This document shows, piece by piece, positions 1 through 64,000 of a DNA stretch of 64,000 nucleotides. Under the pieces are notes generated by a model, which made no database searches, was not told where the DNA came from, and saw nothing but the letters and a program-made list of their open reading frames with translations. Within the stretch, counting starts at the first letter, position 1, and each line of letters begins with the position of its first letter. This stretch comes from an uncultured Acidobacteriota bacterium. Lineage in GTDB: Bacteria; Acidobacteriota; Thermoanaerobaculia; Multivoradales; Multivoraceae. The DNA lies in contig CAWKPF010000002.1 in NCBI GenBank assembly GCA_963851415.1, positions 4,438,239 to 4,502,238 on the forward strand, read 5' to 3'. A program made the translations under genes and the position numbers.

Positions 1-1757
1 GCGTAGCGCTCTCGCCTGAGCTCGACCAGAGCGAGTGTCTCGAGAGCGACGGGGTGGCGGCTGTCGAGCTCGAGGGCGCGCTCGAGCGCCCGGGTCGCGG
101 CTTCCTGGGCGCCGCTCTCGGAGAGCACCAGCCCGTAGACCTGGTAGGTGTCCGGGTCGTCGTCGAGATGGTCGCGCAGGATGGCGACGGCACGATCGGG
201 CTGGCCGACCTCGGCCAGGGTGAGGGCCAGTTGACGCAGCAGGGTGGCGCCCTGCACACCTCGCTCGTACGCCGCCAACATCCCGTCGAGGGCCTCGGTG
301 ACCCTGCCCTGCTCGAGCAGGGCCTGGGCGAGGTGATACTGAGCGGTCGCCATCTGCGGTTGTGCCGTGGCGACCTCGCGTGCCACTGCGGTCGCTTCCT
401 TCAGGCGGCCGGTGTGGAAGAGCTCGATGTAGCGATGAATCTGGTGGTCGATCTCGACCAGGTTCTTGGGGTCGTCCGCGGCTGTGAACGTCGTGCGGTC
501 GCTGTCCTCGGATGTGGTCAGGTAGCCCAGGGCGGCCAGTTGGCGCTCCTCCTCGGGGGAGATCCGTCCACGTCGCGGCGGCCACTCCGACTCGGCGGGC
601 AGCGCGGCCGCGAGCTCGTCGATCTCGGCGGCGTGGGCGCCCGGTGCGGTCTGTGCCAGGTTGGTCGTCTCGTCAGGGTCCCGCTCGAGGTCGTACAGCT
701 CGCGGATCGGGAGGTCGATGTACTTGCGCTCCGCGCGCACCACTCCGCGCAGCGGGGCCCAGCCTCGGGTCAGGTTGGCGTTCAGGGTCTCGAAGGGATG
801 GATCCGATCGACGGGCAGCGGCCCGAGCAGGGATCTGCCGGGGAGGTCCTGTGGAATGGTCACGCCGGCGGCCGCGAGCAGGGTGGGCAGCACGTCGACA
901 TGGCCGGCCGGCTCCTCGACCCGAGCGGGCGCGAGGCCGCGCTGCCAGAGCAGCAGCGGAACCCGGAGGGTGGACTCGTAGGCGAACAGGCCATGGGTGA
1001 GCTCGCCGTGATCCCCCAGGCTCTCTCCGTGATCAGCGGTGATGACCAGAGCGATCGGCGGGGCGCCGTCGGCGGTGAGCTCGTCGAGGAGCGGCGCCAG
1101 GTAGTGATCGACGGCAGCGACCTCGCCCAGGTAGGGATCGTCTGCGAAGCGCTCGGCAAACGGCGCGGCCGGAGCATAGGGGGCGTGCGGATCGAACAGG
1201 TGCAGCCACAGGAAGCGCCGCTCGCCGGAGTGGGCTCTCCACCACTCGAGTCCGCTCGCCACCACCTCGGAGCCCGGCCGCTCCGCGAGATCGAAGCCGG
1301 TCTGGGAGCCTTCCGGGTAGCGGTCGTCGTAGAGGTCGAAGCCCCGCGCCAGCCCGAAGCGGGCGTCCAGAGGGAAGGCGCCGACCACCGCGGCCGTGGC
1401 GAAACCGGCGGCGCGAAAGAGCGTCGCCGCGGTCGGGATCTCTTCGCCCAGGGTGAAGCCGGCGTTGTCGCGCACTCCGTGCTGCCACGGATAGCTCCCG
1501 GTGAGCAGATTGGCGTGCGACGGCAGCGTCATCACGTTGTGGGCGCGTGCCCGGTCGAAGACGCGAGAGCGCGCCGCCAGCCGGTCCAGGTTGGGGGTCC
1601 GCGCCCGCTCGTTGCCGGCGAAGCCGAGCGCGTCGGCCCGCAGGGTGTCGATGGTGATCAGGACGACGCTGCTGGCCGCCGGCCTCTCCTCCACGCCCGC
1701 CGCCGGAACCGCGACGAGGCAGGTGACCAGAGTCGCCGTGATTCCGACGCGACGCAC
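1..1757 (-). CDS. Sulfatase-fold (alkaline-phosphatase superfamily) enzyme fused to C-terminal TPR repeats. Partial: the C-terminus runs off the window start. Predicted GTG start at 1757 followed by a signal peptide (RRVGITATLVTCLVAVPAAG).
   Basis: Reverse-complement translation gives an open frame from the GTG at 1755-1757 to the window edge with no stop, which is why it is missing from the ORF track. It contains sulfatase-family blocks (VVLITIDTLRADALG, ITADHGESLGDHGELTHGLFAYESTLRVPLL). Its C-terminal half is TPR-like, and it is paralogous to the CDS at 18223..20308. The plus-strand ORF 54..1769 is its antisense artefact. Confidence 0.8.
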   Translation of the reverse strand, partial: MRRVGITATLVTCLVAVPAAGVEERPAASSVVLITIDTLRADALGFAGNERARTPNLDRLAARSRVFDRARAHNVMTLPSHANLLTGSYPWQHGVRDNAGFTLGEEIPTAATLFRAAGFATAAVVGAFPLDARFGLARGFDLYDDRYPEGSQTGFDLAERPGSEVVASGLEWWRAHSGERRFLWLHLFDPHAPYAPAAPFAERFADDPYLGEVAAVDHYLAPLLDELTADGAPPIALVITADHGESLGDHGELTHGLFAYESTLRVPLLLWQRGLAPARVEEPAGHVDVLPTLLAAAGVTIPQDLPGRSLLGPLPVDRIHPFETLNANLTRGWAPLRGVVRAERKYIDLPIRELYDLERDPDETTNLAQTAPGAHAAEIDELAAALPAESEWPPRRGRISPEEERQLAALGYLTTSEDSDRTTFTAADDPKNLVEIDHQIHRYIELFHTGRLKEATAVAREVATAQPQMATAQYHLAQALLEQGRVTEALDGMLAAYERGVQGATLLRQLALTLAEVGQPDRAVAILRDHLDDDPDTYQVYGLVLSESGAQEAATRALERALELDSRHPVALETLALVELRRERY

Positions 1758-1846
1758 CGCGCCCCGTAGGGAAGGAGATCTCCCGAGTGTGTCGCCTCGC
1801 CGAAGGGGGCGCAATGGCTTCTCCTCTCCAGAGCGCCCGGGGCGCC

Positions 1847-2857
1847 CTACTGGGATTGGAGGTACTCGAGAAACTGCTTGGCCTCGGCGGCGTTCGGGTG
1901 ATCGGGAGCGATCTCCAGCATCTTCTGGAAATCCGCGATGGCCTCGGCGTTGCTGGCCTTGCCGAGGTAGACGAGACCGCGATAGTAGTACGGCTCGGGG
2001 AGATCGGGATACTCGGCGACGATGAGATCGAAGTCGGCGAGAGCGCCGTCGAGGTCGTTGGCGTTGTACTTCTGGATCCCCTGGTTGAGCAGCGCGTTGG
2101 GGTCGACCTTCTGTCCTTCGGGAAGGCGCGCCATGTACTGCTCGGCCTCCTCCTGGCGGCCTTCGTTGACCAGGACACTCGAGATCAAGGTGAGCGATTC
2201 GACGTGGTCCGGATCGATCGCCAGACCCTTCTCCAGGGCTGCGAGAGTCGCTTCGGTGTTGCCCTCCTGGAAGTGAGTCTTGGCCAGGGTCAGGTAGAGG
2301 TCGGGGTGCTTCGAGGCGTCCAACTGCCCCATGGCCTCTTCGATCAGCCCCCGTGCCCCGGCGTAGTCCCCCTGCTCGATCAGGGCTCCGGCCTGCGAGA
2401 GGGTTGCCGTCGCGGCGGCTGCCGCTGCGGCCGCGGCTGCCGCCGCCGCGTCGTCGCCGCCGCCGGTGGCTGCGACGGCCGAGAGCGTCAGGAGCTTGGT
2501 GTGGATCGTCTCGTTGTTGCCGAACTCGCTCACCGGGAAGGTCCCGACCGATTCCTCGTAGCCGTCCAGTTGGATGGTGACCTGCCAGGGACCGCCGCCC
2601 AGCCCGAGGTAGCTCCAACGTCCCTTCTTGTTGGTCGTCAGGGGGTCGGGCCCCTTGTCGGTGTCGGGACGGCGCAGGGTGACGGTGGCTCCCTCGACGG
2701 GGTTGCCGTCGCCGTCGACCACCGCACCCTGCACTCTGCCCCGCCCGCTCCAGTCCTGGGCGGAGACGGGAGTGGCCAGGGCGATCAGGAGCGCCAACAT
2801 GCTGAGCCACAGCAGGGAGTTCTCGGGGGCGCGAGCGCGCAACGATTTCCTTGTCAT
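1847..2857 (-). CDS. Secreted protein with N-terminal carboxypeptidase-regulatory-like (CarbopepD_reg) beta-sandwich, poly-Ala/Thr linker and C-terminal TPR repeats.
   Basis: ORF 1847..2896 with three in-frame ATGs at 2896, 2878 and 2857. The ATG at 2857 has a Shine-Dalgarno-like sequence (aaggtagg) and is followed directly by the signal peptide LLWLSMLALLIALATPVSAQ. The CarbopepD_reg-like block is GRVQGAVVDGDGNPVEGATVTL...GGGPWQVTIQLDGYE. A run of 13 Ala follows, then TPR-like helices (AGARGLIEEAM..., YYYRGLVYLGKASNAEAIADFQKMLEIAPDH). Confidence 0.8.
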   Translation of the reverse strand: MTRKSLRARAPENSLLWLSMLALLIALATPVSAQDWSGRGRVQGAVVDGDGNPVEGATVTLRRPDTDKGPDPLTTNKKGRWSYLGLGGGPWQVTIQLDGYEESVGTFPVSEFGNNETIHTKLLTLSAVAATGGGDDAAAAAAAAAAAAATATLSQAGALIEQGDYAGARGLIEEAMGQLDASKHPDLYLTLAKTHFQEGNTEATLAALEKGLAIDPDHVESLTLISSVLVNEGRQEEAEQYMARLPEGQKVDPNALLNQGIQKYNANDLDGALADFDLIVAEYPDLPEPYYYRGLVYLGKASNAEAIADFQKMLEIAPDHPNAAEAKQFLEYLQSQ

Positions 2858-3020
2858 CGAGGGCCTACCTTCGGTCATGTTTGGGGGAGAAGGCATGTCG
2901 CCTCTCCCTCGAGGAGAACGTGTCGGGACTCTATAACAGGATGGCGAGCCGACGCAGTGCCCGAGTCGCCAGGAAAGTGCCGGGGAAGCGCCGGGAGAGC
3001 GCGGGAGACAGGGGCTCCGC

Positions 3021-3059
3021 AGACAAAGAAAAAGCCCCGAGCCGTGAGGCCCGGGGCTT
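3021..3059 (-). terminator. Rho-independent terminator downstream of TBDR paralog 1.
   Basis: On the minus strand there is an 8-bp GC stem (aagccccg/cggggctt, plus coordinates 3032-3059) with a short inner gcc/ggc pair, followed by a T-tract (cTTTTTCTTTGtct, complement of 3021-3031). It lies 50 nt after the stop at 3112. Confidence 0.55.
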
Positions 3060-3111
3060 TCTACCAGAGGCTGGAGGCGCTGGGCGCCTCAGCCTCGATC
3101 GGTCACTCGAC

Positions 3112-6054
3112 CTACTTCCAGCTCAGACGAACGCCGAGGCGGTAGATCCGCGGGCTGACGTTGTCGGCCAGCCAGTAGATGTTCGATGCCGCCAGGTTGC
3201 GGTTGCGCGACATCGCTGCCCCGGTGTTGGTGATGTTGAACGCGTCGATCCCGAAGGTCATGTTGACCGGGCCGGTCAGGTTGAACTCCTTCTCGAGGCG
3301 CAGATCGATGGTCGTCAGGTTCGGCAGGCGGTAGTCAGTGAAGTCGTTGACCACACTGATGCTCCGGTTCTGACCGTCCGAGGTGACCAACTGGTCGAAG
3401 TAGGGCAGCGGGTAGCCCTCGCGGGAGGTGAGCGCACCGGAGACGTTGAAGCCCCAGGGACGATCCGGCATGACCTGGTAGAGACCGGTCAGGTTCGCCG
3501 ACCAGGTCGACTGCAGGAAGCGCTCACCCTTGCCAGAGCCGGTCGAGCGCTCGACGTAGGTCTGGCCGTCGACATCGCCACCATTGCTGGCCGGGTTCGG
3601 ATTGCTGTTCCGCTCGTAGTCGAGCGGCACGTCCCACTCGGCCTTGCCGTAGTTGAAGTAGCCGCGCATCATCCAGCGGTTGGCGAGGCGCTTGGTGAAG
3701 TTGAACGCTCCACCGAAGTAGTCCCGCTTGCGCGAGCCGTTCAAGAGCAGCGAGCCGCCCGTGAAGTCGAAGTCGTCGCGCAGTGCGTACACCGGGATGC
3801 TGAAGTTCCGCGCAGCGCCGCCCGCGTTGCGGTCGTCGATGCTGCCATTCAGGGTCCCGTCCTGGACGTAGTCGTCGGCATTGATGGTGCGGATCCCGCC
3901 ACCGCCGTCGCGCAGGTAGTCCCGCTCCTCTTCGATGTCCTTCACCTGGCGAGCCGTGAGCGTCAGGCCGATCACGAACTCGGGCAGGAGGGCGTGCTCG
4001 ACGCTTGCCACCAGCTCGGTGGTGAGCGGTGCTTCGAGTCCGCCATCGGTCACGTTCGCACCCACGAGCGAGGTCGGATTCTGCGGATCGAAGTTGTCCG
4101 CGGCATCGACCCGGTTCGGATCGTTGAGCTCGCTACCGTCACCGGTGTAGGGACCGTCGACATAGGGGTCGAGCGCGAAGTACGCGTAGGCCGTACCCGC
4201 CGGGTTGGTCCGGTTGACCGTGCCCGCGGACAGCTGGTCAGCGAACTGCGCCAGGCTGGCACGAATCAGGGTGTCGCGCTCGCTGCCGAGGGCATAGGTC
4301 ACACCCAGACGCGGGGCGAGGTTCGTCCAGGCGAACTCGGAGCCCTTGCCGGGGTAGTTGATGTCCGGCAGCACGTTGGGAACCATCGCGTTGCCCGGAA
4401 CCGTCGCGGCCAGCTGCTTGCCCTTCTGGTCGTCCCAGCGGAGACCGGCGTTGAAGGTGAAGCGACCCATGCTGATGGTGTCCTGGGCCCACAGCGAGAA
4501 GTAGTCCAACTTCGTCGGAGTGGCGACGCCGCGCTGGGCGACCACGAAGTGGGTGCTGGTCGTGTTGTAGGTGAAGATGTTCCTACCCGGCCAGAGGAAC
4601 GCACTCTGGGTCTCGTAGCTGCGGAAGCGGCCACCGACCTTGAGCTCGTGGTTGGTGTTGCCCGTGTTGAAGAAGTACGAGGCGTCGGCCTTGAACTCCT
4701 CGGTCGGGGCAGACGCGCTGCCGGACTGGTAGTTGTCCTGCCACACGCCATCACTGCGGCGCCAGGACTCGGGGTTTCCGGGGCCGACACCGGCCTTGGC
4801 GGCCAGCGCGAAGCCGGTGTCGCCGAGCGCGTAGGTGCCGGTCAGGAAGAAGTTCGACGAGAACACGTGGGTGTCCTCGAAGCGGTAGAACGCGGTCGGA
4901 CCACGCTGGTTCCAGGTCGTGGCGTCGGGACGGGTCGTGCCCGCGCCGCGGCCGAACTTCTGCTTGTCGCCGTTGTTCCACGAAGCGACGAAGCTGTTCG
5001 CCTGGGTGAACTGGGCGTTGGCCTTGAGCGACGTGTTCTCGAGGATGGTGTCGTCGGCAGTACCGGAGGAAGCGTTCTGCTGGATGTCGTTCTGACCCCA
5101 GGAGCCCCACATCCAGAAGCGGTCACGCACCACGGCGCCACCGGCCTCGAAACCCATCTCCTCGATCTCACGAATCTGGGCGCCGACGTAGCTCTCGGGA
5201 GACTGGTTCGGGCCCAGGTCACTCTCGCTGACGTTGACGTCGGCCTGCTTGAGGGCGCCGCCGAAGTAGCCGTTGGCCTTGGTGTTGAAGAACCGCGCGG
5301 AGCCGCGGAACTCGTTGGAGCCGCGCTTGGTCACCAGGTTCACGCCCACGCCGGAGGTGGTCTTGGTGACGTCCGTGCCGCCGGTGGTGAACTGCATCTC
5401 GGCGAACTGATCGAAGTCGAAGTACGACGTCGAAGCGCCAATGGCGCGCATGTCGGTGATCTGGACACCGTCCATCGCGAAGTCGTTCTCCGAGCCGCTC
5501 ACGCCCTGGGCGCGGAACGCGGACTGCTGACCGGACTCGCTGCCCCCGACGTTGACGCGGTCGACGAGCACGCCGGGCGTCTGTCCGACGATGGCCCAGG
5601 GGTCACGAGCCGACGGAATGCGCTCGAGCTCGACCTGGGTCACGGTAGTGCCCTGGGAGAGCTGGCGCTCGTCCAGGAGCGGGCTCTCGGAGGTCACGGT
5701 GATGGTCTCTTCCACTGCGGCCTGGAGGACCAGCGGAATCGTGGTGTTGCGGCCGATGCGGACCTCGACACCGGGATACTCGACCTTGCCGAAGCCCTCG
5801 AGCTCTGCCTTCAGCGTGAAGACGCCCGGGTCGAGCGCCAGGAAGCGGAACTGCCCCTGGGCGTCGGTGATCTGCATCTTGTCGGCGCCGATGCCCTCGA
5901 TGCTCACGGTGACGCCCGGAAGGGCCTCGCCGTCGGCGTCGGTGACGGTGCCGTAGACGTTGCCGGTCGGGGACTGCGCGAGCGCGAGACCGGCGACCAG
6001 CGACAGGATAGCGCCGAGGATCAGGATCCGGCGCCAGCTGTTGAGATTACTCAT
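3112..6054 (-). CDS. TonB-dependent receptor-like outer-membrane beta-barrel protein with N-terminal carboxypeptidase-regulatory-like domain (paralog 1).
   Basis: Start ATG at 6054 preceded by aggaga. Signal peptide MSNLNSWRRILILGAILSLVAGLALAQ. CarbopepD_reg block NVYGTVTDADGEALPGVTVSIEG...FRF. TBDR plug-like block ETITVTSESPLLDERQLSQGTTVTQVELERIPSARDPWAIVGQTPGVLVDRVNVGGSESGQQ, then about 800 aa of barrel-like sequence. The ORF track extends to 6096, but the ATG at 6054 with SD and signal peptide is preferred. Confidence 0.88.
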   Translation of the reverse strand: MSNLNSWRRILILGAILSLVAGLALAQSPTGNVYGTVTDADGEALPGVTVSIEGIGADKMQITDAQGQFRFLALDPGVFTLKAELEGFGKVEYPGVEVRIGRNTTIPLVLQAAVEETITVTSESPLLDERQLSQGTTVTQVELERIPSARDPWAIVGQTPGVLVDRVNVGGSESGQQSAFRAQGVSGSENDFAMDGVQITDMRAIGASTSYFDFDQFAEMQFTTGGTDVTKTTSGVGVNLVTKRGSNEFRGSARFFNTKANGYFGGALKQADVNVSESDLGPNQSPESYVGAQIREIEEMGFEAGGAVVRDRFWMWGSWGQNDIQQNASSGTADDTILENTSLKANAQFTQANSFVASWNNGDKQKFGRGAGTTRPDATTWNQRGPTAFYRFEDTHVFSSNFFLTGTYALGDTGFALAAKAGVGPGNPESWRRSDGVWQDNYQSGSASAPTEEFKADASYFFNTGNTNHELKVGGRFRSYETQSAFLWPGRNIFTYNTTSTHFVVAQRGVATPTKLDYFSLWAQDTISMGRFTFNAGLRWDDQKGKQLAATVPGNAMVPNVLPDINYPGKGSEFAWTNLAPRLGVTYALGSERDTLIRASLAQFADQLSAGTVNRTNPAGTAYAYFALDPYVDGPYTGDGSELNDPNRVDAADNFDPQNPTSLVGANVTDGGLEAPLTTELVASVEHALLPEFVIGLTLTARQVKDIEEERDYLRDGGGGIRTINADDYVQDGTLNGSIDDRNAGGAARNFSIPVYALRDDFDFTGGSLLLNGSRKRDYFGGAFNFTKRLANRWMMRGYFNYGKAEWDVPLDYERNSNPNPASNGGDVDGQTYVERSTGSGKGERFLQSTWSANLTGLYQVMPDRPWGFNVSGALTSREGYPLPYFDQLVTSDGQNRSISVVNDFTDYRLPNLTTIDLRLEKEFNLTGPVNMTFGIDAFNITNTGAAMSRNRNLAASNIYWLADNVSPRIYRLGVRLSWK

Positions 6055-6544
6055 TCCCTTTTTCTCTCCTAATTCGGATGAGGGAGCCGGCCACACGCTG
6101 GCCCCACGGTTACTTCGGTGGTTCGGAACTTTTATTCCTCCGAAACCTTGCCTGGGGGGTTCATCCCCTGATGGTTGGCTTTGGTCCCGGTGGCTTGGAG
6201 ATCCATCCCACCTGTTTCGAGTTGCTCGATACTAAGGCAAGGTCGATGCCAGATCGGCCACTTCACGACACGATCTCGCAAGTCGAGGCAGGGACGGGAG
6301 TTGGGACGATCTGCGGTAGCCCTCGGCGTCAAACTGACGCGGGGAGAGGCGGCGAACAATTCAGAAAAATGGAGGGAGTCTTCATCCGGCCGGATTTCGA
6401 TCCCGGAATCCAGGCGTTTGATCCCGGCTCCGTAGCGAGAGGTCCCCGTGGAGCGAAAATCGAGCGGAATGTCGGTGGGGGGCCCGATCGCCGTCCTGCG
6501 TCGCGGGGTCGCACACCGGTGAGACGACCACCTCCGCCACGGCA

Positions 6545-6588
6545 AGGGAACAAAAGAAAGAGCCCCGGGGCCTTGCGGCACCGGGGCT
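6545..6588 (-). terminator. Rho-independent terminator downstream of TBDR paralog 2.
   Basis: 9-bp stem gagccccgg/ccggggctc (6559-6588) with a 12-nt loop, followed on the minus strand by tcTTTcTTTTgTTccc. Same architecture as the terminator at 3021-3059. Confidence 0.55.
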
Positions 6589-6644
6589 CGTGAGCCGGAG
6601 CGGCGAGATCGGGTCTCGCTCGCTCCGAAAGGGTCTCGCGACCT

Positions 6645-9605
6645 CTACTTCCAGGCCAGACGCACGCCCAGGCGGTAGATGCGCGGGCTGACGTTGTCCT
6701 GCAGCCAGTCGGCGGAGCTGATGTCGAGCTGCCGCTGACGCGACATCTCGGTGCCCACGTTGGTGACGTTGAACACATCGATGCCGAAGGTCATGTTGAT
6801 GGGACCGGTGAGGTTGAACTCCTTCTCGAGCCGGAGGTCCAGCGTCGTGAGGTCGTCCAGGCGGTTGCTGTCGACGTCCGCCACCGAGATGCGCCGGCGC
6901 AGGCCGTCCGACATCAAGGGGCGCACGAAGTACATCATGGGGTATCCCTCGCGGGCCGTGAGGGCACCGGAGACGTTGAAGCCCCAGGGCCGGTCCGGAG
7001 CGATCTGGTAGAGGCCGGTCACATTGGCGGACCAGGTCGACTGCAGAAACCGCTCGCCCTTGCCGGAGCCGGTCGCCCGGGTGACATAGGTCTCCCCGTC
7101 GACGTCGTTGCGCCCGGCGCGATCGATGTCGTTGACCACGAAGCCCTCGAGGTTGGGATCGCTGTTCTGGGTGAAGCTCGCGGGAACGTCCCACTCGGCC
7201 TTGCCGTAGTTGAAGTAGCCCCGCAGCATCCACCGGTTGGCCAGCCGCTTGGTGAAGTTGACGGCCGCTCCGAGGTAGTCACGCTGACGATCGCCATTGG
7301 TGAGGTACTTGCCCCCGGTGCGCTCGAAGCCGTCCCGCAGGGCGAAGATCGGCACGTCGTAGCTCCCTCCGCTCGGCAGTGTGCCCGTGACCGAACCGTC
7401 CGGCACGTAGTCCGAAGAGGTCTCGGTTCGCACGATGCCCTCGGGAGTCTCGATGTACCACCGCTCGTCGAGGATGTTGTCGACCTGGCGAGCGGTCACC
7501 GTGGCCCCGATCACGAACTCGGGCAGCAGCGCGTGCTCGATGCTGGCCACCAGCTCGGTGGTCATCGGGGCGTCGAGGCTCGAGTCCGTCACGTTGGCGC
7601 TCGAGAGCGCCGTCGGGTTGTCGGGATCGACACCGTTGGCACCCGCGAAGGCACCCAGCGGCTCGTTGGTGTACTTGCCACTGGCGAGGGTCGGCTCGAA
7701 CTCGTAGTAGAGGTACACGTAGCTCGCGGGGTTGGTGCGGTTGATGTCGGCGGTGGACAACTGATCCGCGAACTGCGAGAGGCTGGCCCGGATCAGAGTG
7801 TCCCGCTCGGCCCCCAGGGCGTAGGTGAAGCCCAGGCGCGGAGTGATCGTCTGCCAGCTGTACTCCGGTCCGAAGCCCGGGAAGTCGATCGCCGGTAGCA
7901 GATTCGGGAAACCGAGGTTGGCCGGGACCTGAGCGGCCTCGTTGGTGCCCTTCTGGTCGTCGTAGCGCAGACCCGCGTTGATGGTGAAGCGGCCGAGGCT
8001 GATCGTGTCCTGGGCCCACACCGAGAAGTACTCCTGGGTCACCGGCGTCGCGATCCCGCGCAGCATGGCCACCTGGGGCAGTCCGCCGTCGGCCATCGGA
8101 GTGGCGTCGGTGTAGATGTTGCGGCCCGGCCAGATGAACGTGCTCGAGGTCTCGTAGTTGCGGTAGCGACCACCGACCTTGAGCTCGTGGTTGGTGTTGC
8201 CGGTGTTGAAGAAGTACGAGCTGTCGGCCTTGAACTCCTGGTTGGGGCTGGCAGCACTACCGGACTGGTAGTTGTCCTGCCACACGCCGTCGACGTCGTA
8301 CAGGGTCTCGGGCGCGTTCACGCCGACACCACCCTTGGTGGCCAGGGCGAAGCCGAAGTCGCCGAGCGAGTAGGTGCCGGTCAAGAAGAAGTTCGAGGAG
8401 AACACGTGGGTGTCCTCGAAGCGGTAGGACGCCGAAGGACCGCGCTGGTTCCAGGTCGTGATGTCGGGACGGGTCACGCCCGCGCCACGACCGAACTTCT
8501 GCTTGTCGCCGTTGTTCCACGAAGCAACGAAGCTGTTGGCCTGGGTGAACTGGGCGTTGGCCTTGAGCGCGGTGTTCTCGAGGATGGTGTCGTCGGCGGT
8601 GCCGGAGGCGGCGTTCTGCTGGATGTCGTTCTGCCCCCAGGAGCCCCACATCCAGAAGCGGTCACGAAGAACCGCACCACCGGCCTCGAAACCCATCTCC
8701 TCGATCTCACGGATCTGGGCACCGGCATAGTCGGCGAGGTCCTGGCCCGGGCCCATGTCACTCTGGTCGACGTTGACGTCGGCCTGTTCGAGGGCGCCAC
8801 CGAAGTAGCCGTTGGCCTTGGTGTTGAAGAACCGGGCAGAGCCGCGGAACTCGTTGCTGCCGCGCTTGGTCACCAGGTTGATGGAGACGCCGGCCGTGGT
8901 CTTGGACACGTCGGTGCCGCCGGTGGTGAACTGCATCTCGGCGAACTGGTCGAAGTCGAAGTAGGTCGACGACGCGCCGATCGCGCGCATGTCGGTCACG
9001 GTGACCCCGTCCATGAGGAAGTCGTTCTGGTCGTCCCCCACGCCCTGGGCGCGGAACGAAGACTGCTGGCCGGATTCGCTGCCACCGACGTTGACGCGGT
9101 CGACGAGCACGCCGGGCGTCTGTCCGACGATCGCCCACGGGTCGCGCGCCGACGGAATGCGCTCGAGCTCGACCTGGGTGACGGTGGTGCCCTGGGAGAG
9201 CTGACGCTCATCCAGCAGCGGGCTCTCGGAGGTCACGGTGATGGTCTCCTCGAGGGCGCTCTGGAGAACCAGCGGCACCGTCGTGTTGCGACCGATGCGC
9301 ACCTCGACGCCCGGGTACTCGACCGAGCCGAAGCCGTCGAGCTCGGCCTTGAGAGTCACGAGACCGGGGTCGATGGCCAGGAAGCGGAACTGCCCCTGCT
9401 GATCGGTCATCTGGGTTTTTTCGGCTCCGAGGCCGCTGATGGTCACGGTGACGCCCGGAAGGGCGGCTCCGTCGGCGTCGGTAACGGTGCCATAGACGTT
9501 TCCGGTCGGGGCCTGAGCCGCGGCCGGAGAAGCGAAGACACCTGCGATGAGGGCTGCGACCGCGGCGAGAACCAGAAGGCCTCGCAAAGTCTCAGTCGTC
9601 CGCAT
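6645..9605 (-). CDS. TonB-dependent receptor-like outer-membrane protein with N-terminal carboxypeptidase-regulatory-like domain (paralog 2, tandem duplicate of 3112..6054).
   Basis: ATG at 9605 preceded by aaggaga. Signal peptide MRTTETLRGLLVLAAVAALIAGVFASPAAAQA. Long stretches identical to paralog 1 (NVYGTVTDADG, ETITVTSESPLLDERQLSQGTTVTQVELERIPSARDPWAIVGQTPGVLVDRVNVGGSESGQQS, RFWMWGSWGQNDIQQNA). The ORF-track N-terminal extension to 9851 is rejected for lack of a signal peptide there. Confidence 0.88.
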   Translation of the reverse strand: MRTTETLRGLLVLAAVAALIAGVFASPAAAQAPTGNVYGTVTDADGAALPGVTVTISGLGAEKTQMTDQQGQFRFLAIDPGLVTLKAELDGFGSVEYPGVEVRIGRNTTVPLVLQSALEETITVTSESPLLDERQLSQGTTVTQVELERIPSARDPWAIVGQTPGVLVDRVNVGGSESGQQSSFRAQGVGDDQNDFLMDGVTVTDMRAIGASSTYFDFDQFAEMQFTTGGTDVSKTTAGVSINLVTKRGSNEFRGSARFFNTKANGYFGGALEQADVNVDQSDMGPGQDLADYAGAQIREIEEMGFEAGGAVLRDRFWMWGSWGQNDIQQNAASGTADDTILENTALKANAQFTQANSFVASWNNGDKQKFGRGAGVTRPDITTWNQRGPSASYRFEDTHVFSSNFFLTGTYSLGDFGFALATKGGVGVNAPETLYDVDGVWQDNYQSGSAASPNQEFKADSSYFFNTGNTNHELKVGGRYRNYETSSTFIWPGRNIYTDATPMADGGLPQVAMLRGIATPVTQEYFSVWAQDTISLGRFTINAGLRYDDQKGTNEAAQVPANLGFPNLLPAIDFPGFGPEYSWQTITPRLGFTYALGAERDTLIRASLSQFADQLSTADINRTNPASYVYLYYEFEPTLASGKYTNEPLGAFAGANGVDPDNPTALSSANVTDSSLDAPMTTELVASIEHALLPEFVIGATVTARQVDNILDERWYIETPEGIVRTETSSDYVPDGSVTGTLPSGGSYDVPIFALRDGFERTGGKYLTNGDRQRDYLGAAVNFTKRLANRWMLRGYFNYGKAEWDVPASFTQNSDPNLEGFVVNDIDRAGRNDVDGETYVTRATGSGKGERFLQSTWSANVTGLYQIAPDRPWGFNVSGALTAREGYPMMYFVRPLMSDGLRRRISVADVDSNRLDDLTTLDLRLEKEFNLTGPINMTFGIDVFNVTNVGTEMSRQRQLDISSADWLQDNVSPRIYRLGVRLAWK

Positions 9606-10240
9606 GATGATCGTCTCCTTTGACGAAATGGGCGGACCTGAGGGGGTCCGCGAGTGTGCCGAACCGCACCGCTGTCGATGGAGGTCGGCGGTTCGATGTG
9701 CTTGCCAGGGGTAAGAGCAAGGCTGATGCCATTCGCCAGGCTGCCGGGAAAAGCCTTTGTTTTCAGTAGCTTGGGAGGCGACGATCGAGGCCTCCAGCGC
9801 TGGGACGAACGAGGGACGGGAAAGGGACGGTCCTGGGACCGGACGATTCAATGGGACGAATGGAATCGAGATTTATGAACTGCCGCCGAGGCGCCGCCAA
9901 CGGCCCGGGAGCGGGGCCGAGGGAGGAACGCTGGTCGCAAGCGCCCGGATCCAGGGATGCTCGGGGAGGTCGCCTGGCCCGGTCGGGAGTGGTGCGAGTG
10001 GGCTCCGGTTCGGGCTCCAGACGGCGGGAAGCCGGGATCGGGCTCCGGTATCTTCGGTGCCCTGTCTCGGCCCCGGGACGACCGGGGGCTCTCGACCCGA
10101 GCCGCTCGGGGGCGGCGAGCGAAGAGAACCCGCGGAGCGCGAGATCCGTACAAGGAGGACTGCTCTCTCCTTCGGGGATCCGCGACCTCGGTCACGGGAC
10201 TGTTGTCCGGGACTGTTAGGGTGCGCTTCCTGTCTGGGAG

Positions 10241-11377
10241 ATGACGATGACTCGAATGACGACCCTTGCCAAGAGACTGATTCTGGCCGCCGCGGTCTCG
10301 ACCCTGGCGGCCTGCTCGACCTATCAACCCCTCGACACCGAGAAGATGCTCTCGGAGGACCTCGACACCCTGGTCGATCCGGAGCTGCAGGCGTTGCTGA
10401 TCGTTCCCTATGAGCTGGACGACAGCGTTCGGGAGTCGATTCGGGGACGGGTCAACCCGGCTGCGAGCGAGCGTCGCCGCAGCGAGGCGATCCAGGACTT
10501 CATCTTCGGCAACCTCGACCTGCAGTATGCGTTGACACCGACTCGCGATGCGGTGGCGACGTACCACATGGCGCAGGGCAACTGCCTCTCCTTCGTCAAC
10601 CTCTTCGTCGGGATCGGTCGCGAGATGCGCTTGAATCCGTTCTACGTCGAGGTCGAAGATTATCAGCGATGGAACTACCAGGATGGCGTCGTGGTCAGCC
10701 GTGGGCACATCGTGGCCGGCATGTACATCGACGGCGAGCTCTCGACCTTCGACTTCCTTCCGTACCGTCCCAAGTCGTACAAGGAGTTCAAGCCGATCAG
10801 CGATGTGTGGGCCACGGCGCACTACTACAACAACCTGGGTGCGGAGGCGCTGATGGACGAGCGCCTGGAAGAGGCCGGCCGGTTCCTCGAGATCGCGCAC
10901 CAGCTCTCCCCGACCTTCGACAAGGCGATCAACAACCTGGGGATCGTGCGCATGCGCAACGGGGACGTCGAGGGGGCGATCGAGCTCTACGAGCGAGGGC
11001 GCGAGATTCATCCGGAGGACGTGCCGATCCTGAGCAACCTGACCCGCGCCTATCAGCAGAACGGACAGGTGGAGGAGGCCGACGAGCTGCTCGACTATCT
11101 CGAAAAGGTCAACCAGACGAATCCGTTCTTCTTCGTCTATCGCGGCGACGTCGCGCTGGCCAACGGAGACACGGTCACGGCTCTGGAATACATGCGCAAG
11201 GCCTACACCACGGACACGGAGCTTCCCGAGGTGCACGTGGGACTGGCGCGGGTGTACCTCGCGATCGGGAAGACCAAGGAGGCGCAGCATCACATCGAGC
11301 GCGCGCTCAAGTTGGACGCCACGCACGAGGAGGCGCGCAAGTACGCCGCGATGTTGATTCCGAGCACCCGCAACTGA
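10241..11377 (+). CDS. Lipoprotein with transglutaminase-like cysteine-protease core (Cys-His-Asp) and C-terminal TPR repeats.
   Basis: ATG start. Lipobox LAAC (VSTLAAC). Transglutaminase-core-like blocks GNCLSFVNLFVGIGREMRLNPFYV (Cys) and RGHIVAGMYIDGELSTFDF (His, Asp). TPR-like repeats from about aa 200 (AHYYNNLGAEAL, AINNLGIVRMRNGDVEGAIELYERG, NLTRAYQQNGQVEEADELLDY, YRGDVALANGDTVTALEYMRKA, LARVYLAIGKTKEAQHHIERALKLD). Confidence 0.85.
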   Translation: MTMTRMTTLAKRLILAAAVSTLAACSTYQPLDTEKMLSEDLDTLVDPELQALLIVPYELDDSVRESIRGRVNPAASERRRSEAIQDFIFGNLDLQYALTPTRDAVATYHMAQGNCLSFVNLFVGIGREMRLNPFYVEVEDYQRWNYQDGVVVSRGHIVAGMYIDGELSTFDFLPYRPKSYKEFKPISDVWATAHYYNNLGAEALMDERLEEAGRFLEIAHQLSPTFDKAINNLGIVRMRNGDVEGAIELYERGREIHPEDVPILSNLTRAYQQNGQVEEADELLDYLEKVNQTNPFFFVYRGDVALANGDTVTALEYMRKAYTTDTELPEVHVGLARVYLAIGKTKEAQHHIERALKLDATHEEARKYAAMLIPSTRN

Positions 11378-11471
11378 GTGCGCCCACGATCGAGTGCGCT
11401 ATGATGAAGAGTCACGGAGCGGATTCAAGGAGCAGATGCAGAGCAGGCAGGACACAACCAGGGAGAAGGCC

Positions 11472-13757
11472 ATGAACAGAGCCGATCGAGACGACGCTCC
11501 GAATCGGATTCCGAGTCCATCGAACATCGACACGGGAACCGGAACAGCGGCTCGTCGACGGGTTCTTTGTCGAGGGAAGGGTCTCCTCGCGTTCTGCCTC
11601 TGCGGTGTCCTGCTCGGTGCTCCGGCTGCCTGGGCTCAGGAGGAGGGCTCGACTCCGTCGCCCGACGACCTCGAGCAGTTCGAAGACCGTGCCGGGGTCT
11701 TCGAAGTCCAGGTTCCCGTCAACGTCGTGGATCGGGACGGGGCTCCGGTCCGCGACCTCACGATGGCCGACTTCGAGGTCTTCGACAAGGGGGAGCGCCA
11801 GGAGCTGACCGGCTTTCACGTGATCGATCTCGACACCATCGAGCCCGATCCGTTGCGGCCGAACGAGGCCGAGCAGCTCATTCCGTCGGCGGCGCGGCGT
11901 TACTTTCTCTTCTTGTTCGATCTCTCTTTCTCGGCCCCGAGCTCGGTGGTGCGTGCCCGCCAGGCCGCGCGCGACTTCGTGCTCAACGACATGCATCCCA
12001 CCGATCTGGCGGCCGTGGCCACGCATGCGGTCGAGGGCGGGGCGAAACTGATCATGACCTTCAGCCCCGATCGGGCACAGCTGGCGCGCGCCATCGACAC
12101 CCTGGGGGCTCCCAGGCTGCTCGCTCTGCAAAACCGCGACCCCTTGCGCTTCCTGGTCGATCTTCCCGAGGTCGCCTCCCTGCAGGCCGTCCAGGACGCC
12201 TCGACAGTCGACTCGAGCATTGCCCGAACGCAGGGGGCCGAGGTGAGCGCTTACCTGAACGTGATCGGTCGACAGATGATCAAGCAGGAGAAGAGCTACG
12301 CCATGGGGCGGGTTTCGACGTGGAGTGTCAGCATGGGGTCGATGGCCGAACTGCTGGGCGGCATCGAGGGTCGCAAGCACGTCGTGCTGTTCTCCGAGGG
12401 CTTCGACGGTCGCCTCATGCTCGGTCGGCAGCCCGACGAGATGGATCCCACCGAGCGGGCCGACATCGTCAACATCCAGAACGGCCAGTACCACATGGTC
12501 GACAACGACGACCGGTTCGGCAACACCCAGATCCAGGGCGCCATGAACGTCATGGTGCAGAAGTTCCGGGAGGCTGGGGCGGTGATCCAGGCGGTGGATA
12601 TCTCGGGTCTGCGGGCGGACCTGCCGGCCGAGCATCGGAGCCGTCGCGTCGGACAGGACGCGCTCTACACGTTGGCGAACGACACGGGCGGCACGCTCTA
12701 CGAGGACGCCAACGACTTCGGCGCGGAGCTGGCCGAGGTGCTGCGCCGCTCGACCGTGACCTACCTGCTCTCCTACACCCCTTCGGAGATGGGGGAGGCC
12801 GGTGAATATCGCCGGCTCGATGTGAAGGTCGAAGGGCACCGGGGCTCCAACGTCTCCCATCGCCAGGGCTACAAGGTGCCGCGGCCGTTCCAGGATCTCC
12901 ATCCGATGGAGAAGAGCCTGCTGGCGGCCGACCTGATCGCGACCGCCACCCTGCGCGACGATTTCGACATGCACGTGCTGGCCGCACCCTTTCGGGCGAC
13001 CGAGCAGGAGGCATATCTGCCCGTGATCATCGAGATCGCGGGCGCCGGTCTGCTGGCGGATCACGAGGCAGAGCAGTTGCCGGTCGAGTTCTATACGTAC
13101 GTCACCGACCAGAACGGCGAGATGCGCGACTTCTTCACCCAGAAGGTCACGCTCAACCTCACCGACCGCGATGCGTTCGTCTCCAGCGGCCTGAAGTACT
13201 ACGGGCACATCGACCTCGAGCCCGGCGAGTACATGTTGAGGGTACTGGCCCGGAACTCGAGCACGGGGCGCACGTCGGTGCGGACCGTTCAGGTCGACGT
13301 GCCGGAGTATGCCGAGCAGGCGCTCAGCCTGTTGCCTCCCTTCTTCCTCGAAGAGCCCGGGAGCTGGTTCCTGGTGCGTGAGCAGAGGCCGGGAGACGAC
13401 TACCGAAAGAGCACGGTCTATCCGTTTACGGTGAACGGCGAGCCGTACATTCCCTCGGCGAAGGCACGCTTCGAGGCCGGCGACAGTGCCGAGCTGTGTC
13501 TGGTGGCCTACAACTTCGGTGCCGGCCAGTTGCAGGTCGACACCCAGGTCATCGGGGTCGACGGGGCCACGGTCGATGGAGGCCGCCTGGCGGTGAAGGA
13601 GCGGACGGTGACCGGCATCGAAGGGCTCGACAAGGTGACCGCGACCTTCGAGACCGACGGACTGGCCGCAGGTGACTACACGCTGCAAGTGGCGTTGATC
13701 GATCCCTCCACCCAGACCCGGCAGGTCAACCAGATTCCCTTTCGCGTCGACGGTTGA
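11472..13757 (+). CDS. Secreted von Willebrand factor A (VWA) domain protein, TIGR03436-like (VWFA-related Acidobacterial domain) family, paralog 1.
   Basis: ATG at 11472 preceded by gggagaagg. Signal peptide LLAFCLCGVLLGAPAAWAQ. VWA-like blocks RYFLFLFDLSFS and VVLFSEGFDG. N-terminal beta-sandwich (VQVPVNVVDRDGAPVRDLTMADFEVFD). It is paralogous to 13900..16047 and 16067..17830. The ORF-track start at 11394 is possible but has no signal peptide. Confidence 0.8.
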   Translation: MNRADRDDAPNRIPSPSNIDTGTGTAARRRVLCRGKGLLAFCLCGVLLGAPAAWAQEEGSTPSPDDLEQFEDRAGVFEVQVPVNVVDRDGAPVRDLTMADFEVFDKGERQELTGFHVIDLDTIEPDPLRPNEAEQLIPSAARRYFLFLFDLSFSAPSSVVRARQAARDFVLNDMHPTDLAAVATHAVEGGAKLIMTFSPDRAQLARAIDTLGAPRLLALQNRDPLRFLVDLPEVASLQAVQDASTVDSSIARTQGAEVSAYLNVIGRQMIKQEKSYAMGRVSTWSVSMGSMAELLGGIEGRKHVVLFSEGFDGRLMLGRQPDEMDPTERADIVNIQNGQYHMVDNDDRFGNTQIQGAMNVMVQKFREAGAVIQAVDISGLRADLPAEHRSRRVGQDALYTLANDTGGTLYEDANDFGAELAEVLRRSTVTYLLSYTPSEMGEAGEYRRLDVKVEGHRGSNVSHRQGYKVPRPFQDLHPMEKSLLAADLIATATLRDDFDMHVLAAPFRATEQEAYLPVIIEIAGAGLLADHEAEQLPVEFYTYVTDQNGEMRDFFTQKVTLNLTDRDAFVSSGLKYYGHIDLEPGEYMLRVLARNSSTGRTSVRTVQVDVPEYAEQALSLLPPFFLEEPGSWFLVREQRPGDDYRKSTVYPFTVNGEPYIPSAKARFEAGDSAELCLVAYNFGAGQLQVDTQVIGVDGATVDGGRLAVKERTVTGIEGLDKVTATFETDGLAAGDYTLQVALIDPSTQTRQVNQIPFRVDG

Positions 13758-13899
13758 TGCGGTCGGCGGCGGAGGGGGTAGACTGAGCGAACCGTGAGAA
13801 GCCGTTCGCGCGGCCGGAGTCGAGACCGCCAGCGTCTTCGTTGATGCGGCTTCGATGTGGCCCCTGCTCTCACAGAAACCTCTTCGGAAGGACTGCCCC

Positions 13900-16047
13900 A
13901 TGAGTAGCCAGAATCGACTCCGCCGACCGATGGGCGCTTGTGCCGTGGTCACGCTGATCTGTGTCGCGCTGCTGGCCGGCCCCGCGATCGGCCAGCGCAA
14001 GAAGAAGGACAAGAAGAACGAGCAGTTCTCCGACGTGACCTCGGTGACCGTGATCGAGGTGCCGGTGAATGTGTCGGTGAAGGACGAGCCCGTGCGGGGA
14101 TTGACGGCGGATGACTTCACGGTGCTCGATGGGCGCAAGGAAGTGGAGATCGTCGGCTTCGACGTGATCGATCTCTCCGAGACCGAAGAGGGTGCGCCCG
14201 AGGTCGAGGTCACGGTGGCCGCTCGCCGGCACTTCCTCGCCTTCTTCGACCTGTCGTACTCCGATCCCTCCTCGGTCGATCGGGCACGGGAGTCGGCGGC
14301 CTCGCTGGTGATGGAGAGCCTGCACCCGAGCGACCTGGTGGCGGTGGCGACCTACAGCCGGTCGAAGGGACCTCGCATGGTGCTCGGCTTCACCACCGAC
14401 CGCAACCAGATCCGGCAGGCGATCGAGACCCTCGGATTCACCAACAGGGAGCGACCCTCCGAGGATCCTCTCGGCCTGGTCATCGGGGATCTCGATCGGG
14501 CCATCGACGGCGGTGGTGGCCTCGGGGGCGGCGGTGCCGATTCCGAGCTCCAGGCGAACATGCGCGAGCTCCAGAACCTCCAGTCCCAGGCACGCCAGGG
14601 CGAGGAGAGCTCACGGCTGGCGGAGCGCATGGACGGCCTCGCGGCGGTCGCGCAGATGATGGACGCCATCCAGGGGCGCAAGCACGTGCTCTACCTCTCC
14701 GAGGGCTTCGATTCGGAGTCCATCTTCGGGCGGGATACCAACAGCCTCGAAGACATCCAGGACGCGATCCGCGAGCAGCAAGCGGCCGAGTCGGGGCAAT
14801 ATCAGAACGTCAACTCCGACCGACGCTATGGCAACTCCCAGACGCGTGCGGTCGTCGATCGTGCCCTGCGAGCCTTCCGGCAGTCCAACTGCTCGATTCA
14901 GGCGGTCGACATCGGTGGCCTCCAGGCGGGGACCAAGAACAAGAACCTCGACTCACTCCGCTACATGGCCCGCGAGACGGGGGGCGACGCTTTCGCCAAC
15001 ACCAACAACCTGGGCGAGGCGATGGGGGAGATGCTGGCTCGCACCAGTGTGACCTACGTGCTGGCGATTCAGCCCAGCGACCTGCCCGAGCCGGGCGAGT
15101 TCAGAGAGCTCACCGTCAAGCTCGAGAACGGTCCCCGTGGCGCCGACGTCTCTCATCGTCCCGGCTACTACGCTCCGCGCGGCTACGCTCAGCAGTCGGC
15201 CTTCGAGCGCCAGCTCAGCACCGCGCAGAAGGTGGTCGGAGGGCAGGAGGGAAGCGGCTCGGTAGACCTGAGCGTGCTGGCTGGCGCCTTCGAAGCCTCG
15301 GGCAAAGCCTACGTGCCGGTGCTGGTGGAAGTCGACGGCAGCAGCTTGAGCGAAGGGCTCGCGGGTGAGGCGCTGCCGCTCGAGATCTACGCCTATGCGT
15401 TGGACTCCACCGGAGCGGTCCGCAGCTTCTTCAATCGGGGCGTGGGCCTGGACATGAAGGCGGTGGGGCCGGCGATCAACCAGAGTGGCGTCAAGTACTG
15501 GGGCCATTTCGATCTCGCCCCCGGCGAGTACACCGTGCGCGTGCTGGTGCGCAACAGCGAGACCGGCGCTGACGGGATCGACGTCAGTCACGTCACGGTG
15601 CCGGGCGGGGCGGACACCCCCTCGGCACTCCTTCCTCCCCTGTTCCCGGAGCCCGTGGGTTACTGGCTGATGTTGCGGGAGGAGGAGAGTGAGCAGCGGG
15701 CCGGAATCGATTTCCCGTTCATGGCTCATGGAGAGCCCTTCATTCCCGCGGCGCGGCCGAAGCTCTCGGGAGGGAGTGCGGCGAAGCTGCAGCTGGTGGC
15801 CTACAACCTCGGAGCGGGGGCGCTCAGCGCAACGGCTCAGCTTCTTTCGGAATCGGGCGAGACGGTGACCGGTAGCGAGCTGACGTTGGCTGACGACGCC
15901 GCCGGCAACGATGGGATGGCTCGTCTGGACGGTACCCTGGTGCCGGCCAAGGCTCCCGCGGGCGACTACACGCTGGTCGTCAATGTGAAGAACCTTGCCA
16001 GCGGGAGCCAGATGGTGTCTTCCCTACCGGTGACGATCGGCGGCTAG
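13900..16047 (+). CDS. Secreted VWA domain protein, TIGR03436-like, paralog 2.
   Basis: ATG at 13900 preceded by ggaagga. Signal peptide MGACAVVTLICVALLAGPAIG. Blocks VIEVPVNVSVKDEPVRGLTADDFTVLD, RHFLAFFDLSYS and HVLYLSEGFDS align with paralog 1. Confidence 0.82.
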   Translation: MSSQNRLRRPMGACAVVTLICVALLAGPAIGQRKKKDKKNEQFSDVTSVTVIEVPVNVSVKDEPVRGLTADDFTVLDGRKEVEIVGFDVIDLSETEEGAPEVEVTVAARRHFLAFFDLSYSDPSSVDRARESAASLVMESLHPSDLVAVATYSRSKGPRMVLGFTTDRNQIRQAIETLGFTNRERPSEDPLGLVIGDLDRAIDGGGGLGGGGADSELQANMRELQNLQSQARQGEESSRLAERMDGLAAVAQMMDAIQGRKHVLYLSEGFDSESIFGRDTNSLEDIQDAIREQQAAESGQYQNVNSDRRYGNSQTRAVVDRALRAFRQSNCSIQAVDIGGLQAGTKNKNLDSLRYMARETGGDAFANTNNLGEAMGEMLARTSVTYVLAIQPSDLPEPGEFRELTVKLENGPRGADVSHRPGYYAPRGYAQQSAFERQLSTAQKVVGGQEGSGSVDLSVLAGAFEASGKAYVPVLVEVDGSSLSEGLAGEALPLEIYAYALDSTGAVRSFFNRGVGLDMKAVGPAINQSGVKYWGHFDLAPGEYTVRVLVRNSETGADGIDVSHVTVPGGADTPSALLPPLFPEPVGYWLMLREEESEQRAGIDFPFMAHGEPFIPAARPKLSGGSAAKLQLVAYNLGAGALSATAQLLSESGETVTGSELTLADDAAGNDGMARLDGTLVPAKAPAGDYTLVVNVKNLASGSQMVSSLPVTIGG

Positions 16048-16066
16048 TCGGTGAGGCCTGATCGGC

Positions 16067-17830
16067 TCAACTTCCGACCGTCAAGCCCGTGCGCAAGAAC
16101 GAATGGCGCTGGCCGATCTCGTCGCGGATCCCGACGGCGATGTCCTGATAGCCCTCTTCGAGGGTGAGCGGCAGGTTCTTGACCAGGGGCTTGCCGACCA
16201 TCTGGTCGAGCATCTCGATCGGGATGTTCAGGTCGAGCGGGATCTCCTTGACGTCGGAGATCTCGTCGTTCTCGGCTTTGGCCGCAAACCAGACACGCAG
16301 TCGCGCGATGTGCGCAGTCTCTGCAGGAAGCAGGGTCAGACTGTCGAACGGGATCACGATGCGAAAGGGCACGGAGTACAGACCGTTCGGCTGAGGCTCG
16401 GGCTCGCCGAAGGCCAGCCTGATGTCGAGCGGATTGTCCTGGATGCCCAGGTTGAGCGCAGAGAGCGTTCCGTCGTGCATCCGAGTCTCGACGGAGCGGG
16501 ATCGGTAGCCATCCCGGTGGCGGACGGTCCATCCCTTGCCCTTGTCCTCGAGCTTGATCTCGATGCGATGGTAGCGCCCGTCCCCGACGTCGGCGCTGCT
16601 GTAGCCGAGAGAGTAGTAGTTTCGGAAGTCCGTACCGATCCGCTTGAGGTCCGGGAGGAAGCGATTGGTGTTGATGATGGCGCGGCCGCCGGTGCGCTCC
16701 GCCAGGTACTGCACCGTGCTCTGTAGATTGCTGGTGTTGACTCGATCGATCATCGCCCGCTCGCCGGCCTCGCCCTTGATCTCGTAGTCGACCGTTCCCT
16801 GGGAGATCACGGTCAGGCCACGGGCATCGACCGTGTAGAAGCTGACGCGGTTGGCGTTGGCGAGGTCCGCGAGAGCGTCGAACCGCTTGGAGAGGTCGTA
16901 CTCGAAGATCCGGTTCATGGAGAAGTTCTCCTTGAAGATCATCTGCACCTGCTGGAATAGATCTTCCCCCGGCATCATCGGCAGACCCTCGCTGACGTAG
17001 ATCAGCGCCTTGCGACCCGGAGAGGCGGCTAGGTTCTCGACCACGCTGCGCAGGGCGTCGACGGTGAACGAAGTGTCGTTGCGGATCGAGCCGGCCAGCT
17101 GCTCGGCATACATCTGTCCTTCCTGTGGAGAGTCGGCTTCTTCGATTCTCCTCAGGACGTCGATGCGCTCGCGGTCGAGGTGGATGCGTTGCGCAGAGAT
17201 CTCCTCGATCTCGAGCAGTGCGCGTGAAATGTTCTCCGGCCGCGCGGTGAAGGGGTGGCGCATGTGCAGCGCTCGATCGTAGGTCGCGAGCATGACCTCG
17301 TCCTCGGGACTCAGCTCCTGGCGTAGGAATTGCCGAAGCTCTCTCAGGACCTGGTTGCGCTTGAACGGGGTCAGGTTGTAGTTGTCGATGTAGATGACCA
17401 CATGCAGCCGCTGGCTGGCCGGTGTCGTGGCCTCTCCGAGACCGGGAGAGCGATCCGGCAGATTCGCTGCCGTGTCCGTCTGCGCATTCGGCGCCACATC
17501 GGCATCTTCGGCCGTTTCGCCGATCTCCAGCTTCTGAGACTCCTCCGCGACGGCGTAGAAGTTGCTGATCGCGGCCGGCTTGCCATCGACGAACAGTTTG
17601 AAGTCGTCCGAGGTGAGGCCGGTGACCGGGTTGCCGTCCTTGTCCCGCACGTAGACGTCGACGTTCACCACCTCGACGTTCATCGTGTCGGTGAACACGG
17701 TCGGCGTTCGCGGTGGCGCGGTGTCCTGCGGCTCCTGAGCCTCCTGAGACTGTCGCGCACTGGCTCCGGGCACGAGCACGCAGATGAAGGCGAGCCACGA
17801 CGTGAGTCGAAAGAAGGTTCGGTGATTCAT
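16067..17830 (-). CDS. Secreted VWA domain protein, TIGR03436-like, paralog 3 (convergent with paralog 2).
   Basis: ATG at 17830 followed by the signal peptide MNHRTFFRLTSWLAFICVLVPGASA. Blocks NVEVVNVDVYVRDKDGNPVTGLTSDDFKLFVD, LHVVIYIDNYN and ALIYVSEGLPMMPG match the same family architecture. The ORF-track extension to 18211 lacks a signal peptide and is rejected. Confidence 0.82.
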   Translation of the reverse strand: MNHRTFFRLTSWLAFICVLVPGASARQSQEAQEPQDTAPPRTPTVFTDTMNVEVVNVDVYVRDKDGNPVTGLTSDDFKLFVDGKPAAISNFYAVAEESQKLEIGETAEDADVAPNAQTDTAANLPDRSPGLGEATTPASQRLHVVIYIDNYNLTPFKRNQVLRELRQFLRQELSPEDEVMLATYDRALHMRHPFTARPENISRALLEIEEISAQRIHLDRERIDVLRRIEEADSPQEGQMYAEQLAGSIRNDTSFTVDALRSVVENLAASPGRKALIYVSEGLPMMPGEDLFQQVQMIFKENFSMNRIFEYDLSKRFDALADLANANRVSFYTVDARGLTVISQGTVDYEIKGEAGERAMIDRVNTSNLQSTVQYLAERTGGRAIINTNRFLPDLKRIGTDFRNYYSLGYSSADVGDGRYHRIEIKLEDKGKGWTVRHRDGYRSRSVETRMHDGTLSALNLGIQDNPLDIRLAFGEPEPQPNGLYSVPFRIVIPFDSLTLLPAETAHIARLRVWFAAKAENDEISDVKEIPLDLNIPIEMLDQMVGKPLVKNLPLTLEEGYQDIAVGIRDEIGQRHSFLRTGLTVGS

Positions 17831-17988
17831 GTTCGGTATCCCCGGAGGGGCTGAAGGCGGCGTTGAAACGGCGAGAAAGGACGCAGTCGGAGATGATAAC
17901 AGGGCTTCCCCGGTGCGGTTCCGCGTGGAGCGAGTCGCAGGGTCGGTAACGCGGACGCGGTGGTGCCGAATTCCCTGCGCCGGTCTCG

Positions 17989-18095
17989 GGGAGCCCAAGG
18001 AGCTTCGGGGACAGAGGGCCTCGGGGACAGAGGGCTTCGGGGACACAGGGCTTCCGGGACAGGGCTTCGCTGGACGCAGGACTTCCGGGACGACC
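17989..18095. repeat. Degenerate tandem direct repeats (about six copies of a ~16-bp unit GGGGACAGAGGGCTTC) in a divergent promoter region.
   Basis: Read directly: ggggagcccaaggagcttc / ggggacagagggcctc / ggggacagagggcttc / ggggacacagggcttcc / gggacagggcttcgct / ggacgcaggacttcc / gggacg. The array lies between the divergent starts at 17830 (minus) and 18223 (plus). Confidence 0.75.
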
Positions 18096-18222
18096 CCCCC
18101 CGGAATCGCCGGGCAGTCCGCTGGGGTCGGCTCGCTCGCCCCTGCGAGACGAGCTCCTTCAGTGGACTCGCCCCGATCGGTGGCTCTACACTCGCTGCGA
18201 TGTCCTCGCACCGCGCCACGGC

Positions 18223-20308
18223 TTGTCTTGCCACCCTCGGACTTCTCTGGGCAGGAGCTGCGGTCGGCTCCGAGGCGAGCCCTGGCGAGCCGCCCGAGCG
18301 CCGCAACGTGTTGCTGGTGTCCGTCGACACGCTGCGCCCCGATGCCCTCGGCTGCTATGGCTCACCCCGGGCCTCGACCCCGTATATCGACTCGCTGGCG
18401 GCGCGGGGGGTGCGCTTCGAGTGGGCGCTCGCCCCGACTCCGCTGACTCTTCCTTCCCACGCTTCGCTGCTCACCGGGCGGGAGCCTCCCGGTCACGGCC
18501 TGAGGGACAACAGCGGCTTTCTGCTGGCCGACGGGGTGGAGACCCTGGCCGGGGCGCTCCAGAAAGGTGGCTATGCGACCGGAGCGTTCGTGGCGGCTCT
18601 CCCCCTCGACTCTCAGTTCGGGCTCGACCGCGGCTTCGATCACTACGACGATCGGCTCACGGGATCCACGCGGCTGCGTGCCGCCACCGCGATGGCGGAG
18701 CGCGGAGCCGAAGAGGTGGCCGATGCCACGATCGGTTGGCTCGAGCTCCAGCAGGACTCCCGTTGGTTCGCCTGGGTGCACTTCTACGATCCCCATGCGC
18801 CCTACGATCCTCCCGAGCGTTTCGCCGCGAGCGGGGACCGCACGGCCTACGCGGGGGAGGTGAGCTACGTCGACGAGCAGATCGGCCGGTTGCTCGCATG
18901 GCTCACGAAGCGCCAGTGGCTGAACGAGACCCTGGTGGTCTTGACCGCCGATCACGGTGAGAGTCTGGGTGAGCATGGCGAGCTCACCCACGGCATCTTC
19001 GCCTACGAGAGCACCCTGCGGGTGCCGCTGATCTTCGCGCCCTTCGACACCAGGGTCGAGGAGCGGCGGGTGCGCCTGATCGATCTGGCGCCGACCATTC
19101 TCGATCTGCAGGGGCTGTCGTTCGACGAGGGAGTCGACGGCGAGTCGCTCGCCCCCTTGCTGCGGGGTGAGTCGGCCGAGGGCCCGCCCTCGCCCAGCTA
19201 CTTCGAGGCCCTCACCATGCACCTGAACATGGGATGGGCACCGCTGCGCGGAATCTACGCCGAGCGTTTCAAGTACATCGAGCTGCCGATTGCAGAGCTC
19301 TACGATCTCGATGTCGATCGAGGAGAATCGAAGAACCTCTGTGTCGAGCCGGCCGCCTGCGAGGCCTGGGGCGAACGACTCGTCGAGCTCGCCGGAGTGC
19401 TCGTGTCCCCTCGGCCCGAAGTCGGTGTCGATCCTCAGATGCAGGCACAGCTCGAGGCTCTGGGCTATGTAGCAGGGGGATCTTCCGGAGAGCATCGACG
19501 CTACGGCCCCGGAGACGATCCCAAGCGGCTGGTCGGACTGTGGAACCGCGTGAACGCGGCGGTGGCGGCGCACCAACAAGGGCGACACGAATCGGCGCTC
19601 GCCGAGCTCGCCGCGGTGGCCGCCGAACGGCCGTCGATGCCGTTGGCCTACCTCAAGAGAGCGGCCATCCAGGACGAGCTCGGTCAGCTGGACGCGGCGA
19701 TCGCCACGCTCGAGCAGGCGGTGAGCGAGGGTGCGGGAGGCGTTTTCGTCGAGCGGGAGCTCGGCCTGCTGTTGGTGCGCAAGGGACGCGTCGACGAGGC
19801 GGTTCGGCATCTGCAGCGTGCCGAGCAGGAGGGGCCGGATCGGCTCGACGTCCTCGATGCCCTCGCCTCGGCCTATCTGGCCGCGGGCCAGTCCGAGCTG
19901 GCCGAGCGAACCTATCGCCGGGCCCTCTCGATCGACGACTCGTCCGTGCGGCTCCATCTTCAGCTGGGTACGTTGCTGATGCTCATCGATCGGGTCGAGG
20001 AGGCGGTCGATGCCTTTCGAAGCGCCGTGAACCACGGTCCGGACGTGGCGCAGGCACATACCGGACTCGGACTGGCTCTGGCGAGCTCGGGTCGTAGGGA
20101 CGAGGCGATGTCCAGTTGGCAGCGTGCGCTCGAGCTGGATCGCTCCGAACTGAGCGCGATGCTGCAGCTCGGCTTCGCCTATCTGGAGCGAGGAGACCGT
20201 GCGAGAGCGACTCCGCTCCTCGAGGAGTTTCTCGAGAGCGCCCCCCCGGAGCGCTATGCGCGCGAGATCGAGCTGGTGCGCTCGACGCTCGGACGCGCCG
20301 GCGGCTGA
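18223..20308 (+). CDS. Secreted sulfatase-fold (alkaline-phosphatase superfamily) enzyme fused to C-terminal TPR repeats (paralog of 1..1757).
   Basis: ATG at 18223. Signal peptide MSSHRATACLATLGLLWAGAAVG. Sulfatase-family blocks NVLLVSVDTLRPDALGCYG, LTADHGESLGEHGELTHGIFAYESTLRVPLIF and RFKYIELPIAELYDLDVDRGESKN. The C-terminal ~230 aa are TPR-like (LAYLKRAAIQDELGQLDAAIATLEQA..., AHTGLGLALASSGRRDEAMSSWQRALELD). The longer ORF-track start at 17960 gives an R-rich extension without a signal peptide and is rejected. Confidence 0.88.
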
Positions 20309-20415
20309 GCCCTCGTGACGGGAGCCGACCGCCCGCGTGCGAGTAGCGTAGAGTTGCTGCCTGGCTGCCACCGAGCGCTCGAGCTCCCCGCCGTCCTCTC
20401 TTCGGGGTCATTCCT

Positions 20416-21732
20416 GTGGAACAGACACTTGCTTTCGTCACCTTGTTTCTGGGGCTGGTCACCGGCTCTCAAGAGATCGAGCTGTTGGTCGGGGAGGGCG
20501 TCGTGGCCGTCGAGCTCCGGTTGGACGGCGAGCTCTGCGATCGGCTCGAGGCTCCGCCGTGGGTCGCAGAGTGTGACTTCGGTGCCACCCTCGAGCCCCA
20601 TCACCTCGAGGCGGTCGCCTGGGACGCGTCGAGTCTGGAAGTGGCCCGCACCGATCAGTGGCTGAACCTCCCGCGGCCCTCGGCCGAGGCGAAGCTGATC
20701 GTGGAGCCGGGCCGCGCCGGGGTGCCGGGGCTGGTGCGCCTGACCTGGCAGAGTCTCACCAGTGTCAGCCCGCAGCGGATCTCGGTCGAGCTCGACGGAA
20801 GCGAGTTGGATGTCCGAGACCCGAGCGCGATTCCCCTGCCGCCTCTCGACATGGATCAACTGCACTTCCTGCGAGCCGAGCTGGACTTCGCGGAGAACGT
20901 CAGCGCCGTGGCCGAGGCGACCTTCGGTGGCTTCTATGCCGAAGATGTGGCCACGGAGTTGACTGCTGTGCCCGTCGTGCTCGAGCGCGGCCGCCTGGGC
21001 GACCCGGTCGAGATGCAGGGCTGGTTTCGTCATCTCGGCATCGAGTCTCGTGTCGCGGCGACCGAGAAGGGGGTCGCCGACGTGGTGGTCGTGCGGTCGG
21101 CGAGCGCGGCGTCCGCACTGGCCCAGATGCTGAGCCGCGAGGCGGAGTCGAGGTCCTACCGGAGGAGCGCGAGCTCGCGGAGCACTCGTTTCGTGCACGC
21201 TCTTTCGGGGGACATGCGAATCCAATTCATCTGGCCCCATCCCGAGCGGCGGCAACAGCGGGATCAGGTCTACGAGCTCTTTCCGCGCTCTCAGGAGCTC
21301 GGCCCGGACGATGGCGGTTGGCTGTGGCTGCTCGGCCGCACCCGTCAGCCCTCCTATGCGCCCGAAAGGGAGCGCCTCTGCGATGCGGTGGCGGTGGCGG
21401 GGCTCAATGCCGGGCGACGCGATCGGCGTCGAGTGGTCGTGGCCATTCTCGGTGAAGGCACCGAGGACGCCAGCCAGATGCCGCCCGAAATGGTGCGGGG
21501 GTACCTGTCTTCGATCCGGGTTCCTCTGTTTGTCTGGACCTTCGGCGAGTCGGCCGACGCGAACGAGTGGGGAGAGGTCGAGCAGATCCGCAACCGGGCC
21601 GATCTCGGCCGGGCGATCCGACGTGTCTCGAAGGCAGTGGGCCAGCAGCGGATCGTCTGGCTCGACGGACGGCTGCTGCCCCAGCACGTCCAGTTGACCG
21701 AGCAGGCCAGCGGGGTCCGGCTTGTCCCTTGA
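20416..21732 (+). CDS. Hypothetical secreted protein (no recognisable catalytic motif).
   Basis: GTG start followed by a hydrophobic N-terminus (EQTLAFVTLFLGLVTGSQE). Codon and amino-acid usage are coherent over 438 aa. It ends 14 nt before the next gene. Confidence 0.6.
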   Translation: MEQTLAFVTLFLGLVTGSQEIELLVGEGVVAVELRLDGELCDRLEAPPWVAECDFGATLEPHHLEAVAWDASSLEVARTDQWLNLPRPSAEAKLIVEPGRAGVPGLVRLTWQSLTSVSPQRISVELDGSELDVRDPSAIPLPPLDMDQLHFLRAELDFAENVSAVAEATFGGFYAEDVATELTAVPVVLERGRLGDPVEMQGWFRHLGIESRVAATEKGVADVVVVRSASAASALAQMLSREAESRSYRRSASSRSTRFVHALSGDMRIQFIWPHPERRQQRDQVYELFPRSQELGPDDGGWLWLLGRTRQPSYAPERERLCDAVAVAGLNAGRRDRRRVVVAILGEGTEDASQMPPEMVRGYLSSIRVPLFVWTFGESADANEWGEVEQIRNRADLGRAIRRVSKAVGQQRIVWLDGRLLPQHVQLTEQASGVRLVP

Positions 21733-21745
21733 GGGCGGGCCTCGG

Positions 21746-23041
21746 ATGGTGGCCCTCCTCGTGTCGGGAGCTCTCGGTGCCGTCGCTGCACAGGGCACGC
21801 TCGCGCAGGCGGTCGTGCCTCGGGCCGGCGAGCCGCAAGAGTCGCCCACCGACCGACCCGTGCTCGGAGCCCGCTCGACGCTGAAGATCGAGGACGAGAG
21901 CAGGGTAGCGCTCGCCGCGGGAACCTCCCTGCACGACTCGCCCAGCGAGTGGTCCACGATCCTGGCTCGCCTGGAGGTCGGACGCGAGCTCTCCGTTCTC
22001 GAGCGGAGACCGGGTTGGCTGCTGGTGCGCTACGAGGACCTCCGGGCCTGGGTTCGAGACCCGGAGACCTCGGCTGTGAGGCAACAGCCGGAGACCGAGA
22101 TTCCGGCGGAGCTCTGGCGGCAGCTGGCACCGAGCCCCGAACGACTGTCGCGGGCCGCCGAGCTCCTCGGCTCCCCGGCCGAGCGGGAGCTCGGTGCCTA
22201 CCGATTGCTCACCGATCTCGACCCGGGCCGCGGACGCGACGATCGGTTGCTGGCACGGCTGGGTCGCCTCGCCGAGGAGGTGGAGAGAGTGTTTCGAGAG
22301 CGCTACGCAGTGCCCCTTGCCGAGCCGCCGGAGCCGCAGTTGATCGTGCTCCTGCGACGCAAGCGGACCTACCGCGAGTTCGTGGCCCAGGAGGGTTCGA
22401 TCGCAGGGGCGCCCAGCGTCGGCCACGCGAGTCCCGGAATGATGGTACTGGCCACCGAGGGTCTCGACGAAGAGGAGCTCGCTGCCACCTTCGTCCACGA
22501 GCTCGTTCACCTGCTCAATCAACGAGCCTTCCTGCGCGAGCTCGCGCCCTGGCTCGAGGAGGGTCTGGCGGAGGATCTCGGTCTGGCACGAGTCTCGGAG
22601 AGTGGGAGCGTCGACGTGGCTTCCTTGCGCGGCTCCGCGACGCTGCACAGCGGCCGCACACGTGACGACCGTGGCGAGGAGGTGTACTTCCAGGAGCTGG
22701 TGGTGCGCGGGCCTCGACTGGTGCTCGGGCGAGTGATCGAGCGCTGGCACCGGAGTGGGGGACCCGATCTGGTGGCCCTGCTCGAGCTGCCGTGGAGCGA
22801 GTTCGCTCTCGGATCGGAGTGGGACCTGAACTACATCGAGAGTGCATTCCTGGTGCGCTATCTCCTCGATGCGCAGGAGGAGCGATTCAGAGACGGGGCG
22901 CGGGCGTTCTTGCGTGCCGTGCGCCTGGGCGGACCGAGTGATGCACCGGCCCTGACCCGGTACCTCAGGGTCTCGGTGGAGGAGCTCGAGGAGGGATTCG
23001 CGGCGTGGTGCGCGTTTCAGGGCGTCGAGCCCAACGGATAG
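21746..23041 (+). CDS. Secreted protein with SH3b-like N-terminal domain and HExxH...E (gluzincin-like) putative zinc metallopeptidase motif.
   Basis: ATG at 21746 followed by a signal peptide (MVALLVSGALGAVAAQG). SH3b-like block ELSVLERRPGWLLVRYEDLRAWV. HExxH motif FVHELVHLL, with EEGLAE about 15 residues downstream as a candidate third zinc ligand. Confidence 0.7.
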   Translation: MVALLVSGALGAVAAQGTLAQAVVPRAGEPQESPTDRPVLGARSTLKIEDESRVALAAGTSLHDSPSEWSTILARLEVGRELSVLERRPGWLLVRYEDLRAWVRDPETSAVRQQPETEIPAELWRQLAPSPERLSRAAELLGSPAERELGAYRLLTDLDPGRGRDDRLLARLGRLAEEVERVFRERYAVPLAEPPEPQLIVLLRRKRTYREFVAQEGSIAGAPSVGHASPGMMVLATEGLDEEELAATFVHELVHLLNQRAFLRELAPWLEEGLAEDLGLARVSESGSVDVASLRGSATLHSGRTRDDRGEEVYFQELVVRGPRLVLGRVIERWHRSGGPDLVALLELPWSEFALGSEWDLNYIESAFLVRYLLDAQEERFRDGARAFLRAVRLGGPSDAPALTRYLRVSVEELEEGFAAWCAFQGVEPNG

Positions 23042-23050
23042 AGTCGCGGT

Positions 23051-24274
23051 GTGAACGACGAGCCCAGTCTGCCCGCTGCTTTGCGCCGTTCGCACGGCAG
23101 CCTCGGATCTCCTGATCTTCTCACCGCCGAGCAGAGGGCGCTGCGCGAGACCGTACGGCGGGTCTGCTCGCAGTTCGACGACCGGTACTGGCTCGAGCTC
23201 GAGGGCGCGGCGCGATTTCCGCACGAGTTTCACGCCGCCATGGCGGAGTCGGGCTGCCTCGGAGTGGCCATGCCCGAGCGCTACGGTGGGGTCGGCCTGG
23301 GTATGACCGAGGCCGCGATCGTGATGCACACGGTGGCTCACTCTGCCGGCGCGATGGCGGCTGCCTCGTCGATCCACATGAATATCTTCGGTCCCAACAC
23401 CCTGGTGCGCTTCGGCACCGACGAGCAGTGCAGCCGCTGGCTTCCCGACCTGATCGAAGGGCGGGTCAAGTCGTGTTTCGGAGTGACCGAAGCCAATGCC
23501 GGCCTCGACACGACGAGCATCGAGACGCGGGCCGAACGCACGGGCAGGAGCTATCTTCTGCACGGGACCAAGATCTGGACCTCGACCGCCCAGGTTGCCG
23601 ACAAGATCCTGATCCTGGTACGCACGACACCGAAGGCCGAAGCGAAGAGCCCCACCGATGGCCTGACACTGTTCTACACCGATCTCGACCGCTCCAAGGT
23701 GCAGGTGCGAGAGATCGCGAAGATGGGCCGCGCCGCTGTGGACTCCAACGAGCTCTTCATCGACGGTCTGGAGGTGCCGGTCGAAGATCGCATCGGAACC
23801 GAGGGGGAGGGCTTTCGCTATCTGCTGCACAGTCTCAATCCGGAGCGGATCCTGATCGGCATGGAGGCGGTGGGAGTCGGCCAGCAGGCGATCGAGCGGG
23901 CCAGCGCGTACGCGCGAGAGCGTGTCGTGTTCGGCCGCCCGATCGGCCAGAACCAGGGGGTCCAGCATCCCCTAGCGGAAAGCTGGATGCAGCTCGAAGC
24001 GGCCTACGGCATGGGCCTGCGAGCTGCGGCACTCTACGACGCCGGCGAGACGTGCGGGCCGTATGCGAACTCGGCGAAGTTCCTCGGCTCGGAGGCAGCT
24101 TTCGAAGCCTGCACCCGGGCGGTGATGACCTTTGGCGGGATGGGCTACGCCAAAGAGCAGCACGTCGAGCGGTTGCTGCGCGAGGTGATGCTGACCAAGC
24201 TGGCTCCGGTGAGTCAGCAGCTGGTGCTCTGCTTCGTGGCCGAGAAGGTGCTCGGGTTGCCCAAGAGCTACTAG
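23051..24274 (+). CDS. Acyl-CoA dehydrogenase family protein.
   Basis: ACAD-family sequence throughout (CFGVTEANAGLDTTSIET, KIWTSTAQVADKILILV, GGMGYAKEQHVERLLREVMLTKL). GTG start. Confidence 0.88.
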   Translation: MNDEPSLPAALRRSHGSLGSPDLLTAEQRALRETVRRVCSQFDDRYWLELEGAARFPHEFHAAMAESGCLGVAMPERYGGVGLGMTEAAIVMHTVAHSAGAMAAASSIHMNIFGPNTLVRFGTDEQCSRWLPDLIEGRVKSCFGVTEANAGLDTTSIETRAERTGRSYLLHGTKIWTSTAQVADKILILVRTTPKAEAKSPTDGLTLFYTDLDRSKVQVREIAKMGRAAVDSNELFIDGLEVPVEDRIGTEGEGFRYLLHSLNPERILIGMEAVGVGQQAIERASAYARERVVFGRPIGQNQGVQHPLAESWMQLEAAYGMGLRAAALYDAGETCGPYANSAKFLGSEAAFEACTRAVMTFGGMGYAKEQHVERLLREVMLTKLAPVSQQLVLCFVAEKVLGLPKSY

Positions 24275-25200
24275 TGTCCCTTCTGCGTCGCTTCTTCGAA
24301 CGTCCCCAGAGCATCGGCCTACGCAGAGCGCTCTTCCAGGTGCATCTGTGGTGCGGCCTGGCGATCGGTCTGTACGTCGTCGTGATCAGTGTGAGCGGCA
24401 GCGTGCTGGTCTATCGCGATGAGCTGCGTCGGGCGTACGACCCGAAACCGCGAGTGGTCGAGATCCGCGGCGAGCGACTGAGTGAGGCGTCGTTGACCGC
24501 GGCGGCGCAACGCGCCTATCCCGGGAGAGAGGTCACGCTCGACTACATTCCCGAAGAGCCGAGCCATGCGGTGACGTTTCTGGTCGGGCGTGGCGACTCG
24601 GAGGACCAGATCCTGTTCGATCCCTACAGCGGCGAGGCGCTCGGTCACGCTCTACCCCTGGGCTGGCGCCTGACCAGTTGGACGCTCGATCTCCATGACA
24701 ATCTGCTCTCGGGCGACACGGGGCGCAGGGTCAACGGTACGGGAGCGGTTCTCCTCGTCGTGATGAGTGGGACGGGGCTGATCCTGTGGTGGCCGGGGGT
24801 GTCGCGCTGGCGGCGCAGTCTTTGGGTCGACTGGAGGGCGGGCTCGCCCTCGTTCAGTTGGAAGAGCTTCCACTGGAGGCTCCACTCGGCGCTCGGGATC
24901 TGGGCGTGGGCGTTCGTTTGTCTCTGGGGAGTGACGGGGATCTATCTCTGCTTCCCCGATCCCTTCAGCGCGCTGGTGGACTCCCTGGAGGGCGTCGATC
25001 CAGAGAGCTTCGAGCCACGGACCGGGGACACGGTGCTGTACTGGCTCGGCTACCTGCACTTCGGGCGCTTCGGCGGCACCCCGACCAAGCTGGCCTGGGC
25101 ACTCTTCGGACTGGCGCCGCCCACGCTCTTCGCGACCGGCGCCTCGATGTGGTGGAACCGCGTTGTGCGTCCGCGTCAGCGCAGCGGTGAGGACCGCTGA
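24274..25200 (+). CDS. PepSY-associated TM helix membrane protein.
   Basis: The GTG at 24274 overlaps the ACAD stop (TAGTG). PepSY_TM-like architecture: LFQVHLWCGLAIGLYVVVISVSGSVLVY near the N-terminus, further helices (GAVLLVVMSGTGLILWW, LGIWAWAFVCLWGVTGIYL), and C-terminal LHFGRFGG. The N-terminal part of ORF 23428..25200 overlaps ACAD in another frame and is rejected. Confidence 0.78.
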   Translation: MSLLRRFFERPQSIGLRRALFQVHLWCGLAIGLYVVVISVSGSVLVYRDELRRAYDPKPRVVEIRGERLSEASLTAAAQRAYPGREVTLDYIPEEPSHAVTFLVGRGDSEDQILFDPYSGEALGHALPLGWRLTSWTLDLHDNLLSGDTGRRVNGTGAVLLVVMSGTGLILWWPGVSRWRRSLWVDWRAGSPSFSWKSFHWRLHSALGIWAWAFVCLWGVTGIYLCFPDPFSALVDSLEGVDPESFEPRTGDTVLYWLGYLHFGRFGGTPTKLAWALFGLAPPTLFATGASMWWNRVVRPRQRSGEDR

Positions 25201-25419
25201 GAGCCCCGCGGTCCGTTCCGGTGGTTGCCTTGCCGAAGAGGAGGTGTCGTGGCTCCGGTCCCATGCGCTGCAGCCGTGGCGCCGGAAGCGCTCTCTTGTC
25301 CGACCGACGTTCGGGGTGCCCGCCCCTCGAGGTGAAATTTAAATATAGCAGATACACGATGAACGGCGCAATCGAAGGGTTCCCGGGCTGCTGTATCGTT
25401 CGCGGCAGCACCCCCTGAG

Positions 25420-25485
25420 AAGAAACTCCCCTGATCACAAACCCCTGACCAGAAACCCCTGACCAGAAACCCCTGAACCAGCAAA
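25420..25485. repeat. Tandem 14-bp direct repeats (AAACCCCTGACCAG x ~3.5, plus one degenerate flanking copy) in the 5-prime leader of the DUF885-like gene.
   Basis: Read directly: gaagaaactcccctgatcac / aaacccctgaccag / aaacccctgaccag / aaacccctgaaccag / caaaccggagg, followed by GTG at 25501. A locally AT-rich stretch (aaatttaaatatagcagatacacgatgaacgg, about 25335-25370) lies 50-100 nt upstream. Confidence 0.8.
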
Positions 25486-25500
25486 CCGGAGGTTCCTTCC

Positions 25501-27315
25501 GTGACAGTGACAGCCCTCCCCTCTCTCCGTCGGTGGACTGCGGCCGGTCTCGGCCTGCTACTCCTGGCGGCCTGCAGCGGCAGGCCTCCCGGTGCGGAGC
25601 AGGACGGTCCCGAGTCCGTGGCGTCTTCAGGCACCTCTGGCCAGCTTCATGCCTTGTTCGATCGGCACTGGCAATCGCGCCTGGAGGAGAATCCCCTGCT
25701 GGCGACCTCGGTCGGCGATCACCGTTTCGACGACAGGTTGCCTTCCGTCGACGCGGCGGACCTCGAGCGGCGCTATGAGCGGGACAAGGCCGCCTTGGAG
25801 GAGCTGTCGAGCTTCGATCTGAGTGACGTCTCCGAGACCGACAGAATCAACGCGGCGATCTTCGAGCGTCAGCTCTGGGATGCCGTTTCGGAGTACGAGT
25901 TCGGAGCCTGGCAGATTCCGATGAACGCCGACTCGGGCTTTCACACCGGTTTCGCCCGGCTCGACCGCCGGATGCCGATGCGCACTGCCCAGGACTACCG
26001 CAACTATCTGTCTCGTCTCGAGGCCTTTCCGCGCTACGTCGACCAGCAGATCGCCAATATGCGCATCGGCCTCGAGCGGGGCTTCAGCCTGCCGGTGGCT
26101 ACCCTCGACGGATACGAGGCGACGATGCGCAGCCACATCGTCTACGACCCTGAAGAGAGTGTCTTGTGGGCACCGATGATGCGCATGCCGACCGCGATCT
26201 CCCAAGAGGATCGTGCGGCCCTGCTCGGGCGTGCTCGCAGCTCGATCATGGACGGAGTGGTCGAGGGCTACCGGCGTCTCGACGAGTTCTGGACCAACGA
26301 GTACCTTCCTGCCACCAGGACCACCCTCGGTGCCTCCGATCTCCCGGACGGGCGTGCCTACTACGAGCAGCGCGTGAAGTTCTTCACCACCCTGGACATC
26401 TCACCGGAGGAGGTGCACGAGATCGGCCTTGCGGAGGTGGCACGGATTCGCGCGGAGATGGCGGAGATCATCGAAGACGTCGGCTTCCGAGGCTCCTTCG
26501 CGGAGTTCCTCGAGTTCCTGCGCACGGACCCGCAGTTCTACCCCGAGACCGGTGAAGAGCTGCTCTGGCGCGCCGCCTGGATCGCCAAGACCATGGACGG
26601 AAAGCTGCCGTCGCTCTTCGGTACCCTGCCGCGTCTGCCCTACACCGTCGAGCCGGTGCCCGATCACATCGCACCGAAGTACACAGCCGGTCGCTACGTC
26701 GGTCCGCCCTATGGCAGCACCGAGCCGGGCATCTACTGGGTCAATACCTACAACCTTCCGAGTCGAACCCTCTACACGCTCGAGGCGCTTTCCCTGCACG
26801 AGGCGGTCCCCGGACACCACCTGCAAAACGCTCTGGCGCAGGAGGCGGAGGAGCAGCCGCCGTTCCGGCGCTTCGACTACATTTCGGCCTACGGCGAAGG
26901 CTGGGGACTCTACTCGGAGTATCTGGGCATCGAAGCGGGCTTCTACCAGGACCCCTACAGTGATTTCGGCCGCCTCACCTACGAGATGTGGCGCGCCTGC
27001 CGTCTGGTGGTCGATACCGGAGTGCACGCGATGGGGTGGACCCGCGAGCAGGTGATGGACTACATGACGGAGAACACAGCGCTTTCGCTGCACGAGATTC
27101 GTACCGAGACCGACCGCTACATCACCTGGCCGGGCCAGGCGCTGGCCTACAAGATGGGCGAACTGAAGATCAAGGAGCTGCGCCAACGCGCCGAATCGGC
27201 TCTCGGTCCGCAGTTCGACGTCCGCGAGTTTCACGATGCAGTGCTCGAGAACGGCTCGGTACCGCTACCGGTGCTCGAGGACCTGATCGATCGTTACATC
27301 GAGGAGGCACGCTAG
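25501..27315 (+). CDS. DUF885-family lipoprotein (putative metallopeptidase-like, HExxxxH motif).
   Basis: GTG start preceded by ggagg. Signal peptide with lipobox LLLAACSG. Family-typical blocks YEFGAWQIPMN, SLHEAVPGHHLQNAL and YGEGWGLYSEYLG. Confidence 0.82.
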   Translation: MTVTALPSLRRWTAAGLGLLLLAACSGRPPGAEQDGPESVASSGTSGQLHALFDRHWQSRLEENPLLATSVGDHRFDDRLPSVDAADLERRYERDKAALEELSSFDLSDVSETDRINAAIFERQLWDAVSEYEFGAWQIPMNADSGFHTGFARLDRRMPMRTAQDYRNYLSRLEAFPRYVDQQIANMRIGLERGFSLPVATLDGYEATMRSHIVYDPEESVLWAPMMRMPTAISQEDRAALLGRARSSIMDGVVEGYRRLDEFWTNEYLPATRTTLGASDLPDGRAYYEQRVKFFTTLDISPEEVHEIGLAEVARIRAEMAEIIEDVGFRGSFAEFLEFLRTDPQFYPETGEELLWRAAWIAKTMDGKLPSLFGTLPRLPYTVEPVPDHIAPKYTAGRYVGPPYGSTEPGIYWVNTYNLPSRTLYTLEALSLHEAVPGHHLQNALAQEAEEQPPFRRFDYISAYGEGWGLYSEYLGIEAGFYQDPYSDFGRLTYEMWRACRLVVDTGVHAMGWTREQVMDYMTENTALSLHEIRTETDRYITWPGQALAYKMGELKIKELRQRAESALGPQFDVREFHDAVLENGSVPLPVLEDLIDRYIEEAR

Positions 27316-27317
27316 CC

Positions 27318-27869
27318 ATGGGCAAGACCTACGACGAGATCGACGACCGTCTGCGCAGCTTCATCGAAGCCCAGCAGATGTTCTTCATCGCCACTGCGCC
27401 GAGCTCGTCACGAGGGCTGATCAACCTCTCTCCGAAGGGTCTCGATGCGTTGCGCGTCACCGGGCCGAAGTCGCTGGCCTACCTCGATCTCGGGGGAAGC
27501 GGTATCGAGACCGTCGCGCATCTGAAAGATGACGGTCGCTTCGTGCTCATGTTCTGCGCGTTCGAAGGCAAGCCGCTCATCCTCAGGCTCTACGGCCGCG
27601 GTCGCGTGCACGAGCGCGGCGACGAGGGATATGAACGACTGGTTGCGCTCTTCCCGGATCTGCCGGGAAAGCGCACCGTCATCGAGCTCGACGTCGAGCG
27701 CATCGCCGACTCGTGCGGCTGGGCAGTGCCACGCTATGACTTCGTCGAGCAGCGCGACACGCTGGTGCGATACCACGAACAGCGCACCGAGGAGAAACTG
27801 CAGGCCAGTCTGCGAAGGAACCAGAAGAGCCTCGATGGACTGCCGGGTCTCCGGGTCTCCCAAGGCTAG
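27318..27869 (+). CDS. Pyridoxamine 5-prime-phosphate oxidase-like (FMN-binding split barrel) family protein.
   Basis: The ATG lies 3 nt after the upstream stop. The sequence MGKTYDEIDDRLRSFIEAQQMFFIATAP...INLSPKG is typical of the PPOX-like superfamily. Confidence 0.7.
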   Translation: MGKTYDEIDDRLRSFIEAQQMFFIATAPSSSRGLINLSPKGLDALRVTGPKSLAYLDLGGSGIETVAHLKDDGRFVLMFCAFEGKPLILRLYGRGRVHERGDEGYERLVALFPDLPGKRTVIELDVERIADSCGWAVPRYDFVEQRDTLVRYHEQRTEEKLQASLRRNQKSLDGLPGLRVSQG

Positions 27870-27910
27870 CGAGCTCGCCGGGAGCGTCGGGCGGGGGTGG
27901 GAGTGCGGGC

Positions 27911-28333
27911 TCAGTCGGAGAGCCCGGGCTTGCGGCGGGCCTGCTTGGTCTGCGAACGCTGGCGCTTGGCTTCGAGCCGGCGTTTCCTGGCGGCTCGCGA
28001 GGGCTTCGTCTTCCGGCGGGGCTTCGGCGGCTCGAGCGCTCGACGGATCAGCTCGCCGAGTCGCTCCCTGGCGTCGGCTCGGTTGCGCTCCTGGGTGCGG
28101 TGGCGTCTGGCTTCGATCAGCAACACACCCTCGTCGGTGGCGCGGCTGCCAGCCAGTTTCAGGAGGCGCTGCTTGACCGGCTCGGGGAGGACCTGGTTGG
28201 CCGCCACGTCGAAACGCAGCTGCACGGCGGTCGCGACCTTGTTGACGTTCTGGCCGCCGGGGCCCGAGGCTCGGACGAAGCGCTCGTCCAGCTCGCCTTC
28301 GTCGATCGCGATTTCGGGGGTGATCTCCAGCAT
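27911..28333 (-). CDS. arfB: Peptidyl-tRNA hydrolase ArfB (alternative ribosome-rescue factor B, YaeJ-like).
   Basis: 140 aa from the ATG at 28333. GGQ motif (RASGPGGQNVNKVATAVQLRF) and a basic C-terminal tail (PPKPRRKTKPSRAARKRRLEAKRQRSQTKQARRK). The ORF-track N-terminal extension to 28645 is S/T/P-rich junk. Confidence 0.85.
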   Translation of the reverse strand: MLEITPEIAIDEGELDERFVRASGPGGQNVNKVATAVQLRFDVAANQVLPEPVKQRLLKLAGSRATDEGVLLIEARRHRTQERNRADARERLGELIRRALEPPKPRRKTKPSRAARKRRLEAKRQRSQTKQARRKPGLSD

Positions 28334-28355
28334 CCGACCCTCTGGGCAGATACCC

Positions 28356-29255
28356 CTAGTCGACGATCCGTTCACCCTCGAGTCGGGTGAGCTCACGGAA
28401 GTGGCGTTGGAGTCGCTGTACGACGGGCCGCTCTCCACTTCCGATCTTGCGCCCGTCGACGATGCCGACCGGCACGAGCTCTCCCATCGTGCCGGTACAG
28501 AAGGCCTCGTCGGCACGATAGAGCTCGGCCTGGGAGCAGTCGCGCTCGACGCAGGGAATGTCGTGGTTGCGGCACAGTTCGAGTACCGTGGCGCGAGTGA
28601 TCCCTTCGGGGCAGGCCACACAATGACTGGTCGTGACGACGCCATCGGCGACGAAGAAGACGTGCGTGGCGTTCGTCTCGGCGATGAATCCGCGTCGATC
28701 GAGCATCAATGCGTCGTCGGCGCCCGCGGCGTTGGCCTCGATTTTCGCGAGGATCGACTGGATCAGGTTGCAGTGATGGATCTTGGGGTCCATGCAGTCG
28801 GGGGGAAAGCGACGCACGGAGCTGGTAGCCAGGGTGACCTCGTCGTTGCCGTAGACCGGAGCCTTGTGCTCGGCCAGGACGATCAGCGTGGGGCCGGACT
28901 GATTCAGGCGGGGATCCATGCCGGAGGTGATCTTGACTCCCCGAGTGAGAGTGAGGCGGATGTGAACGGCATCGCGCATCTCGTTCGCCACGAGAGTCTT
29001 GCGAATCTCCTCGATGATCGATTCGTGGCTCGGAATCTCGCTGAAGGCCAGCGCCAGAGCGGAGTGACGCAGCCGGTCGAGGTGCTCGGCCAGTTTGAAG
29101 ACGCGGCCCTCGTAGACCCGGAGGCCTTCCCAGACCGCGTCCCCGCCCTGGACAGCCGAGTCGAAAGGGCTGATCCCGGCCTCGTCGCGGTGGTGAAGCG
29201 TTCCGTTGATGTTGATCAGCAGGTCACGGTTTCGCTCGTTGAAGGTCTGCAGCAT
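28356..29255 (-). CDS. Aminotransferase class IV (branched-chain amino acid aminotransferase / D-amino-acid aminotransferase-like).
   Basis: 299 aa with class IV fold-type blocks (GDAVWEGLRVYEGRVFKLAEHLDRL, EAFCTGTMGELVPVGIVDGRKIG). It lies 22 nt upstream of arfB on the same strand. Confidence 0.78.
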   Translation of the reverse strand: MLQTFNERNRDLLININGTLHHRDEAGISPFDSAVQGGDAVWEGLRVYEGRVFKLAEHLDRLRHSALALAFSEIPSHESIIEEIRKTLVANEMRDAVHIRLTLTRGVKITSGMDPRLNQSGPTLIVLAEHKAPVYGNDEVTLATSSVRRFPPDCMDPKIHHCNLIQSILAKIEANAAGADDALMLDRRGFIAETNATHVFFVADGVVTTSHCVACPEGITRATVLELCRNHDIPCVERDCSQAELYRADEAFCTGTMGELVPVGIVDGRKIGSGERPVVQRLQRHFRELTRLEGERIVD

Positions 29256-29350
29256 GGCGAGTCTCGGGCTTCCTCGGAGTGGAGGTAAGAGGGTGAAGGG
29301 AGGACGAAGGTGATCATACCGCCCCCCAGGAGTGGCGTGTTCGGCTACGA

Positions 29351-31090
29351 TTGCCTGTCGTGACCACTCCTGGAACAGCGTGGTTGGCCGCCGCCGGCCT
29401 CCTGCTCTCGTTGGGCCTTTCTGGCCGGCCGCCTACACCCGTGACCGCGCCGCCGGCAGACCGGACCGTACCGAGTGACGGCTATCCTCGCCAGACCGCG
29501 ATCGACGTGGTCGGTTATCGATTTCACTTGAGTCTGTTCGACGAGCACGACGGAATCGAGGGCGTCGGGTTGATCGAGCTCATCAGAGGCGGGGAGAGCC
29601 GCCTCGCTCTCGATCTCGTGGGCGTCGGCAGCGTGGCGCAAGGGGAGCCGCCCGCCGGGATGACCGTCGAGGCGGTCGAGCGGCTCGGAGTCGAGTCGCT
29701 CGAAGAGATTGGAGCGGTGCCGACATCGGGTGAGCCGCTGGACTTCCAGCACGAGGGCGATCGACTGCACATCGATCTCGGCCCGCACATCGCTACACCT
29801 GTGCAGGGCGGGAGCCGCGTCGTGCTGGCCGTGCACTACAGCGGTGTTCCGGTGGACGGTCTGGTGATCGGCCAGAACCGCTATGGAGACCGGACCTTCT
29901 TCGGTGACAACTGGCCCGATCGGGCCCGGCACTGGCTGCCGGTGATCGACCATCCCTACGACAAGGCAGTCGTCGGATTCGTGGTGGAGGCGCCAGCGCA
30001 GTACCAGGTGGTCGCCAGTGGGGCCCTGCGCGAGGTGACGGATCTGGAGGGCGGACGTCGTCGCACGTGGTGGCAGAGCGAGGTGCCCCTCGCGACCAAG
30101 GTGATGGTGGTCGGTGTCGCCCGCTTCGCGGTGGAGCACTCCGGGACGATCGAGGGGATCCCGGTGTCGAGCTGGGTCTACCCCCAGGATCGCGAACGGG
30201 GCTTCGACTCGTTTGCTCCCTCGGGCGAGGTTCTTCGCTTCTTCATCGATCGCGTAGGGAAGTTCCCCTACGCCAAGCTCGCCTCGGTGCAGTCGACGAC
30301 CCGCTACGGCGGTATGGAGAACGCGGGCAACATCTTCTACTACGAGCGTTCGGTCGAGCAGCCCGAGATCGAGTCCTTGATCGCTCACGAGATCGCTCAT
30401 CAGTGGTTCGGCGACTCGGTCTCCGAGAGCGACTGGCATCATGTCTGGCTGAGTGAGGGATTCGCGACCTATCTGACCGTGGCCTGGCTCGAATCGCGCT
30501 ACGGCGAGCAGAGGCTTCGGGAGTCGATGGCGGCCGGTCGCACCATGGTGATCCAGGCGGCCGAAGAAGACCCCCAGCGCTCGGTGCTCGATCTCGACGT
30601 CGAGAACCCGCGCGAGCTTCTCGGTCCGGCCGTCTATCAGCGGGGCGCCTGGGTGCTTCACATGTTGCGCCGCGAGGTGGGCGACGAGGCGTTCTGGCAG
30701 GGCGTCGCTGCGCTGTATCGCGACAGTGGTCACGGCAACGCGCTGACGTCGGACTTCAAGGCCTTGATGGAGCAGGCTTCGGGGCGTGACCTGGACCACT
30801 TCTTCGCGCAGTGGTTGGAGCGCCCCGAGTTGCCGACGATCGAGGTCGAGGTCGGGTCGGCGGCTGGGCGAGACGGACGCCTGGAGGTCGTCCTCAGGCA
30901 GATTCAGCCCGAGGCTCCGTTCGATCTTTGGATCGACGTCGAATTGACCGGAGAGCCCGAGAGTCGGCAGCGTGTTCGGCTCGATGGCCGTCGCAAGAAG
31001 GTGGTGTTTCGAGCTGCCGAGCCCGGGGCCCGGGTGCAGGTCGATCCCGAGGTCTGGCTGTTGTACGAGACCCCGACAGGATCGCGTTGA
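29351..31090 (+). CDS. M1-family zinc aminopeptidase (aminopeptidase N-like), secreted.
   Basis: GGMENAG exopeptidase motif and HEIAHQWFGD (HExxH) with the downstream WLSEGFATY glutamate. Signal peptide TAWLAAAGLLLSLGLSG. The start is uncertain (TTG 29351 or GTG 29360). Confidence 0.85.
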   Translation: MPVVTTPGTAWLAAAGLLLSLGLSGRPPTPVTAPPADRTVPSDGYPRQTAIDVVGYRFHLSLFDEHDGIEGVGLIELIRGGESRLALDLVGVGSVAQGEPPAGMTVEAVERLGVESLEEIGAVPTSGEPLDFQHEGDRLHIDLGPHIATPVQGGSRVVLAVHYSGVPVDGLVIGQNRYGDRTFFGDNWPDRARHWLPVIDHPYDKAVVGFVVEAPAQYQVVASGALREVTDLEGGRRRTWWQSEVPLATKVMVVGVARFAVEHSGTIEGIPVSSWVYPQDRERGFDSFAPSGEVLRFFIDRVGKFPYAKLASVQSTTRYGGMENAGNIFYYERSVEQPEIESLIAHEIAHQWFGDSVSESDWHHVWLSEGFATYLTVAWLESRYGEQRLRESMAAGRTMVIQAAEEDPQRSVLDLDVENPRELLGPAVYQRGAWVLHMLRREVGDEAFWQGVAALYRDSGHGNALTSDFKALMEQASGRDLDHFFAQWLERPELPTIEVEVGSAAGRDGRLEVVLRQIQPEAPFDLWIDVELTGEPESRQRVRLDGRRKKVVFRAAEPGARVQVDPEVWLLYETPTGSR

Positions 31091-31097
31091 GCCACGC

Positions 31098-31130
31098 AGG
31101 CCGCTGCCCGAGCGGCCTCGTTTCGGTTCC
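31098..31130 (+). terminator. Candidate intrinsic terminator after the M1 aminopeptidase gene.
   Basis: Perfect 8-bp stem aggccgct/agcggcct with a 5-nt loop (31098-31118), followed by cgTTTcggTT. The T-tract is weak. Confidence 0.4.
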
Positions 31131-31222
31131 CTGGAGTCGAGAGGCCCGAATTCGCCTCGCCCCGGTGATTTCGACATAATCCCGGCTGGAGCCGGTCCCT
31201 GTCCAGACTGCGAAAGAGGAGG

Positions 31223-31717
31223 ATGTCGGTGGCTGAATCGCACCCATTCCCGGTCGACGCGAGTCATATCCTGATGTTTGCCCGCGCGGTGGGCGATCCC
31301 AATCCGATCTACTCCGATGCCGAGTACGCTCGGGGCACGGAGCCCGGGGGGATCATCGCGCCCCCCACCTTCCCGCAGGCGCGTGCGCAGTTCCAACCTG
31401 GCTACCCGCTGCGTCCGACCATCGGTGAGCCCTGGTTCGGCTCGGGCCGCGAGCCGAGCGGGGTGCCTCCAGAGGAGCTCGGGAGCGGCACCGGACTGCA
31501 TGCCGAGCAGCACTTCGAGTACCACCGGCAGGTCGAGGCCGGAGAGGAGCTCATGGTCTCCACGCGCCCCGGAAAGAGCTGGGAGAAGCAGGGCAAGCGC
31601 GGCGGCAAACTCAAGTTCAGCGAACAGATCATCGAGTATCGCGACCGAAGTGGTGAGCTGGTGGTGACCGCGCGCTCGGTCGGCGTACTCACCGAGAAGG
31701 TCGTCGAGGAGGAGTAG
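31223..31717 (+). CDS. Hotdog-fold protein, HadA/HadC-like N-terminal (non-catalytic) partner of a MaoC dehydratase.
   Basis: ATG preceded by aagaggagg. 164 aa with FAS1-like dehydratase N-terminal-type sequence (HILMFARAVGDPNPIYSD). It is followed 3 nt later by a MaoC-type catalytic hotdog gene. Confidence 0.7.
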   Translation: MSVAESHPFPVDASHILMFARAVGDPNPIYSDAEYARGTEPGGIIAPPTFPQARAQFQPGYPLRPTIGEPWFGSGREPSGVPPEELGSGTGLHAEQHFEYHRQVEAGEELMVSTRPGKSWEKQGKRGGKLKFSEQIIEYRDRSGELVVTARSVGVLTEKVVEEE

Positions 31718-31719
31718 CG

Positions 31720-32142
31720 ATGGCCCTCGTTGCGAGCCAGATCGAGGTCGGCCAGACTCACGAAGAGGTGGTCGTCGAGAATCTCACCCGGACGCAGCTG
31801 GTGCAGTATGCGGGAGCCTCGGGTGACTACAATCCACTCCATACCGACGAGGTCTTCGCGACGCAGGTTGCCGGATACCCGACCGTATTCGCCCACGGCA
31901 TGCTGACCATGGGGCTGACCGCCAAGGCCGTGACCAACCTGGTCGGCGACGGCCGACTCGCCAAGTACGGCGTGCGCTTCACGGCTCAAGTGTGGCCCGG
32001 TGACGACCTCACGACGCGGAGCACGGTAAAAGAGCTACGAGAAGAGGGCGGAGTCCGGTTCGTCGACCTCGAGGTCGAGACGGTGAATCAAGACGGTGTG
32101 ACGGTCGTGAAGGGCTACGCGACGGCGCGAATCGACCCGTGA
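31720..32142 (+). CDS. MaoC-family (R)-specific enoyl-CoA hydratase / hydroxyacyl-ACP dehydratase subunit (HadB-like).
   Basis: MaoC signature DYNPLHTDEVFATQVAGYPTVFAHGM. 140 aa. ATG preceded by gaggagg. Confidence 0.8.
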   Translation: MALVASQIEVGQTHEEVVVENLTRTQLVQYAGASGDYNPLHTDEVFATQVAGYPTVFAHGMLTMGLTAKAVTNLVGDGRLAKYGVRFTAQVWPGDDLTTRSTVKELREEGGVRFVDLEVETVNQDGVTVVKGYATARIDP

Positions 32143-33074
32143 CGGAGAACGACGACTCGATCGCTCCTCTGTCGGAACGACGGCGGCCCAGATTGGCCCT
32201 CGCCGTCGGGCTGGCGCTGGCCTTCGGTACCCTGATCTTCGATCTCTCGCGTCCCCTGGGGGTGGCCTCCGCGGTCCCCTACGTGGCGGTCGTGCTGGCG
32301 GGACTGGTCAGTCAGAAGCGTTCGCTGGTGGTGGCGTTCGGAGTCTTGACGACGGTGCTGACGCTGGTCGGATTCTTCGCCGTGCCGATCGGCTCCGGAG
32401 CGACCGTGACACCGAGGGTGGAGTTCCTCAATCGGGGTCTCACGATCTTCGCCATCTGGGCCGTGACCGCGACCGCGGTCGGTTACCTCGGATCTCAGAA
32501 GCGTTGGGAGGAGCGCTTGTCGAACCTGGCGATCGAGGACCCGCTCACCGGCCTGGCCAACCGGCGCTACATTCTCGAGCAACTGGGGCGCCAGATGAAG
32601 CTGGTCGACCGCTACGAGCAGACGTTCTCGGTGGCGCTCTTCGACATCGATCGTTTCAAGGAGTTCAACGACCGCTACGGGCATCAGGTGGGAGACGAGG
32701 TGCTGCGCATGGTGGCACGACTCGGTGAGGGCTGTATTCGCGACAGTGACGAGATCGCCCGCTTCGGGGGCGAGGAGTTCCTCGTCGTCTGCCCCAGCAC
32801 GACGCTCGAACAGGCGGTCAAGGTGGGGGAGCGCGTGCGGCGAGAGATCGAGAACTTCGAGCTGTGGCGAGACGGTCTCCGCCTGAGTGTCACGGTCTCG
32901 GTCGGCGTCGCTCAATGCCCGGAGCAGCCTGTACCGATCGAACAGGTGCTGCACAACGCCGACGAGGCGCTGTACAAAGCCAAGAAAGACGGGCGCAACA
33001 AGGTCGTCGCGTTCGATCCGTTGGTGGTCTCGGGCACCCTGGAGATTCCCGAGGGGGGCGAGGCCGCGGGCTAG
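32139..33074 (+). CDS. Membrane-anchored diguanylate cyclase (GGDEF domain; GGEEF active site with RxxD I-site).
   Basis: The GTG start overlaps the upstream stop (GTGA). An N-terminal hydrophobic region spans about 4 TM helices. GGDEF-domain blocks LTGLANRRY, ALFDIDRFKEFNDRYGHQVGD and RDSDEIARFGGEEF. Confidence 0.85.
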   Translation: MTENDDSIAPLSERRRPRLALAVGLALAFGTLIFDLSRPLGVASAVPYVAVVLAGLVSQKRSLVVAFGVLTTVLTLVGFFAVPIGSGATVTPRVEFLNRGLTIFAIWAVTATAVGYLGSQKRWEERLSNLAIEDPLTGLANRRYILEQLGRQMKLVDRYEQTFSVALFDIDRFKEFNDRYGHQVGDEVLRMVARLGEGCIRDSDEIARFGGEEFLVVCPSTTLEQAVKVGERVRREIENFELWRDGLRLSVTVSVGVAQCPEQPVPIEQVLHNADEALYKAKKDGRNKVVAFDPLVVSGTLEIPEGGEAAG

Positions 33075-33118
33075 GCCCGGGCGGTGCGCCCGGGCTGTCG
33101 GACGACTGGCCCGCTCTC

Positions 33119-34252
33119 TCAGTCAGCGGAGGTCTCGGCTCCCTGTGCAGACTGCTCTGCGGCCTCCGGAAGATCACTCGTCGCGATGACGAAGTCTCGA
33201 TCGGTGGTCGACTCCGCGCTCAGCGGCAGGTTCGTCACGACCAGGCTGGCCCCGGGGTGGAGCAACGAGAAGAGCTGGTTTCCGATCTCCGGGTCGGCGC
33301 GGATTCTCCCGACGATCTCGGTGTGATAGCTCTCATGGGTCGCACCGGTGGGCAAAGCCACCGCCATCCACAACGGCATGGGCACGTCGGGCGCGAAGGG
33401 ATTGGGCTCGTCGGAGGTGCCCGCGAGAACGGTGGACACGCCGGCGGGCAGTGGTCTCTCCGGGTCCTCGATCTGCAGGGGCACCTGGCCGATCAGGACC
33501 CCACCTCGGTAGATGTGAGCTCGCTGATCGGCGCCGCTGACCACGATTCCGACGGGTCCCTCCGGGGCGACCTCCGGATTCCAGACCACTTCGGCTTCTC
33601 TCTCTCCCGCGCTCTCCCCTTGTTCCAGGCCCTGCAGCGTGGCGGTCGGCAACACCAGGCCGGAATGGGCGATCACCGTAGGGGCCGAGATCTCGTCCGC
33701 GATCACGACCGTACCGCCATCGTCGGTCACTTCGAAGAGCAGGGCCGAGAACGGCTCGGGCATCCGCACGCAGCCGTGCGAGGCCGGGAAGCCCGGGAGT
33801 TTGCCGGCGTGCAGTGCGATACCGGTCCAGGTCAGCCGCTGCATGTTGGGCATGGCCGCGCCGGGAAAGAGATTCGAGACGTGAGTGCGATCCTTCTCCA
33901 GGATGTGGAACACCCCGGTCGGAGTCTCGTGCCCGGTCTTGCCGGTCGAGACTGTCGAGATTCCGATCCGAATGCCATTGCGGTAGACCTTGGCCAACTG
34001 GTCGGGAATGCTCACCAGAATGACCACGGGGCCGCTCGGTGAGATCTGCGGATACCAGCGATACTCCCCCGGACTGAGAGGGAGCGCCGTCTCGTCCAGC
34101 TCCCGCATCAGGTTCTGTTCCTCGGATTGGCGCTCGCCGTCGGTGAGCGTGGACTCTGCGCTGCCGAGGCTCGGATCCTCATCCGGACCGGCGCAGGCGG
34201 TCAGGATGAGCCCGAGGCAGACTACGAGAGGGGCGAATTTCGAATGACGCAT
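33119..34252 (-). CDS. L,D-transpeptidase (YkuD) domain lipoprotein.
   Basis: Lipobox LTAC. YkuD catalytic block ALHAGKLPGFPASHGCVRM. 377 aa. Confidence 0.8.
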   Translation of the reverse strand: MRHSKFAPLVVCLGLILTACAGPDEDPSLGSAESTLTDGERQSEEQNLMRELDETALPLSPGEYRWYPQISPSGPVVILVSIPDQLAKVYRNGIRIGISTVSTGKTGHETPTGVFHILEKDRTHVSNLFPGAAMPNMQRLTWTGIALHAGKLPGFPASHGCVRMPEPFSALLFEVTDDGGTVVIADEISAPTVIAHSGLVLPTATLQGLEQGESAGEREAEVVWNPEVAPEGPVGIVVSGADQRAHIYRGGVLIGQVPLQIEDPERPLPAGVSTVLAGTSDEPNPFAPDVPMPLWMAVALPTGATHESYHTEIVGRIRADPEIGNQLFSLLHPGASLVVTNLPLSAESTTDRDFVIATSDLPEAAEQSAQGAETSAD

Positions 34253-34327
34253 GACATGTCTCCATCTGATTCCGCTGCGAGGCTCACCGTCTGGGACGGA
34301 CCTGAGGCGGCTCGAAGATTCTGTGAA

Positions 34328-35545
34328 CTATTCCGCGTAGATCTGAAGGTCGGTGCCGACTCGGTCGGCGATCTGAAGAGTGGTCGCGAGGTCCGGATGA
34401 CGCACGATGACCCAGCCATCGGAGAGCAACGTGGCCCGCCAGTTGCGCCGGGGAGCACCGGGGGGGAGGAGATCCACCGACACGATGTGATCGCCGCACT
34501 GGGCCATCAGTCGTTCGAGACCTTCGATGCGTTGGATTCGCCCGCGCCCGTGAGCGCGTTTGAAGATCACGGCGGCATTGTAGCGTCGGTCCACGCTCTG
34601 GCCGAAGCTGCCGTGACAAACCGCTTCAGCCCAGCCACGAAAGACGTCGATATCGCAGCCGTAGTTCATCAACTCGACCGAGCGGGCTCCTGGCGGCCGG
34701 CCTCCGATCTCCCCGAAGACGGCTTCCCCGTCGGGGGTGAGGAACCACTCCATGTGCGTGAAGCCGGTGTCGAGCCCGAGGACGTCGAGAACCTTGCGTC
34801 CGAGATCGAGTCCCGGAGCCAGCTTCGGGTCGCCGATCCTGCGTAGGGTCACGGTTTGCGGCGAGATCCACTCGACGTGGCGCGCGATGATCGGCTTGGG
34901 GCGGTACCACGCGATGTTGTCGTAGAGCACCCGACCGTTGGCGCAGATGGTGTCGTAGGTGTACTCCTCCCCCTCGACGAACTCCTCGACGGAGACAGTC
35001 GGTACGTGGCGCAGCAGGGGGAGCAACGTTTCGAGCTCTGCCGCGTCGTCGACCCGGTACGTATCGGCCGATCCGGCGCCTGCGATCGGCTTGATCACCA
35101 GGGGGTAGCCGATGCGCTCCGCGGCCTCACGGCAGCCTTTGGCCGTGCTCTCGCGCGAATGACGGGGGGTGCGGAGACCGGCCTCGTCCAGCAGCTGTTT
35201 CATGCGCTCTTTGTCACGAAGCGGCACGGTCTGCTCGACACTCATCCCCGGTAGACCGGTGGCCTCACGAATCCGTGCGGCGAGCAACATGGTGGGCTCC
35301 CAGAGGGATTCCACCCGGTCGAGGGAGACGCGCCGTGCGTACTCGGTGACCTGATGGACCACGGCCCGCTCGTCGAACAGCGAAGGAACCTGGATGTGGT
35401 CGGAGAGTGCGTGGCGCGTCATCTCGGGCAGGGCGCCTGCGGGCTGGTCCGAAAGTCCGACCACCTCTGCACCGACCTCGGTCAGGCCGCGGGCGAAGAA
35501 AGGCATCTCGGCGGGGAACCCGGGGGCGATCATCAGTACACGCAC
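34328..35545 (-). CDS. ATP-grasp fold carboxylate-amine ligase (L-amino-acid-ligase/ATP-grasp_4-like), paralog 1.
   Basis: GTG start 7 nt after the upstream stop, with gaaggag SD. ATP-grasp-like blocks GYPLVIKPIAGAGSADTYRVDD, VSVEEFVEGEEYTYDT and HMEWFLTPDGEAVFGEIGGRPPG. The N-terminus MRVLMIAPGFP is shared with paralogs 2 and 3. Confidence 0.82.
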   Translation of the reverse strand: MRVLMIAPGFPAEMPFFARGLTEVGAEVVGLSDQPAGALPEMTRHALSDHIQVPSLFDERAVVHQVTEYARRVSLDRVESLWEPTMLLAARIREATGLPGMSVEQTVPLRDKERMKQLLDEAGLRTPRHSRESTAKGCREAAERIGYPLVIKPIAGAGSADTYRVDDAAELETLLPLLRHVPTVSVEEFVEGEEYTYDTICANGRVLYDNIAWYRPKPIIARHVEWISPQTVTLRRIGDPKLAPGLDLGRKVLDVLGLDTGFTHMEWFLTPDGEAVFGEIGGRPPGARSVELMNYGCDIDVFRGWAEAVCHGSFGQSVDRRYNAAVIFKRAHGRGRIQRIEGLERLMAQCGDHIVSVDLLPPGAPRRNWRATLLSDGWVIVRHPDLATTLQIADRVGTDLQIYAE

Positions 35546-35552
35546 GGGGTGA

Positions 35553-36776
35553 CTACTCCTTCAGCTCGACGCGTACGGTCGAAACGATCGTTCGCAGGGC
35601 GCTCTCCACTACGGCGGTCTCGGGGTGGCGGACGATCACGTAGCCCTCTCCCTCGTATCCCGAGGCCGCGGGTTGTCCCTCGCGAGGCAGTTGGGCCTGA
35701 ACCACCAGGTCGCCGACCGCTCGTTGGACCTCTTCGAGGCCGTGTACCGCGACCACTCGTCCCTTGCCCTGGCCGCGAAGAAAGGCCGCACCGGCAGAGT
35801 AGCGCCGCTCGGGAGGATCGAAGGTGTGGTGGATCATCAGCTGCGCCCAGGCCCGATAGAAGTCGAGATCGTGGGCGTAGGAGATCAACGTGGTGATCTG
35901 GGCGCCGGGCGGTCGCGCTGCGACCTCCGAGATCGCGAGGCTGCCGTCGGGGCGCCGGAACCACTCGAGGTGGGTCAGTCCGGTTTCGAGGCCGAGAGCC
36001 GATACGGCGGCGAAGGCGGCCTCGCGAATGTCGTCGTAGCGCGGATCGTCGACCTCCCGAGGCAGCAGCACACACCACTGGATCCACGGATTGCGCAGGA
36101 CGTCCAGGGGGGTCGGCTGGTAGTGCGTGATCGAATGCCAGACCGGAGTCCCTCCGATCGAGACCGAGTCGAACGATTGCTCGTCGCCGAGCACGAACTC
36201 TTCGAGCAGAAGCGGCTGCTGCTGGGAGGGGCGAGTGAAGCCGAGGACTTCGCGCAGCGCGCTCTCGTGGTCGACGCGGTAGGTGCCGGTGGCTCCGGCG
36301 CCGGCCGGGGGCTTCAGCACCAGGGGAAAGCCCGTTGCCCGGGCGAATTCGAGCGCCTCCTCGTCGTTCCGGGCAAGGCGATGGCGGGCACAGGGGATTC
36401 CGGCTCCACGCAGGACGTCCTTCATCCTCGATTTGTCGCGAAAGTTGAGCGCCGTCTCGGTGTCCATTCCCGGAATTCGGAGCTCGTCGCGGGCTCGGGC
36501 CAGGGCGACCTGCATGTGCTCCAGGACTCCGAACAGGCGGTCGAGGCCCCCCAACTGCTGGGCTAGCCCCGACGCGCCCTGCACGAGCTGCTGCCAGTCG
36601 AGCGCGTTGTCGACCCGCCAGTGCCCGTCCAGCGTCTCGCGCAGATCTGCGGGCAGCCGCTCGAGTGGCTCCTGGGTGATCAGCCCCAGGCGCACGCCGT
36701 CCAGCCCAGCCGCAGCGCGGACGAAGCGTTGCGTGGTCGGAGGCAGGTAGGGTGCAACGAAGGCGACGTGGATCAA
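35553..36776 (-). CDS. ATP-grasp fold carboxylate-amine ligase, paralog 2.
   Basis: TTG start (MIHVAFVAPYLP). Blocks GFPLVLKPPAGAGATGTYRVDH, LLEEFVLGDEQSFDS and HLEWFRRPDGSLAISEVAARPPG. It is co-directional with, and immediately upstream of, paralog 1. Confidence 0.8.
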   Translation of the reverse strand: MIHVAFVAPYLPPTTQRFVRAAAGLDGVRLGLITQEPLERLPADLRETLDGHWRVDNALDWQQLVQGASGLAQQLGGLDRLFGVLEHMQVALARARDELRIPGMDTETALNFRDKSRMKDVLRGAGIPCARHRLARNDEEALEFARATGFPLVLKPPAGAGATGTYRVDHESALREVLGFTRPSQQQPLLLEEFVLGDEQSFDSVSIGGTPVWHSITHYQPTPLDVLRNPWIQWCVLLPREVDDPRYDDIREAAFAAVSALGLETGLTHLEWFRRPDGSLAISEVAARPPGAQITTLISYAHDLDFYRAWAQLMIHHTFDPPERRYSAGAAFLRGQGKGRVVAVHGLEEVQRAVGDLVVQAQLPREGQPAASGYEGEGYVIVRHPETAVVESALRTIVSTVRVELKE

Positions 36777-36893
36777 GAGTCCAGTCTACCTTGCGGGCTC
36801 GCTGCGTTGCGAGAGGGCATACGCTGTGAGCGGAATCGGTCCGCGCCGGTCGTCGCGCAGGTATGCTCGGGCTGATCGGAGGTTCTCGAGCTC

Positions 36894-38351
36894 ATGAAGA
36901 TCTGTCTGCTCTGCGCCGAGCTCTCACCCTTCGCCAAGACCGGAGGACTGGGGGACGCCGTCGCCGGCCTGGCTCGCTTTCTTCACGAAAAGAGAGAGCT
37001 GGGTGTGGAGCTGCGCGTATTCCTGCCCGACTACGCCTCGGGCAAGGTAGACCGGGATCGCGTCGTCCCGGTCGACTACCTGCAGGGCCTCTCGACGGTG
37101 ATGGGAGGGCGCCGCTTCTCCTACGATGTCCACACGACGAATCTTCCCGACACCGATCTTCCGGTCTATCTGATCGACTGTCCGGAACTCTACGGTCGTG
37201 CCGGAATCTACGACGATCGGGGCGACGAGCATCAGCGCTTCGCGCTGCTCTCGCGGGCGGCCATCGAATCGTGCCAGGGCATGGGATTCGGCCCCGATGT
37301 GTTCCATTGCCACGACTGGCACGCCGGACTGACGCCGCTCTATCTGCGCACCGAGTACGCGTGGGATCGGCTCTTCTCCTCGAGTGCGACCCTGGTGACG
37401 ATTCACAACATCGCCTATCAGGGTACGTTTCCCGCTCGTGCCGTGGCCGAGGTGGGTCTCGCCCGCTCCGCCGGAGCTCTGCACCAGGAGGACCTGGCTC
37501 ACGGGCGGTTCAGCTTCCTGACTACGGCCATCCTCTATGCCGACTGGCTCTCCACGGTGAGCCGTTCCCACGCCTGGGAGATCCAGACCCCCGAGCTCGG
37601 TTTCGGTCTCGACGCCCTGCTTCGCGAGCGCTCCGATCACCTCTCGGGAATCGTCAACGGGGTCGACTATTCGGAGTGGGATCCTCGCACCGACGAAGTG
37701 ATCGAAGCGCGATACTCGCCGGAGGACCTTTCGGGGAAGGAGACCAATCGTCGCCGGCTGCTCGAGAAGCTCAGGCTCGACTGGGATCCTCATGCTCCGG
37801 TGCTCTCGGTGGTCTCGCGCCTGGTGGCGCAGAAGGGCCTCGATGTTCTGGTCTCTCCCCTACAGGATGCGCTCGGTCATCGCAACGTTCGAGTCGTGGT
37901 GCTGGGCAGCGGCGAGCCGGAGCTGGAGCAGGTGTTCCAGGCGCTCGATCAGCGCTTCCCCGGGCGGATGCGCTTCTATCGGGGCTTCGACAACGACCTG
38001 GCACACGAGATCTACGCCGGGTCCGATGTGTTCCTGATGCCTTCCCGTTACGAGCCGTGTGGCCTGAGCCAGCTCTACAGTCTGCGTTATGGAACCCCCC
38101 CCCTCGTGCACCGCACGGGAGGACTGGCAGATACCGTGGAGCTCTACGATTCGGCCCACGGCACCGGCACCGGATTCGTGTTCGATCATCTCGACGATCG
38201 TGCCGTGCGTTGGGCTCTGGGCTACGCCCTCGACAGCTACGCCGATCGCGAGGGCTGGCAGCGGCTGATGCGCAACGGAATGGCGAAGGACTTCTCCTGG
38301 GCGGTGCAAGGGGAGCGCTACCTCGAGCTCTACCGCTCCCTGGCGAGGTAA
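36894..38351 (+). CDS. glgA: Glycogen synthase (ADP-glucose-dependent starch/glycogen synthase).
   Basis: MKICLLCAELSPFAKTGGLGDAVAGLARFL N-terminus (KTGGL motif). C-terminal GT-B blocks GSDVFLMPSRYEPCGLSQLYSLRYGTPPLVHRTGGLADTV. 485 aa. Confidence 0.92.
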   Translation: MKICLLCAELSPFAKTGGLGDAVAGLARFLHEKRELGVELRVFLPDYASGKVDRDRVVPVDYLQGLSTVMGGRRFSYDVHTTNLPDTDLPVYLIDCPELYGRAGIYDDRGDEHQRFALLSRAAIESCQGMGFGPDVFHCHDWHAGLTPLYLRTEYAWDRLFSSSATLVTIHNIAYQGTFPARAVAEVGLARSAGALHQEDLAHGRFSFLTTAILYADWLSTVSRSHAWEIQTPELGFGLDALLRERSDHLSGIVNGVDYSEWDPRTDEVIEARYSPEDLSGKETNRRRLLEKLRLDWDPHAPVLSVVSRLVAQKGLDVLVSPLQDALGHRNVRVVVLGSGEPELEQVFQALDQRFPGRMRFYRGFDNDLAHEIYAGSDVFLMPSRYEPCGLSQLYSLRYGTPPLVHRTGGLADTVELYDSAHGTGTGFVFDHLDDRAVRWALGYALDSYADREGWQRLMRNGMAKDFSWAVQGERYLELYRSLAR

Positions 38352-38372
38352 CCCGGCCTCTGGCTCGCTGGT

Positions 38373-39101
38373 TCAGGCCAGCTCGTCGAGGTACTTCGGG
38401 AGCATCGCGCGCCAGGTCATCCAGTCGTGGTCCCACTCGGGTCCCCACGGATCGACCCGATTGGGGATTCCCTTGGCGCCCAGCACCGAAGCGGCCCGCC
38501 ACGACTGTCCGGGATCTTCCCACCGACCCTCGCCCGTGGGAAACACCACGAAACGCTCGCGGAGCTTCGAGAGTTGCTCGCTCTCCCCGAGGTCGGGAAG
38601 GTAGTGTAGCGGCGAGGAGAAGTAGAAGTCCTGGTTCATTTCTCCGTCGAGCCAGCGGGTGAGATCGTACGTCCCGCTCATGCAGATCGCCGTCTTGAAC
38701 GCGTCGGGATGCCGGCAGATCGCGGCGAGTGCGTTGAAGGCACCGATCGAGGCGCCGGCGGTCACGATCTCGATCGCGTCCGCTTCGCAATCTCGGCGGA
38801 TCGCCGGCACCAGCTCTTCGTAGATGAAGCGATCGAACTGGTTCTGCACCCAGGATCGGTGATGGGCGCTGCCCTCTCCGGAGCTCCAGGCCCGGCCTGC
38901 GACGCTGTCGCAGGAGTAGAGCTTGATGCGACCGGCCTCGATCAGCGGCGTCAGGACCTTCACCATCAGGAAACGCTCGCACTCCTCCGCATCGCCTCCT
39001 GCGGTGGGGAAGAGCAGGACGGGTGTGCCGTACGTGCCCCAGCGTGCAATGGCGATCTGTTGTCGCAAGTGCTGCGAGTACCAGTCGGTCTTGAGTTTCA
39101 T
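38373..39101 (-). CDS. Putative esterase (alpha/beta hydrolase, esterase-D/Fes-like PF00756-type).
   Basis: ATG at 39101 lies 14 nt after the upstream stop. Sequence MKLKTDWYSQ...TPVLLFPTAGGDAEE...VTAGASIGAFNALAAICRHPDAF is typical of this family. The ORF-track extension to 39236 overlaps the upstream gene and is rejected. Confidence 0.72.
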   Translation of the reverse strand: MKLKTDWYSQHLRQQIAIARWGTYGTPVLLFPTAGGDAEECERFLMVKVLTPLIEAGRIKLYSCDSVAGRAWSSGEGSAHHRSWVQNQFDRFIYEELVPAIRRDCEADAIEIVTAGASIGAFNALAAICRHPDAFKTAICMSGTYDLTRWLDGEMNQDFYFSSPLHYLPDLGESEQLSKLRERFVVFPTGEGRWEDPGQSWRAASVLGAKGIPNRVDPWGPEWDHDWMTWRAMLPKYLDELA

Positions 39102-39114
39102 CTCGTCTTCCTCG

Positions 39115-40359
39115 TCAGGCGCTCGGGTCGCCTTCTTCCTCTCGCCACAGTTGGATCTGGCTCCAGAAGTGGTCGACGAAGTGATCCACCTCGTGCTCCG
39201 GGAAGAGTGACTCGACCTTGAGGCGCACCGCCTCACGAGCGCGGTCGGAGCCGAAGAAATCGTAGGAGACCTCGTCGAGGTTGCCGAGATGGGTCGCGCA
39301 GAATTCGTCGAAGCGATCGACGTCGAAGTGCTTCCTGGCGATCGCGGCGTAGCCGGCGAGTTTCTCGCGGTAGGGCACGTCGCGAGCAGCGATCTCGTAG
39401 TACGGCGCCCAGTCCAGGTTCTGGCGCATCGGTCGATCGGTGACCGCGCAAAACAGGCTCCAGCGAATCAGCGACTTCACGAGCCAGGGGAAGTGGTAGT
39501 GCAGGCTCGTGACCTGGGAATCGGGGCACGCGTTGGCGAAGTCGATGGGGTGGAACTCGCCGTCCTGGCGCAGGGACTCGCACGAGTTGAAGTCCCAGCC
39601 GAAGAAGCTGTTGATGGTCAGCGTCATCTCTGCCAGCAGGGCCTCCTCCTCGGCGCTCAAGAAATCGTGCGCCACCTCGTAGCGTGCGTGCAGGGGAGCG
39701 CTCGGCTCGTAGCGCACCGCTCTTACCTGCGGCCCTACACCGATCGCTCGCACGAAGAGGTCGAAGGGGTCGATGGCCTCCTGGAAGTGAAGGAGTCGAA
39801 TCTCGCTTTCGTCGTAGCGTTGGCGTAGCTGCTCTTCGTTCTCGATGCGCTCGACCCCGACCCAGGCACCACCGTCGTACGGCTTCATGAACAGGGGGTA
39901 GCCGAGCTCCTTGCCGATCACTCCGAGGTCGAAGAGCCGTGCATACTGGCGCAACGTGGACTCGAGGTCGACACTCGGCTCGTAGGATTTGGGAGGCACC
40001 AGCCAGGTATCGGGTACTGGCATGCCGAGCCTCATCATGGCGCAGTAGGTGGTCTGCTTCTCCATGGACTGGATCGACCAGGGATTGTTGAGCACGTAGA
40101 GATCGTCCATCAGGATCGACTTCTTGATCCACTCACGGCTGGTCTTGTACCAGTGGGTGAGCCGGTCCAGGACCACGTCGTAGCGACAGGGCTGTCGAAG
40201 TGAGAAGGGCTCGATCGAGACCCGCTCGACTTCGATCTTCACGGTGTCGCCCGCCATCGGAACGGCGAGGTCGAGGCGGGATACGATCTCTTCGTAGCAG
40301 ATCGGCCAGCACAGGTCGGCACCGAGAGACAATCCGATGCGGCGTTGGATCTCAGCCAT
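39115..40359 (-). CDS. Divergent ATP-grasp-like ligase (RimK/GshB-like core), 414 aa.
   Basis: ATG preceded by ggggtagagg. The central block ELGYPLFMKPYDGGAWVGVERIENEEQLRQRYD resembles the ATP-grasp nucleotide-binding region. The protein is richer in W, F, Y and K than its neighbours. It is unrelated in sequence to the three ~405-aa paralogs. Confidence 0.65.
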   Translation of the reverse strand: MAEIQRRIGLSLGADLCWPICYEEIVSRLDLAVPMAGDTVKIEVERVSIEPFSLRQPCRYDVVLDRLTHWYKTSREWIKKSILMDDLYVLNNPWSIQSMEKQTTYCAMMRLGMPVPDTWLVPPKSYEPSVDLESTLRQYARLFDLGVIGKELGYPLFMKPYDGGAWVGVERIENEEQLRQRYDESEIRLLHFQEAIDPFDLFVRAIGVGPQVRAVRYEPSAPLHARYEVAHDFLSAEEEALLAEMTLTINSFFGWDFNSCESLRQDGEFHPIDFANACPDSQVTSLHYHFPWLVKSLIRWSLFCAVTDRPMRQNLDWAPYYEIAARDVPYREKLAGYAAIARKHFDVDRFDEFCATHLGNLDEVSYDFFGSDRAREAVRLKVESLFPEHEVDHFVDHFWSQIQLWREEEGDPSA

Positions 40360-40402
40360 GACCTCTACCCCTGTTCACGTAGCTCTGGTTTGTTCGTGAC
40401 AT

Positions 40403-41542
40403 CTATTCGTAGACCATCCAGAGCGGCCCCGGGAAGAGCCAGGAGAGTCCCTCGCGCAGTCGATCCCGCCAGTTCTCCCAGTTGTGGCCGTCCCGCGCCT
40501 CGACGTAGCGCACCTCGGCGCCGGTCGATTGCATCAGGGGAAGGAGAGATCGATTCTCGTAGATCAGTGACTCGTAGACACCGCAGCTCATGAAGACCCG
40601 GTCGGCCGGTCGTTGGCCCTCGAGACGGAATCGTCTCATGAATCGCACCACCGGATCGAAGGCCGGGCCTCGGTCATGTCGGAAGCCGACATCGCTGAAG
40701 GCGAAGGAGCCCGACTGCAGGAGCAGCCGAGAGAACGTTCCGGGATGCTCGGAAGCGGCGGCGAGTGCGGCCACCGCGCCGAAGCTCGCCCCCATCAACG
40801 CACGCGCGGAGGCGTTCTGCTTGATCGGTAGCTTCGCTTCGAGCTCCGGCAGGAGCTCCTCTGCCAGGAATCGACCGTGTCGAGGGTCTGCGCCGTACTC
40901 GATCAGCCGATCGGGAGACTGGATCAAGGCCACCACGGGTGGCTCGATCTCGAGTCGTTCGATCAGGTTGTCGAGCACTGTCTGGAGGTTGGCGTAGCGC
41001 AGGTAGTCCTCTCCATCGTGCACGATCAGGAGCGGATGCCGTCGACGCGGACGATGTCGGGCGGGGAGGTAGAGCTGTACTTCGCGGCGATCGCCGAACA
41101 CGTCGCTGTCGATGGCGAGTCGGGCCATCTCGCCCTTTCGGCTCGTCGGGTCGGGCTGGGTCCAGGTCGGGACCTCGTAGCCTTCTCCATGGAGGACCGA
41201 GTTCGCGCCGAAGGGATCGTGAGCCTTCACCGGGTTGAGGGGATCGCGGATCCAGCGGTGGCGTCGCCCCTTGACGACATCGATCTTGTACTCGATGCGG
41301 GACTGGCGCGGAATCTCGAGCTCGAGCACCCAGAGCTCGCTGTCCCCGACCCTCCGGAAGGCCTGTTCCGACGGCAGTCCGTGGATCCAGTGGCGCAGGA
41401 GCACGCGGTCCGCTTCTCCTCGGTAGACCAGGGTGGCCGTGGTTCCCCGCACCGACGGGAACGTCTCGGTCTCGAGGAGTCGGTCGATCGCCTCGGCGGA
41501 GGGCGACTCGTCGGCCTCGAGCTCGCGGAGGATCTCGGTCAT
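40403..41542 (-). CDS. Enterochelin-esterase (Fes)-like esterase with N-terminal Ig/E-set-like domain.
   Basis: The ATG overlaps the upstream stop (ATGA). An N-terminal beta-domain (ATLVYRGEADRVLLRHWIHGL...EYKIDVV) is followed by an esterase core (HPLLIVHDGEDY..., LMGASFGAVAALAAASEHPGTF). Confidence 0.75.
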   Translation of the reverse strand: MTEILRELEADESPSAEAIDRLLETETFPSVRGTTATLVYRGEADRVLLRHWIHGLPSEQAFRRVGDSELWVLELEIPRQSRIEYKIDVVKGRRHRWIRDPLNPVKAHDPFGANSVLHGEGYEVPTWTQPDPTSRKGEMARLAIDSDVFGDRREVQLYLPARHRPRRRHPLLIVHDGEDYLRYANLQTVLDNLIERLEIEPPVVALIQSPDRLIEYGADPRHGRFLAEELLPELEAKLPIKQNASARALMGASFGAVAALAAASEHPGTFSRLLLQSGSFAFSDVGFRHDRGPAFDPVVRFMRRFRLEGQRPADRVFMSCGVYESLIYENRSLLPLMQSTGAEVRYVEARDGHNWENWRDRLREGLSWLFPGPLWMVYE

Positions 41543-42555
41543 CGGCTCGGCCCCTCGTTGCCGGTCCGACTCGCCAGGGTCGGAGCCTCCGGCTCGACGG
41601 ATTCGACTTCGCCGCTCGGCAGCAGCAGATCGACTCCGCCGGCGATCCAGGGACGGGCCGCCCCCGCTTGCGTCTCGATGCGCAACCAGCTCTCCTCGTT
41701 CATTCCGATGCAGCGGCTGGGGGCGAAGCGACGAGAGAGGAGGGACACTCGAGTCCGGTCTTCGAGACGGAGTCGTCGACGGGCGTGGGGAAAGGGTTGG
41801 ATCGCCGGGGCCCGATCCGCGAAGGGAAGTCGGAGGCCGTCGTCGAGCACTTCGGCGTTGCCGGCACCCCAGGGAGGAGAGTCGTGAAACAGCACGATCC
41901 GGGGGGCGAGCACCATCGCGCCGGCCGACACGGCGAGAATCGTCTTCTCGGCCAGGGTTCGCGCGAGCCCGAAGAGTCGCAGTCGGGTCAGCAGCACGGC
42001 GACGTGCCCTCCGGCGATCACCACCGCAGAAGCGTCGGCGAGCCGCGCCTCGATCTCGCGCTGCTCTCGAATCACCGACTCACGCTCCGTGGGCCGGGCC
42101 TGCTCGTCGAACTCCCGTTGCACCGAGCGCACCCGCTCCTGATGGTGACGGTCGAGAGCACGAACGGCCTCGAGCGCATCCTCCAGTTCCCCGGCCAGGA
42201 GATCCGCGCCCTCCGCCTCACCTCGTGGACCGAGCACCTCGAGCTCACGGACCGCGCCGACCGCGTGATCGAGACGGCGTCGGTAGAGCGCCTGCAAACG
42301 TTCGAGGCGTCGTTGGCGCTCCCGGTGGGCCTGGAAGAGATCCGGATCCTCCTCGAAGCAGCGCTCGGCACGGGCGTACAACTCCAGCGGTAGAGTCTGC
42401 GATCCAACGGCAGCGTCGAGCTCGGCCGTTTCGGCCTCGGCCTGGAGCCACCCTGCCGTGATCGCGGCGATCGGGGGGTCGAGCCCCAGCGCCTCGACGT
42501 GGGCGTGTAGTGTCGGCCGCAGCCGCTGGGGTCCCAGCATCACGATGGTGGTCAT
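41539..42555 (-). CDS. Peptidase S51-like (cyanophycinase / dipeptidase E family) protein.
   Basis: Blocks AVVIAGGHVAVLLTRLRLFGL and ILAVSAGAMVLAP resemble the S51 GG(G/N) and nucleophile-Ser regions. 338 aa. The assignment rests on weak motifs only. Confidence 0.55.
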   Translation of the reverse strand: MTTIVMLGPQRLRPTLHAHVEALGLDPPIAAITAGWLQAEAETAELDAAVGSQTLPLELYARAERCFEEDPDLFQAHRERQRRLERLQALYRRRLDHAVGAVRELEVLGPRGEAEGADLLAGELEDALEAVRALDRHHQERVRSVQREFDEQARPTERESVIREQREIEARLADASAVVIAGGHVAVLLTRLRLFGLARTLAEKTILAVSAGAMVLAPRIVLFHDSPPWGAGNAEVLDDGLRLPFADRAPAIQPFPHARRRLRLEDRTRVSLLSRRFAPSRCIGMNEESWLRIETQAGAARPWIAGGVDLLLPSGEVESVEPEAPTLASRTGNEGPSR

Positions 42556-42587
42556 GGCGGCCCTTTATAATGGATTGAGGTCTCACA

Positions 42588-43808
42588 ATGCACGTACTGT
42601 TCGTCGAGCCGGCGTTTCCTGCCAACCAGGGCCGCTTCGTTCACGCCCTGGCCGAGATCGGCGCCACGGTCACCGCGATCGGTGAGGCGCCGGCGGGCGC
42701 TCTTCCCGGTGCCCTGAAGAGTCGGCTGCACGGGTACGAACAGGTCGGATCGGTGTGCGACGAGGGCGCGCTGCTCGATGCCGTTCGCCGAATCCAGGGA
42801 CGGGGGTGGGTCGACCGGCTGGAGGCCACTGTCGAGGCACACGTGCTGCCGACCGCGCGCGTGCGCGAGGCGACGGGTATTCCCGGCACCTCGGTGCACA
42901 CGGCTTATCTGTGTCGTGACAAACCAGCCATGAAGGAGGCGCTGCGTGAAGCCGGGGTCGCGTGTGCCGCCTCGACCGGGGTAGCGAGTCTCGACGAGGC
43001 CCACAGCTTCGCCGAGCGGGTCGGCTTTCCCCTGATCGTCAAGCCCAGGGGCTCGGCGGGAGCGGCCGGAACCGATCGGGTCGACGACCTGGACCAGTTG
43101 GACACCTCCCTGGCTTCTCACGGAGTCGGCCGGGGAGGAGAGGCGGCGCTCGAGGAGTTCGTCGAAGGCCACGAGGCGTTCTTCGACACGTTGACCGTCA
43201 ATGGAGAGATTCGCCATACCTTCATCAGTCACTACTACCCCGGTGTGCTCGAGGCGATGCGCACACGCTGGATCTCTCCCTACCTGATCACCACGAATCG
43301 CGCCGACGCCGACACCTATGCAGAAGTCCACGAGATGGGGCGACTCGTCAACGAAGCGCTGGGGATCCGCACCTCTGCCACCCACATGGAGTGGTTCTTC
43401 GGACCGAAAGGTCTCCGTTTCTCCGAGATCGGCTGTCGTCCCCCCGGTGTCCTGACCTGGGACCTCTACTCGGCCGCCAACGACTTCGACCTCTACCGGG
43501 AGTGGGCGCTGGCGGTCACCCAGGGGCGCTGCGAGGCACGGTTGTCCCGCCGGTACTCCGCGGCGTTGCTGAACTTTCGGCCGGATCGGGACGGTCGAAT
43601 CGTCGGCTACGAAGGGTTGGACTGGCTCGAGCACGAGCTCGGCGAGTGGGTCATCGACAGCCGCTTTCCGTCTCCGGGCACTCCGACCCAGCCGGTCGAG
43701 GCGGGATACATGGCCAACGCCTGGGTGCGGGTGCGCCATCCCGACTACGATCGGCTGCGCGAACTGCTCGACGAAGCCGGTCGACGGGTGCAGGTCAGGG
43801 CTGGCTGA
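42588..43808 (+). CDS. ATP-grasp fold carboxylate-amine ligase, paralog 3.
   Basis: ATG preceded by gagg, with a TATAAT-like box 20 nt upstream. MHVLFVEPAFP N-terminus. Blocks GFPLIVKPRGSAGAAGTDRVDD, LEEFVEGHEAFFDT and HMEWFFGPKGLRFSEIGCRPPG. Confidence 0.82.
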   Translation: MHVLFVEPAFPANQGRFVHALAEIGATVTAIGEAPAGALPGALKSRLHGYEQVGSVCDEGALLDAVRRIQGRGWVDRLEATVEAHVLPTARVREATGIPGTSVHTAYLCRDKPAMKEALREAGVACAASTGVASLDEAHSFAERVGFPLIVKPRGSAGAAGTDRVDDLDQLDTSLASHGVGRGGEAALEEFVEGHEAFFDTLTVNGEIRHTFISHYYPGVLEAMRTRWISPYLITTNRADADTYAEVHEMGRLVNEALGIRTSATHMEWFFGPKGLRFSEIGCRPPGVLTWDLYSAANDFDLYREWALAVTQGRCEARLSRRYSAALLNFRPDRDGRIVGYEGLDWLEHELGEWVIDSRFPSPGTPTQPVEAGYMANAWVRVRHPDYDRLRELLDEAGRRVQVRAG

Positions 43809-43951
43809 GCACCCTCTCGGTTTCTCCTCAGATCCCTCGGGGGAACCGGTGGCGCCGAAGCAGCGGTCGGCGCGGTACACTGCGGCAGTCGGCAAGCCGT
43901 GCAACCGCCAGTACTCGGGGCCTTTGCGGTCCGTTGGCAGAGGGAGTGCCC

Positions 43952-45223
43952 GTGAAAGACGTCGCGACCATCATCATGGGCGGAGGCCAGGGAGCCCGGC
44001 TCTTTCCACTGACTCGAGATCGCGCCAAGCCCGCCGTGCCGGTGGCGGGGCGGGCGAGGCTGATCGACGTTCCGCTCTCGAACTGCATCAACTCGGGTCT
44101 GACCCGGATCGCGGTGCTGACGCAGTTCAATTCGGCATCGTTGAACCGGCACGTGTCGCGCACCTACAACTTCGGGAGCCTTCTTCCCTGGGGCGTGGAG
44201 GTGCTGGCCGCGGAGCTCACCAGCGAGAATCCGAACTGGTTCCAGGGCACGGCCGATGCGGTGCGGCGCAACATGAAGCACGTGATCGACAGCGAGACCC
44301 GGCTGGTCCTGATTCTGGCCGGTGATCATCTCTACCGAATGGACTACCGCCCGTTCCTGGAACGACACCAGAGCAGCGGCGCCGACATCACGATCTCGGT
44401 GTGTCCGGTGAGTGCGGAGCACGCGTCGAGCTTCGGCCTGGTGCACTGTGACGACGAGGGGATCATCACGCGATTCGCCGAGAAGCCGACCGGTGACGAG
44501 TTGGAGGCGATGCGCGTCGACCCGTCGGCTCCGCTGGCCGGGGGAGCACCGATCGGCGCGCCCTATCTGGCTTCGATGGGAATCTATGTCTTCAACCCCG
44601 AGGTCCTCGTCGACCTGTTGAACTCCAATCCCGGCCAGCACGACTTCGGCAAGGAGCTGATCCCCGAAGCCCTCCACGCGCATCGGGTCGCCGTACACAC
44701 CTTCAAGGGGTACTGGGAAGACATCGGCACGATCGGCGCCTTCTATCGTGCCAACCTGGCGATCGGATTCGACGGCTACTCGCTCTACGATCCGGACTTC
44801 CCGCTCTACACCCGGCCGCGCTACCTCTCGCCCACCACGATGAACGACGCCCGGGTCGACGCCTCGTTGATCGCGGAAGGCAGCCGCATCGGCTCGGCGC
44901 GGATTCACGCTTCGGTCGTCGGAATTCGCTCACTCATCGGCGACGGGGTCGTTCTCGACGGCGCGCTGGTGATGGGCAACGACTCCTACGAGACGGCGGC
45001 CGAAGCGACTCGCCACCGGATGCAGAGGCTGCCGCCGATGGGAATCGGAGACGGCACGATGGTGCGCCGTGCGATTCTCGACAAAGGGGTTCGGATCGGA
45101 CGCAACGTCCGCATCGTCAACGTGGACGGTGTCGAAGAGCGGGATGCGTCGAACTACTACATCCGCAACGGCATCGTCATCGTTCCCAAGCTCGCAGTGA
45201 TCCCCGACGATACGGTGATCTGA
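43952..45223 (+). CDS. glgC: Glucose-1-phosphate adenylyltransferase.
   Basis: GTG at 43952 preceded by gggag. IIMGGGQGARLFPLTRDRAKPAVPVAGRARLIDVPLSNCINSG is a classic GlgC N-terminus, and the C-terminus has a left-handed beta-helix. The ORF-track start at 42962 is a spurious extension that overlaps ATP-grasp paralog 3. Confidence 0.88.
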   Translation: MKDVATIIMGGGQGARLFPLTRDRAKPAVPVAGRARLIDVPLSNCINSGLTRIAVLTQFNSASLNRHVSRTYNFGSLLPWGVEVLAAELTSENPNWFQGTADAVRRNMKHVIDSETRLVLILAGDHLYRMDYRPFLERHQSSGADITISVCPVSAEHASSFGLVHCDDEGIITRFAEKPTGDELEAMRVDPSAPLAGGAPIGAPYLASMGIYVFNPEVLVDLLNSNPGQHDFGKELIPEALHAHRVAVHTFKGYWEDIGTIGAFYRANLAIGFDGYSLYDPDFPLYTRPRYLSPTTMNDARVDASLIAEGSRIGSARIHASVVGIRSLIGDGVVLDGALVMGNDSYETAAEATRHRMQRLPPMGIGDGTMVRRAILDKGVRIGRNVRIVNVDGVEERDASNYYIRNGIVIVPKLAVIPDDTVI

Positions 45224-45245
45224 GAGCCGGGGCAGCCCGCTCGAT

Positions 45246-47630
45246 TCAGCGTTCGATTCGCTCGAATCCCGTCAAGACCATCGACTGCCACGGACCGACC
45301 TTCAACTCGATGCGCTCGGCCGAAGCCAGGTGCCGCCGGCGATCGACTCGATCGGTGAAGCGAATCGTGTCGCCCGGCTTCCAGCGCTCGGCGATTCGTC
45401 CGCGCAGGGCACGCATCGCCGAGGGAGCGAAGCGCATCTCGATCGGGGCAGTTGCGTTGTTGAACAGCACGACGGTGAGCTCTTCGCGGTCGCCGTTCAG
45501 AAACGCGATCACGTCGAACGGATTGTGACCCGCGGAGTCCTCGAGATCGAGAGGTAGGAAACGTGCCGCGTCGCAAAAGACATCCCGTCGTGCGAGCAGC
45601 GGCTGGATCTGATCGAGGTGGCGCTGGATCAACTCGGGGACCGGCTGCTCGGCCAGACGCGGCCGGGAGAACTCCATTCCGTACTGCTCGTAGAGGCCCT
45701 CGATCTGACCGTGGCCGAACAGGGGCAAGCCGGGCAGGGTCGCCATCAGGGTCGCGACCCCGAAATAGCGATCGCCGCGGCCGAACTGATCTGCCGCGCT
45801 GCGCTCATCCGGGTTGCTCATGAAGTTCACGTAACGCCTCAGGATCTCGGGATCGACCTTCCAGGTGTCGCGCAGCAGGGTTTGCATCTTGTGGTTGTCC
45901 TGCTCGCGCATCAGGTGCATGAAGGCGCTGTTGTAGACCCGGTGCATTCGGAGATCGCGAACGAAGAAGGCCTCGAGCAACCAGAACGCCTCGGCCAGCA
46001 GAAGACAGTCTGGCGCCTCGCTCGCGGCCCGGTCCACGACATCGCTCCAGAACTCCGCGGGCATCGCCCGGTCGAAGGCCTGGTCGTCGAGCCCGTGCTC
46101 GCTGCGAGAGGGGATGTCGCCACCGGTTCCCGGCGCCGGGAACCAGAGTCTCCGGTAGTGCTGTCGTGTCAGAGTCATCGCCGCGTCGAAGCGGAGGATG
46201 GGAAAGCGCCGCGCGACCTCGAGGATCTTCGAAGTCATGGCTTCGCGCACCGCGGGCTGGAGGTAGTCGAGTTGGGCGGTGTCGTTCCAGGGCGTACTGG
46301 TGCCGTCGTTGCCGTGGTAGACGAAGCGCTCCTCGCCGGTGCGCCGATCGACCCGTTTGAACACCACGGCGGCGTCGCTGCGATCGTAGTAGTGATCCTC
46401 GAGAAAGATGCCGACGTCGGGATCGCCGGAGAGATCGGGTCCGTCGAATGTATAGCCCGGAAAGGGAGAGCGGTCGATGCTGAGGAATCGCTCGGGATGG
46501 TCGCGCAGCCACTGCGAGTCGACGCCCATGTGGTTCGGGACGACGTCGACACCGAGCCGGATCCCCCGCGCGAGAGCTCGTTCCTGGAGGTCCTCGATGG
46601 CCTCGTCGCCGCCGAGCCCCTGGTCGATTCGGTAGTCGAAGACCGAGTAGGCGGAGGCTTCGGGCGTGCGGCTCCCGGAGAGCTCCTTGATGCGCGCCGA
46701 AGCGGGGCTCCGCTGCCACACTCCGATCAGCCACAGGCCGGTGAGGCCGAGGGCGGCGAGTCGATCGAGCTCCTGGTCTGGAACCTCCGACAGGCGCTCG
46801 AGGGGGCGTCCCGCCTGTTCGGAGAGCTGGTAGAGCCAAACCCGGGTGTGCTTGGCTCCGAGGACGAGGTGCCGCATCCATTCGGCCTCGGAGCTCGGTT
46901 GAGGTGGGGGAGGGGCGAGGCCTTCGAGACTGGGCAGCTCCAGCGGTCCGGGGCCGGGTGCCGGTCGGGGTCGCTCCTCGGCCAGCAGGTCGAGTGCCTT
47001 CAGCGTGGCCAGTTGCTCGCTCTCGTCGAGCTCTGGCCACTGCGTGAGGATGAAGGTCAGCTGGCGGTTGAGAGCACTCTCCGGCGTCACCGCCTCGGGT
47101 TGCCGGGCCCACTGAGCCCAGGGCTCGGGTGCGGTCTGCGCGGAGTCCTCGGTCTTTGCACCGATCGCTTCGATGAGCTGCAGGTAGTGGCTCGAGCTCT
47201 CGAGCTGACGGTCGTCGAAGAGCTCACGCAGGGAGTCGAGTGCCGGGTTGCGATTGAGCACGTAGAGCACCAGCAACGGGCTCAGTGCCAGGGGGCCGAG
47301 CTCGTCGGGCCGGTGGTCGAACTCGCGCTCCAGTTCGCCGAGCACCTCCTGCACGGTCTCCTCCCCGAGGCGGTCTCGAAGCTGCTCGCCGAGTGACCGT
47401 TCCGCGTCGGGCGCGGTCTCCAGGCTGCGCGTGAGCTTCGCGCTGAGCAGCTCCTGCAGCAGGAGGAGCGCATTGAGCTCTCCCGCCCGAACCGGCTCGG
47501 CTCCGCCTTCGCGACTCCTCGACTCGTTCAGCTGGTGAGCCAGGGAGCGCAGTTGGGCCGCATCGAGCTCACTCTCCGGGAGGTCGATCCCGTAGTGCTC
47601 GAGGGCCGCGCGGCGGAGCAGGCGAATCAC
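45246..47630 (-). CDS. GH13 (alpha-amylase family) alpha-glucan-active enzyme with ~300-aa N-terminal extension.
   Basis: The GTG start overlaps the glgP stop (GTGA). GH13 conserved regions DVVPNHMG (I), ILRFDAAMTL (II), LLAEAFW (III) and VNFMSNPDE (IV). 794 aa. Confidence 0.82.
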   Translation of the reverse strand: MIRLLRRAALEHYGIDLPESELDAAQLRSLAHQLNESRSREGGAEPVRAGELNALLLLQELLSAKLTRSLETAPDAERSLGEQLRDRLGEETVQEVLGELEREFDHRPDELGPLALSPLLVLYVLNRNPALDSLRELFDDRQLESSSHYLQLIEAIGAKTEDSAQTAPEPWAQWARQPEAVTPESALNRQLTFILTQWPELDESEQLATLKALDLLAEERPRPAPGPGPLELPSLEGLAPPPPQPSSEAEWMRHLVLGAKHTRVWLYQLSEQAGRPLERLSEVPDQELDRLAALGLTGLWLIGVWQRSPASARIKELSGSRTPEASAYSVFDYRIDQGLGGDEAIEDLQERALARGIRLGVDVVPNHMGVDSQWLRDHPERFLSIDRSPFPGYTFDGPDLSGDPDVGIFLEDHYYDRSDAAVVFKRVDRRTGEERFVYHGNDGTSTPWNDTAQLDYLQPAVREAMTSKILEVARRFPILRFDAAMTLTRQHYRRLWFPAPGTGGDIPSRSEHGLDDQAFDRAMPAEFWSDVVDRAASEAPDCLLLAEAFWLLEAFFVRDLRMHRVYNSAFMHLMREQDNHKMQTLLRDTWKVDPEILRRYVNFMSNPDERSAADQFGRGDRYFGVATLMATLPGLPLFGHGQIEGLYEQYGMEFSRPRLAEQPVPELIQRHLDQIQPLLARRDVFCDAARFLPLDLEDSAGHNPFDVIAFLNGDREELTVVLFNNATAPIEMRFAPSAMRALRGRIAERWKPGDTIRFTDRVDRRRHLASAERIELKVGPWQSMVLTGFERIER

Positions 47631-49825
47631 CCGGCCGTGCTTTCCGCCGGTTCTGGACGACGAGCGTGGGGCTCGTAGGCGCGCTCCACATAGTCACGCA
47701 CCATCCGATTGGAAGAGAACTGCGGTGTGACCGTCGCGATGGATCGCTTCATCCTCTGGATCCACTGGCCGGGAAGTCCGCTCTCGTCTCTCTGGTAGTA
47801 CGTCGGTACGATCTCGTTCTCCAGCGTCTGGTAGAGCGCCAGCGCGTCTTCTCGGTCCTGGGTCGATTCATCGTGATGGCGGCCGCCGTCGATGGCCCAA
47901 CCGTTCAGACCGTCAAAGCCCTCGGGCCACCAGCCATCGAGGATACTGAAGTTGAGCACCCCGTTCATGGCGGCCTTCATCCCGCTGGTGCCGCTTGCCT
48001 CGAGGGGACGGCGAGGAGTGTTCAGCCACACGTCGCATCCCTGCACCAGCATCTTCGCCACTGCGATGTCGTAGTTCTCGAGAAAGAAGACCCGGCCCTG
48101 GAGCTGATCCTCGAGAGAGAGGTGGAACAGGTGCTGGATGAGCTCCTGGCCCAGGCGGTCGGCCGGATGGGCCTTGCCGGCGAACACGACCTGAATCGGG
48201 CAATCGTGGTGGCAGAGCATGGCTCGCACGCGATGGAGATCGCTGAACAACAGACTGGCTCGCTTGTAGGTGGCGAAGCGGCGGGCGAAACCGATCGTCA
48301 GGGTGTCTTCGTCGAACATGCCTTCGACCTGACGCAACTCGTCGGGGGAGCGCCCGTGACGGGCGTACTGACGGAGCACGTGGCTGCGAACGAATCGCTG
48401 CAGTCGACGTTTCTGCTGCTGATGGGCCTGCCACACGGTTGCACCGGGGAGCTCATCCAGCGGTAACCAACGATCCGGCGATGTGACGTCTTCGAGCCAC
48501 TCGGGGCCGAGCGCGCGAGTGAGCATCTCGCGCATGTCGATTCCGATCCAGGTCGGCACGTGCACGCCGTTGGTGATGGCGTGGACCGCGGGTTGACCCG
48601 CTGGGAGGTCCGGGAACAGGTGGCGCCAGGGGGGCTCGATCACTTCGGCATTGAGTTGGCTGACCCCGTTCACCCAGCAACTGGTGCGCATGGCGAGGGC
48701 GGTCAGGTTGAGGGGCTGGCCGGGCTCCCCGTGGTCCGAGTTGCCGAGGGAGAGCACGGTCTCGACGTCGACGTCGAGCGCATCGGCCCACGGTGCCAGG
48801 TAATGCCGCGCCAGGTCGGCATCGAAGGTCTCGTGGCCGGCCGGTACGGGTGTATGGGTGGTGAACACGGTGTCCTCTCGGATCTCGCGAACCGCGTCCG
48901 TGAGCGATCTGCCGTGGAGACGGTGCTGGCGAGACAGTCGCTCGAGCTGGAGCAGCGAGCTGTGGCCCTCATTGAGATGCCAGAGGGCGGGATCGATGTC
49001 GAGGGCCTCGAGGGCGCGCACGCCGCCCGCGCCGAGTAACAGCTCCTGCGCCAGGCGCATCTCTCGTCCACGCACGTAGAGAGCGTGAGTGATGGGACGA
49101 TCGGCGGGCTCGTTCTGCCGGATGTCGGTGTCGAGCAGGAGTAGGGGAACCCGACCGATCTGCAGGGTCCATACCTTGGCCGCCACCTTCCTGCCGGGGA
49201 ACGGTACCTCGACGATGAGGTCGCTCCCGGTCGCCGTGGCCACTGGACGGACCCCGAGTCGAACGAAGTCGTTCTCGGGATAGAAGTGCTGCTGCATGCC
49301 GTCCGCGTCGATCGTCTGGCGGAAGTAGCCCGAGCGATACAGCAGCCCGACCGCGACGAAGGGTACACCCAGGTCGCTGGCGCTCTTGCAGTGATCCCCA
49401 CTGAGGATGCCGAGGCCTCCGGAATACAGTGCGAGAGTCTGGTGAAATCCGTACTCCATCGAGAAGTAGGCGACCACGCCGCCCGGCCAGTCGGGGTAGC
49501 GCTGGGCAAACCAGCTCTGAGCAGCGCCCTCGAGGTAGGCGTCGAGCTGGGCGCTGACCTGTTGGAGGTCTCCCACGAAGACCTCGTTCTCGGCCAGGGT
49601 CTCCCAGTGCGCGCGATCCATGCTGAGCATCAGCTCGACGGGGTTTCGATAGCGCGACCAGCTCTCGCTGCGGATGGCCGAAAACACTCGCCGGGCCTCC
49701 GGGTTCCAGCTCCACCAGAGATTGTGAGCGAGGTCGTAGAGCGACGCGAGCTCCTTCGGCAGGTGGACTTCCACCGGGTGGAGAACCGGGATTCTGGGTG
49801 ATTGGATAGAACTGGTTTCGGACAC
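47627..49825 (-). CDS. glgP: Alpha-glucan (glycogen/maltodextrin) phosphorylase, GT35 family.
   Basis: GTG preceded by gggagag. AYFSMEYGFHQTLALYSGGLGILSGDHCKSASDLGVPFVAVGLLYRSGYFRQ is a signature of the short alpha-glucan phosphorylase subfamily. 732 aa. Confidence 0.9.
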   Translation of the reverse strand: MSETSSIQSPRIPVLHPVEVHLPKELASLYDLAHNLWWSWNPEARRVFSAIRSESWSRYRNPVELMLSMDRAHWETLAENEVFVGDLQQVSAQLDAYLEGAAQSWFAQRYPDWPGGVVAYFSMEYGFHQTLALYSGGLGILSGDHCKSASDLGVPFVAVGLLYRSGYFRQTIDADGMQQHFYPENDFVRLGVRPVATATGSDLIVEVPFPGRKVAAKVWTLQIGRVPLLLLDTDIRQNEPADRPITHALYVRGREMRLAQELLLGAGGVRALEALDIDPALWHLNEGHSSLLQLERLSRQHRLHGRSLTDAVREIREDTVFTTHTPVPAGHETFDADLARHYLAPWADALDVDVETVLSLGNSDHGEPGQPLNLTALAMRTSCWVNGVSQLNAEVIEPPWRHLFPDLPAGQPAVHAITNGVHVPTWIGIDMREMLTRALGPEWLEDVTSPDRWLPLDELPGATVWQAHQQQKRRLQRFVRSHVLRQYARHGRSPDELRQVEGMFDEDTLTIGFARRFATYKRASLLFSDLHRVRAMLCHHDCPIQVVFAGKAHPADRLGQELIQHLFHLSLEDQLQGRVFFLENYDIAVAKMLVQGCDVWLNTPRRPLEASGTSGMKAAMNGVLNFSILDGWWPEGFDGLNGWAIDGGRHHDESTQDREDALALYQTLENEIVPTYYQRDESGLPGQWIQRMKRSIATVTPQFSSNRMVRDYVERAYEPHARRPEPAESTAG

Positions 49826-49923
49826 GGATCTCTCCCGGACGCGTACCTGGAGGAAGGGATGGGCGTCGGATGTTTCTGGAGGGGGCCCCCGCGGAGGTCA
49901 CACTGGCCTATCATCCCCCGGTG

Positions 49924-51485
<1,562 letters not shown>

Positions 51486-51489
<4 letters not shown>

Positions 51490-53474
51490 GGCCGCCCGTG
51501 ATCGAAGAGGGCGGCGCCACCTTCTGTGTACACAGCGCGCGTGCTGCTGCGGTCGAGCTTTGTCTCTTCTCCGAATCGGGGGAGGAAACGCGGCGACCCC
51601 TCGAGCGGCACGGGGACCTCTGGCGGGTGCGGGTGGAGGGCGTCGTCCCGGGCCAGCTCTACGGCTATCGGGTCGAGGGCCCCTATGCGCCGAGCGAGGG
51701 GCACCGGTTCAATCCGTCCAAACTGTTGCTCGATCCCGCCGCCGCGGCGGTGCACGGAGACTTGCGTTGGCATCCCTCGATTTTCGGCTACGGCGCGGCG
51801 GGACCCTACGGCCGCGAGCGCAGCCCCGCCGACAGTGCCCCTGTGGTGCCCCGCTCGGTGGTCGTCGACGGCTCGCCGGTGCCGCAAGAGGGTCGTCGGC
51901 CGTCGACTCCGTGGTCGCGGAGCGTGGTCTACGAAGCCCACGTACGAGGCATGACCCGGCGGCTCTCGCGGGTTCCGGAGCCGCTGCGCGGCACCTACCT
52001 CGGCCTGGTCGAGCCCCCGGTCCTCGAGCATCTGCTCTCGCTCGGTGTGACGGCCATCCAACTGCTACCGGTGCAGCACTCCGCCAGTGAAGTGCACCTC
52101 GCCCGTTCCGGTGCAACCAACTACTGGGGATACAGCCCTCTCGCCTGGTTCGCACCCCATGCCGGCTACGCGACGGGGTCCCGCGGGGAGCAGGTCGGCG
52201 AGTTCAGATCGATGGTGGCGGCACTGCACGAAGCGGGGATCGAGGTCCTGCTCGACGTCGTCTTCAACCACACCGTGGAGGGCGGTGAGCACGGGCCGAC
52301 CCTCAGTCTCCGAGGGCTCGACAACGAGTGCTACTACCGTCACCACGATGGGGATCCTTCACGTGCCCTGGATTTCACGGGCTGCGGCAACACCCTCGAC
52401 TTCTCCCGGGAGGCGGTGGTGGAGTTGGTGGTGGCCTGTTTACGCTATTGGGTCGAGGAGATGCAGGTCGACGGGTTCCGCTTCGATCTCGGCGTCGTGC
52501 TGGGGCGCGACCCCGAGGCCTTTCGCCCGGACGCCCTCTTCTTCGAACGAGTCGCTTCGGAGCCGGCGCTGCGCTCGGTCAAGCTGATCGCTGAACCGTG
52601 GGACCTCGGGCCCGGCGGATACGCTCTGGGCGAGTTCCCGTCGGGGTGGGCGCAGTGGAACGACCGTTTCCGGGACGCCGCGCGAGGTAGCTGGTGCCAG
52701 GGAGGTGTCGACTCCGCTGAGCTCTCTCGCCGCGTCAGCGGCAGCGCCGACCTCTTCGCTGCGGGCGAGGGGCCCAGCCTCGACTTCGTGACCTGCCACG
52801 ACGGATTCACCCTGGCCGACCTGGTGAGCTATCGGCACAAGATCAACTGGGCCAACGGAGAAGACAACCGGGACGGTTCGACGCACGATCTCGGCACCGA
52901 CTGCGGAGTCGAGGGCCCGAGCACCGACGAAGCCGTGCTGGCCTGCCGGTCCCGGACCCGGCGCAACCTCCTGGCGACCCTCGCGATCACGCGCGGCGTG
53001 CCCATGTTGTCTCACGGCGACGAGCTGGGTCGCACCCAGGGGGGGAACAACAACGCCTACTGCCAGGACAACCTCACCAGCTGGCTGCACTGGAGTCTCG
53101 ACGACGCGGGGGAAGCGCTCCTCGCGTACGTCCAGCGACTCTTTCGTGTGCGTCGCCAGTTCGTGGCAGAGGTCGCCGACGCCGCGCCCGAGGCGCTTTC
53201 GCCGTTCCGGGAGGATGGCCCGTGCGACGAGGCCGTTGCCCTGCTCTATCCCGGGTGCGAGCCCGGATCACCGACCTGGCTGGTCGTCTTGAACCCCTCC
53301 GAGGGGAACTGTGGCGTGGTGCTACCGGTCCTGCCGGGTGCGCTCGGGTGGCGCTGCCTGATCGACACCGAGTCCGCGGAATGGCCCGAGGCGAGCCTGA
53401 TCGAGCCGGAGGGTGGCTCGGCACTCCGGGTCGCGGCCCGCTCGGTGGCCGTGTTGCGCTCCGAGAGCGGTTGA
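51486..53474 (+). CDS. glgX: Glycogen debranching enzyme GlgX (isoamylase-type, GH13 with CBM48).
   Basis: The GTG overlaps the malQ stop (GTGA). Blocks GATFCVHSARAAAVELCLF and YWGYSPLAWFAPHAGYAT, with GH13 regions VVFNHT and GFRFDLGVVLGR. The start could instead be the second GTG at 51498. Confidence 0.88.
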
Positions 53475-53578
53475 CCGGATCAGAAGCAGAAGCCCGGTCC
53501 CCGAGGAGCAGGGGTCCGAGGCCGTGAGCGACGGCGGCGATAGACTGGGCGGAGTTTCCCTTCTGGAGGTTCCTGGAT

Positions 53579-56500
53579 ATGCGTCGTTTCGCTGCGCTCT
53601 TCTGGACGCTGGTCGTCCTCACACTGCTCACGCCGATGGGGCAAGCGCAGGCCGGCCCGGAGGATCTGGACTTCGACCCCGATCGCTTTCCGGGTCTCGC
53701 GTGGCGCAACATCGGACCCCAGCGCGGGGGTCGTTCGCTCTCCTGCATGGGGAGTCCCGGTCGGCGCTACGAATACTGGTTCGGTGCGACCGGCGGAGGG
53801 GCGTGGAAGACCACGGACGGTGGCCTGACCTGGAACGCGATGACCGACGGTCAGGTGACGTCGAGCTCGGTGGGCGCAGTCGCCGTCGCGGAGACCAATC
53901 CCGATGTGGTCTACATCGGCATGGGGGAGACCCAGCTGCGCGGCTCGATCACCCAGGGAGACGGGGTCTACAAGACCGTCGACGGGGGGGAGACGTGGCG
54001 TCATCTCGGACTGGAAGAGACGCAAGCCATATCCCGAATCCGGGTTCATCCCACCGACCCCGACGTGGTCTACGTGGCGGCTCTGGGCCACCCCTACGGC
54101 GACAACGAAGAGCGGGGGGTGTTTCGCTCGACGGACGGTGGCAACACCTGGGAGAAGGTGCTGTTCGTGTCTCCGAAGGCTGGCGCCGCAGACCTGTGGA
54201 TCGATCGACGCGATCCTGCCGTGATCTACGCCTCGATCTGGCAGGTCTACCGCAAGGCGTGGAAGATGTGGGGCGGGGGGCCCGATTCCGGCTTGTGGAA
54301 GTCGGACAACGGGGGCGAGACCTGGTACGAGCTGACCGCCAACCCCGGGATGCCCGAAGGCCCGATCGGCAAGATCGGCATAGCCGTGTCGCCGGCCGAC
54401 TCGAAGCGCGTGTGGGCGATCGTCGAGGCCCCGGAGGGCGGAGTGTTTCGCTCGGACGACGCCGGCGCCACCTGGAAGAAGACCAACGACGAGCGCAAAC
54501 TGCGCCAGCGCGCCTTCTACTACTCCCGACTGCTGGCCGACCCCCAGGATCGAGAGACCGTCTACGCGCTCAATACAGGTCTCTACAAGTCGACCGACGG
54601 CGGGGAGACCTTCGACGTCCAGATCCGGCCTCCCCACGGCGATCAGCACGATCTGTGGATCGATCCCAACGATCCGCGACGCATGTGCAACTCCAACGAC
54701 GGCGGCGGCAACGTCTCGGTCAACGGAGGGGAGAGCTGGACCGAGCAGGACTTCGTCACCACGCAGCTCTACCACGTGAACACCACCAGCGACGTTCCCT
54801 ACCACGTGTGTGGCGCCCAGCAGGACAACAGCACCGTGTGTCTCCCCTCGGACGGGTGGGATCACATGCAGGCGCGGGGACCGGGGCATGGCTGGTACTA
54901 CGACGTCGGGGGCGGTGAGAGTGGCTACATCACCCAGCACCCGACCCGTGCCGATCTCTTCTACGCGGGCTCCCAGGGTGCCCTGCTCACTCGATACGAC
55001 CGCTCCACCGGTCAGGTCAGGGACATCCAGGTCTACCCGCGCTTCTTCTCGGGGGAGCCCGCCAGCGCGCTGCCCGAGCGCTGGCAGTGGACCTTTCCGA
55101 TCGTCTTCTCACCGCTCGATCCAGAGGTGCTCTACACCTGCTCGCAGCACGTGTGGAGGAGCACCGACGACGGGCAGAGCTGGGAGCGCATCAGCCCCGA
55201 TCTGACCTACGCCGACCCGGAGACGCTGGGCGAAACCGGGGGCCTGGTCACCATGGACATGAACGGCCCCGAGATCTATGCCACGGTGTTTGCCCTGGTG
55301 CCCTCCAGTCACGACGAGGGCACGATCTGGGCGGGCTCGGACGACGGCAAGGTGCACCTCACACGCAACGGAGGCGACGACTGGACGGACATCACGCCCC
55401 CCGGCCTTCCCAAGTTCAGTCGCGTCTCCATTCTCGACGAGTCGGATCACACGGCCGGCACCGTCTATCTGGCAGCCAACCGCTACCAGGTCGACGACCG
55501 CGAGCCCTACGTCTTCCGCACGCGGGACTACGGGCGTAGCTGGGAGAAGATCACCTCGGGCATCGCGCCTGGCCACTTCGCCCGCGCGGTGCGCGAGGAC
55601 CCGGTGCGCGAGGGGTTGCTCTTCCTCGGCACCGAGCACGGGGTCTACACCTCTTTCGACGCCGGCGACCGATGGCAGTCGATCCAGCTCGAGCTGCCCG
55701 ACACACCGATCCGGGATCTGGTGATCCACGGTTCCGACGTCGTGCTCGGTACTCACGGCCGAGGCTTCTGGATTCTCGACGACATCGAGCCTCTGCGCCA
55801 GCTCACTGCGGCGACCTACGATGCACCACTCACCGTGTTCGAGATGGCCGATGCGATCCGGGGACTGACGCTGGCGACCGTGCAGTACTTCCTCGCCGAG
55901 GCCGCCGAAGAAGTGACCGTCGAGATCGTCGATGCACAGGGCAACGTGGTCGACACTTTCACCGGAACTCCGGAGGACGAGAAAACCGAGCCGCCCGAGG
56001 GCAACTCGTTTCGTCGCCCGCCCCCTCCGCCGCCCACCACCCGTGCAGGACTGAATCGCTTCCAGTGGAACCTGCGCTATCCCGGAGCCACCGTGTTCGA
56101 AGGCATGATCCTGTGGAGTGCCAGAGCCGAGAGCGGGCCGAAGGCGCCTCCCGGCCGCTACGAGGCTCGAGTGACCGCCGGCGGGGAGACGCTTGCCGCT
56201 CCTTTCGAGATCGTGATGGATCCGAATCTGGAAGGGGTGACCGAGGAGGATCTGCGCGAGCAGTTCGAGCTGGCTTCCAGGATCCGCGACCAGACCAGTC
56301 GAGCCAACGAGGCGGTGATCCGCATTCGCGCGCTACGCCAGCAGTTGGACGAGCGGGTGAAGGGCAGCTCCGACTCCGAGCTGGCCGCGACCACCGAATC
56401 ACTGCGCGAAGCGCTCGGCACGGTAGAGGAGGCTCTCTACCAGGTCAAGAACCGAAGCAACCAGGATCCACTCAACTTCCCGATCCGTCTCAACAACCGC

Positions 56501-56707
56501 CTCTCCTCGCTGCGTCGCAGCGTCGAGACCGGGGATGCTCCTCCCACAGCAGGGGCCTACCTGGTCTACGACGAGCTGAGCGCCGAGCTGGAGGCGCACC
56601 TCGCGGAGCTGGACGCAGCCATCGCGAGTGGCCTCCCGGCACTCAACCGGGATCTCGAGGCACAGGGACTGGAACCGGTGGTGGAAGAGGAGACGCAAGA
56701 TGAGTAG
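53579..56707 (+). CDS. Secreted sortilin/VPS10-like BNR (Asp-box) repeat protein (glycosyl-hydrolase-like beta-propeller).
   Basis: ATG preceded by ggagg. Signal peptide FAALFWTLVVLTLLTPMGQAQA. Repeated Asp-box-like S/TxDGGxTW motifs (KTTDGGLTWN, KTVDGGETWR, RSTDGGNTWE, KSDNGGETWY, RSDDAGATWK, KSTDGGETF). 1042 aa. Confidence 0.82.
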   Translation: MRRFAALFWTLVVLTLLTPMGQAQAGPEDLDFDPDRFPGLAWRNIGPQRGGRSLSCMGSPGRRYEYWFGATGGGAWKTTDGGLTWNAMTDGQVTSSSVGAVAVAETNPDVVYIGMGETQLRGSITQGDGVYKTVDGGETWRHLGLEETQAISRIRVHPTDPDVVYVAALGHPYGDNEERGVFRSTDGGNTWEKVLFVSPKAGAADLWIDRRDPAVIYASIWQVYRKAWKMWGGGPDSGLWKSDNGGETWYELTANPGMPEGPIGKIGIAVSPADSKRVWAIVEAPEGGVFRSDDAGATWKKTNDERKLRQRAFYYSRLLADPQDRETVYALNTGLYKSTDGGETFDVQIRPPHGDQHDLWIDPNDPRRMCNSNDGGGNVSVNGGESWTEQDFVTTQLYHVNTTSDVPYHVCGAQQDNSTVCLPSDGWDHMQARGPGHGWYYDVGGGESGYITQHPTRADLFYAGSQGALLTRYDRSTGQVRDIQVYPRFFSGEPASALPERWQWTFPIVFSPLDPEVLYTCSQHVWRSTDDGQSWERISPDLTYADPETLGETGGLVTMDMNGPEIYATVFALVPSSHDEGTIWAGSDDGKVHLTRNGGDDWTDITPPGLPKFSRVSILDESDHTAGTVYLAANRYQVDDREPYVFRTRDYGRSWEKITSGIAPGHFARAVREDPVREGLLFLGTEHGVYTSFDAGDRWQSIQLELPDTPIRDLVIHGSDVVLGTHGRGFWILDDIEPLRQLTAATYDAPLTVFEMADAIRGLTLATVQYFLAEAAEEVTVEIVDAQGNVVDTFTGTPEDEKTEPPEGNSFRRPPPPPPTTRAGLNRFQWNLRYPGATVFEGMILWSARAESGPKAPPGRYEARVTAGGETLAAPFEIVMDPNLEGVTEEDLREQFELASRIRDQTSRANEAVIRIRALRQQLDERVKGSSDSELAATTESLREALGTVEEALYQVKNRSNQDPLNFPIRLNNRLSSLRRSVETGDAPPTAGAYLVYDELSAELEAHLAELDAAIASGLPALNRDLEAQGLEPVVEEETQDE

Positions 56708-56714
56708 GCGCAAG

Positions 56715-58031
56715 ATGACTAGGCGCAGCCCCGGGATCCCCCTTGTCCTCGCCTGCCTGCTCGGCTTCTCGGCCGCTGCCAGCGGGCAGTCACCGCGTCA
56801 GACCAGCGCCGACGCCTACACTCGCTACGAGCTGCAGGCGCCGGAGACCCGGACCTTTCGTATCGTCTATGACGTCACCGCGGCCAGCCCCGGAGCCCGG
56901 CTCTACTTCAATCCGATCCGTAAGGGAAGCGAGCCGACCGTGCATGCCGTGATCGATCTGTCGACCGGCAAGCCGTTGCGATGGCAGCTCGTGCCGGGAA
57001 GCCGGGCCGAGGCCGACGGTCTGACCGGAGCCGACACAGAGATGCAGTACCTGCGCATCGAGTTGGCCTCGCCGGTGCCCGCGCTCACCACGGGCGCGAG
57101 CTCGGTGAGTCCGGTCGCGGGGGAAGCGCGCCTGCGCATCGACAAGAGCTACGAGGATCCTGCGAGCTACCGTCACGAAGGCGACCGACTGGTGTTCGAG
57201 CGCTCGCTCGGGGTGCGGCGCAACGCCGTCGTGCTGCCCGCCGGCTATGAACTGCTGGCCGCCAACTACCCCGTGCAGGTCGCGCTCGAGGTCGATGGGC
57301 GACTCCGGCTCTCGTTCATGAATCGGGGCTTCGCCGCCGTGCCACTGCGAGTGGAGGCGCGGCGGCTGCCCGAGCGCTCTGGGACGGTCCCGGCGAATGC
57401 CGGTGGGGGAAGCCTCGCGCCGAGCCCACCGGTCGAGGCGCGACGGCCTTCGGGAGCGCGGATCGACTTCTCCTTCGACGAGCGGGCCTTTCAAGACCGG
57501 GAGATCGTCTACTATCTGCGTCAGCCCGAGACGCACTCGTTCCGCCTCTACCACGACTACACCGAGACCCGGGAGGGGATGGATCGCTACCTCAACGTGG
57601 TGCGGTCCGGCTCGAAGGCTTCAAACCCCGAAGCGTGGAACGTCGATACCGGTGAGCGCTTGAAGGTCGAGACCTTGAGGGGAAAGTCGATCACCGAGCG
57701 CGGCCTCGACCTCGGCGGAGCTCCGGTCGAGGCGGACACCGAGGTGGTCGTCATCTGGTTCGAAGCGGTGAAACCGGGGGCCTCCACCCGGCTGCGCATC
57801 GAGGAGACCTACACCGATGCCACTCGCTACGGGCTGGATGGAGACGAGCTGCTCTGGGATCGGAGTTTCGGCCGCCCGCGCAACGAGGTCGTGCTGCCCG
57901 AAGGCTGGTCTCTCACCGAGAGTGCGGAGCCAGCCGTGATCGATCAGCTCGACGATGGCCGGACTCGGCTGTCGTTCACCAACGATCGGCCCAATCAGCT
58001 CGAAGTGTTCCTGCGGGCGCGGCGCCGCTGA
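56715..58031 (+). CDS. Hypothetical secreted protein with two internally repeated ~200-aa modules.
   Basis: The ATG lies 8 nt after the upstream stop. Signal peptide GIPLVLACLLGFSAAASGQ. The two halves share similar blocks (RTFRIVYDVTAAS...DRLVFERSLGVRRNAVVLPAGYEL versus HSFRLYHDYTETR...DELLWDRSFGRPRNEVVLPEGWSL). Confidence 0.65.
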   Translation: MTRRSPGIPLVLACLLGFSAAASGQSPRQTSADAYTRYELQAPETRTFRIVYDVTAASPGARLYFNPIRKGSEPTVHAVIDLSTGKPLRWQLVPGSRAEADGLTGADTEMQYLRIELASPVPALTTGASSVSPVAGEARLRIDKSYEDPASYRHEGDRLVFERSLGVRRNAVVLPAGYELLAANYPVQVALEVDGRLRLSFMNRGFAAVPLRVEARRLPERSGTVPANAGGGSLAPSPPVEARRPSGARIDFSFDERAFQDREIVYYLRQPETHSFRLYHDYTETREGMDRYLNVVRSGSKASNPEAWNVDTGERLKVETLRGKSITERGLDLGGAPVEADTEVVVIWFEAVKPGASTRLRIEETYTDATRYGLDGDELLWDRSFGRPRNEVVLPEGWSLTESAEPAVIDQLDDGRTRLSFTNDRPNQLEVFLRARRR

Positions 58032-58072
58032 GCCGCTCGAACTTCCGTCGCTCGGGATAGCATTCGCGCACC

Positions 58073-58390
58073 ATGTTGCACCTTCTCGATAATCTCAGCG
58101 CCCGCGAATTGATGCCCGGCTTCAGTGGGCGCTTCGTCCACGGCGAAGGCTGTACGATGGCCTTCTGGACCGTTCGCAAGGGCGCCGAGCTGCCCGAGCA
58201 TGCCCACCACCACGAGCAGTTGGCGCACGTCGTCGAGGGGACGTTCGAGCTCACCGTCGACGGCGAGAGCCACGTGCTGGAGCCCGGATCGGTGCTGGTG
58301 ATTCCCGGCAACCTCCCCCACTCGGGTCGGGCGCTCACCGACTGCCGCCTCATCGACGTGTTCCAGCCGGCCCGCGACGAGTACCGGTAG
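58073..58390 (+). CDS. Cupin domain protein.
   Basis: 105 aa. His-rich cupin motif 1 (LPEHAHHHEQLAHVVEG) and motif 2 (GSVLVIPGNLPHSG). Confidence 0.75.
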   Translation: MLHLLDNLSARELMPGFSGRFVHGEGCTMAFWTVRKGAELPEHAHHHEQLAHVVEGTFELTVDGESHVLEPGSVLVIPGNLPHSGRALTDCRLIDVFQPARDEYR

Positions 58391-58403
58391 GTCGCGCGCC
58401 CAG

Positions 58404-58787
58404 TCAGGTGCGACCGGTCGCCAGGCCAGACGCGTCGCTCGCCCTCAGTGCGTTGTGGCTGCGCAACGCCGCGACGGTGAGCAGAAGAGTGACGACGAGG
58501 GCGAAAGCCAGACTGAGCACGAGGCCGTTGAGAGCCTCGCGGAGGCCGACCTGGACGATCCAGCGCCTGTCGGGTGCCAGCTCCGGGAGGAGCCGCAGGG
58601 CCTTCTGGAAACCGGTCACCGTTCCGAATACTCCCATCAGCAGCGCCGTCACGGTCGAGCCGATGGCGAGCGCCCGCAGGCGGAGGCTCGGTGCGGCGAC
58701 GTGGATGAGCGCCGCGACGAGCGCAGTCGTTCCGAGGAGGAGGATGGGAAGGGCGACGGGGCCTGCCTCGCGGAGGAAGTCTGCCAT
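58404..58787 (-). CDS. Small hypothetical integral membrane protein (~127 aa, 3-4 predicted TM helices).
   Basis: ATG at 58787. Hydrophobic segments VALPILLLGTTALVAALI, AIGSTVTALLMGVFGTV and LVLSLAFALVVTLLLTVAAL. The ORF-track N-terminal extension is S/T/P/R-rich junk. Confidence 0.55.
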   Translation of the reverse strand: MADFLREAGPVALPILLLGTTALVAALIHVAAPSLRLRALAIGSTVTALLMGVFGTVTGFQKALRLLPELAPDRRWIVQVGLREALNGLVLSLAFALVVTLLLTVAALRSHNALRASDASGLATGRT

Positions 58788-58902
58788 CAGGGATCTCCTT
58801 GTCTTGTCAGTTTCAGTCTCTTGGACCCCCAAACGGTCCGAGGAGTTCCAGGAAGGAGCGGGGCTGAGCCCATCGAGGCCTCGGGCGTTGGCAGCGCGGG
58901 GG

Positions 58903-61900
58903 TCAGGGCTCTGGCTGGAGTTTTCGGCGAAAGGCCGAGTCGTCGAGCTCCCGGGTCTGGTAGCGCTCGAGCCAGTCGCGGTGGGCCTCGGTATCGGGAA
59001 ACGGCCTGGCCGGGTCGGGGTAGGACTCGAGGCCGTGGTGCGGTAGCGGCTCGACCGTCTGTGAGGTCTCGGTGGCGAGATCGGCATCCTTCACCCAACC
59101 GTCCGTGTAGAGCAGCCAGTCGCGCTTCCACCCTTCGGGGAGGGGTGGCAACTGCGCCGTCGCGTAGCGCAGCAGCAGCGTGTCCCCTTGAGACATCACG
59201 ACCATCCGGTCGTCCTCCGCGAGGGCGAGCTCGAGCACGTCTCCGTAGCGGGTGTAGCGGCCCTTCATGTCGCGGAAGGGGCGCTCGAAGCTGGGCTCAC
59301 TGGCGTCGAACAGATGGGGGCCGCTCGGGCTCTCTCTGTAGAGGCGGGAGAAACCGCGGTAGTGCAGGTCGGCGAAGTCGGGATCGAGCGCCGTACGCCG
59401 CGGCATGGATCCCGAATCGCCCCACTGCGGCTCCGTTGGGAGGAGGGCTGCGGCGTCCCAGTAGATCTGCATCGAGGTGACGAGGCGCAGCGTCAGATGA
59501 TCGGAGTCGAGGATGCCTTTCGGCAGCACCCCGAGGTCGATCACCAGCTCCTTCCGTTTGCCGTTGGGGATACCGATCGAAGGATAGAGCTCGGTGAAGC
59601 TGCCATCGGGGCGTTGGACCTCGAGGCGAGGCGGAGCCGCATCCATGTCGGGATTCTGTTCCAGGGCGCGATTGATCGTGGTGTCGGTAGGGAAGATCCA
59701 GCCCGCGAGGAGGAGCTTCGGTGCGGTGAGAGAGGCTGCAGCGCTCGGCTCGAGGGCGAACTCGAGCTCGAGGGCATGCTCCTCGGTCACTCCCTGGTAG
59801 CGCGTCAGGGGGAGCGCGTCGACGTGAACGCCGTCGCGCAGGCGTACGGCATCGAGCACGTCCCTGGGCCCATCGGTGCGCAGAAGCGTCGCACGCTGCG
59901 GGGGCCGCGGTCGAATCGCCCAGGCCAGGGGCGGCTCGCGAGAATGGGGAGGCGGAGTGAAGCGCTCGTCGACATGGAGGTGGACCTCCTCTCCACGTGC
60001 GTCCCGCGCAGGGTAGTCGACAGCGACCAGGGACTGGCGATCGACATAGACCGCTTCCCACAGTTCCGCAGTGACCTGGAGCCAGGCTTCCTCTCCGGCC
60101 AGGAGAGCGTCCCCCGGAATCTTCACCCAGTCGCGGGCGGACTGGTGTGGCATCGGCGAGCCGTCGGGGAAGTGCATCCCGAGGGTGGAGCGCCACATCA
60201 GGTCGGTGACGAAGGTGAACTCGGAGCCGTTCCACGTGTACAGAAAAGGGCACGAGCCCTTGAGAACCTGCCTCTCGACCAGGGTCCGCTCGCTCGAGAC
60301 CTGCTGCCAGGTCTGGGCGAGACCGTTGGTCCAGATGACGCGGATGACGTCGGCCTGCCGGCGGGCTCCCAGTCCGATGTGGTTGACACCGCCGTTGCCC
60401 AGGCGGACCTGGAAGACGTCTCCCACGCGGGTCTCGATTCGCGCGAAGAGTCCCTGAGTGTTGTTCTTGGCGTTGTCGGTGTTGAGCCCCTGCAGACTGA
60501 GTCGGACCCAGGCGTTGCGGTCGCCTCCCTCGTTGCGATGGACCCGGAGCGGGGCAGCATTCCCGAGGGCGACCACGTCGAGGTCACCGTCGAGATCGGG
60601 GTCGAAGTGGATCAGCCGCACGGAGTCGGAGTCGGAGTCGCTGTCGGGAGCCGCCGTCTCCTGCACTTCGGGAGAGAGCTCGCCTCCCCGGTTGCGCAGC
60701 AGGACCACGCTGCTTGCGATGCGTGCGACGGCGTCTCGATCTCCGTCGTTGTCGAAATCGGCCGCCACCGCTGCGAGCCAGGGACCTTCGATGCCGGCGA
60801 CACCGGAGAGGGAGTCGAGCGCGGAGAAGCTGCCCGCTCGGTTGGCCAGGAGAAGCGCGCCCTCGGTGCCCCAGAGCAGCAGATCGAAATGACCGTCTCG
60901 ATCGAAGTCTTCGGCCAGCGCACCGATGAAGGGAGCCCCCTCGGAGAGGGAACCGAGTCGCTCGGACCTGTCCACCAACGGCCCGCTACGCTCGTTGCCC
61001 CACAGATTCACCCCGGAGCCGGCGACGGTCAGTAGATCGAGGTCGCCATCGTCGTCGAAGTCGAAGGCCACGACGTCACGCAGGTGCCGAACGCCGGACA
61101 CGCCCATCTCCGCGGTCCGATCGCTGAAGCCGGCGCCGTCGTTACGCAGGAACCGGACCGGGCCGGAGGTGGTGGCGAGGAGGAGATCGAGGTCGCCGTC
61201 CTGGTCGGGGTCGAGGGGAAAGGCACGCTCGAGATCGGTTGACTCGAGCAGGGTCCGGGGTTCGCCGAAGCCGAGGCTCGCGCCCTCCAGGCCGCGATGG
61301 AGTGCCAGGCCCGTGGGCGCGAGCGTCAGGAGATCCGTCCTCTCGTCCTGGTCGAGGTCGAGCGCCAACAGGGCTCGCGCAGAGGTCGCGAGACCGGGAA
61401 TGTCGATCGGGGCGGGCGCCTCCTGCGGCTTCCAGCTGTAGGTCTGTCCGTCGGTGGCGACCAGGAGGAGCTCCAGTGATCCGGGGCGAGCGACCCAGAT
61501 CGCATGGCTGAGAGGGCGGTCGAGGGGAGCCGGTTGCTCCTGGAAGGAGATCTCCGGATCCTGGCCGCCCTGGATACTCGCCGGCAGGGCAGGCTCGAAG
61601 TCGATCTGCGGGAAGAGCTCGAGGCCTCCCTGTCGTCCGATCAGGGGATCGAGACCGATCTGGTAGAGCTCGGTCGGTCGGAGAACGTTGCGTAGGGCCA
61701 TCGCCCGGGGCCGTACCGCGCTCGCTTCGCCGTCGAGCAGTGCGTCTTCGATCTCCCGTGCCAGGCGCTCGGCACTGCCGTCGAAGCCGTTGAGACGGTC
61801 CTCGATGCCGTAGAGCGCGTCTTCCGTCGCATCCAGGTCAGCGTTCTGGGCGGCCGCTGCGAAGAGCTCGACCAGCGGCACCAGGTTCTCTGGTGCTCGT

Positions 61901-62376
61901 CTGGAGGCCTCGGTGAGGGCTGCCTGGGCGGCTGCCCAGTCGCCGTCGTCCTCGGCCCGCCGGCCGAGCAGGAAATGAGGCCGAGGGTCGCCAGGATGCG
62001 ATTCGATGAACTCGTCGAGGATCTCCTGCCAGAGCGCGCGGTCCCCCTCGGGACCTCCGAGCAGGGTGGCGAAGCTGAAGAGAAGCTGCGGATTGTCGGG
62101 AGAGAGTCGCCGAGCGCGCAGGATCTGTCGGAGAGCCTCTTCCCGGCGATCGAGTCGTAGGTAGCAGATCGAGAGGTTGACCGCGGGGAGCACGTTGTCG
62201 GGCAGTAGCTCGCCGAGTCGTTCGAGCTTCTCGGCAGCGCGAGCGTAGTTGCCTTCCTCCATGTCGGCGAGGGCCGTACTGCGCAGGCCGGCGGCTTCGC
62301 GAAGCCGGTCCTCGTCCGGAGTCGACTGTGCCGACAGGAGCACGGGAACGAAGCAGAACGTCAGACAAAGGCGCAA
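58903..62376 (-). CDS. Secreted TPR + FG-GAP/VCBS repeat + ASPIC/UnbV (CRTAC1-like) giant protein.
   Basis: N-terminal TPR-like helices. Repeated FG-GAP/VCBS-like Asp-rich motifs (LDLDQDERTDLL, LDPDQDGDLDLL, FDFDDDGDLDLL, EDFDRDGHFDLL, ADFDNDGDRDAV, FDPDLDGDLDVV). C-terminal ASPIC/UnbV-like region. The start is uncertain: the TTG at 62376 gives the signal peptide MRLCLTFCFVPVLLSAQS, while the ORF-track GTG at 62478 would overlap the upstream gene by 29 nt. Confidence 0.78.
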   Translation of the reverse strand: MRLCLTFCFVPVLLSAQSTPDEDRLREAAGLRSTALADMEEGNYARAAEKLERLGELLPDNVLPAVNLSICYLRLDRREEALRQILRARRLSPDNPQLLFSFATLLGGPEGDRALWQEILDEFIESHPGDPRPHFLLGRRAEDDGDWAAAQAALTEASRRAPENLVPLVELFAAAAQNADLDATEDALYGIEDRLNGFDGSAERLAREIEDALLDGEASAVRPRAMALRNVLRPTELYQIGLDPLIGRQGGLELFPQIDFEPALPASIQGGQDPEISFQEQPAPLDRPLSHAIWVARPGSLELLLVATDGQTYSWKPQEAPAPIDIPGLATSARALLALDLDQDERTDLLTLAPTGLALHRGLEGASLGFGEPRTLLESTDLERAFPLDPDQDGDLDLLLATTSGPVRFLRNDGAGFSDRTAEMGVSGVRHLRDVVAFDFDDDGDLDLLTVAGSGVNLWGNERSGPLVDRSERLGSLSEGAPFIGALAEDFDRDGHFDLLLWGTEGALLLANRAGSFSALDSLSGVAGIEGPWLAAVAADFDNDGDRDAVARIASSVVLLRNRGGELSPEVQETAAPDSDSDSDSVRLIHFDPDLDGDLDVVALGNAAPLRVHRNEGGDRNAWVRLSLQGLNTDNAKNNTQGLFARIETRVGDVFQVRLGNGGVNHIGLGARRQADVIRVIWTNGLAQTWQQVSSERTLVERQVLKGSCPFLYTWNGSEFTFVTDLMWRSTLGMHFPDGSPMPHQSARDWVKIPGDALLAGEEAWLQVTAELWEAVYVDRQSLVAVDYPARDARGEEVHLHVDERFTPPPHSREPPLAWAIRPRPPQRATLLRTDGPRDVLDAVRLRDGVHVDALPLTRYQGVTEEHALELEFALEPSAAASLTAPKLLLAGWIFPTDTTINRALEQNPDMDAAPPRLEVQRPDGSFTELYPSIGIPNGKRKELVIDLGVLPKGILDSDHLTLRLVTSMQIYWDAAALLPTEPQWGDSGSMPRRTALDPDFADLHYRGFSRLYRESPSGPHLFDASEPSFERPFRDMKGRYTRYGDVLELALAEDDRMVVMSQGDTLLLRYATAQLPPLPEGWKRDWLLYTDGWVKDADLATETSQTVEPLPHHGLESYPDPARPFPDTEAHRDWLERYQTRELDDSAFRRKLQPEP

Positions 62377-62449
62377 GAGCGACCGCGCGCACCGGGTGCC
62401 CGGTCGGCGACGGTGTCGCTGCTCTCGGAGAGAGTCGGCGAGTGCGGGG

Positions 62450-64000
62450 TCAGCGTGGCAGCTCGACAATCTCGTCACTTCCTTCGGTGATCCGGATCTC
62501 TCGATCGACGGCGACGCTCGAGACCTCCTGAATCTCTCCCGAGGGCCAGCGGATCTCTAGATCGACCGTGGTGAGATCACCGGTCCCGAGCTCGATGGGC
62601 AGAGAGCTCATGGCCAGGTAGCCTTCGCCCCCGTTGACCATGCGCCAGGCATAGAAGTCACCCGCGCCGCGGGCGATCACGACGGCTCCGATCGCGTCTC
62701 GATTGGAGCCCTTCTCCGGATCGCCGAGGAGGCTGACCGTGAGCCAGTGTCCCTTCCCGGAGCTGTCGTTGCGGAAGAGACGGGCGTTGGAGTGAAAGGT
62801 GGTCACGACGGCATCGAGGTCGCCGTCGCGATCGTAGTCGAGCAGCGCGAGGCTTCGAGAGTTCTCCTCGGGGAGTTCGGCGCCGCTTCGCATCAGCGCG
62901 GAGGGAAAGCTCGTTCCCTGGTTCTCGAAGTAGAGGTTTGCGTCGCGTCCGTTGTTGATCGCGTACAGCCGAGCCGAATCGACGGGATGCTTGCGGTACT
63001 GGGCGAAGGTGAAGTAGTCGGTGAAACCGTTGAGCACCAGCAGATCGGAGTCGCCGTCGTTGTCACGATCGAAGAACAGTGCGCCCCAGGACCAGCCGCT
63101 GTCGTGCTCGAGCAGGGGCGGCTCCTCCCCGCGGACGTAGGCGGGGCCGTTCTCGGTGAGGGTCGACAGCAACACCGAGTTGGTCTCGTTGACGCTGTCG
63201 GAGCTGCTGGCATAGAACCAGATGTTGGTCACGAAGATGTCGGGATAGGTGTCCCGATTGAGGTCGGCGAACGAGACGTTCATGCCGTGATGAGGATCGT
63301 CGCTGCCGGTGGTCGCCCCCGCTGCGGTGAACGTTCCGTCGCGGTTGTTGACCATCAGACTGTTGCGGCCGAAGTCGTTGGCCACGTAGAGATCCTGATC
63401 GCCGTCGTTGTCGTAGTCGAAGTGGGAGAGCGCCTGCGCCCATCCCGTGTCCTCCACTCCCGAATCGACCGAGACGTCTTCGAACCGCAGGCCGCCGGCT
63501 CCGTCCCGGCTGGAGACGTTTCGGTAGAGGCGGTTCTTCATGGCGTTCTTCGAGTCGGTCGCGACCCAGGCCGAGGCGCCTTCCAGATAGTTGCCGAAGT
63601 TTCCGACATAGAGGTCCAGCAGGGCGTCACCGTCGTAGTCGAAGGCCACTGCGGGTCCACTGACGTCTCCCTCCTGGAAGAGGCCGCTCGACTCGGTCAC
63701 GTCCTCGAAACGCAGGGCCGTCCCCTCGCTCACGTTGCGAAACAGGCGGTTGCTGTCCCGGGCGTAGGTGACGAACAGGTCCCGCCGACCGTCGTTGTCG
63801 AAATCTGCCACGACGGGCATGCGAGCCTCCGCGTCGTGAGAGATCCCGCTCGCCTCGGTCACGTCTTCGAGAGTGCCGTCCCCGCGGTTGCGGAACAGGT
63901 GACAGCCGTCGCCTCCACACACCACGAGGTCGGGCCAGTGATCGTTGTCGATGTCGACCGCCGCGACTCCGCCCCCACTGAAGGTAGGCGCGACGATTCC
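62450..64000 (-). CDS. Second FG-GAP/VCBS + ASPIC/UnbV (CRTAC1-like) protein. Partial: the N-terminus lies beyond the window end.
   Basis: The open frame continues upstream of the annotated GTG to the window edge (…IDNDHWPDLVVCGGDG). FG-GAP-like motifs (ADFDNDGRRDLFV, FDYDGDALLDLYV, FDYDNDGDQDLYV, FDRDNDGDSDLLV, LDYDRDGDLDAVV). UnbV/ASPIC-like C-terminus (RDAIGAVV...GGEGYLAMSSLPIELG). Confidence 0.8.
   Translation of the reverse strand, partial: GIVAPTFSGGGVAAVDIDNDHWPDLVVCGGDGCHLFRNRGDGTLEDVTEASGISHDAEARMPVVADFDNDGRRDLFVTYARDSNRLFRNVSEGTALRFEDVTESSGLFQEGDVSGPAVAFDYDGDALLDLYVGNFGNYLEGASAWVATDSKNAMKNRLYRNVSSRDGAGGLRFEDVSVDSGVEDTGWAQALSHFDYDNDGDQDLYVANDFGRNSLMVNNRDGTFTAAGATTGSDDPHHGMNVSFADLNRDTYPDIFVTNIWFYASSSDSVNETNSVLLSTLTENGPAYVRGEEPPLLEHDSGWSWGALFFDRDNDGDSDLLVLNGFTDYFTFAQYRKHPVDSARLYAINNGRDANLYFENQGTSFPSALMRSGAELPEENSRSLALLDYDRDGDLDAVVTTFHSNARLFRNDSSGKGHWLTVSLLGDPEKGSNRDAIGAVVIARGAGDFYAWRMVNGGEGYLAMSSLPIELGTGDLTTVDLEIRWPSGEIQEVSSVAVDREIRITEGSDEIVELPR

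What the first reader, a model, noticed from the sequence alone, without database searches (positions are those of the whole stretch)
10241..17830. Transglutaminase-like cysteine-protease/TPR lipoprotein followed by three paralogous secreted VWA (TIGR03436-like) proteins
A lipoprotein with an intact Cys-His-Asp transglutaminase-core triad and five or more TPR repeats is followed co-directionally by two ~750-aa VWA proteins. Each VWA protein has its own signal peptide and SD, with gaps of 94 and 142 nt. A third VWA paralog is encoded convergently, with only 19 nt between the stops. Transglutaminase-like enzymes crosslink or cleave proteins, and VWA domains mediate metal-dependent protein-protein adhesion. 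The grouping suggests a cell-surface assembly or crosslinking module. The setup is reminiscent of BatA/BatB-type VWA+TPR aerotolerance operons and of MoxR-VWA-transglutaminase operons, but it lacks the AAA+ ATPase. The function of TIGR03436-family proteins is unknown, so a fixed partnership with a transglutaminase-like lipoprotein would be informative.
Basis: partly seen in the sequence, partly recalled or inferred. Interest (0 to 1): 0.6.

Follow-up and report, generated by a model that had tools for sequence, protein, structure and literature searches.

The report
Transglutaminase-fold lipoprotein with VWA partners
A membrane-anchored enzyme-like protein (a Cys-His-Asp "transglutaminase-fold" domain fused to TPR repeats) is encoded next to the same secreted VWA adhesion-type proteins in about 95% of related genomes, so this is a genuine but uncharacterised cell-envelope module of one acidobacterial class.

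Summary
Window 10241-17830 encodes a lipoprotein with a transglutaminase/papain-like Cys115-His156-Asp171 domain plus 5.5 TPRs. Two co-directional secreted TIGR03436 VWA proteins follow (V1, V2), and a third lies convergent (V3).

Across 160 related loci, all named ones Thermoanaerobaculia-type Acidobacteriota, a V1/V2-like gene follows the lipoprotein gene in 114 of 119 testable cases. None of 301 family hits lies upstream, so the partnership is fixed and not random paralog scatter.

The conserved block is larger than reported. It includes a divergent TonB-dependent-receptor-like outer-membrane barrel, a CarboxypepD_reg-TPR protein and "sulfatase"-TPR proteins.

- The triad is invariant down to 24% identity.
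- V1 keeps a MIDAS-like site; V2 and V3 are degenerate.
- V1 and V2 carry two extra C-terminal Ig-like domains.
- No MoxR ATPase lies nearby.
- A second lipoprotein clade (29% identity) pairs with a minimal TIGR03436 VWA and an Ank-TonB_C gene in 4 of 4 loci; three or four other clades show no VWA.

Best reading (about 0.45): an exported, ATPase-less counterpart of MoxR-vWA-transglutaminase-like peptidase systems, linked to TonB-dependent outer-membrane machinery. Whether the enzyme cleaves or crosslinks is unresolved. This is a new variant of a known kind, of moderate interest.

The parts
1847..2857 (-). CarboxypepD_reg + TPR secreted protein (g1847), a conserved member of the block
   Evidence: Pfam PF13620 plus TPRs. 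The start at 2857 has an SD and a signal peptide. A homolog is present in 54 of 59 genome loci and 16 of 18 metagenome loci with enough upstream sequence.
3112..6054 (-). TonB-dependent-receptor-like outer-membrane barrel, copy 1 (CarboxypepD_reg + Plug)
   Evidence: Pfam PF13620 at 56 bits and Plug at 25 bits. Start refined.
6645..9605 (-). TonB-dependent-receptor-like outer-membrane barrel, copy 2, divergent from the lipoprotein gene
   Evidence: Pfam PF13620 at 57.6 bits and Plug at 26 bits. A divergent TBDR-like gene is adjacent in 64 of 67 genome loci and 34 of 36 metagenome loci.
9606..10240 (.). Divergent intergenic region of about 640 bp between the barrel gene and the lipoprotein gene
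   Evidence: No Rfam match. No sigma-70-like site.
10241..11377 (+). TG-TPR lipoprotein (378 aa; the true start is probably 10247)
   Evidence: Lipobox LAAC with Cys25 invariant. About 58-72% identity to more than 100 ortholog clusters. AF2 model pLDDT 84.7.
10454..10765 (+). Transglutaminase/papain-like core (aa 72-175). Cys115 is at 10583-10585, His156 at 10706-10708 and Asp171 at 10751-10753.
   Evidence: PF01841 at 19.9-21.8 bits for the window protein; 11 of 11 orthologs hit it alone. The triad is invariant to 24% identity. Helix 115-128 starts at the Cys, and His and Asp sit on strands 157-163 and 166-170.
10802..11356 (+). TPR domain, 11 helices (five repeats plus a cap)
   Evidence: Many Pfam TPR families. 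Helices 188-372 in the model. Foldseek top hits are TPR superhelices.
11472..13757 (+). V1: a secreted TIGR03436 VWA protein. It has an N-terminal beta-sandwich (aa 79-119), a VWA domain (aa 143-470) with a long helical and disordered insert, and two C-terminal Ig-like domains (aa 495-760). The MIDAS-like residues are D150, S152 and S154.
   Evidence: TIGR03436 at 158 bits. AF2 model pLDDT 74. Foldseek hits RbmA, PrgB Ig, integrin alphaX-beta2 and ANTXR2. D-x-S/T-x-S is conserved at 100, 100 and 96% in 75 orthologs.
13900..16047 (+). V2: tandem paralog of V1 with the same architecture. Its MIDAS is degenerate in most orthologs.
   Evidence: TIGR03436 at 144 bits. phmmer 1e-131 to V1. The middle MIDAS Ser/Thr is present in only 34% of 67 orthologs. 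Two or more co-directional V genes occur in 59 of 65 genome loci and 27 of 31 metagenome loci.
16067..17830 (-). V3: a distant TIGR03436 paralog, convergent, with one C-terminal beta domain and a non-canonical D-N-x-N-L-T motif
   Evidence: TIGR03436 at 204 bits. The motif is invariant in 34 orthologs. A V3-like gene is present in 34 of 59 genome loci with enough flank.
18200..20308 (+). Alkaline-phosphatase-superfamily ('sulfatase') + TPR secreted protein; a looser member of the block
   Evidence: PF00884 at 154 bits plus TPRs. It has T-L-P-S-H in place of the C/S-x-P-x-R formylglycine motif. Paralogs flank the cluster in most loci.

Best explanation
This is a conserved cell-envelope module of Thermoanaerobaculia-type Acidobacteriota.

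**The proposed mechanism.** A lipid-anchored protein carries an active Cys-His-Asp thiol-enzyme domain of the transglutaminase/papain fold, most probably a peptidase, isopeptidase or amidase rather than a crosslinker. It also carries a TPR platform. It is co-transcribed with two exported TIGR03436 VWA proteins that likely act as a pair. V1 would be the partner with a metal-dependent binding site. V2 would be a structural partner with a degenerate site. I propose that the TPR domain holds the VWA proteins, or clients captured by V1, next to the thiol active site at the membrane. This would be the periplasmic, ATPase-less counterpart of the cytoplasmic MoxR-vWA-transglutaminase-like peptidase systems. 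The module would work together with a TonB-dependent-type outer-membrane barrel.

**Shown here.** Gene content, export signals, conservation of the triad, the MIDAS status of each paralog, domain architecture, fixed synteny, and the absence of a nearby AAA+ gene.

**Inferred.** Catalytic activity, the hydrolase direction, a physical TPR-VWA contact, V1-V2 pairing, and TonB coupling.
For: **Synteny.**
- A V1/V2-like gene follows TG co-directionally in 73 of 76 genome loci and 41 of 43 metagenome loci. A divergent barrel gene is present in 64 of 67 and 34 of 36.
- With a family HMM, 301 of 301 TIGR03436-like ORFs lie downstream of TG and none lie in 818 kb upstream.
- The estimated median distance from the TG stop to the first V start is about 15 nt in genome loci.

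**Enzyme domain.**
- C115, H156 and D171 are invariant across family members at 24-43% identity.
- The model topology fits a papain/transglutaminase core.
- Distant members pass the PF01841 gathering score.

**Export.**
- The lipobox Cys is invariant.
- All three VWA proteins have signal peptides.

**VWA proteins.**
- V1 keeps D-x-S/T-x-S, while V2 and V3 do not.
- The VWA + Ig-like architecture resembles ANTXR2, integrin and RbmA-type binding or matrix proteins.

**No ATPase.** No AAA+ gene is in the window or in the flanks of L164 and L165.

**Recurrence.** A second TG-TPR clade (29% identity) pairs with a minimal, canonical-MIDAS TIGR03436 VWA (187-188 bits in the two tested) and an Ank-TonB_C gene. 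This holds in 4 of 4 loci, two of which have different flanks.

**Published precedent.** The MoxR-vWA-TGL operon is inferred to be a membrane-proximal degradation system in which vWA recruits and TGL cleaves (PMC3495828).
Against: - There is no direct evidence of any interaction or activity.
- The window protein itself is below the Pfam gathering score.
- The full-model Foldseek search returned only TPR hits, so the fold of the N-domain was not independently matched to a solved structure. The N-domain profile finds no PDB sequence.
- No conserved cleavage motif or sorting signal was found in the VWA proteins.
- Three or four other TG-TPR clades have no VWA neighbour.
- The second-clade recurrence could be a chance adjacency inherited within a shallow clade whose members are 73-78% identical. 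My rough estimate of that chance is about 0.1.
- The subcellular location (inner or outer membrane leaflet, periplasm or surface) is unknown.
Confidence: 0.45

Rival explanations
1. Crosslinking module. The lipoprotein would be a true transglutaminase that forms Gln-Lys isopeptide bonds. These bonds would polymerise V1/V2, or fix them to the envelope, to build a surface or matrix layer.
For: - The same intact Cys-His-Asp triad is present.
- The V1 C-terminal half resembles the biofilm matrix scaffold RbmA by Foldseek.
- V1 and V2 have disordered, Gln-containing loops inside the VWA domain, at aa 220-255 with pLDDT below 50.
- Some bacterial TG-like proteins, such as TgpA, have reported transglutaminase activity (my own knowledge).
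Against: - The disordered loops and N-termini are not conserved, so no fixed donor or acceptor site is evident.
- Most microbial TG-fold domains are inferred or shown to be hydrolases (PMC3495828; Makarova 1999 from memory).
- No surface-sorting signal is present.
Confidence: 0.15
2. Nutrient-capture locus analogous to a Sus-like PUL. The CarboxypepD_reg-Plug barrel would import a substrate. The TPR lipoprotein would play a SusD-like cap or processing role. The VWA/Ig-like proteins would be SusE/F-like binders. The 'sulfatase'-TPR enzymes would trim the substrate. The thiol enzyme would then act on the nutrient, not on the VWA proteins.
For: - The barrel gene and the AP-superfamily hydrolase genes are part of the conserved block.
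- The barrel has the SusC-like N-terminal CarboxypepD_reg + Plug arrangement.
- A distant TG-TPR gene in Zhongshania sits next to a classical TonB-dependent receptor.
- The second clade carries a TonB_C gene.
Against: - Neither the lipoprotein nor the barrel matches any SusD or SusC family at the thresholds used.
- The barrel is divergent from the lipoprotein gene, not co-directional with it.
- The VWA proteins are not lipoproteins.
- Very high conservation and single-copy synteny across soil, sediment and sponge lineages suggests a housekeeping role rather than a substrate-specific one.
- No riboswitch or regulator hints at a substrate.
Confidence: 0.2
3. Non-catalytic scaffold. The TG-fold domain would only bind peptides, and the lipoprotein would be an assembly or pilotin-type TPR factor for the barrel or for the VWA proteins.
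For: - TPR lipoproteins such as PilW, Tgl, GltE and BamD are assembly factors. The TPR part gives weak hits to these families.
- Inactive TG-like domains that merely bind peptides are known (PMC3495828).
Against: Strict invariance of Cys, His and Asp, plus the flanking N114, R127 and F172, over a family spanning 24-100% identity is the signature of a retained active site.
Confidence: 0.1
4. Conserved gene order without a functional link. TIGR03436 genes are abundant acidobacterial paralogs that happen to be frozen next to this lipoprotein gene in one lineage.
For: - Three or four other TG-TPR clades lack VWA neighbours.
- All named loci come from one class.
Against: - About 95% retention persists while the proteins diverged to 51-67% identity and while the flanks changed.
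- Spacing is tight and co-directional.
- There are zero family hits upstream.
- A TIGR03436 partner recurs in a clade only 29% identical.
Confidence: 0.05

Closest known systems
MoxR AAA+ - vWA - YebA/TgpA-type transglutaminase-like (TGL) peptidase operon (Zhang & Aravind 2012, PMC3495828)
   Same: A membrane-associated TG-fold Cys-His-Asp domain is genetically coupled to VWA-domain protein(s). In the published model, VWA recruits substrates and TGL cleaves them at the membrane.
   Different: - No MoxR ATPase lies in the window or the flanks examined.
- The TG domain is exported on a lipoprotein and fused to TPRs, rather than sitting in a cytoplasmic loop of a polytopic protein.
- The VWA proteins are Sec-exported TIGR03436 members with Ig-like tails.
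- An outer-membrane barrel is part of the block.
Bat (Bacteroides aerotolerance) operon: BatA/BatB VWA + BatC/BatE TPR (own knowledge)
   Same: Envelope VWA proteins occur in tandem, together with TPR proteins.
   Different: - BatA and BatB are membrane-anchored by TM helices and usually follow MoxR and DUF58. Neither is present here.
- No BatA or BatB model is reached by V1-V3.
- BatC scores 21.6 bits against a cut-off of 175.
- Bat operons have no TG-fold enzyme.
LapG-LapA system (a periplasmic transglutaminase-like cysteine protease, BTLCP/DUF920, that releases a VWA-containing adhesin; own knowledge)
   Same: A periplasm-facing Cys-His-Asp TG-fold enzyme acts on an exported adhesin that contains a VWA domain and is held at an outer-membrane channel. 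This is a plausible mechanistic analogue.
   Different: - There is no Pfam DUF920/BTLCP hit; only PF01841 is matched.
- No T1SS, LapD or c-di-GMP receptor is encoded nearby.
- The VWA proteins are small Sec substrates, not giant RTX adhesins.
- No di-alanine-type conserved cleavage motif was seen.
Myxococcus Agl-Glt outer-membrane platform with the VWA adhesin CglB (Islam et al. 2023, PMC9946355)
   Same: An N-terminal beta-sandwich + VWA protein works with outer-membrane barrels, TPR lipoproteins and TonB/TolA-like force transducers. The present block has barrels and TPR proteins, and the second clade has a TonB_C gene.
   Different: - CglB is itself a lipoprotein with a canonical MIDAS.
- The Glt system has no TG-fold enzyme.
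- The GltE model scores 38 bits against a cut-off of 225.
- No Agl motor genes are nearby.
TIGR03436 (acidobact_VWFA) family
   Same: V1, V2 and V3 all pass the curated cut-off.
   Different: Minimal members are about 300 aa with a canonical D-x-S-x-S / S-T / T-D-G MIDAS. V1 and V2 differ in three ways.
- They carry large inserts in the VWA domain.
- They have an S-E-G motif in place of T-D-G.
- They have two added Ig-like domains.
SusC/SusD-type polysaccharide utilisation loci (own knowledge)
   Same: A CarboxypepD_reg-Plug outer-membrane barrel sits next to a helical-repeat lipoprotein and Ig-like-domain binding proteins.
   Different: No SusD-family or SusC-specific model is matched. The genes are divergent rather than tandem. 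The lipoprotein carries a thiol-enzyme domain.

Membership tests
Transglutaminase-like superfamily (Pfam PF01841, Transglut_core) | Score at or above the Pfam gathering threshold (23 bits) | tested here: inconclusive
   The window protein scores 19.9 bits full-length and 21.8 bits for the N-domain alone, below 23. All 11 orthologs hit PF01841 and nothing else, with a best E-value of 4.7e-6. Distant family members, linked by an N-domain profile at E 1e-18 to 1e-36, pass with 26.5-43.7 bits.
Transglutaminase-like superfamily (Pfam PF01841, Transglut_core) | Cys-His-Asp catalytic triad in order, with Cys at the N-terminus of a helix and His and Asp on adjacent beta-strands | tested here: met
   C115, H156 and D171 are invariant in 18 orthologs and in 14 sequences at 24-43% identity. 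In the AF2 model, helix 115-128 starts at the Cys and strands 157-163 and 166-170 carry the His and Asp. Side-chain geometry could not be measured because no coordinates were available.
Bacterial lipoprotein | Signal peptide ending in a lipobox [LVI][ASTG][GAS]C | tested here: met
   The sequence is ...AVSTLAAC25S. Cys25 is invariant in 18 orthologs and present in most distant relatives.
TIGR03436 (acidobact_VWFA) | Score at or above the NCBIfam cut-off of 81.25 bits | tested here: met
   V1 scores 158.1, V2 143.8 and V3 204.5 bits.
VWA domain with a functional MIDAS | D-x-S-x-S ... T ... D metal-coordinating residues | tested here: inconclusive
   - V1 orthologs: D 100%, S/T 100%, S 96%. There is an S/T at the Thr position in 69-85%, and Glu (99%) replaces the last Asp.
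- V2 orthologs: the middle S/T is present in only 34%, and the Thr position is lost.
- V3 orthologs: an invariant non-canonical D-N-x-N-L-T motif.
- Metal binding is not testable here.
MoxR-vWA-TGL operon | A MoxR-family AAA+ ATPase gene adjacent to the vWA and TGL genes | tested here: not met
   No AAA+ or MoxR Pfam hit was found in any large ORF scanned across the 64-kb window. None was found within 10 kb either side in the two annotated ortholog loci, L164 and L165.
Bat aerotolerance operon | BatA/BatB-type VWA proteins and a BatC TPR protein reaching the family models | tested here: not met
   No BatA or BatB model is hit by V1-V3 at E <= 0.01. TPR_BatC_Lepto scores 21.6 bits against a cut-off of 175.
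LapG / BTLCP (DUF920) peptidases | Match to the DUF920/BTLCP family model | tested here: not met
   A Pfam scan of the N-domain and 10 orthologs at E <= 10 returns only PF01841.
PA2778-family C39-like cysteine peptidase + TPR (NF033920) | Match across the peptidase domain, at or above 150 bits | tested here: not met
   The score is 32.6 bits and covers only the TPR part (residues 270-358 against model positions 165-253).
SusC/SusD pair | A SusD-family lipoprotein encoded directly downstream of a SusC-type TonB-dependent transporter | tested here: not met
   No SusD-like Pfam or NCBIfam hit for the lipoprotein. The barrel gene is divergent, not upstream and co-directional.
TonB-dependent receptor | Plug domain plus a 22-strand barrel, and a TonB box | tested here: inconclusive
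   Plug scores 25-26 bits, just above the gathering score of 23.9, alongside CarboxypepD_reg. No PF00593 hit and no NCBIfam hit were found for the second copy; the first was not scanned against NCBIfam. The TonB box was not examined.

The most novel reading that the evidence does not exclude
The module would be an extracytoplasmic, TonB-energised equivalent of the MoxR-vWA-TGL degradation or remodelling machine. In the ATP-free periplasm, a TonB-type force transducer would replace the AAA+ unfoldase. That transducer would be the barrel's TonB box in this clade, or the dedicated Ank-TonB_C protein in the second clade. It would pull on a VWA-bound client, or on the VWA protein plugged into the barrel, and so expose it to the lipoprotein's thiol peptidase. 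This would give TIGR03436 proteins, a large acidobacterial family of unknown function, their first mechanistic role.
Probability: 0.15. Interest if true: 0.75.

Novelty: new variant of a known kind. Interest (0 to 1): 0.5.

Why it matters
TIGR03436 is a large, paralog-rich family typical of Acidobacteriota, and I found no literature on its function in four full-text searches. In public records the lipoprotein is annotated only as a 'tetratricopeptide repeat protein', so its thiol-enzyme domain is hidden.

This work shows that one TIGR03436 subfamily is locked to a catalytically intact transglutaminase-fold lipoprotein and to an outer-membrane barrel across a whole class. That gives a concrete and testable entry point: a C115A mutant, V1 MIDAS mutants, and co-expression followed by mass spectrometry. 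The organisms are widespread but largely uncultured, in soil, sediment, wastewater and sponges.

It also extends the known VWA-transglutaminase-like peptidase pairing from the cytoplasmic face (with MoxR) to the exported compartment (without an ATPase).

Tried and rejected
- **Foldseek on the lipoprotein model.** A search of the full model against the PDB returned only TPR proteins.
- **N-domain profile against PDB sequences.** It gave only a chance-level hit to an arenavirus glycoprotein, E 0.18.
- **V1/V2 profile against PDB sequences.** It gave only a marginal Ig-domain hit, E 0.06.
- **Literature.** Searches for TIGR03436, 'VWFA-related' + Acidobacteria, Thermoanaerobaculia + von Willebrand, and the four-term combination all returned nothing.
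- **Anti-phage defence reading.** Rejected. PADLOC gives only TPR-level matches, and all the proteins are exported.
- **Riboswitch or tRNA context.** None found.
- **Promoter and terminator scan.** Chance level.
- **Metagenome scan for intermediate TG-TPR relatives.** It was aimed at proteins about 43% identical but retrieved the same orthogroup. It replicated the synteny and did not extend it.
- **Source of the window.** Looking up the window's own contig failed because the protein is not on record.
- **C-terminal sorting signals.** I looked for PEP-CTERM, LPXTG, a T9SS CTD and an OMP-type terminal Phe. None is present; the proteins end at the last beta-strand.
- **True sulfatase reading of the neighbouring enzyme.** Rejected, because it has T-L-P-S-H instead of C/S-x-P-x-R.

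Full report
**1. What is in the sequence**

The window is about 66% G+C. I picked real genes by third-position GC. The region holds four genes that sit in the frame with GC3 of 0.81-0.87.
- A 378-aa lipoprotein at 10241-11377 (+). NCBI's 376-aa product and the SD spacing favour a start at 10247.
- V1 at 11472-13757 (+), 761 aa.
- V2 at 13900-16047 (+), 715 aa.
- V3 at 16067-17830 (-), 587 aa.

SD-like motifs precede TG, V1 and V2. All three V proteins pass the TIGR03436 cut-off. V1 and V2 are close paralogs (1e-131), V3 is distant (1e-12), and no other family member lies in the 64 kb.

**2. The lipoprotein**

Cys25 ends an L-A-A-C lipobox and is invariant in orthologs.

Pfam's Transglut_core scores only 19.9-21.8 bits for the window protein, below the gathering score of 23. 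The assignment is still solid, for four reasons.
- PF01841 is the only non-TPR family hit by all 11 N-domains tested.
- An N-domain profile finds 1,120 representative clusters, mostly 350-400-aa proteins. Sampled members show the same TG+TPR architecture, and most of those pass the gathering score at 24-43.7 bits.
- N114, C115, R127, H156, D171 and F172 are invariant in an alignment spanning 24-43% identity.
- The AlphaFold2 model (pLDDT 84.7) has helix 115-128 starting at the Cys, followed by a five-strand sheet with His156 and Asp171 on adjacent strands. Eleven TPR helices follow.

Foldseek on the whole model was swamped by TPR hits. No solved structure matches the N-domain by sequence. The fold match therefore rests on profile and topology evidence.

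**3. The VWA proteins**

The V1 model (pLDDT 74) shows these parts.
- A small N-terminal beta-sandwich.
- An alternating beta/alpha VWA domain, interrupted by a disordered loop (aa 220-255) and a long helix (aa 248-295).
- Two C-terminal Ig-like domains.

Foldseek hits include the biofilm scaffold RbmA, PrgB Ig domains, integrin alphaX-beta2 and ANTXR2, which is a VWA+Ig receptor.

MIDAS status differs between the paralogs.
- V1 orthologs keep D-x-S/T-x-S (100, 100 and 96%), and mostly keep a hydroxyl residue at the Thr position. They have an invariant S-E-G where canonical domains have T-D-G.
- V2 orthologs have lost the middle Ser/Thr in two-thirds of cases, and also the Thr.
- V3 orthologs have an invariant non-canonical D-N-x-N-L-T.

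Minimal TIGR03436 proteins from another clade show the canonical DSSAS / ST / TDG set. V1-V3 are therefore derived, insert-bearing versions. The C-termini end at the last beta-strand with no sorting signal.

**4. Is the partnership fixed?**

A genome scan with the lipoprotein family returned 80 species-level loci at 51-67% identity. Nearly all are labelled Thermoanaerobaculia, 'Ca. Multivorans' or Acidobacteriota; a few carry Holophagales or Vicinamibacteraceae names. A metagenome scan returned 80 more from the same orthogroup. Six-frame searches gave the counts below.

| Feature (among loci with enough flank) | Genome loci | Metagenome loci |
|---|---|---|
| Co-directional V1/V2-like gene downstream | 73 of 76 | 41 of 43 |
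| Two or more such genes | 59 of 65 | 27 of 31 |
| Divergent barrel gene upstream | 64 of 67 | 34 of 36 |
| CarboxypepD_reg-TPR gene | 54 of 59 | 16 of 18 |
| V3-like gene | 34 of 59 | not testable |

With a family-level HMM, all 301 TIGR03436-like ORFs lie downstream of the lipoprotein gene, and none lies in 818 kb of upstream flank. This rules out random paralog scatter.

The conserved unit is therefore: 'sulfatase'-TPR (-), CarboxypepD_reg-TPR (-), barrel (-) | TG-TPR (+), V1 (+), V2 (+), then often V3 (-) and another 'sulfatase'-TPR. Annotated ortholog loci confirm this order and show no AAA+ gene within 10 kb. None is in the window either.

**5. How far does it extend?**

Distant TG-TPR proteins have other contexts.
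- The P0268/P0403 clade sits after a cyclophilin-like gene with no VWA.
- P0271 lies among peptidases.
- A Zhongshania protein sits next to a classical TonB-dependent receptor.
- P0443 has neither.

One further clade behaves differently: P0410, P0414, P0419 and P0422. These are 29% identical to the window protein and 73-78% identical to each other. In 4 of 4 loci they have a convergent two-gene unit right after the TG-TPR gene, made of a roughly 305-aa VWA followed by Ank-TonB_C. The two VWAs tested score 187-188 bits on TIGR03436.

The link therefore recurs with a different arrangement and again touches the TonB system. I estimate roughly a 10% chance that such a second adjacency arises by accident, given paralog abundance, so this is supportive and not decisive.

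**6. Mechanism**

Shown here:
- an exported, lipid-anchored protein with a conserved thiol triad and a TPR platform;
- tight co-directional linkage to two exported VWA/Ig proteins, one MIDAS-competent and one degenerate;
- linkage to an outer-membrane barrel;
- no ATPase.

Inferred: the lipoprotein is an active hydrolase that works on, or with, the VWA proteins at the membrane. Zhang and Aravind inferred that the common MoxR-vWA-TGL operon is a membrane-proximal degradation system in which vWA recruits and TGL cleaves (PMC3495828). The present module looks like its exported, ATPase-less variant.

Two further systems are mechanistic analogues but fail membership tests. One is LapG/LapA (from my own knowledge). 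The other is the Myxococcus CglB/Glt platform, which combines a beta-sandwich+VWA adhesin, outer-membrane barrels, TPR lipoproteins and TonB-like transducers (PMC9946355).

Crosslinking, a PUL-like nutrient role, and a non-catalytic scaffold role remain open. I weight them at 0.15, 0.20 and 0.10.

**7. Verdict**

The finding is a new, lineage-specific variant of VWA-transglutaminase-like gene partnerships, with function still unproven. Interest is moderate (0.5). It offers a clean experimental handle on TIGR03436 and uncovers a hidden enzyme domain, but nothing here contradicts current understanding.

Noticed in passing
window 18200-20308 (+); paralogs in most related loci (e.g. L164 3153-5183, 17624-19816): The 'sulfatase' + TPR protein has T-L-P-S-H where formylglycine sulfatases have C/S-x-P-x-R. 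It is probably a Thr-nucleophile alkaline-phosphatase-superfamily phosphoesterase or transferase, not a sulfatase. One to three such genes flank the cluster in most loci.
   Followed up: partly
L067 9422-10873 (+), L087 1689-3455 (+), L164 20395-21149; absent from the window: A DUF3179-like gene (PF11376) lies between the lipoprotein gene and V1 in 46 of 160 related loci, and elsewhere in the flank in 13 more. The window has no homolog in its 64 kb.
   Followed up: partly
L082 11192-13072, L167 9190-10908, L170 9250-10986, L171 9193-10935: A second TG-TPR clade is followed by a convergent unit in 4 of 4 loci: a minimal VWA (TIGR03436 in the two tested, canonical MIDAS in all four) and then a protein with ankyrin repeats and a TonB C-terminal domain. 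CarboxypepD_reg barrels lie a few kb away in three of the four. The taxon is unknown.
   Followed up: partly
window 58903-62556 (-): A 1,217-aa FG-GAP repeat + TPR protein. Proteins with FG-GAP/UnbV_ASPIC repeats directly flank the TG-VWA cluster in L164 and L165 but lie about 40 kb away here. Finding integrin-like FG-GAP repeats near VWA genes is curious.
   Followed up: no
window 3112-6054 and 6645-9605 (-): The window has two tandem copies of the CarboxypepD_reg-Plug barrel gene, while most related loci have one. The N-termini of the two copies are nearly identical after the signal peptide (…APTGNVYGTVTDADG…).
   Followed up: no
window 9606-10240: An unusually long divergent intergenic region (about 640 bp, G+C-rich) lies between the barrel and lipoprotein genes. 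It has no Rfam match and no sigma-70-like promoter.
   Followed up: partly
window 33119-43808: Three ATP-grasp genes (34328-35560, 35553-36785, 42579-43808) lie with a Peptidase_S51-like gene (41539-42564) and a YkuD L,D-transpeptidase (33119-34327). This may be a peptide-ligase or cyanophycin-like cluster. It is unrelated to the finding.
   Followed up: no
window 36876-51489: A glycogen/alpha-glucan metabolism cluster: GT5 glycogen synthase, an alpha-amylase-family protein, a DUF3417 phosphorylase and a 4-alpha-glucanotransferase.
   Followed up: no
window 1847-2857 (-), aa ~140-160 of the product: A poly-alanine linker (about 14 Ala) lies between the CarboxypepD_reg domain and the TPR domain of g1847.
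   Followed up: no

What the first reader, a model, noticed from the sequence alone, without database searches (positions are those of the whole stretch)
18223..20308. Sulfatase-fold/TPR fusion paralogs in which the formylglycine motif C-x-P-x-R is replaced by T-L-P-S-H (also 1..1757)
Both paralogs have a full sulfatase/alkaline-phosphatase-superfamily N-terminal domain. At the position where sulfatases carry C/S-x-P-x-R, the residue that is converted to formylglycine, the sequences read TPLTLPSHASLLTG (18223..20308) and NVMTLPSHANLLTG (1..1757). Thr replaces Cys/Ser and His replaces Arg, and this is conserved in both copies. Thr nucleophiles occur in the phosphoethanolamine-transferase and LtaS branches of the superfamily, not in sulfatases. 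These proteins are therefore probably not sulfatases but phospho- or other ester transferases or hydrolases. The roughly 230-aa C-terminal TPR array is an unusual fusion for this fold and implies protein-protein targeting. Two copies flank the TBDR/VWA region on opposite strands.
Basis: seen in the sequence. Interest (0 to 1): 0.6.

Follow-up and report, generated by a model that had tools for sequence, protein, structure and literature searches.

The report
Threonine-type sulfatase-fold enzymes with TPR tails
Two exported proteins in this Acidobacteria-like genome look like sulfatases but carry the threonine and histidine active site of phosphate-ester enzymes plus a TPR tail; they belong to a very large, uncharacterised family that databases label loosely as sulfatase-like.

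Summary
Gene A (18200..20308, +, 702 aa) and gene B (1..1757, -, cut by the window edge) are about 40% identical paralogs. Each has a signal peptide, a sulfatase-fold domain and seven C-terminal TPR pairs.

Alignments to a solved sulfatase, E. coli AslA, Xanthomonas NPP and E. coli EptA all put Thr83 on the formylglycine/nucleophile position and His87 on the sulfatase Arg. The sulfatase Lys/His (GKWH) pair is gone. Present instead are NPP-like Asn104 and the EptA-like residues His194, His199, Asp251-His252 and His264. All are nearly invariant in 107 relatives.

These are therefore almost certainly not sulfatases. The best reading is exported Thr-nucleophile metallo-phosphoesterases or phosphotransferases.

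"Unusual fusion" is wrong as a statement of rarity:
- About 20,000 clusters at 50% identity match at E<=1e-30.
- Nearly all of the closest homologs carry T-x-P-x-H and TPRs.
- Genes often sit in tandem arrays (up to five), next to CarboxypepD_reg TonB-receptor-like barrels and sometimes NPP-type genes.

I found no solved structure, curated family model or paper for the family. Substrate and chemistry remain untested. It is a new variant of a known kind, of moderate interest.

The parts
18200..20308 (+). Gene A: exported sulfatase-fold/TPR protein, 702 aa including the signal peptide; stop codon at 20306..20308
   Evidence: ORF. 100% identical to database protein P0001, 702 aa. Pfam PF00884 plus TPR families. 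AF2 model with pLDDT 90.9 and pTM 0.87.
18200..18268 (+). Probable Sec signal peptide (MSSHRATACLATLGLLWAGAAVG); no transmembrane domain follows
   Evidence: Read from the sequence. Low pLDDT for residues 1-26. The homologs printed show similar hydrophobic N-termini just before the first strand. The cleavage site is inferred, not predicted by a tool.
18296..19414 (+). Catalytic domain (residues 33 to about 405): sulfatase-type alpha/beta core plus the small C-terminal subdomain
   Evidence: PF00884 at residues 35-305, SGSH_C at 257-385, PF01663 at 37-105. Foldseek top hits are S1 sulfatases, PMH and choline sulfatase, with TM-scores normalised to target length of 0.6-0.7.
18446..18460 (+). T83-L-P-S-H87: nucleophile loop, with Thr at the formylglycine position and His at the Arg position
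   Evidence: T83 is conserved in 105 of 107 and H87 in 95 of 107.
18509..18511 (+). N104, exactly 21 residues after T83, the same spacing as T90 to N111 in Xanthomonas NPP
   Evidence: hhalign to the 2gsn sequence (sequence validated). Conserved in 84 of 107.
18779..18796 (+). H194-F-Y-D197-P-H199: candidate second-metal or substrate His/Asp cluster
   Evidence: Aligns with the 'lHtigsHgP' segment of E. coli EptA. H194 104/107, D197 102/107, H199 107/107. Translation.
18950..18994 (+). D251-H252-G-E-S-L-G-E-H259-G-E-L-T-H264-G: metal-ligand loop, nearly identical to EptA 'DHGESLGENGiylHG'
   Evidence: D251 and H252 107/107, H259 101/107, H264 105/107. In AslA the corresponding residues are D-N, and the sulfatase Lys lies in an insertion that is absent here.
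19520..20305 (+). C-terminal TPR domain: a capping helix plus seven TPR-like helix pairs (residues 441-701)
   Evidence: Pfam TPR_1, TPR_2, TPR_11, TPR_16, TPR_19 and others. DSSP helices of the model. PDB hits to consensus TPR proteins, OGT and MamA.
1..1757 (-). Gene B: paralog, 39-42% identical to A, with the same architecture; its C-terminus runs off the window
1515..1529 (-). T77-L-P-S-H81 of gene B
1847..2896 (-). CarboxypepD_reg + TPR protein, 89 nt upstream of gene B on the same strand; probable operon partner
   Evidence: Pfam. The same gene order occurs in L050, and a homologous gene lies near paralogs in L083. Co-transcription is inferred.
3112..6096 (-). TonB-dependent-receptor-like outer-membrane barrel (CarboxypepD_reg + Plug), upstream of gene B on the same strand
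   Evidence: Pfam. Recurrent neighbour of the family.
6645..9851 (-). Second TBDR-like barrel, 72% identical to the first (tandem duplicate)

Best explanation
Genes A and B encode exported, soluble enzymes of the alkaline-phosphatase superfamily. They keep the two-subdomain fold of formylglycine sulfatases but have the active site of Thr-nucleophile metallo-phosphoryl-transfer enzymes.

Proposed mechanism, inferred by homology: a metal ion held by D43, D251 and H252 activates the hydroxyl of T83. T83 attacks a phosphate ester, most likely a phosphodiester or monoester, and forms a covalent phospho-threonine intermediate. N104 and the His cluster H194/D197/H199/H264 bind the non-bridging oxygens, possibly through a second metal, as in NPP and EptA/MCR-1. 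Water, or an acceptor, then resolves the intermediate.

The seven-TPR C-terminal domain is a docking or substrate-binding module.

The genes sit in tandem paralog arrays beside CarboxypepD_reg TonB-receptor-like outer-membrane barrels, and sometimes beside PF01663 phosphodiesterase genes. I therefore favour a role in envelope-located processing of imported or envelope-bound phosphate esters, such as organophosphate scavenging, with hydrolysis more likely than transfer.

Shown: fold, motif register, conservation, architecture, gene neighbourhood. Inferred: metal identity and number, phospho-ester chemistry, hydrolase versus transferase, TPR role.
For: Fold and scaffold. PF00884 matches at E=5e-45 together with SGSH_C. 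The AF2 model has pLDDT 90.9 and its Foldseek top hits are S1 sulfatases and PMH.

Nucleophile swap.
- T83 aligns with Cys/Ser in 6pt6 and AslA, and H87 aligns with Arg.
- T83, H87 and N104 align with T90, H94 and N111 of Xanthomonas NPP; D43 aligns with D54 and D251/H252 with D257/H258 (hhalign probability 98.5, reference sequence validated).
- Against E. coli EptA, D43-T44 aligns with E-T, T83 with the nucleophile Thr of GTAT, and H194/H199 with the two His of 'lHtigsHgP'. DHGESLGE is identical, and H264 aligns with the His of 'ylHG'.

Sulfate-binding residues. The GKWH Lys/His pair is replaced by Ala/Pro, and the second sulfatase Lys lies in an insertion this family lacks.

Conservation across 107 domains from several phyla: D43 107, T83 105, H199 107, D251/H252 107, H264 105, H194 104.

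Localisation. Both window proteins, and the 14 full-length homolog N-termini printed, start with a signal-peptide-like hydrophobic stretch; no TM domain is seen.

Gene context.
- 22 of 80 loci have 2-3 tandem paralogs; one contig has five in a row after a barrel gene.
- TBDR-like genes occur in 18 of 80 loci, 17 of them within 3 kb, and in 3 of 4 annotated contigs of close homologs.
- PF01663 genes occur in 12 of 80 loci.

Literature. Thr cannot give formylglycine, and Thr-bearing PF00884 proteins are not accepted as sulfatases (PMC5066984).
Against: - No biochemical data exist for any member that I could find.
- I could not inspect model coordinates, so the geometry of the proposed metal sites is unverified.
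- The alignment of D197/H199 to NPP D210/H214 is shifted by about one residue and is not convincing, so a bimetallo site is not established.
- By sequence and fold the domain is closer overall to one-metal sulfatases than to NPP or EptA.
- N104 is replaced in about 20% of relatives and H87 in about 10%.
- The TBDR association has no genome-wide background control.
- The window's own gene A sits next to VWA and unknown genes, not next to a barrel gene.
Confidence: 0.6

Rival explanations
1. The protein is a soluble periplasmic phosphotransferase rather than a hydrolase. T83 picks up a phospho-alcohol group such as phosphoethanolamine, phosphoglycerol or phosphocholine and transfers it to an envelope glycan, lipid or protein, as EptA, LtaS, OpgB and PptA do. 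The TPR domain replaces the membrane anchor by docking onto a partner.
For: The loop DHGESLGEHGxxTHG and the H194/H199 pair match EptA almost residue for residue, and D43-T44 resembles the E-T of EptA. TPR domains in periplasmic proteins commonly dock onto envelope machines, for example BepA and LapB; this rests on general knowledge, reflected in the NCBIfam TPR hits. Soluble processed forms of LtaS and OpgB are known (my own knowledge, not tested here).
Against: There is no TM domain to reach a lipid donor. Characterised soluble AP-superfamily members are mostly hydrolases. All PEtN-transferase NCBIfam models score far below their cut-offs, about 20 bits against 500 or more. Tandem arrays of up to five paralogs next to an uptake-type barrel look more like catabolic or scavenging loci.
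Confidence: 0.2
2. The protein is a non-catalytic or regulatory protein built on an enzyme scaffold, a pseudoenzyme like YejM/PbgA/LapC. The sulfatase-like domain would bind a ligand and the TPRs would bind a partner.
For: The TPR fusion suggests a scaffolding role. A weak NCBIfam match to LapC/YejM is seen (E=4e-9, 35 bits against a cut-off of 825). Large paralog families sometimes contain inactive members.
Against: Every predicted metal ligand and the nucleophile are almost invariant across phyla, in 105-107 of 107 domains. That is the signature of selection for catalysis.
Confidence: 0.1
3. The protein is a genuine sulfatase, or another sulfur-ester hydrolase, that uses Thr, a metal-bound water or an unknown modification instead of formylglycine.
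For: The best sequence and fold matches are S1 sulfatases and phosphonate monoester hydrolases. A canonical CAPSR sulfatase gene lies near one family member (L003).
Against: There is no C/S-x-P-x-R motif. The Arg, the Lys/His pair and the second Lys that bind sulfate and the fGly hydrate are all missing. Thr cannot be oxidised to formylglycine (PMC5066984). Thr-type AP-superfamily enzymes show only trace sulfatase activity (my own knowledge).
Confidence: 0.05

Closest known systems
S1 formylglycine-dependent sulfatases and phosphonate monoester hydrolases (PF00884; e.g. 6pt6, 4upi, choline sulfatase 6g5z, E. coli AslA)
   Same: These are the best sequence and fold matches, with phmmer E of about 3e-30 and Foldseek TM-scores (normalised to target length) of 0.6-0.7. 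They share the two-subdomain architecture including the SGSH_C-type C-terminal subdomain, the first metal Asp and the D-[HN]-G loop, and the x-P-S-x-x-x-L-L-T-G context of the nucleophile.
   Different: The nucleophile is Thr, not Cys/Ser converted to fGly. His replaces the motif Arg. The GKWH Lys/His pair and the second Lys are absent. The second Asp of the DD pair is Thr44. Extra invariant His residues are present (H194, H259, H264). A C-terminal TPR domain is fused.
Nucleotide pyrophosphatase/phosphodiesterase (NPP/ENPP, PF01663; Xanthomonas NPP 2gsn)
   Same: The nucleophile loop T-[FL]-P-[NS]-H-x-x-[LI]-[VL]-T-G-x-x-P-x-x-H-G-x-x-x-N has identical spacing (T to N = 21 residues). D54, D257 and H258 have equivalents. 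Both are soluble exported enzymes. PF01663 matches residues 37-105 at E=1e-15.
   Different: The similarity is confined to the N-terminal half and the DHG loop: 197 aligned columns, with the middle poorly aligned. The rest of the fold, including the C-terminal subdomain, is sulfatase-like. The NPP ligands D210, H214 and H363 have no securely aligned equivalents.
Phosphoethanolamine transferases (EptA/MCR-1 family) and other membrane-anchored Thr-type PF00884 enzymes (LtaS, OpgB)
   Same: The Thr nucleophile, E/D-T-x-R at the first metal ligand, the two His of the 'H-x-x-x-x-H-x-P' segment, an identical DHGESLGE loop and the following His.
   Different: There is no N-terminal transmembrane domain. 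Overall similarity is much lower (hhalign E=5e-9; phmmer E of about 1e-3). NCBIfam models score far below their cut-offs. A sulfatase-type C-terminal subdomain and TPRs are present.
Periplasmic enzyme + C-terminal TPR fusions such as BepA (M48 protease + TPR)
   Same: An exported catalytic domain is followed by a TPR array, which in BepA docks the enzyme onto an outer-membrane machine (my own knowledge). A weak NCBIfam BepA TPR hit was seen for copy B.
   Different: The catalytic domain is unrelated, and no partner has been identified here.

Membership tests
S1 formylglycine-dependent sulfatases | Sulfatase/alkaline-phosphatase-type fold with an N-terminal alpha/beta domain and a C-terminal subdomain | tested here: met
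   PF00884 at E=5e-45 and SGSH_C at E=1e-10. Foldseek top 50 hits are all sulfatases, PMH or choline sulfatase.
S1 formylglycine-dependent sulfatases | (C/S)-x-(P/A)-x-R signature whose Cys/Ser is converted to formylglycine | tested here: not met
   T-L-P-S-H occupies the aligned position. No C/S-x-P-x-R occurs anywhere in A or B, and the signature is present in 0 of 120 homologs.
S1 formylglycine-dependent sulfatases | Sulfate-binding Lys/His residues (the GKWH motif and the later Lys before EGGxRVP) | tested here: not met
   hhalign to AslA: the K and H of GKWH align with Ala and Pro, and the later Lys lies in an insertion absent from the family.
S1 formylglycine-dependent sulfatases | Score above the curated family cut-offs (NCBIfam arylsulfatase, choline sulfatase, PehA) | tested here: not met
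   160 bits against 481, 136 against 433, and 108 against 900.
NPP/ENPP phosphodiesterases (PF01663) | Thr nucleophile in the T-F-P-N-H loop with the downstream Asn (T90/N111 in Xanthomonas NPP) | tested here: met
   hhalign probability 98.5; T83=T90, H87=H94, N104=N111. The reference sequence is 100% identical to 2gsn_A.
NPP/ENPP phosphodiesterases (PF01663) | Complete bimetallo ligand set (D54, T90, D257, H258 plus D210, H214, H363) | tested here: inconclusive
   The first four have aligned equivalents. D197, H199 and H264 are candidates for the second site, but the alignment there is shifted or absent. No coordinates were available.
NPP/ENPP phosphodiesterases (PF01663) | Full-length match to the NPP domain | tested here: not met
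   The best PF01663 stretch covers only profile positions 1-66 of 342. Overall, the best matches are sulfatases.
Phosphoethanolamine transferases (EptA/MCR) | Catalytic residues: E/D, Thr nucleophile, D-H, and the conserved His residues | tested here: met
   hhalign to E. coli EptA, probability 95.9, 254 columns.
Phosphoethanolamine transferases (EptA/MCR) | N-terminal multi-helix transmembrane domain | tested here: not met
   Only a signal-peptide-like N-terminus of about 25 aa precedes the first beta strand.
Phosphoethanolamine transferases (EptA/MCR) | Score above the NCBIfam cut-offs | tested here: not met
   About 16-27 bits against cut-offs of 500-1250.
Thr-nucleophile phosphoryl-transfer enzymes of the AP superfamily (functional class) | Demonstrated phospho-threonine intermediate, or phosphoesterase or transferase activity | not testable with these tools
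   This needs enzyme assays, metal analysis and a T83A mutant.

The most novel reading that the evidence does not exclude
The T-L-P-S-H/TPR proteins are a previously unrecognised, very abundant class of envelope enzymes in Acidobacteriota and other soil and sediment phyla. They would work together with CarboxypepD_reg TonB-receptor-like barrels, with the TPR domain docking on the barrel or binding the polymer much as SusD does for SusC. Together they would capture and cleave a class of environmental phosphodiesters (eDNA, teichoic-acid-like polymers or phospholipid head groups), with tandem paralogs providing different specificities. In evolutionary terms they would be a living intermediate between Thr-type bimetallo phosphoesterases and single-metal formylglycine sulfatases.
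Probability: 0.2. Interest if true: 0.7.

Novelty: new variant of a known kind. Interest (0 to 1): 0.45.

Why it matters
Automated pipelines give these proteins names such as 'arylsulfatase A-like enzyme' or 'choline-sulfatase' (JGI names). With roughly 20,000 clusters at 50% identity, that inflates the apparent sulfatase content of Acidobacteriota, Planctomycetota and related soil and sediment genomes, and it may hide a phosphorus-cycling activity.

For enzymologists, a sulfatase scaffold carrying an NPP-type Thr loop and EptA-type His ligands is a natural experiment in nucleophile and metal-site exchange within the alkaline-phosphatase superfamily.

The recurrent pairing with TonB-receptor-like barrels gives a testable entry point into the function of the very abundant and poorly understood CarboxypepD_reg barrels of Acidobacteria.

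None of this is established yet. What is shown here is the family signature and its gene neighbourhood, not a function.

Tried and rejected
- **Mis-registered motif.** I looked for a true C/S-x-P-x-R elsewhere in the proteins and found none.
- **NCBIfam.** No model reached its cut-off, so there is no curated family name.
- **Literature.** Searches for TLPSH, sulfatase with TPR, Acidobacteria or TonB, 'sulfatase domain' with TPR, and 'sulfatase-like hydrolase transferase' found nothing on this family. Only the SulfAtlas remark on Thr-bearing PF00884 proteins was relevant.
- **Window genome.** The look-up of encoding contigs for P0001 found no record, and the genome-contig scan did not return the window's own genome. 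The organism is therefore inferred only as Acidobacteriota-like, from the TIGR03436 domains and the taxonomy of the homologs.
- **VWA linkage.** acidobact_VWFA genes occur in only 2 of 80 loci, so I rejected VWA as a conserved partner.
- **FG-GAP/ASPIC linkage.** These genes are operonic with the family in the closest relative but occur in only 3 of 80 loci, so I did not take them as general partners.
- **Promoters and terminators.** The scan around gene A found nothing.
- **Short-segment PDB searches.** I used these to test whether the motif regions are closer to NPP or EptA than to sulfatases. Sulfatases still ranked first, with NPP at E of about 1e-6 and MCR/EptA at about 1e-3.
- **Neighbour families.** NCBIfam gave no names for the neighbouring PF01663 genes or the small conserved neighbour genes.
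Full report
**1. What is there**

The + strand ORF ending at 20308 corresponds to a 702-aa database protein, P0001, which is 100% identical to the window sequence. Its start is therefore the ATG at 18200. The second copy is 1..1757 on the - strand, and the window edge cuts off its C-terminus. The two copies are 39-42% identical, so they are old paralogs rather than a recent duplication, and the window holds no third copy.

Both proteins start with a signal-peptide-like hydrophobic stretch and have no transmembrane domain. Pfam finds PF00884 Sulfatase (E=5e-45 and 7e-35), the sulfatase C-terminal subdomain SGSH_C, a partial PF01663 (NPP) match confined to the first ~70 residues of the domain, and many TPR families. 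No NCBIfam model reaches its cut-off.

An AlphaFold2 model built on 113 homologs is confident (pLDDT 90.9, pTM 0.87). It shows the catalytic domain at residues ~33-405, a linker, and a capping helix plus seven TPR-like helix pairs at 441-701. Foldseek against the PDB returns only S1 sulfatases, phosphonate monoester hydrolases and choline sulfatases at the top, with TM-scores normalised to target length of 0.6-0.7. The best PDB sequence match is at E=3e-30 with 20-25% identity in the fold alignments, so no member of this family has a solved structure.

**2. The motif is real and correctly registered**

Translation gives TLPSHASLLTGREPPGHGLRDN in A and TLPSHANLLTGSYPWQHGVRDN in B.

- phmmer against the C84S carrageenan sulfatase 6pt6 puts T83 on the Cys/Ser and H87 on the Arg.
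- hhalign of a 33-sequence family profile against E. coli AslA (S-S-P-T-R) gives the same result over 354 columns at probability 98.9.
- Neither protein has a C/S-x-P-x-R motif anywhere, and none of 120 homologs has the canonical signature.

**3. The active site is of the phosphoryl-transfer type**

The same AslA alignment shows that the sulfatase GKWH Lys/His pair is replaced by Ala/Pro. The second sulfatase Lys lies in an insertion the family lacks, and D-N becomes D-H.

I compared the profile with Xanthomonas NPP, using a reference sequence shown to be 100% identical to 2gsn_A. At probability 98.5 the profile aligns as follows:

| Family residue | Xanthomonas NPP residue |
|---|---|
| D43 | D54 |
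| T83 | T90 |
| H87 | H94 |
| N104 | N111 |
| D251/H252 | D257/H258 |

The T-to-N spacing is 21 residues in both proteins.

Against E. coli EptA (probability 95.9):

| Family residue | E. coli EptA |
|---|---|
| D43-T44 | E-T |
| T83 | nucleophile Thr of GTAT |
| H194 and H199 | the two His of 'lHtigsHgP' |
| DHGESLGE | identical |
| H264 | His of 'ylHG' |

By my own knowledge of the MCR-1/EptA structures, these EptA residues are the zinc and substrate ligands.

In 107 catalytic domains from 80 genomes the conservation is:

| Residue | Conserved in (of 107) |
|---|---|
| D43 | 107 |
| T83 | 105 |
| H87 | 95 |
| N104 | 84 |
| H194 | 104 |
| D197 | 102 |
| H199 | 107 |
| D251/H252 | 107 |
| H259 | 101 |
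| H264 | 105 |

One of the two exceptions at T83 is a neighbouring gene that is a true CAPSR sulfatase.

This pattern indicates a catalytically active Thr-nucleophile metalloenzyme. I infer, but have not shown, that the chemistry is phosphate-ester hydrolysis or transfer through a phospho-Thr intermediate. Whether there are one or two metals is open. The alignment of D197/H199 to NPP D210/H214 is shifted, and I could not obtain model coordinates.

**4. The family is very large**

- The word-indexed search was saturated: 7,994 of 8,000 candidates scored E<=1e-10. The 120 best hits are almost all ~700-aa Sulfatase+TPR proteins. Sources name them 'sulfatase-like hydrolase/transferase', 'arylsulfatase A-like enzyme/Tfp pilus assembly protein PilF' or even 'choline-sulfatase'.
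- The exhaustive search of 50%-identity representatives finds 20,674 clusters at E<=1e-30, and the 150th hit still scores 323 bits.
- Of 143 new representatives, 136 carry the motif (in the loosened form, with P, A, S or T at the third position) and 114 are 620 aa or longer. A few proteins carry two catalytic domains.
- Genomes with members include Acidobacteriota (Vicinamibacteria, Thermoanaerobaculia, Aminicenantes, Terriglobia, Holophagae), Planctomycetota, Xanthomonadales-like Gammaproteobacteria (Dokdonella, Tahibacter), Myxococcota, Kiritimatiellia, Gemmatimonadota and others.

The TPR fusion is thus the normal form of a big family, not an oddity.

The SulfAtlas paper had already noted that half of the PF00884 seed sequences carry Thr instead of Cys/Ser and cannot be regarded as sulfatases (PMC5066984). 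I found no paper on this particular family.

**5. Gene neighbourhood**

The window's gene order is:

| Coordinates | Strand | Gene |
|---|---|---|
| 1..1757 | - | copy B |
| 1847..2896 | - | CarboxypepD_reg+TPR protein |
| 3112..6096 | - | CarboxypepD_reg+Plug TonB-receptor-like barrel |
| 6645..9851 | - | second barrel, 72% identical to the first |
| 9848..11326 | - | unknown ORF |
| 11394..13757 | + | TIGR03436 acidobact_VWFA |
| 13855..16047 | + | TIGR03436 acidobact_VWFA |
| 16067..~17830 | - | TIGR03436 acidobact_VWFA |
| 18200..20308 | + | copy A |
| 20416..21732 | + | unknown ORF |
| 21722..23041 | + | SH3 protein |

. Copy B is probably the last gene of a barrel / CarboxypepD_reg-TPR / enzyme operon, with gaps of 215 and 89 nt. 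A Thermoanaerobaculia contig (L050) has the same order.

Across 80 genome loci:

- 22 carry two or three tandem paralogs.
- A profile of the barrel protein hits 18 loci, and 17 of those hits lie within 3 kb of a family catalytic domain. A uniform spread over the +/-8 kb flanks would put roughly 40-50% there; this figure is my own rough arithmetic, not a genome-wide control.
- PF01663 (NPP-type) genes occur in 12 loci.
- VWA genes occur in only 2 loci.

In contigs with precomputed Pfam annotation:

- A barrel gene is followed by five tandem paralogs and then a GWxTD+TPR gene.
- A barrel gene is followed by two paralogs.
- A paralog is followed directly by a barrel gene.
- In the closest relative (58% identity), an FG-GAP/ASPIC gene overlaps the start of the enzyme gene by 4 bp, with two further paralogs and a CarboxypepD_reg-TPR gene nearby.

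This layout of an uptake-type barrel plus arrays of exported enzyme paralogs looks like a nutrient-processing locus. It is my reason for preferring hydrolysis of external or imported phosphate esters over an envelope-decorating transferase, but the evidence is circumstantial.

**6. Comparison with known families**

- **Formylglycine sulfatases.** It works unlike them and fails their defining signature, although it has their fold.
- **NPP.** It shares the nucleophile loop but not the rest of the domain.
- **EptA/MCR.** It shares the ligand set but lacks the membrane domain and scores far below the family cut-offs.

It is best described as a distinct, uncharacterised Thr-type clade of PF00884 with a fixed C-terminal TPR domain.

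**7. Verdict**

- The core interpretation, that these are not sulfatases but Thr-nucleophile ester enzymes, is supported.
- The claim that the fusion is unusual is not supported.
- The protein-targeting role of the TPRs is untested.
- Novelty: a new variant of a known kind.
- Interest is moderate (0.45). The family is huge, mis-named in some pipelines and functionally blank, but its general chemistry is predictable from known relatives. The idea that Thr-bearing PF00884 proteins are not sulfatases is already in the literature.

Noticed in passing
window 3112..6096 (-) and 6645..9851 (-): Two tandem CarboxypepD_reg+Plug TonB-receptor-like genes, 72% identical to each other. They are followed on the same strand by a CarboxypepD_reg+TPR gene (1847..2896) and sulfatase-like copy B, which makes a probable operon. 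The same order is seen in L050.
   Followed up: partly
window 11394..13757 (+), 13855..16047 (+), 16067..~17830 (-): Three adjacent genes with the TIGR03436 'acidobact_VWFA' domain (E=1e-42 to 1e-60). They are only 23-26% identical to each other. They are not conserved next to the sulfatase-like family elsewhere (2 of 80 loci).
   Followed up: partly
window 58903..62478 (-) and 62450..63925 (-); L083 895..10004: TPR+FG-GAP and FG-GAP+UnbV_ASPIC (CRTAC1-like) genes lie at the right end of the window. In the closest relative's contig (L083), three such genes sit in the same cluster as the sulfatase-like/TPR genes, and one overlaps its start by 4 bp. The same gene type is near a paralog in L086.
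   Followed up: partly
L085 1..14324: A CarboxypepD_reg/OMP_b-brl_4 barrel gene is followed by five consecutive sulfatase-like/TPR paralogs and then a GWxTD-domain+TPR protein. This is the most extreme tandem array seen.
   Followed up: no
L045 1702..15966 (also L015, L024, L041, L046, L074): A recurrent larger cluster: two ~770-aa PF01663 (NPP-type) genes, two sulfatase-like/TPR genes, a ~670-aa TPR protein, and a convergent TBDR-like barrel gene.
   Followed up: partly
P0121, P0122, P0123 (1,300-1,550 aa): Some family members contain two complete catalytic domains, with two T-x-P-x-H motifs (and two DHGE motifs in P0121 and P0122), in one polypeptide.
   Followed up: no
P0001 residues 418-444 (window ~19451..19531): The linker between the catalytic domain and the TPRs contains invariant residues L421-G422-Y423 and D440/K442 (consensus LRALGYV...DDPKRL). 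Their role is unknown.
   Followed up: no
L008, L013, L014, L016, L018, L025, L026, L032-L034, L044, L055: In Dokdonella/Tahibacter-like and Holophagae loci, two small conserved genes sit next to the family gene. One is ~350 aa with weak DUF1573/Ig-like hits, and the other is ~220 aa with no hits.
   Followed up: partly
window 42962..53474: A glycogen and alpha-glucan metabolism cluster: a GlgC-like NTP_transferase, two alpha-amylase-family genes (one with CBM48), a glycogen phosphorylase-like gene and a GH77 4-alpha-glucanotransferase.
   Followed up: no
window 34328..36776 (-) and 41539..42555 (-): Two adjacent ATP-grasp genes, with an S51-family peptidase and an esterase gene nearby. They are unrelated to the finding.
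   Followed up: no
window 20416..21732 (+) and 9848..11326 (-): ORFs of 438 and 492 aa with no Pfam or NCBIfam match and no homolog in the 80 related loci. The first lies 108 nt downstream of gene A on the same strand.
   Followed up: partly

What the first reader, a model, noticed from the sequence alone, without database searches (positions are those of the whole stretch)
34328..45223. Glycogen synthase and ADP-glucose pyrophosphorylase split by an ATP-grasp ligase / S51 peptidase / esterase gene block: candidate uncharacterised storage-compound system
In most genomes glgC and glgA are adjacent. Here they are separated by about 5.6 kb (38352-43951) that encodes a four-gene minus-strand operon: S51 cyanophycinase/PepE-like peptidase, Fes-like esterase, a 414-aa divergent ATP-grasp-like protein, and a second esterase. 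ATP-grasp paralog 3 lies divergently and co-directional with glgC. Two further ~405-aa ATP-grasp paralogs (34328..36776) lie divergently upstream of glgA. The three paralogs share N-termini (MRVLMIAPGFP / MIHVAFVAPYLP / MHVLFVEPAFP) and catalytic-core blocks typical of L-amino-acid-ligase-type ATP-grasp enzymes. The gene boundaries show tight coupling: ATGA and GTGA overlaps, and gaps of 7 and 14 nt. Pairing several carboxylate-amine ligases with a cyanophycinase-family peptidase resembles a synthesis/degradation pair for a peptide or poly-amino-acid reserve. Its interleaving with glgA, glgC, glgP, malQ, glgX and a GH13 enzyme suggests co-regulation with, or chemical modification of, the alpha-glucan reserve, for example aminoacylation or peptide decoration of glucan, with the esterases removing ester-linked groups. 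I know of no described system with this composition.
Basis: partly seen in the sequence, partly recalled or inferred. Interest (0 to 1): 0.82.

Follow-up and report, generated by a model that had tools for sequence, protein, structure and literature searches.

The report
Glycogen-synthase-linked ATP-grasp ligase/hydrolase cluster
Next to its glycogen synthase gene, this bacterium carries four ATP-dependent ligase genes and three hydrolase genes; the same set recurs around that gene in at least seven bacterial phyla and appears undescribed, so it probably marks an unknown pathway tied to carbon storage.

Summary
Window 34328-45223 encodes three paralogous L-amino-acid-ligase-type ATP-grasp proteins (A1, A2, A3), GlgA, GlgC, and a tightly packed minus-strand operon: S51 peptidase, Fes-like esterase (Est1), a 414-aa protein (AGL), small esterase (Est2). 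A structure model shows AGL is a fourth, RimK-like ATP-grasp enzyme.

The set is not peculiar to this genome. In 80 loci from one-genome-per-species contigs, Est1-AGL-Est2 are contiguous in 58. A3 is present in 46, and 33 of those carry a GT5 glycogen synthase, 25 of them directly upstream of A3. Gene order is shuffled between lineages, yet the genes stay together. GlgC is not part of the conserved set.

No ligase reaches any curated family cut-off. AGL has no Pfam family. Seven full-text searches found no description.

The product cannot be read from sequence. My best guess (0.4) is an intracellular Asp/Glu-type peptide oligomer or polymer, made by the ligases and degraded by the hydrolases, following cyanophycin CphA/CphB logic and co-expressed with glycogen synthesis. 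Rivals are covalent amino-acid decoration of the glucan and C-terminal tailing of a protein. Interest is high.

The parts
34328..35545 (-). A1: L-amino-acid-ligase-type ATP-grasp paralog, 405 aa
   Evidence: Pfam ATP-grasp_3, ATPgrasp_N and ATP-grasp_4. No NCBIfam family reaches its cut-off. Orthologs at 49-70% identity in 34 of 80 loci. Catalytic K152, E187/E188, H264, E266, E279 and R283 are shared by all three paralogs.
35553..36776 (-). A2: L-amino-acid-ligase-type ATP-grasp paralog, 407 aa; 7 nt upstream of A1
   Evidence: Pfam ATP-grasp and LAL_C2. Best PDB sequence matches are the L-amino-acid ligases 4wd3 (2.9e-14) and 3vot (3.8e-12). Orthologs at 44-74% identity in 32 of 80 loci.
36894..38351 (+). 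glgA: GT5 ADP-glucose-type glycogen synthase, 485 aa; a conserved member of the cluster
   Evidence: TIGR02095 507.6 bits against a cut-off of 328.45. Pfam Glyco_transf_5. The KTGGL and EPCGL motifs are conserved. A GT5 gene is present in 33 of 46 A3-containing loci, and in 25 it lies directly upstream of A3.
38373..39101 (-). Est2: small PF00756 alpha/beta-hydrolase esterase, 242 aa (start ATG 39101)
   Evidence: Pfam Esterase 44.4 bits. The GASIG nucleophile motif, SGT.D and H.W..WR are conserved in 46 sequences. Adjacent to AGL in 68 of 80 loci. A GAGGAAG motif lies ahead of the ATG.
39115..40359 (-). AGL: RimK-like ATP-grasp enzyme with an extra C-terminal helical domain, 414 aa; the most conserved protein of the cluster
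40403..41542 (-). Est1: Fes-like two-domain esterase, 379 aa, no signal peptide, with a near-invariant C-terminus ...PGPLWMVYE
   Evidence: Pfam Esterase 88.4 bits. Enterochelin_N reaches its cut-off in several orthologs. PDB enterochelin esterase 2.4e-11. NCBIfam PRK10439 scores 103.5 against a cut-off of 222. The GASFG serine and the His are conserved. C-termini are shown.
41539..42555 (-). S51-family (type 1 glutamine-amidotransferase-like) hydrolase, 338 aa, with a helical hairpin insert of about 115 aa; its stop overlaps the Est1 start (ATGA)
   Evidence: Pfam PF03575 26.7 bits against a cut-off of 23.9. AlphaFold model pLDDT 89. Foldseek top hits are dipeptidase E, PepE and cyanophycinase. 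S210 is invariant and H257 at least 90% conserved in the homolog alignment. In the locus alignment S210 is Ser, Cys or Thr and H257 is present in 18 of 27. Junction sequence.
42588..43808 (+). A3: L-amino-acid-ligase-type ATP-grasp paralog, 406 aa; the paralog usually coupled to glgA
   Evidence: Pfam CPSase_L_D2, ATP-grasp and LAL_C2. Orthologs at 56-73% identity in 46 of 80 loci. Length is a very uniform 406 aa, and source names are only generic or automatic.
43952..45223 (+). glgC: glucose-1-phosphate adenylyltransferase, 423 aa; a neighbour here but not a conserved cluster member
   Evidence: NF002772 579.6 bits against a cut-off of 537. Found near the cluster in only 5 of 80 loci.

Best explanation
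This is a conserved eight-gene module: A1, A2, A3, AGL, S51, Est1, Est2 and glgA.

Proposed mechanism:
- Four ATP-grasp carboxylate ligases build an intracellular, non-ribosomal, amino-acid-derived oligomer or polymer, most likely rich in Asp/Glu-type residues. AGL (RimK-like) acts as the chain-extending ligase. The three L-amino-acid-ligase-type paralogs each make one distinct bond, either a building block or a side branch.
- Three cytoplasmic serine hydrolases take the product apart again. The S51 enzyme cleaves the Asp-type peptide bond. The two PF00756 esterases cleave the remaining ester or amide links.
- The module is transcriptionally coupled to glycogen synthase, so the compound is made when glycogen is made, as a nitrogen/amino-acid reserve parallel to the carbon reserve. 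This is the same logic as cyanophycin synthetase/cyanophycinase.

Shown: gene identities, folds, conservation of catalytic residues, conservation of the cluster and of its linkage to glgA.
Inferred: the substrate class, the division of labour among the enzymes, and the storage role.
For: 1. Four ligases with intact ATP-grasp catalytic residues and three hydrolases with intact nucleophile and His motifs.
2. A1-A3 are closest to dipeptide-forming L-amino-acid ligases (the LAL_C2 and ATPgrasp_N hits). AGL is closest in fold to RimK, which extends a chain with Glu.
3. The S51 fold is confirmed. From established knowledge, every characterised S51 enzyme (PepE, cyanophycinase) cleaves at Asp.
4. The ligase-S51 pairing is older than this cluster. 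Two distant AGL-like lineages sit directly downstream of S51 genes with no esterases present. This mirrors the cphB-cphA pairing.
5. In Myxococcota and Acidimicrobiia a further amide ligase (GCS2 glutamate-cysteine-ligase family plus CBS domains) follows Est2.
6. On reading the N-termini, none of the proteins appears to have a signal peptide, and no transporter recurs in the cluster. So the product most likely stays in the cytoplasm.
7. The eight families co-localise in at least five different gene orders across Acidobacteriota, Myxococcota, Planctomycetota, Gammaproteobacteria, Gemmatimonadota, Acidimicrobiia and Eisenbacteria. This argues for selection for co-expression with glgA.
8. Sequence conservation is very high (AGL 60-75% between phyla). 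This is typical of core metabolism rather than secondary metabolism.
Against: - No substrate is identified, and all the chemistry is inferred from superfamily membership.
- The synthetase AGL is co-transcribed with three hydrolases. That is odd for a simple make/break pair and could instead mean the hydrolases act as processing enzymes or transferases.
- glgA-A3 start/stop abutment (gaps of -1 to about 90 nt) suggests a tighter link to the glucan than mere co-regulation.
- The canonical S51 His is replaced in 9 of 27 orthologs, and the acid residue is not cleanly aligned.
- PF00756 enzymes are typically esterases, not peptidases.
- No Mur-ligase-type domain is present, unlike true cyanophycin synthetase.
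Confidence: 0.4

Rival explanations
1. Covalent decoration of the alpha-glucan. The ATP-grasp ligases activate amino-acid or peptide carboxylates as acyl phosphates and esterify them to glucose hydroxyls, or to the reducing end, of the chain GlgA makes. Est1 and Est2 remove the ester-linked groups and S51 trims the peptide part.
For: - glgA is a conserved cluster member. It lies directly upstream of A3 in 25 of 46 A3-containing loci, often with abutting stop and start codons.
- Even divergent substitutes next to the cluster are GT5 enzymes.
- A distant AGL relative lies four genes downstream of a GT5 gene in an unrelated lineage.
- Two of the three hydrolases belong to an esterase family, PF00756.
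- Est1's PDB matches after Fes are ferulic acid esterases (6rzo, 8bbp). From my own knowledge, these are CE1 enzymes that act on polysaccharide esters.
- Established knowledge: ATP-grasp enzymes can form esters (VanA D-Ala-D-lactate, graspetide ligases), and acylated cytoplasmic alpha-1,4-glucans exist (mycobacterial MGLP).
Against: - No ATP-grasp enzyme is known to acylate a sugar hydroxyl.
- The S51-Est1-AGL-Est2 block, and in cultured Nannocystis the whole seven-gene set, occur without a glgA within 10 kb.
- The Est1 N-domain matches Enterochelin_N. Its hits to the starch-binding module CBM_20 are only sub-threshold (E 0.007-0.06).
- No carbohydrate-binding module was detected in any of the ligases.
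Confidence: 0.22
2. A writer/eraser cycle on a protein C-terminus. AGL (RimK-, LysX- or TTL-like) adds amino acids to the C-terminal Glu of a protein, with Est1, encoded just upstream, as the leading candidate. S51 removes them. The tail regulates the hydrolases or glycogen metabolism.
For: - Est1 ends in a near-invariant ...PGPLWMVYE-COOH in 43 of 49 ORFs from many phyla, always terminating at that residue.
- Est1 and AGL are adjacent in 66 of 80 loci.
- A distant AGL relative lies next to a MATCAP-family (PF08014) gene. From my own knowledge, MATCAP is a tubulin C-terminal tyrosine carboxypeptidase.
Against: - S51-AGL-like pairs exist with no Est1.
- Several cluster proteins have well-conserved C-termini, so the Est1 tail may be structural.
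- This model gives no role to A1-A3 or to the glgA linkage.
- Characterised S51 enzymes are not C-terminal carboxypeptidases.
Confidence: 0.12
3. Unrelated genes that merely sit together, or ordinary housekeeping ATP-grasp enzymes (PurT, PurK, Ddl, CarB) mis-read as something special.
For: - Automatic JGI names for A3 homologs include PurT, PurK and CarB.
- ATP-grasp genes are common in bacterial genomes.
Against: - NCBIfam scores are far below the equivalog cut-offs: purT 26.9 against 502, purK 27-33 against 318, Ddl 21-39 against 243.
- The same eight families co-localise in dozens of species from at least seven phyla despite rearranged gene order.
- A single-copy gene would lie within 10 kb of another by chance in roughly 0.5% of 4-Mb genomes. 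The observed figure for glgA is 22 of 43 full-flank loci.
Confidence: 0.03

Closest known systems
Cyanophycin system (CphA synthetase with CphB/CphE cyanophycinase)
   Same: - An ATP-grasp ligase gene paired with an S51-family hydrolase gene.
- All proteins appear cytoplasmic.
- Plausible reserve logic.
- The S51 fold is confirmed.
- The S51-AGL pairing also recurs in distant lineages.
   Different: - No Mur-ligase-like M domain and no CphA N domain.
- TIGR02068 scores only 26-37 bits against a cut-off of 850.
- There are four separate ligases instead of one multidomain synthetase.
- There are two extra PF00756 esterases.
- The S51 protein carries a helical insert of about 115 aa, and its His is not universally conserved.
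- The cluster is linked to glgA.
L-amino-acid ligases (BacD/YwfE, RizA, BL00235)
   Same: - A1-A3 share the three-domain layout: pre-ATP-grasp N domain, ATP-grasp, LAL_C2.
- Their best solved relatives are RizA (4wd3) and BL00235 (3vot).
- The catalytic Lys, Glu and Arg are conserved.
   Different: - Only distant similarity (E 1e-14 to 1e-7).
- The known enzymes are single genes in antibiotic or dipeptide pathways. Here there are three ancient paralogs, each with its own orthologs across phyla, set in a glycogen context.
- Substrates are unknown.
RimK / LysX / ArgX, and the tubulin TTL-MATCAP cycle (ATP-grasp tailing of protein C-termini)
   Same: - A hydrolase partner is encoded next to it.
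- The neighbouring Est1 has an invariant C-terminal Glu.
- A distant AGL relative lies next to a MATCAP-family gene.
   Different: - 13-17% sequence identity.
- rimK_fam and LysX models score at or below 19 bits against cut-offs of 143-276.
- AGL has an extra helical domain of about 120 aa.
- No LysW-like carrier gene fits in the intergenic gaps.
- The target is unknown.
Enterochelin esterase Fes/IroD and CE1 polysaccharide esterases
   Same: Est1 has the same two-domain layout: an Enterochelin_N beta-sandwich followed by a PF00756 alpha/beta hydrolase. Its Ser and His are conserved.
   Different: - Below the Fes equivalog cut-off (103.5 against 222).
- No siderophore synthesis or uptake genes nearby.
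- No signal peptide on reading the N-terminus.
- Est1 has a conserved -VYE terminus. As far as I recall the E. coli Fes sequence does not end this way; I did not check it with a tool.
Mycobacterial methylglucose lipopolysaccharide (MGLP), an acylated cytoplasmic alpha-1,4-glucan (from my own knowledge, not tested here)
   Same: It is a precedent for a cytoplasmic alpha-1,4-glucan made by a GlgA-like transferase that carries ester-linked acyl groups and is serviced by esterases.
   Different: MGLP acylation uses acyl-CoA transferases, not ATP-grasp ligases. It also needs methyltransferases and a glucosylglycerate primer, and none of these is in this cluster.

Membership tests
Cyanophycin synthetase/cyanophycinase system | Synthetase with an ATP-grasp G domain fused to a Mur-ligase-like M domain (TIGR02068 / PRK14016) | tested here: not met
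   A1-A3 match only about 90 residues of TIGR02068, at 26-37 bits against a cut-off of 850. No Mur-ligase domain was found in any cluster protein.
Cyanophycin synthetase/cyanophycinase system | S51 hydrolase with a Ser-His-Glu triad | tested here: inconclusive
   The fold is S51 and PF03575 is above its cut-off. The nucleophile Ser is invariant and is Ser, Cys or Thr. The His is at least 90% conserved but present in only 18 of 27. The acid position is Asp in most orthologs and N286-E287 in the window protein.
Cyanophycin synthetase/cyanophycinase system | Product is multi-L-arginyl-poly-L-aspartate | not testable with these tools
   Needs biochemistry.
L-amino-acid ligases (ATP-grasp, BacD/RizA type) | ATPgrasp_N + ATP-grasp + LAL_C2 architecture, with solved L-amino-acid ligases as nearest relatives | tested here: met
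   ATPgrasp_N scores 27.8 against 27 in A1. LAL_C2 scores 25.3 and 18.6 in A2 and A3, below the 29.4 cut-off but covering the full domain. The top PDB sequence hits for A2 are 4wd3 and 3vot.
L-amino-acid ligases (ATP-grasp, BacD/RizA type) | Forms an alpha-dipeptide from two free L-amino acids | not testable with these tools
   Needs an enzyme assay.
Housekeeping ATP-grasp families (PurT, PurK, Ddl, CarB, biotin carboxylase) | Score above the NCBIfam equivalog cut-off | tested here: not met
   Across the 25 best NCBIfam matches listed for each of A1-A3, the highest score is 81.3 bits and all are far below their cut-offs of 143-1027. For AGL all matches are at or below 21 bits.
RimK / LysX / ArgX family | Sequence membership (TIGR00768, TIGR02144) | tested here: not met
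   AGL scores 18.7 bits on LysX_arch against a cut-off of 275.6, and rimK_fam is not among its matches.
RimK / LysX / ArgX family | ATP-grasp fold closest to RimK | tested here: met
   [not shown]
Peptidase family S51 | Pfam PF03575 above the gathering score, and the S51 fold | tested here: met
   26.7 bits against 23.9. The Foldseek top 18 hits are all S51 structures.
Enterochelin esterase (Fes) | NCBIfam PRK10439 equivalog score, and a siderophore gene context | tested here: not met
   103.5 bits against a cut-off of 222. No siderophore or TonB genes recur in the loci.
Glycogen synthase GlgA (GT5, ADP-glucose type) | TIGR02095 above its cut-off; KTGGL and EPCGL motifs | tested here: met
   507.6 bits against 328.45. 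The motifs are conserved in 30 cluster-linked orthologs.
ADP-glucose pyrophosphorylase GlgC | NF002772 above its cut-off | tested here: met
   579.6 bits against 537.

The most novel reading that the evidence does not exclude
The cluster makes a previously unknown hybrid storage material. In this reading, glycogen (or a short alpha-glucan) is covalently decorated with amino acids or short peptides. ATP-grasp ligases attach them through ester bonds, and dedicated esterases and an S51 peptidase remove them. That would be a combined carbon-nitrogen reserve, widespread in sediment and soil bacteria.
Probability: 0.2. Interest if true: 0.92.

Novelty: new variant of a known kind. Interest (0 to 1): 0.78.

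Why it matters
Storage polymers (glycogen, PHA, polyphosphate, cyanophycin) shape how environmental bacteria survive feast and famine. Only a handful of kinds are known.

This is an eight-gene module with four ligases of unassigned specificity. Its core protein has no Pfam family, yet has thousands of homologs at 60-75% identity across at least seven phyla. These include globally abundant sediment groups such as Woeseiaceae, Thermoanaerobaculia, Pirellulaceae and Kofleriaceae. The module is genetically tied to glycogen synthase.

Whichever reading is right, it points to unrecognised chemistry in core carbon/nitrogen storage: a cyanophycin-like peptide reserve, an amino-acid-decorated glucan, or a protein-tailing switch on glycogen metabolism.

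It is directly testable. The cluster occurs in cultured Nannocystis and is small enough for heterologous expression.

Tried and rejected
- Pfam and NCBIfam scans of all ten proteins gave no specific family for A1-A3 or AGL.
- PDB sequence searches for AGL, S51 and Est2 gave only marginal motif-level hits.
- An Rfam scan of the whole window found nothing, so no riboswitch points to a ligand.
- The promoter/terminator consensus scan of 33900-45600 was uninformative: 0 promoters and 1 terminator-like site, below the shuffle expectation.
- Seven full-text literature searches combining ATP-grasp with glycogen synthase, glgA, S51, esterase and amino-acid ligase found nothing relevant. The Iyer et al. 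2009 amidoligase survey could not be opened, so I could not check whether it mentions this gene neighbourhood.
- Genes inserted inside some clusters (DUF2239, MGMT, beta-lactamase, PEP-CTERM, flotillin/NfeD) looked random and were discarded.
- I tested whether the Est1 N-domain is a starch or glycogen-binding module. It gave only sub-threshold CBM_20 hits (E 0.007-0.06), and Enterochelin_N fits better.
- I looked for GlgA-A3 fusion proteins among the top 120 A3 homologs and found none convincing. One 635-aa entry is probably a miscalled start.
- I looked for acidic C-terminal tails on neighbours of the distant S51-AGL pairs and saw nothing clear.
- Looking up the window's own contig by the AGL protein failed, so the organism is inferred only from best hits (Holophagae/Acidobacteriota, 75%).

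Full report
**What is in the window**

The region 34328-45223 lies in a uniformly GC-rich stretch (64-68% GC), with no compositional break. ORF listing and translation combined with Pfam and NCBIfam scans give the following genes.

| Gene | Coordinates | Strand | Length | Identity |
|---|---|---|---|---|
| A1 | 34328-35545 | - | 405 aa | ATP-grasp paralog |
| A2 | 35553-36776 | - | 407 aa | ATP-grasp paralog |
| glgA | 36894-38351 | + | 485 aa | TIGR02095, 507.6 bits against cut-off 328 |
| Est2 | 38373-39101 | - | 242 aa | PF00756 esterase |
| AGL | 39115-40359 | - | 414 aa | ATP-grasp by structure |
| Est1 | 40403-41542 | - | 379 aa | PF00756 plus a Fes-type N domain |
| S51 | 41539-42555 | - | 338 aa | PF03575, 26.7 bits against 23.9 |
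| A3 | 42588-43808 | + | 406 aa | ATP-grasp paralog |
| glgC | 43952-45223 | + | 423 aa | NF002772, 579.6 bits against 537 |

Downstream lie a 794-aa GH13-like gene, a DUF3417-type glucan phosphorylase, malQ and a CBM48/GH13 debranching-type gene.

A1, A2 and A3 are true paralogs, 33-38% identical over their full length (A1 vs A3 E = 3e-86). AGL is not one of them. The S51 stop and Est1 start overlap as ATGA. AGL and Est2 are 13 nt apart, with a GAGGAAG ribosome-binding motif between them. A2 and A1 are 7 nt apart.

glgC starts at 43952. I found no GTGA overlap. Some long ORFs on other frames (for example 39233-40132) are spurious.

**What the proteins are**

A1-A3 hit generic ATP-grasp models plus ATPgrasp_N and LAL_C2. 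For A2, the paralog I searched, the nearest solved relatives by sequence are the L-amino-acid ligases RizA (4wd3, 2.9e-14), BL00235 (3vot) and BacD. The ATP-binding Lys, the EEF hinge, and the H-x-E-W-F and E-x-x-x-R-P-P-G motifs are shared by all three paralogs and kept in their orthologs. No curated NCBIfam family comes near its cut-off: purT 26.9 against 502, purK 27-33 against 318, Ddl 29-39 against 243, cyanophycin synthetase 26-37 against 850. They are not housekeeping enzymes.

The S51-like protein models well (pLDDT 89). Its 18 best Foldseek hits are all S51 structures: dipeptidase E, PepE, cyanophycinase and pseudo-CphB. A helical hairpin of about 115 residues is inserted at residues 59-174. 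The nucleophile serine in the W-S-A-G-A-M elbow is invariant among 32 database homologs and is Ser, Cys or Thr in 27 locus orthologs. The canonical His (H257) is at least 90% conserved in the first set but present in only 18 of 27 in the second. The acid position is mostly Asp, and reads N286-E287 in the window protein. The family assignment is sound. The complete triad is plausible but not proven.

Est1 and Est2 keep the G-A-S-x-G serine and the H-x-W-x-x-W-R histidine motif. Est1 resembles enterochelin esterase (PDB 2.4e-11) but falls below the Fes equivalog cut-off. On reading their N-termini, none of the proteins appears to have a signal peptide.

**Conservation elsewhere**

AGL has more than 7400 database homologs at 67-76% identity among the best 120. 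They are almost all unnamed and come from Acidobacteriota, Phycisphaerae and Myxococcota.

I scanned one genome per species (GTDB representatives) with an AGL profile. They come from Acidobacteriota, Myxococcota, Planctomycetota, Gammaproteobacteria (Woeseiaceae, Steroidobacteraceae), Gemmatimonadota, Acidimicrobiia, Eisenbacteria and some Alphaproteobacteria.

I then called ORFs in all loci and clustered them de novo. Exactly eight families recur widely, and they are the eight genes of the window: AGL, Est1, Est2, A3, S51, glgA, A1 and A2. tblastn counts over the 80 loci are as follows.

| Feature | Loci |
|---|---|
| Est1-AGL adjacent | 66 |
| AGL-Est2 adjacent | 68 |
| Est1-AGL-Est2 contiguous | 58 |
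| S51-Est1-AGL-Est2 contiguous | 43 |
| A3 present | 46 |
| A3 present with a GT5 glycogen-synthase gene in the held sequence | 33 |
| glgA directly upstream of A3 on the same strand (gaps -1 to about 90 nt in most) | 25 |
| A1 and A2 both present | 26 |
| glgC present | 5 |

Many loci are short contigs, so these are lower bounds. Even the low-identity 'glgA' hits in L034 and L082 are GT5 enzymes.

A1, A2 and A3 each have their own orthologs (49-74% identity), while cross-paralog hits are 30-38%. The triplication therefore predates the spread of the cluster.

Gene order differs between lineages:
- Woeseiaceae: A2> S51> Est1> AGL> Est2> A1< glgA> A3>
- Kofleriaceae: glgA> A3> S51> Est1> AGL> Est2> ... 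A1< A2>
- Planctomycetota: A3< glgA< A2> A1> S51> Est1> AGL> Est2>
- Mariniblastus, Acidimicrobiia and Gemmatimonadota: A1< A2< A3> (S51>) Est1> AGL> Est2> (no S51 hit in the two Acidimicrobiia loci)
- Acidobacteriota, as in the window: A3< S51> Est1> AGL> Est2> glgA< A2> A1>

Clustering that survives rearrangement is strong evidence for a shared function. It does not, but the conserved partner is glgA, not glgC.

The four-gene block can also stand alone (L001). Cultured Nannocystis carries seven of the genes with no glgA within 10 kb.

**Extra clues**

- In Myxococcota and Acidimicrobiia, a GCS2-family carboxylate-amine ligase follows Est2 in 12 loci; the two Myxococcota examples scanned carry two CBS domains, the shorter Acidimicrobiia ORF scanned (L042) showed only a weak GCS2 match. 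It is absent from the window. This is a further amide-bond-forming enzyme.
- A profile search of 1.84 billion representatives found 317 clusters at E of 1e-30 or better. Full-length distant relatives of AGL sit immediately downstream of long S51 genes in two different lineages (L087, L093/94). One sits next to a MATCAP-family gene (L086). One sits four genes downstream of a GT5 glycogen synthase (L090-92). The ligase-S51 pairing is therefore older than the eight-gene cluster.
- Est1 ends in a nearly invariant ...WLFPGPLWMVYE, and 43 of 49 ORFs stop exactly after -YE.
- No Rfam element and no consensus promoter or terminator helps define regulation.

**How it most likely works**

Shown: four catalytically intact ATP-grasp enzymes, three catalytically intact serine hydrolases, no apparent signal peptides, no conserved transporter, and a conserved genetic link to glycogen synthase.

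Inferred: ATP-grasp enzymes activate a carboxylate as an acyl phosphate and join it to an amine, or more rarely a hydroxyl. L-amino-acid-ligase-type enzymes join amino acids. RimK-type enzymes extend a chain. All characterised S51 enzymes cut at aspartate.

The simplest reading is an intracellular peptide-type oligomer or polymer of acidic amino acids. AGL and A1-A3 would make it, and S51, Est1 and Est2 would dismantle it. It would be expressed together with GlgA as a second reserve, following the logic of cyanophycin synthetase/cyanophycinase but with unrelated, split enzymes. I put this at 0.4.

The RimK-like fold of AGL, the invariant Est1 C-terminal Glu and the MATCAP neighbour suggest a protein C-terminal tailing cycle (0.12). 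Chance juxtaposition or housekeeping enzymes are essentially excluded (0.03). The remainder is unassigned.

**Comparison with known systems, and novelty**

The cluster works like a cyanophycin system but fails its defining test. There is no Mur-ligase M domain, and TIGR02068 scores 26-37 bits against 850.
- A1-A3 are members of the broad L-amino-acid-ligase structural class, but of no characterised family.
- AGL is RimK-like in fold only.
- Est1 is Fes-like but is not Fes.
- GlgA and GlgC are canonical.

Seven full-text searches found no paper linking ATP-grasp enzymes with glgA or glycogen synthase in bacteria, or with S51 in such a cluster. The one survey most likely to mention it (Iyer et al. 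2009) could not be read.

I classify it as a new variant of a known kind: a ligase/hydrolase pair for a non-ribosomal peptide reserve. If the glucan-decoration reading is right, it would be categorically new.

**Verdict**

The finding is real, widespread, apparently uncharacterised and experimentally tractable. Interest 0.78.

Noticed in passing
window 40403-40441 (C-terminal codons of Est1, minus strand) and Est1 orthologs in L001-L083: Est1 ends in a near-invariant ...WLFPGPLWMVYE. 43 of 49 ORFs from many phyla stop exactly after -YE, and a few end in -YD or -YM. An invariant terminal Glu next to a RimK-like ligase gene is suggestive of C-terminal modification.
   Followed up: partly
L007:11430-13919, L079:11945-13918, L042:11983-13506 and 9 other loci: In Myxococcota and Acidimicrobiia, a protein of about 650-830 aa (ORF lengths as called, starts uncertain; L042 is 507 aa) from the GCS2 glutamate-cysteine-ligase family follows Est2 directly; the two Myxococcota examples scanned carry two CBS domains. 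It is absent from this window.
   Followed up: partly
L087:5305-7991; L093:6540-9230; L086:4118-7837; L090:4738-9275: Distant AGL-like proteins (other 50%-identity clusters) lie directly after long S51 genes (464-486 aa), with a shared HEAT/DUF3806 pair upstream. One lies next to a MATCAP (PF08014) gene. One lies four genes downstream of a GT5 glycogen synthase.
   Followed up: partly
window 45246-47630 (-): This 794-aa protein between glgC and glgP has only weak, partial alpha-amylase and hDGE_amylase matches (38 and 19 bits) and reaches no NCBIfam cut-off. It is an unassigned GH13-like enzyme and is not conserved next to the cluster in other loci.
   Followed up: no
window 41539-42555 (-), residues 59-174: The S51 protein carries a long, confidently modelled helical hairpin inserted into the S51 fold. 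In 9 of 27 orthologs the canonical His is replaced by Asp, Asn, Gln or Ser, while a different His (H224, in LFHD) is invariant.
   Followed up: partly
Est1 orthologs' N-terminal domains (L001, L053, L019, L037, L082): Besides Enterochelin_N, the N-domains give repeated sub-threshold hits to the starch-binding module CBM_20 (E 0.007-0.06). They are too weak to count as evidence, but they recur in five of the six orthologs tested (not in the window protein or L042).
   Followed up: partly
L025 (CAYURO010000002.1, labelled Enterobacteriaceae MAG) vs L023 (Myxococcales MAG): The two loci have the same architecture and the same identities to the window proteins. The Enterobacteriaceae label is probably a binning or taxonomy error.
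   Followed up: no
window 28356-31090: A class IV (D-amino-acid/branched-chain) aminotransferase (28356-29255, -) and an M1 aminopeptidase (29351-31090, +) lie 3-6 kb upstream of the cluster, followed by a GGDEF protein and a YkuD L,D-transpeptidase. They are not conserved with the cluster elsewhere.
   Followed up: no
window 13855-16047 (+), 20416-21732 (+): These large ORFs have coding-type GC3 (730 and 438 aa) but no Pfam match at E of 1e-4 or better.
   Followed up: no
window 42556-42587: Only 32 nt separate the divergent S51 and A3 start codons. The spacer contains a perfect TATAAT 16 nt ahead of the A3 ATG and a GAGG motif. Either the leaders are very short or the S51 start lies further downstream (conservation begins around residue 6-7).
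   Followed up: no
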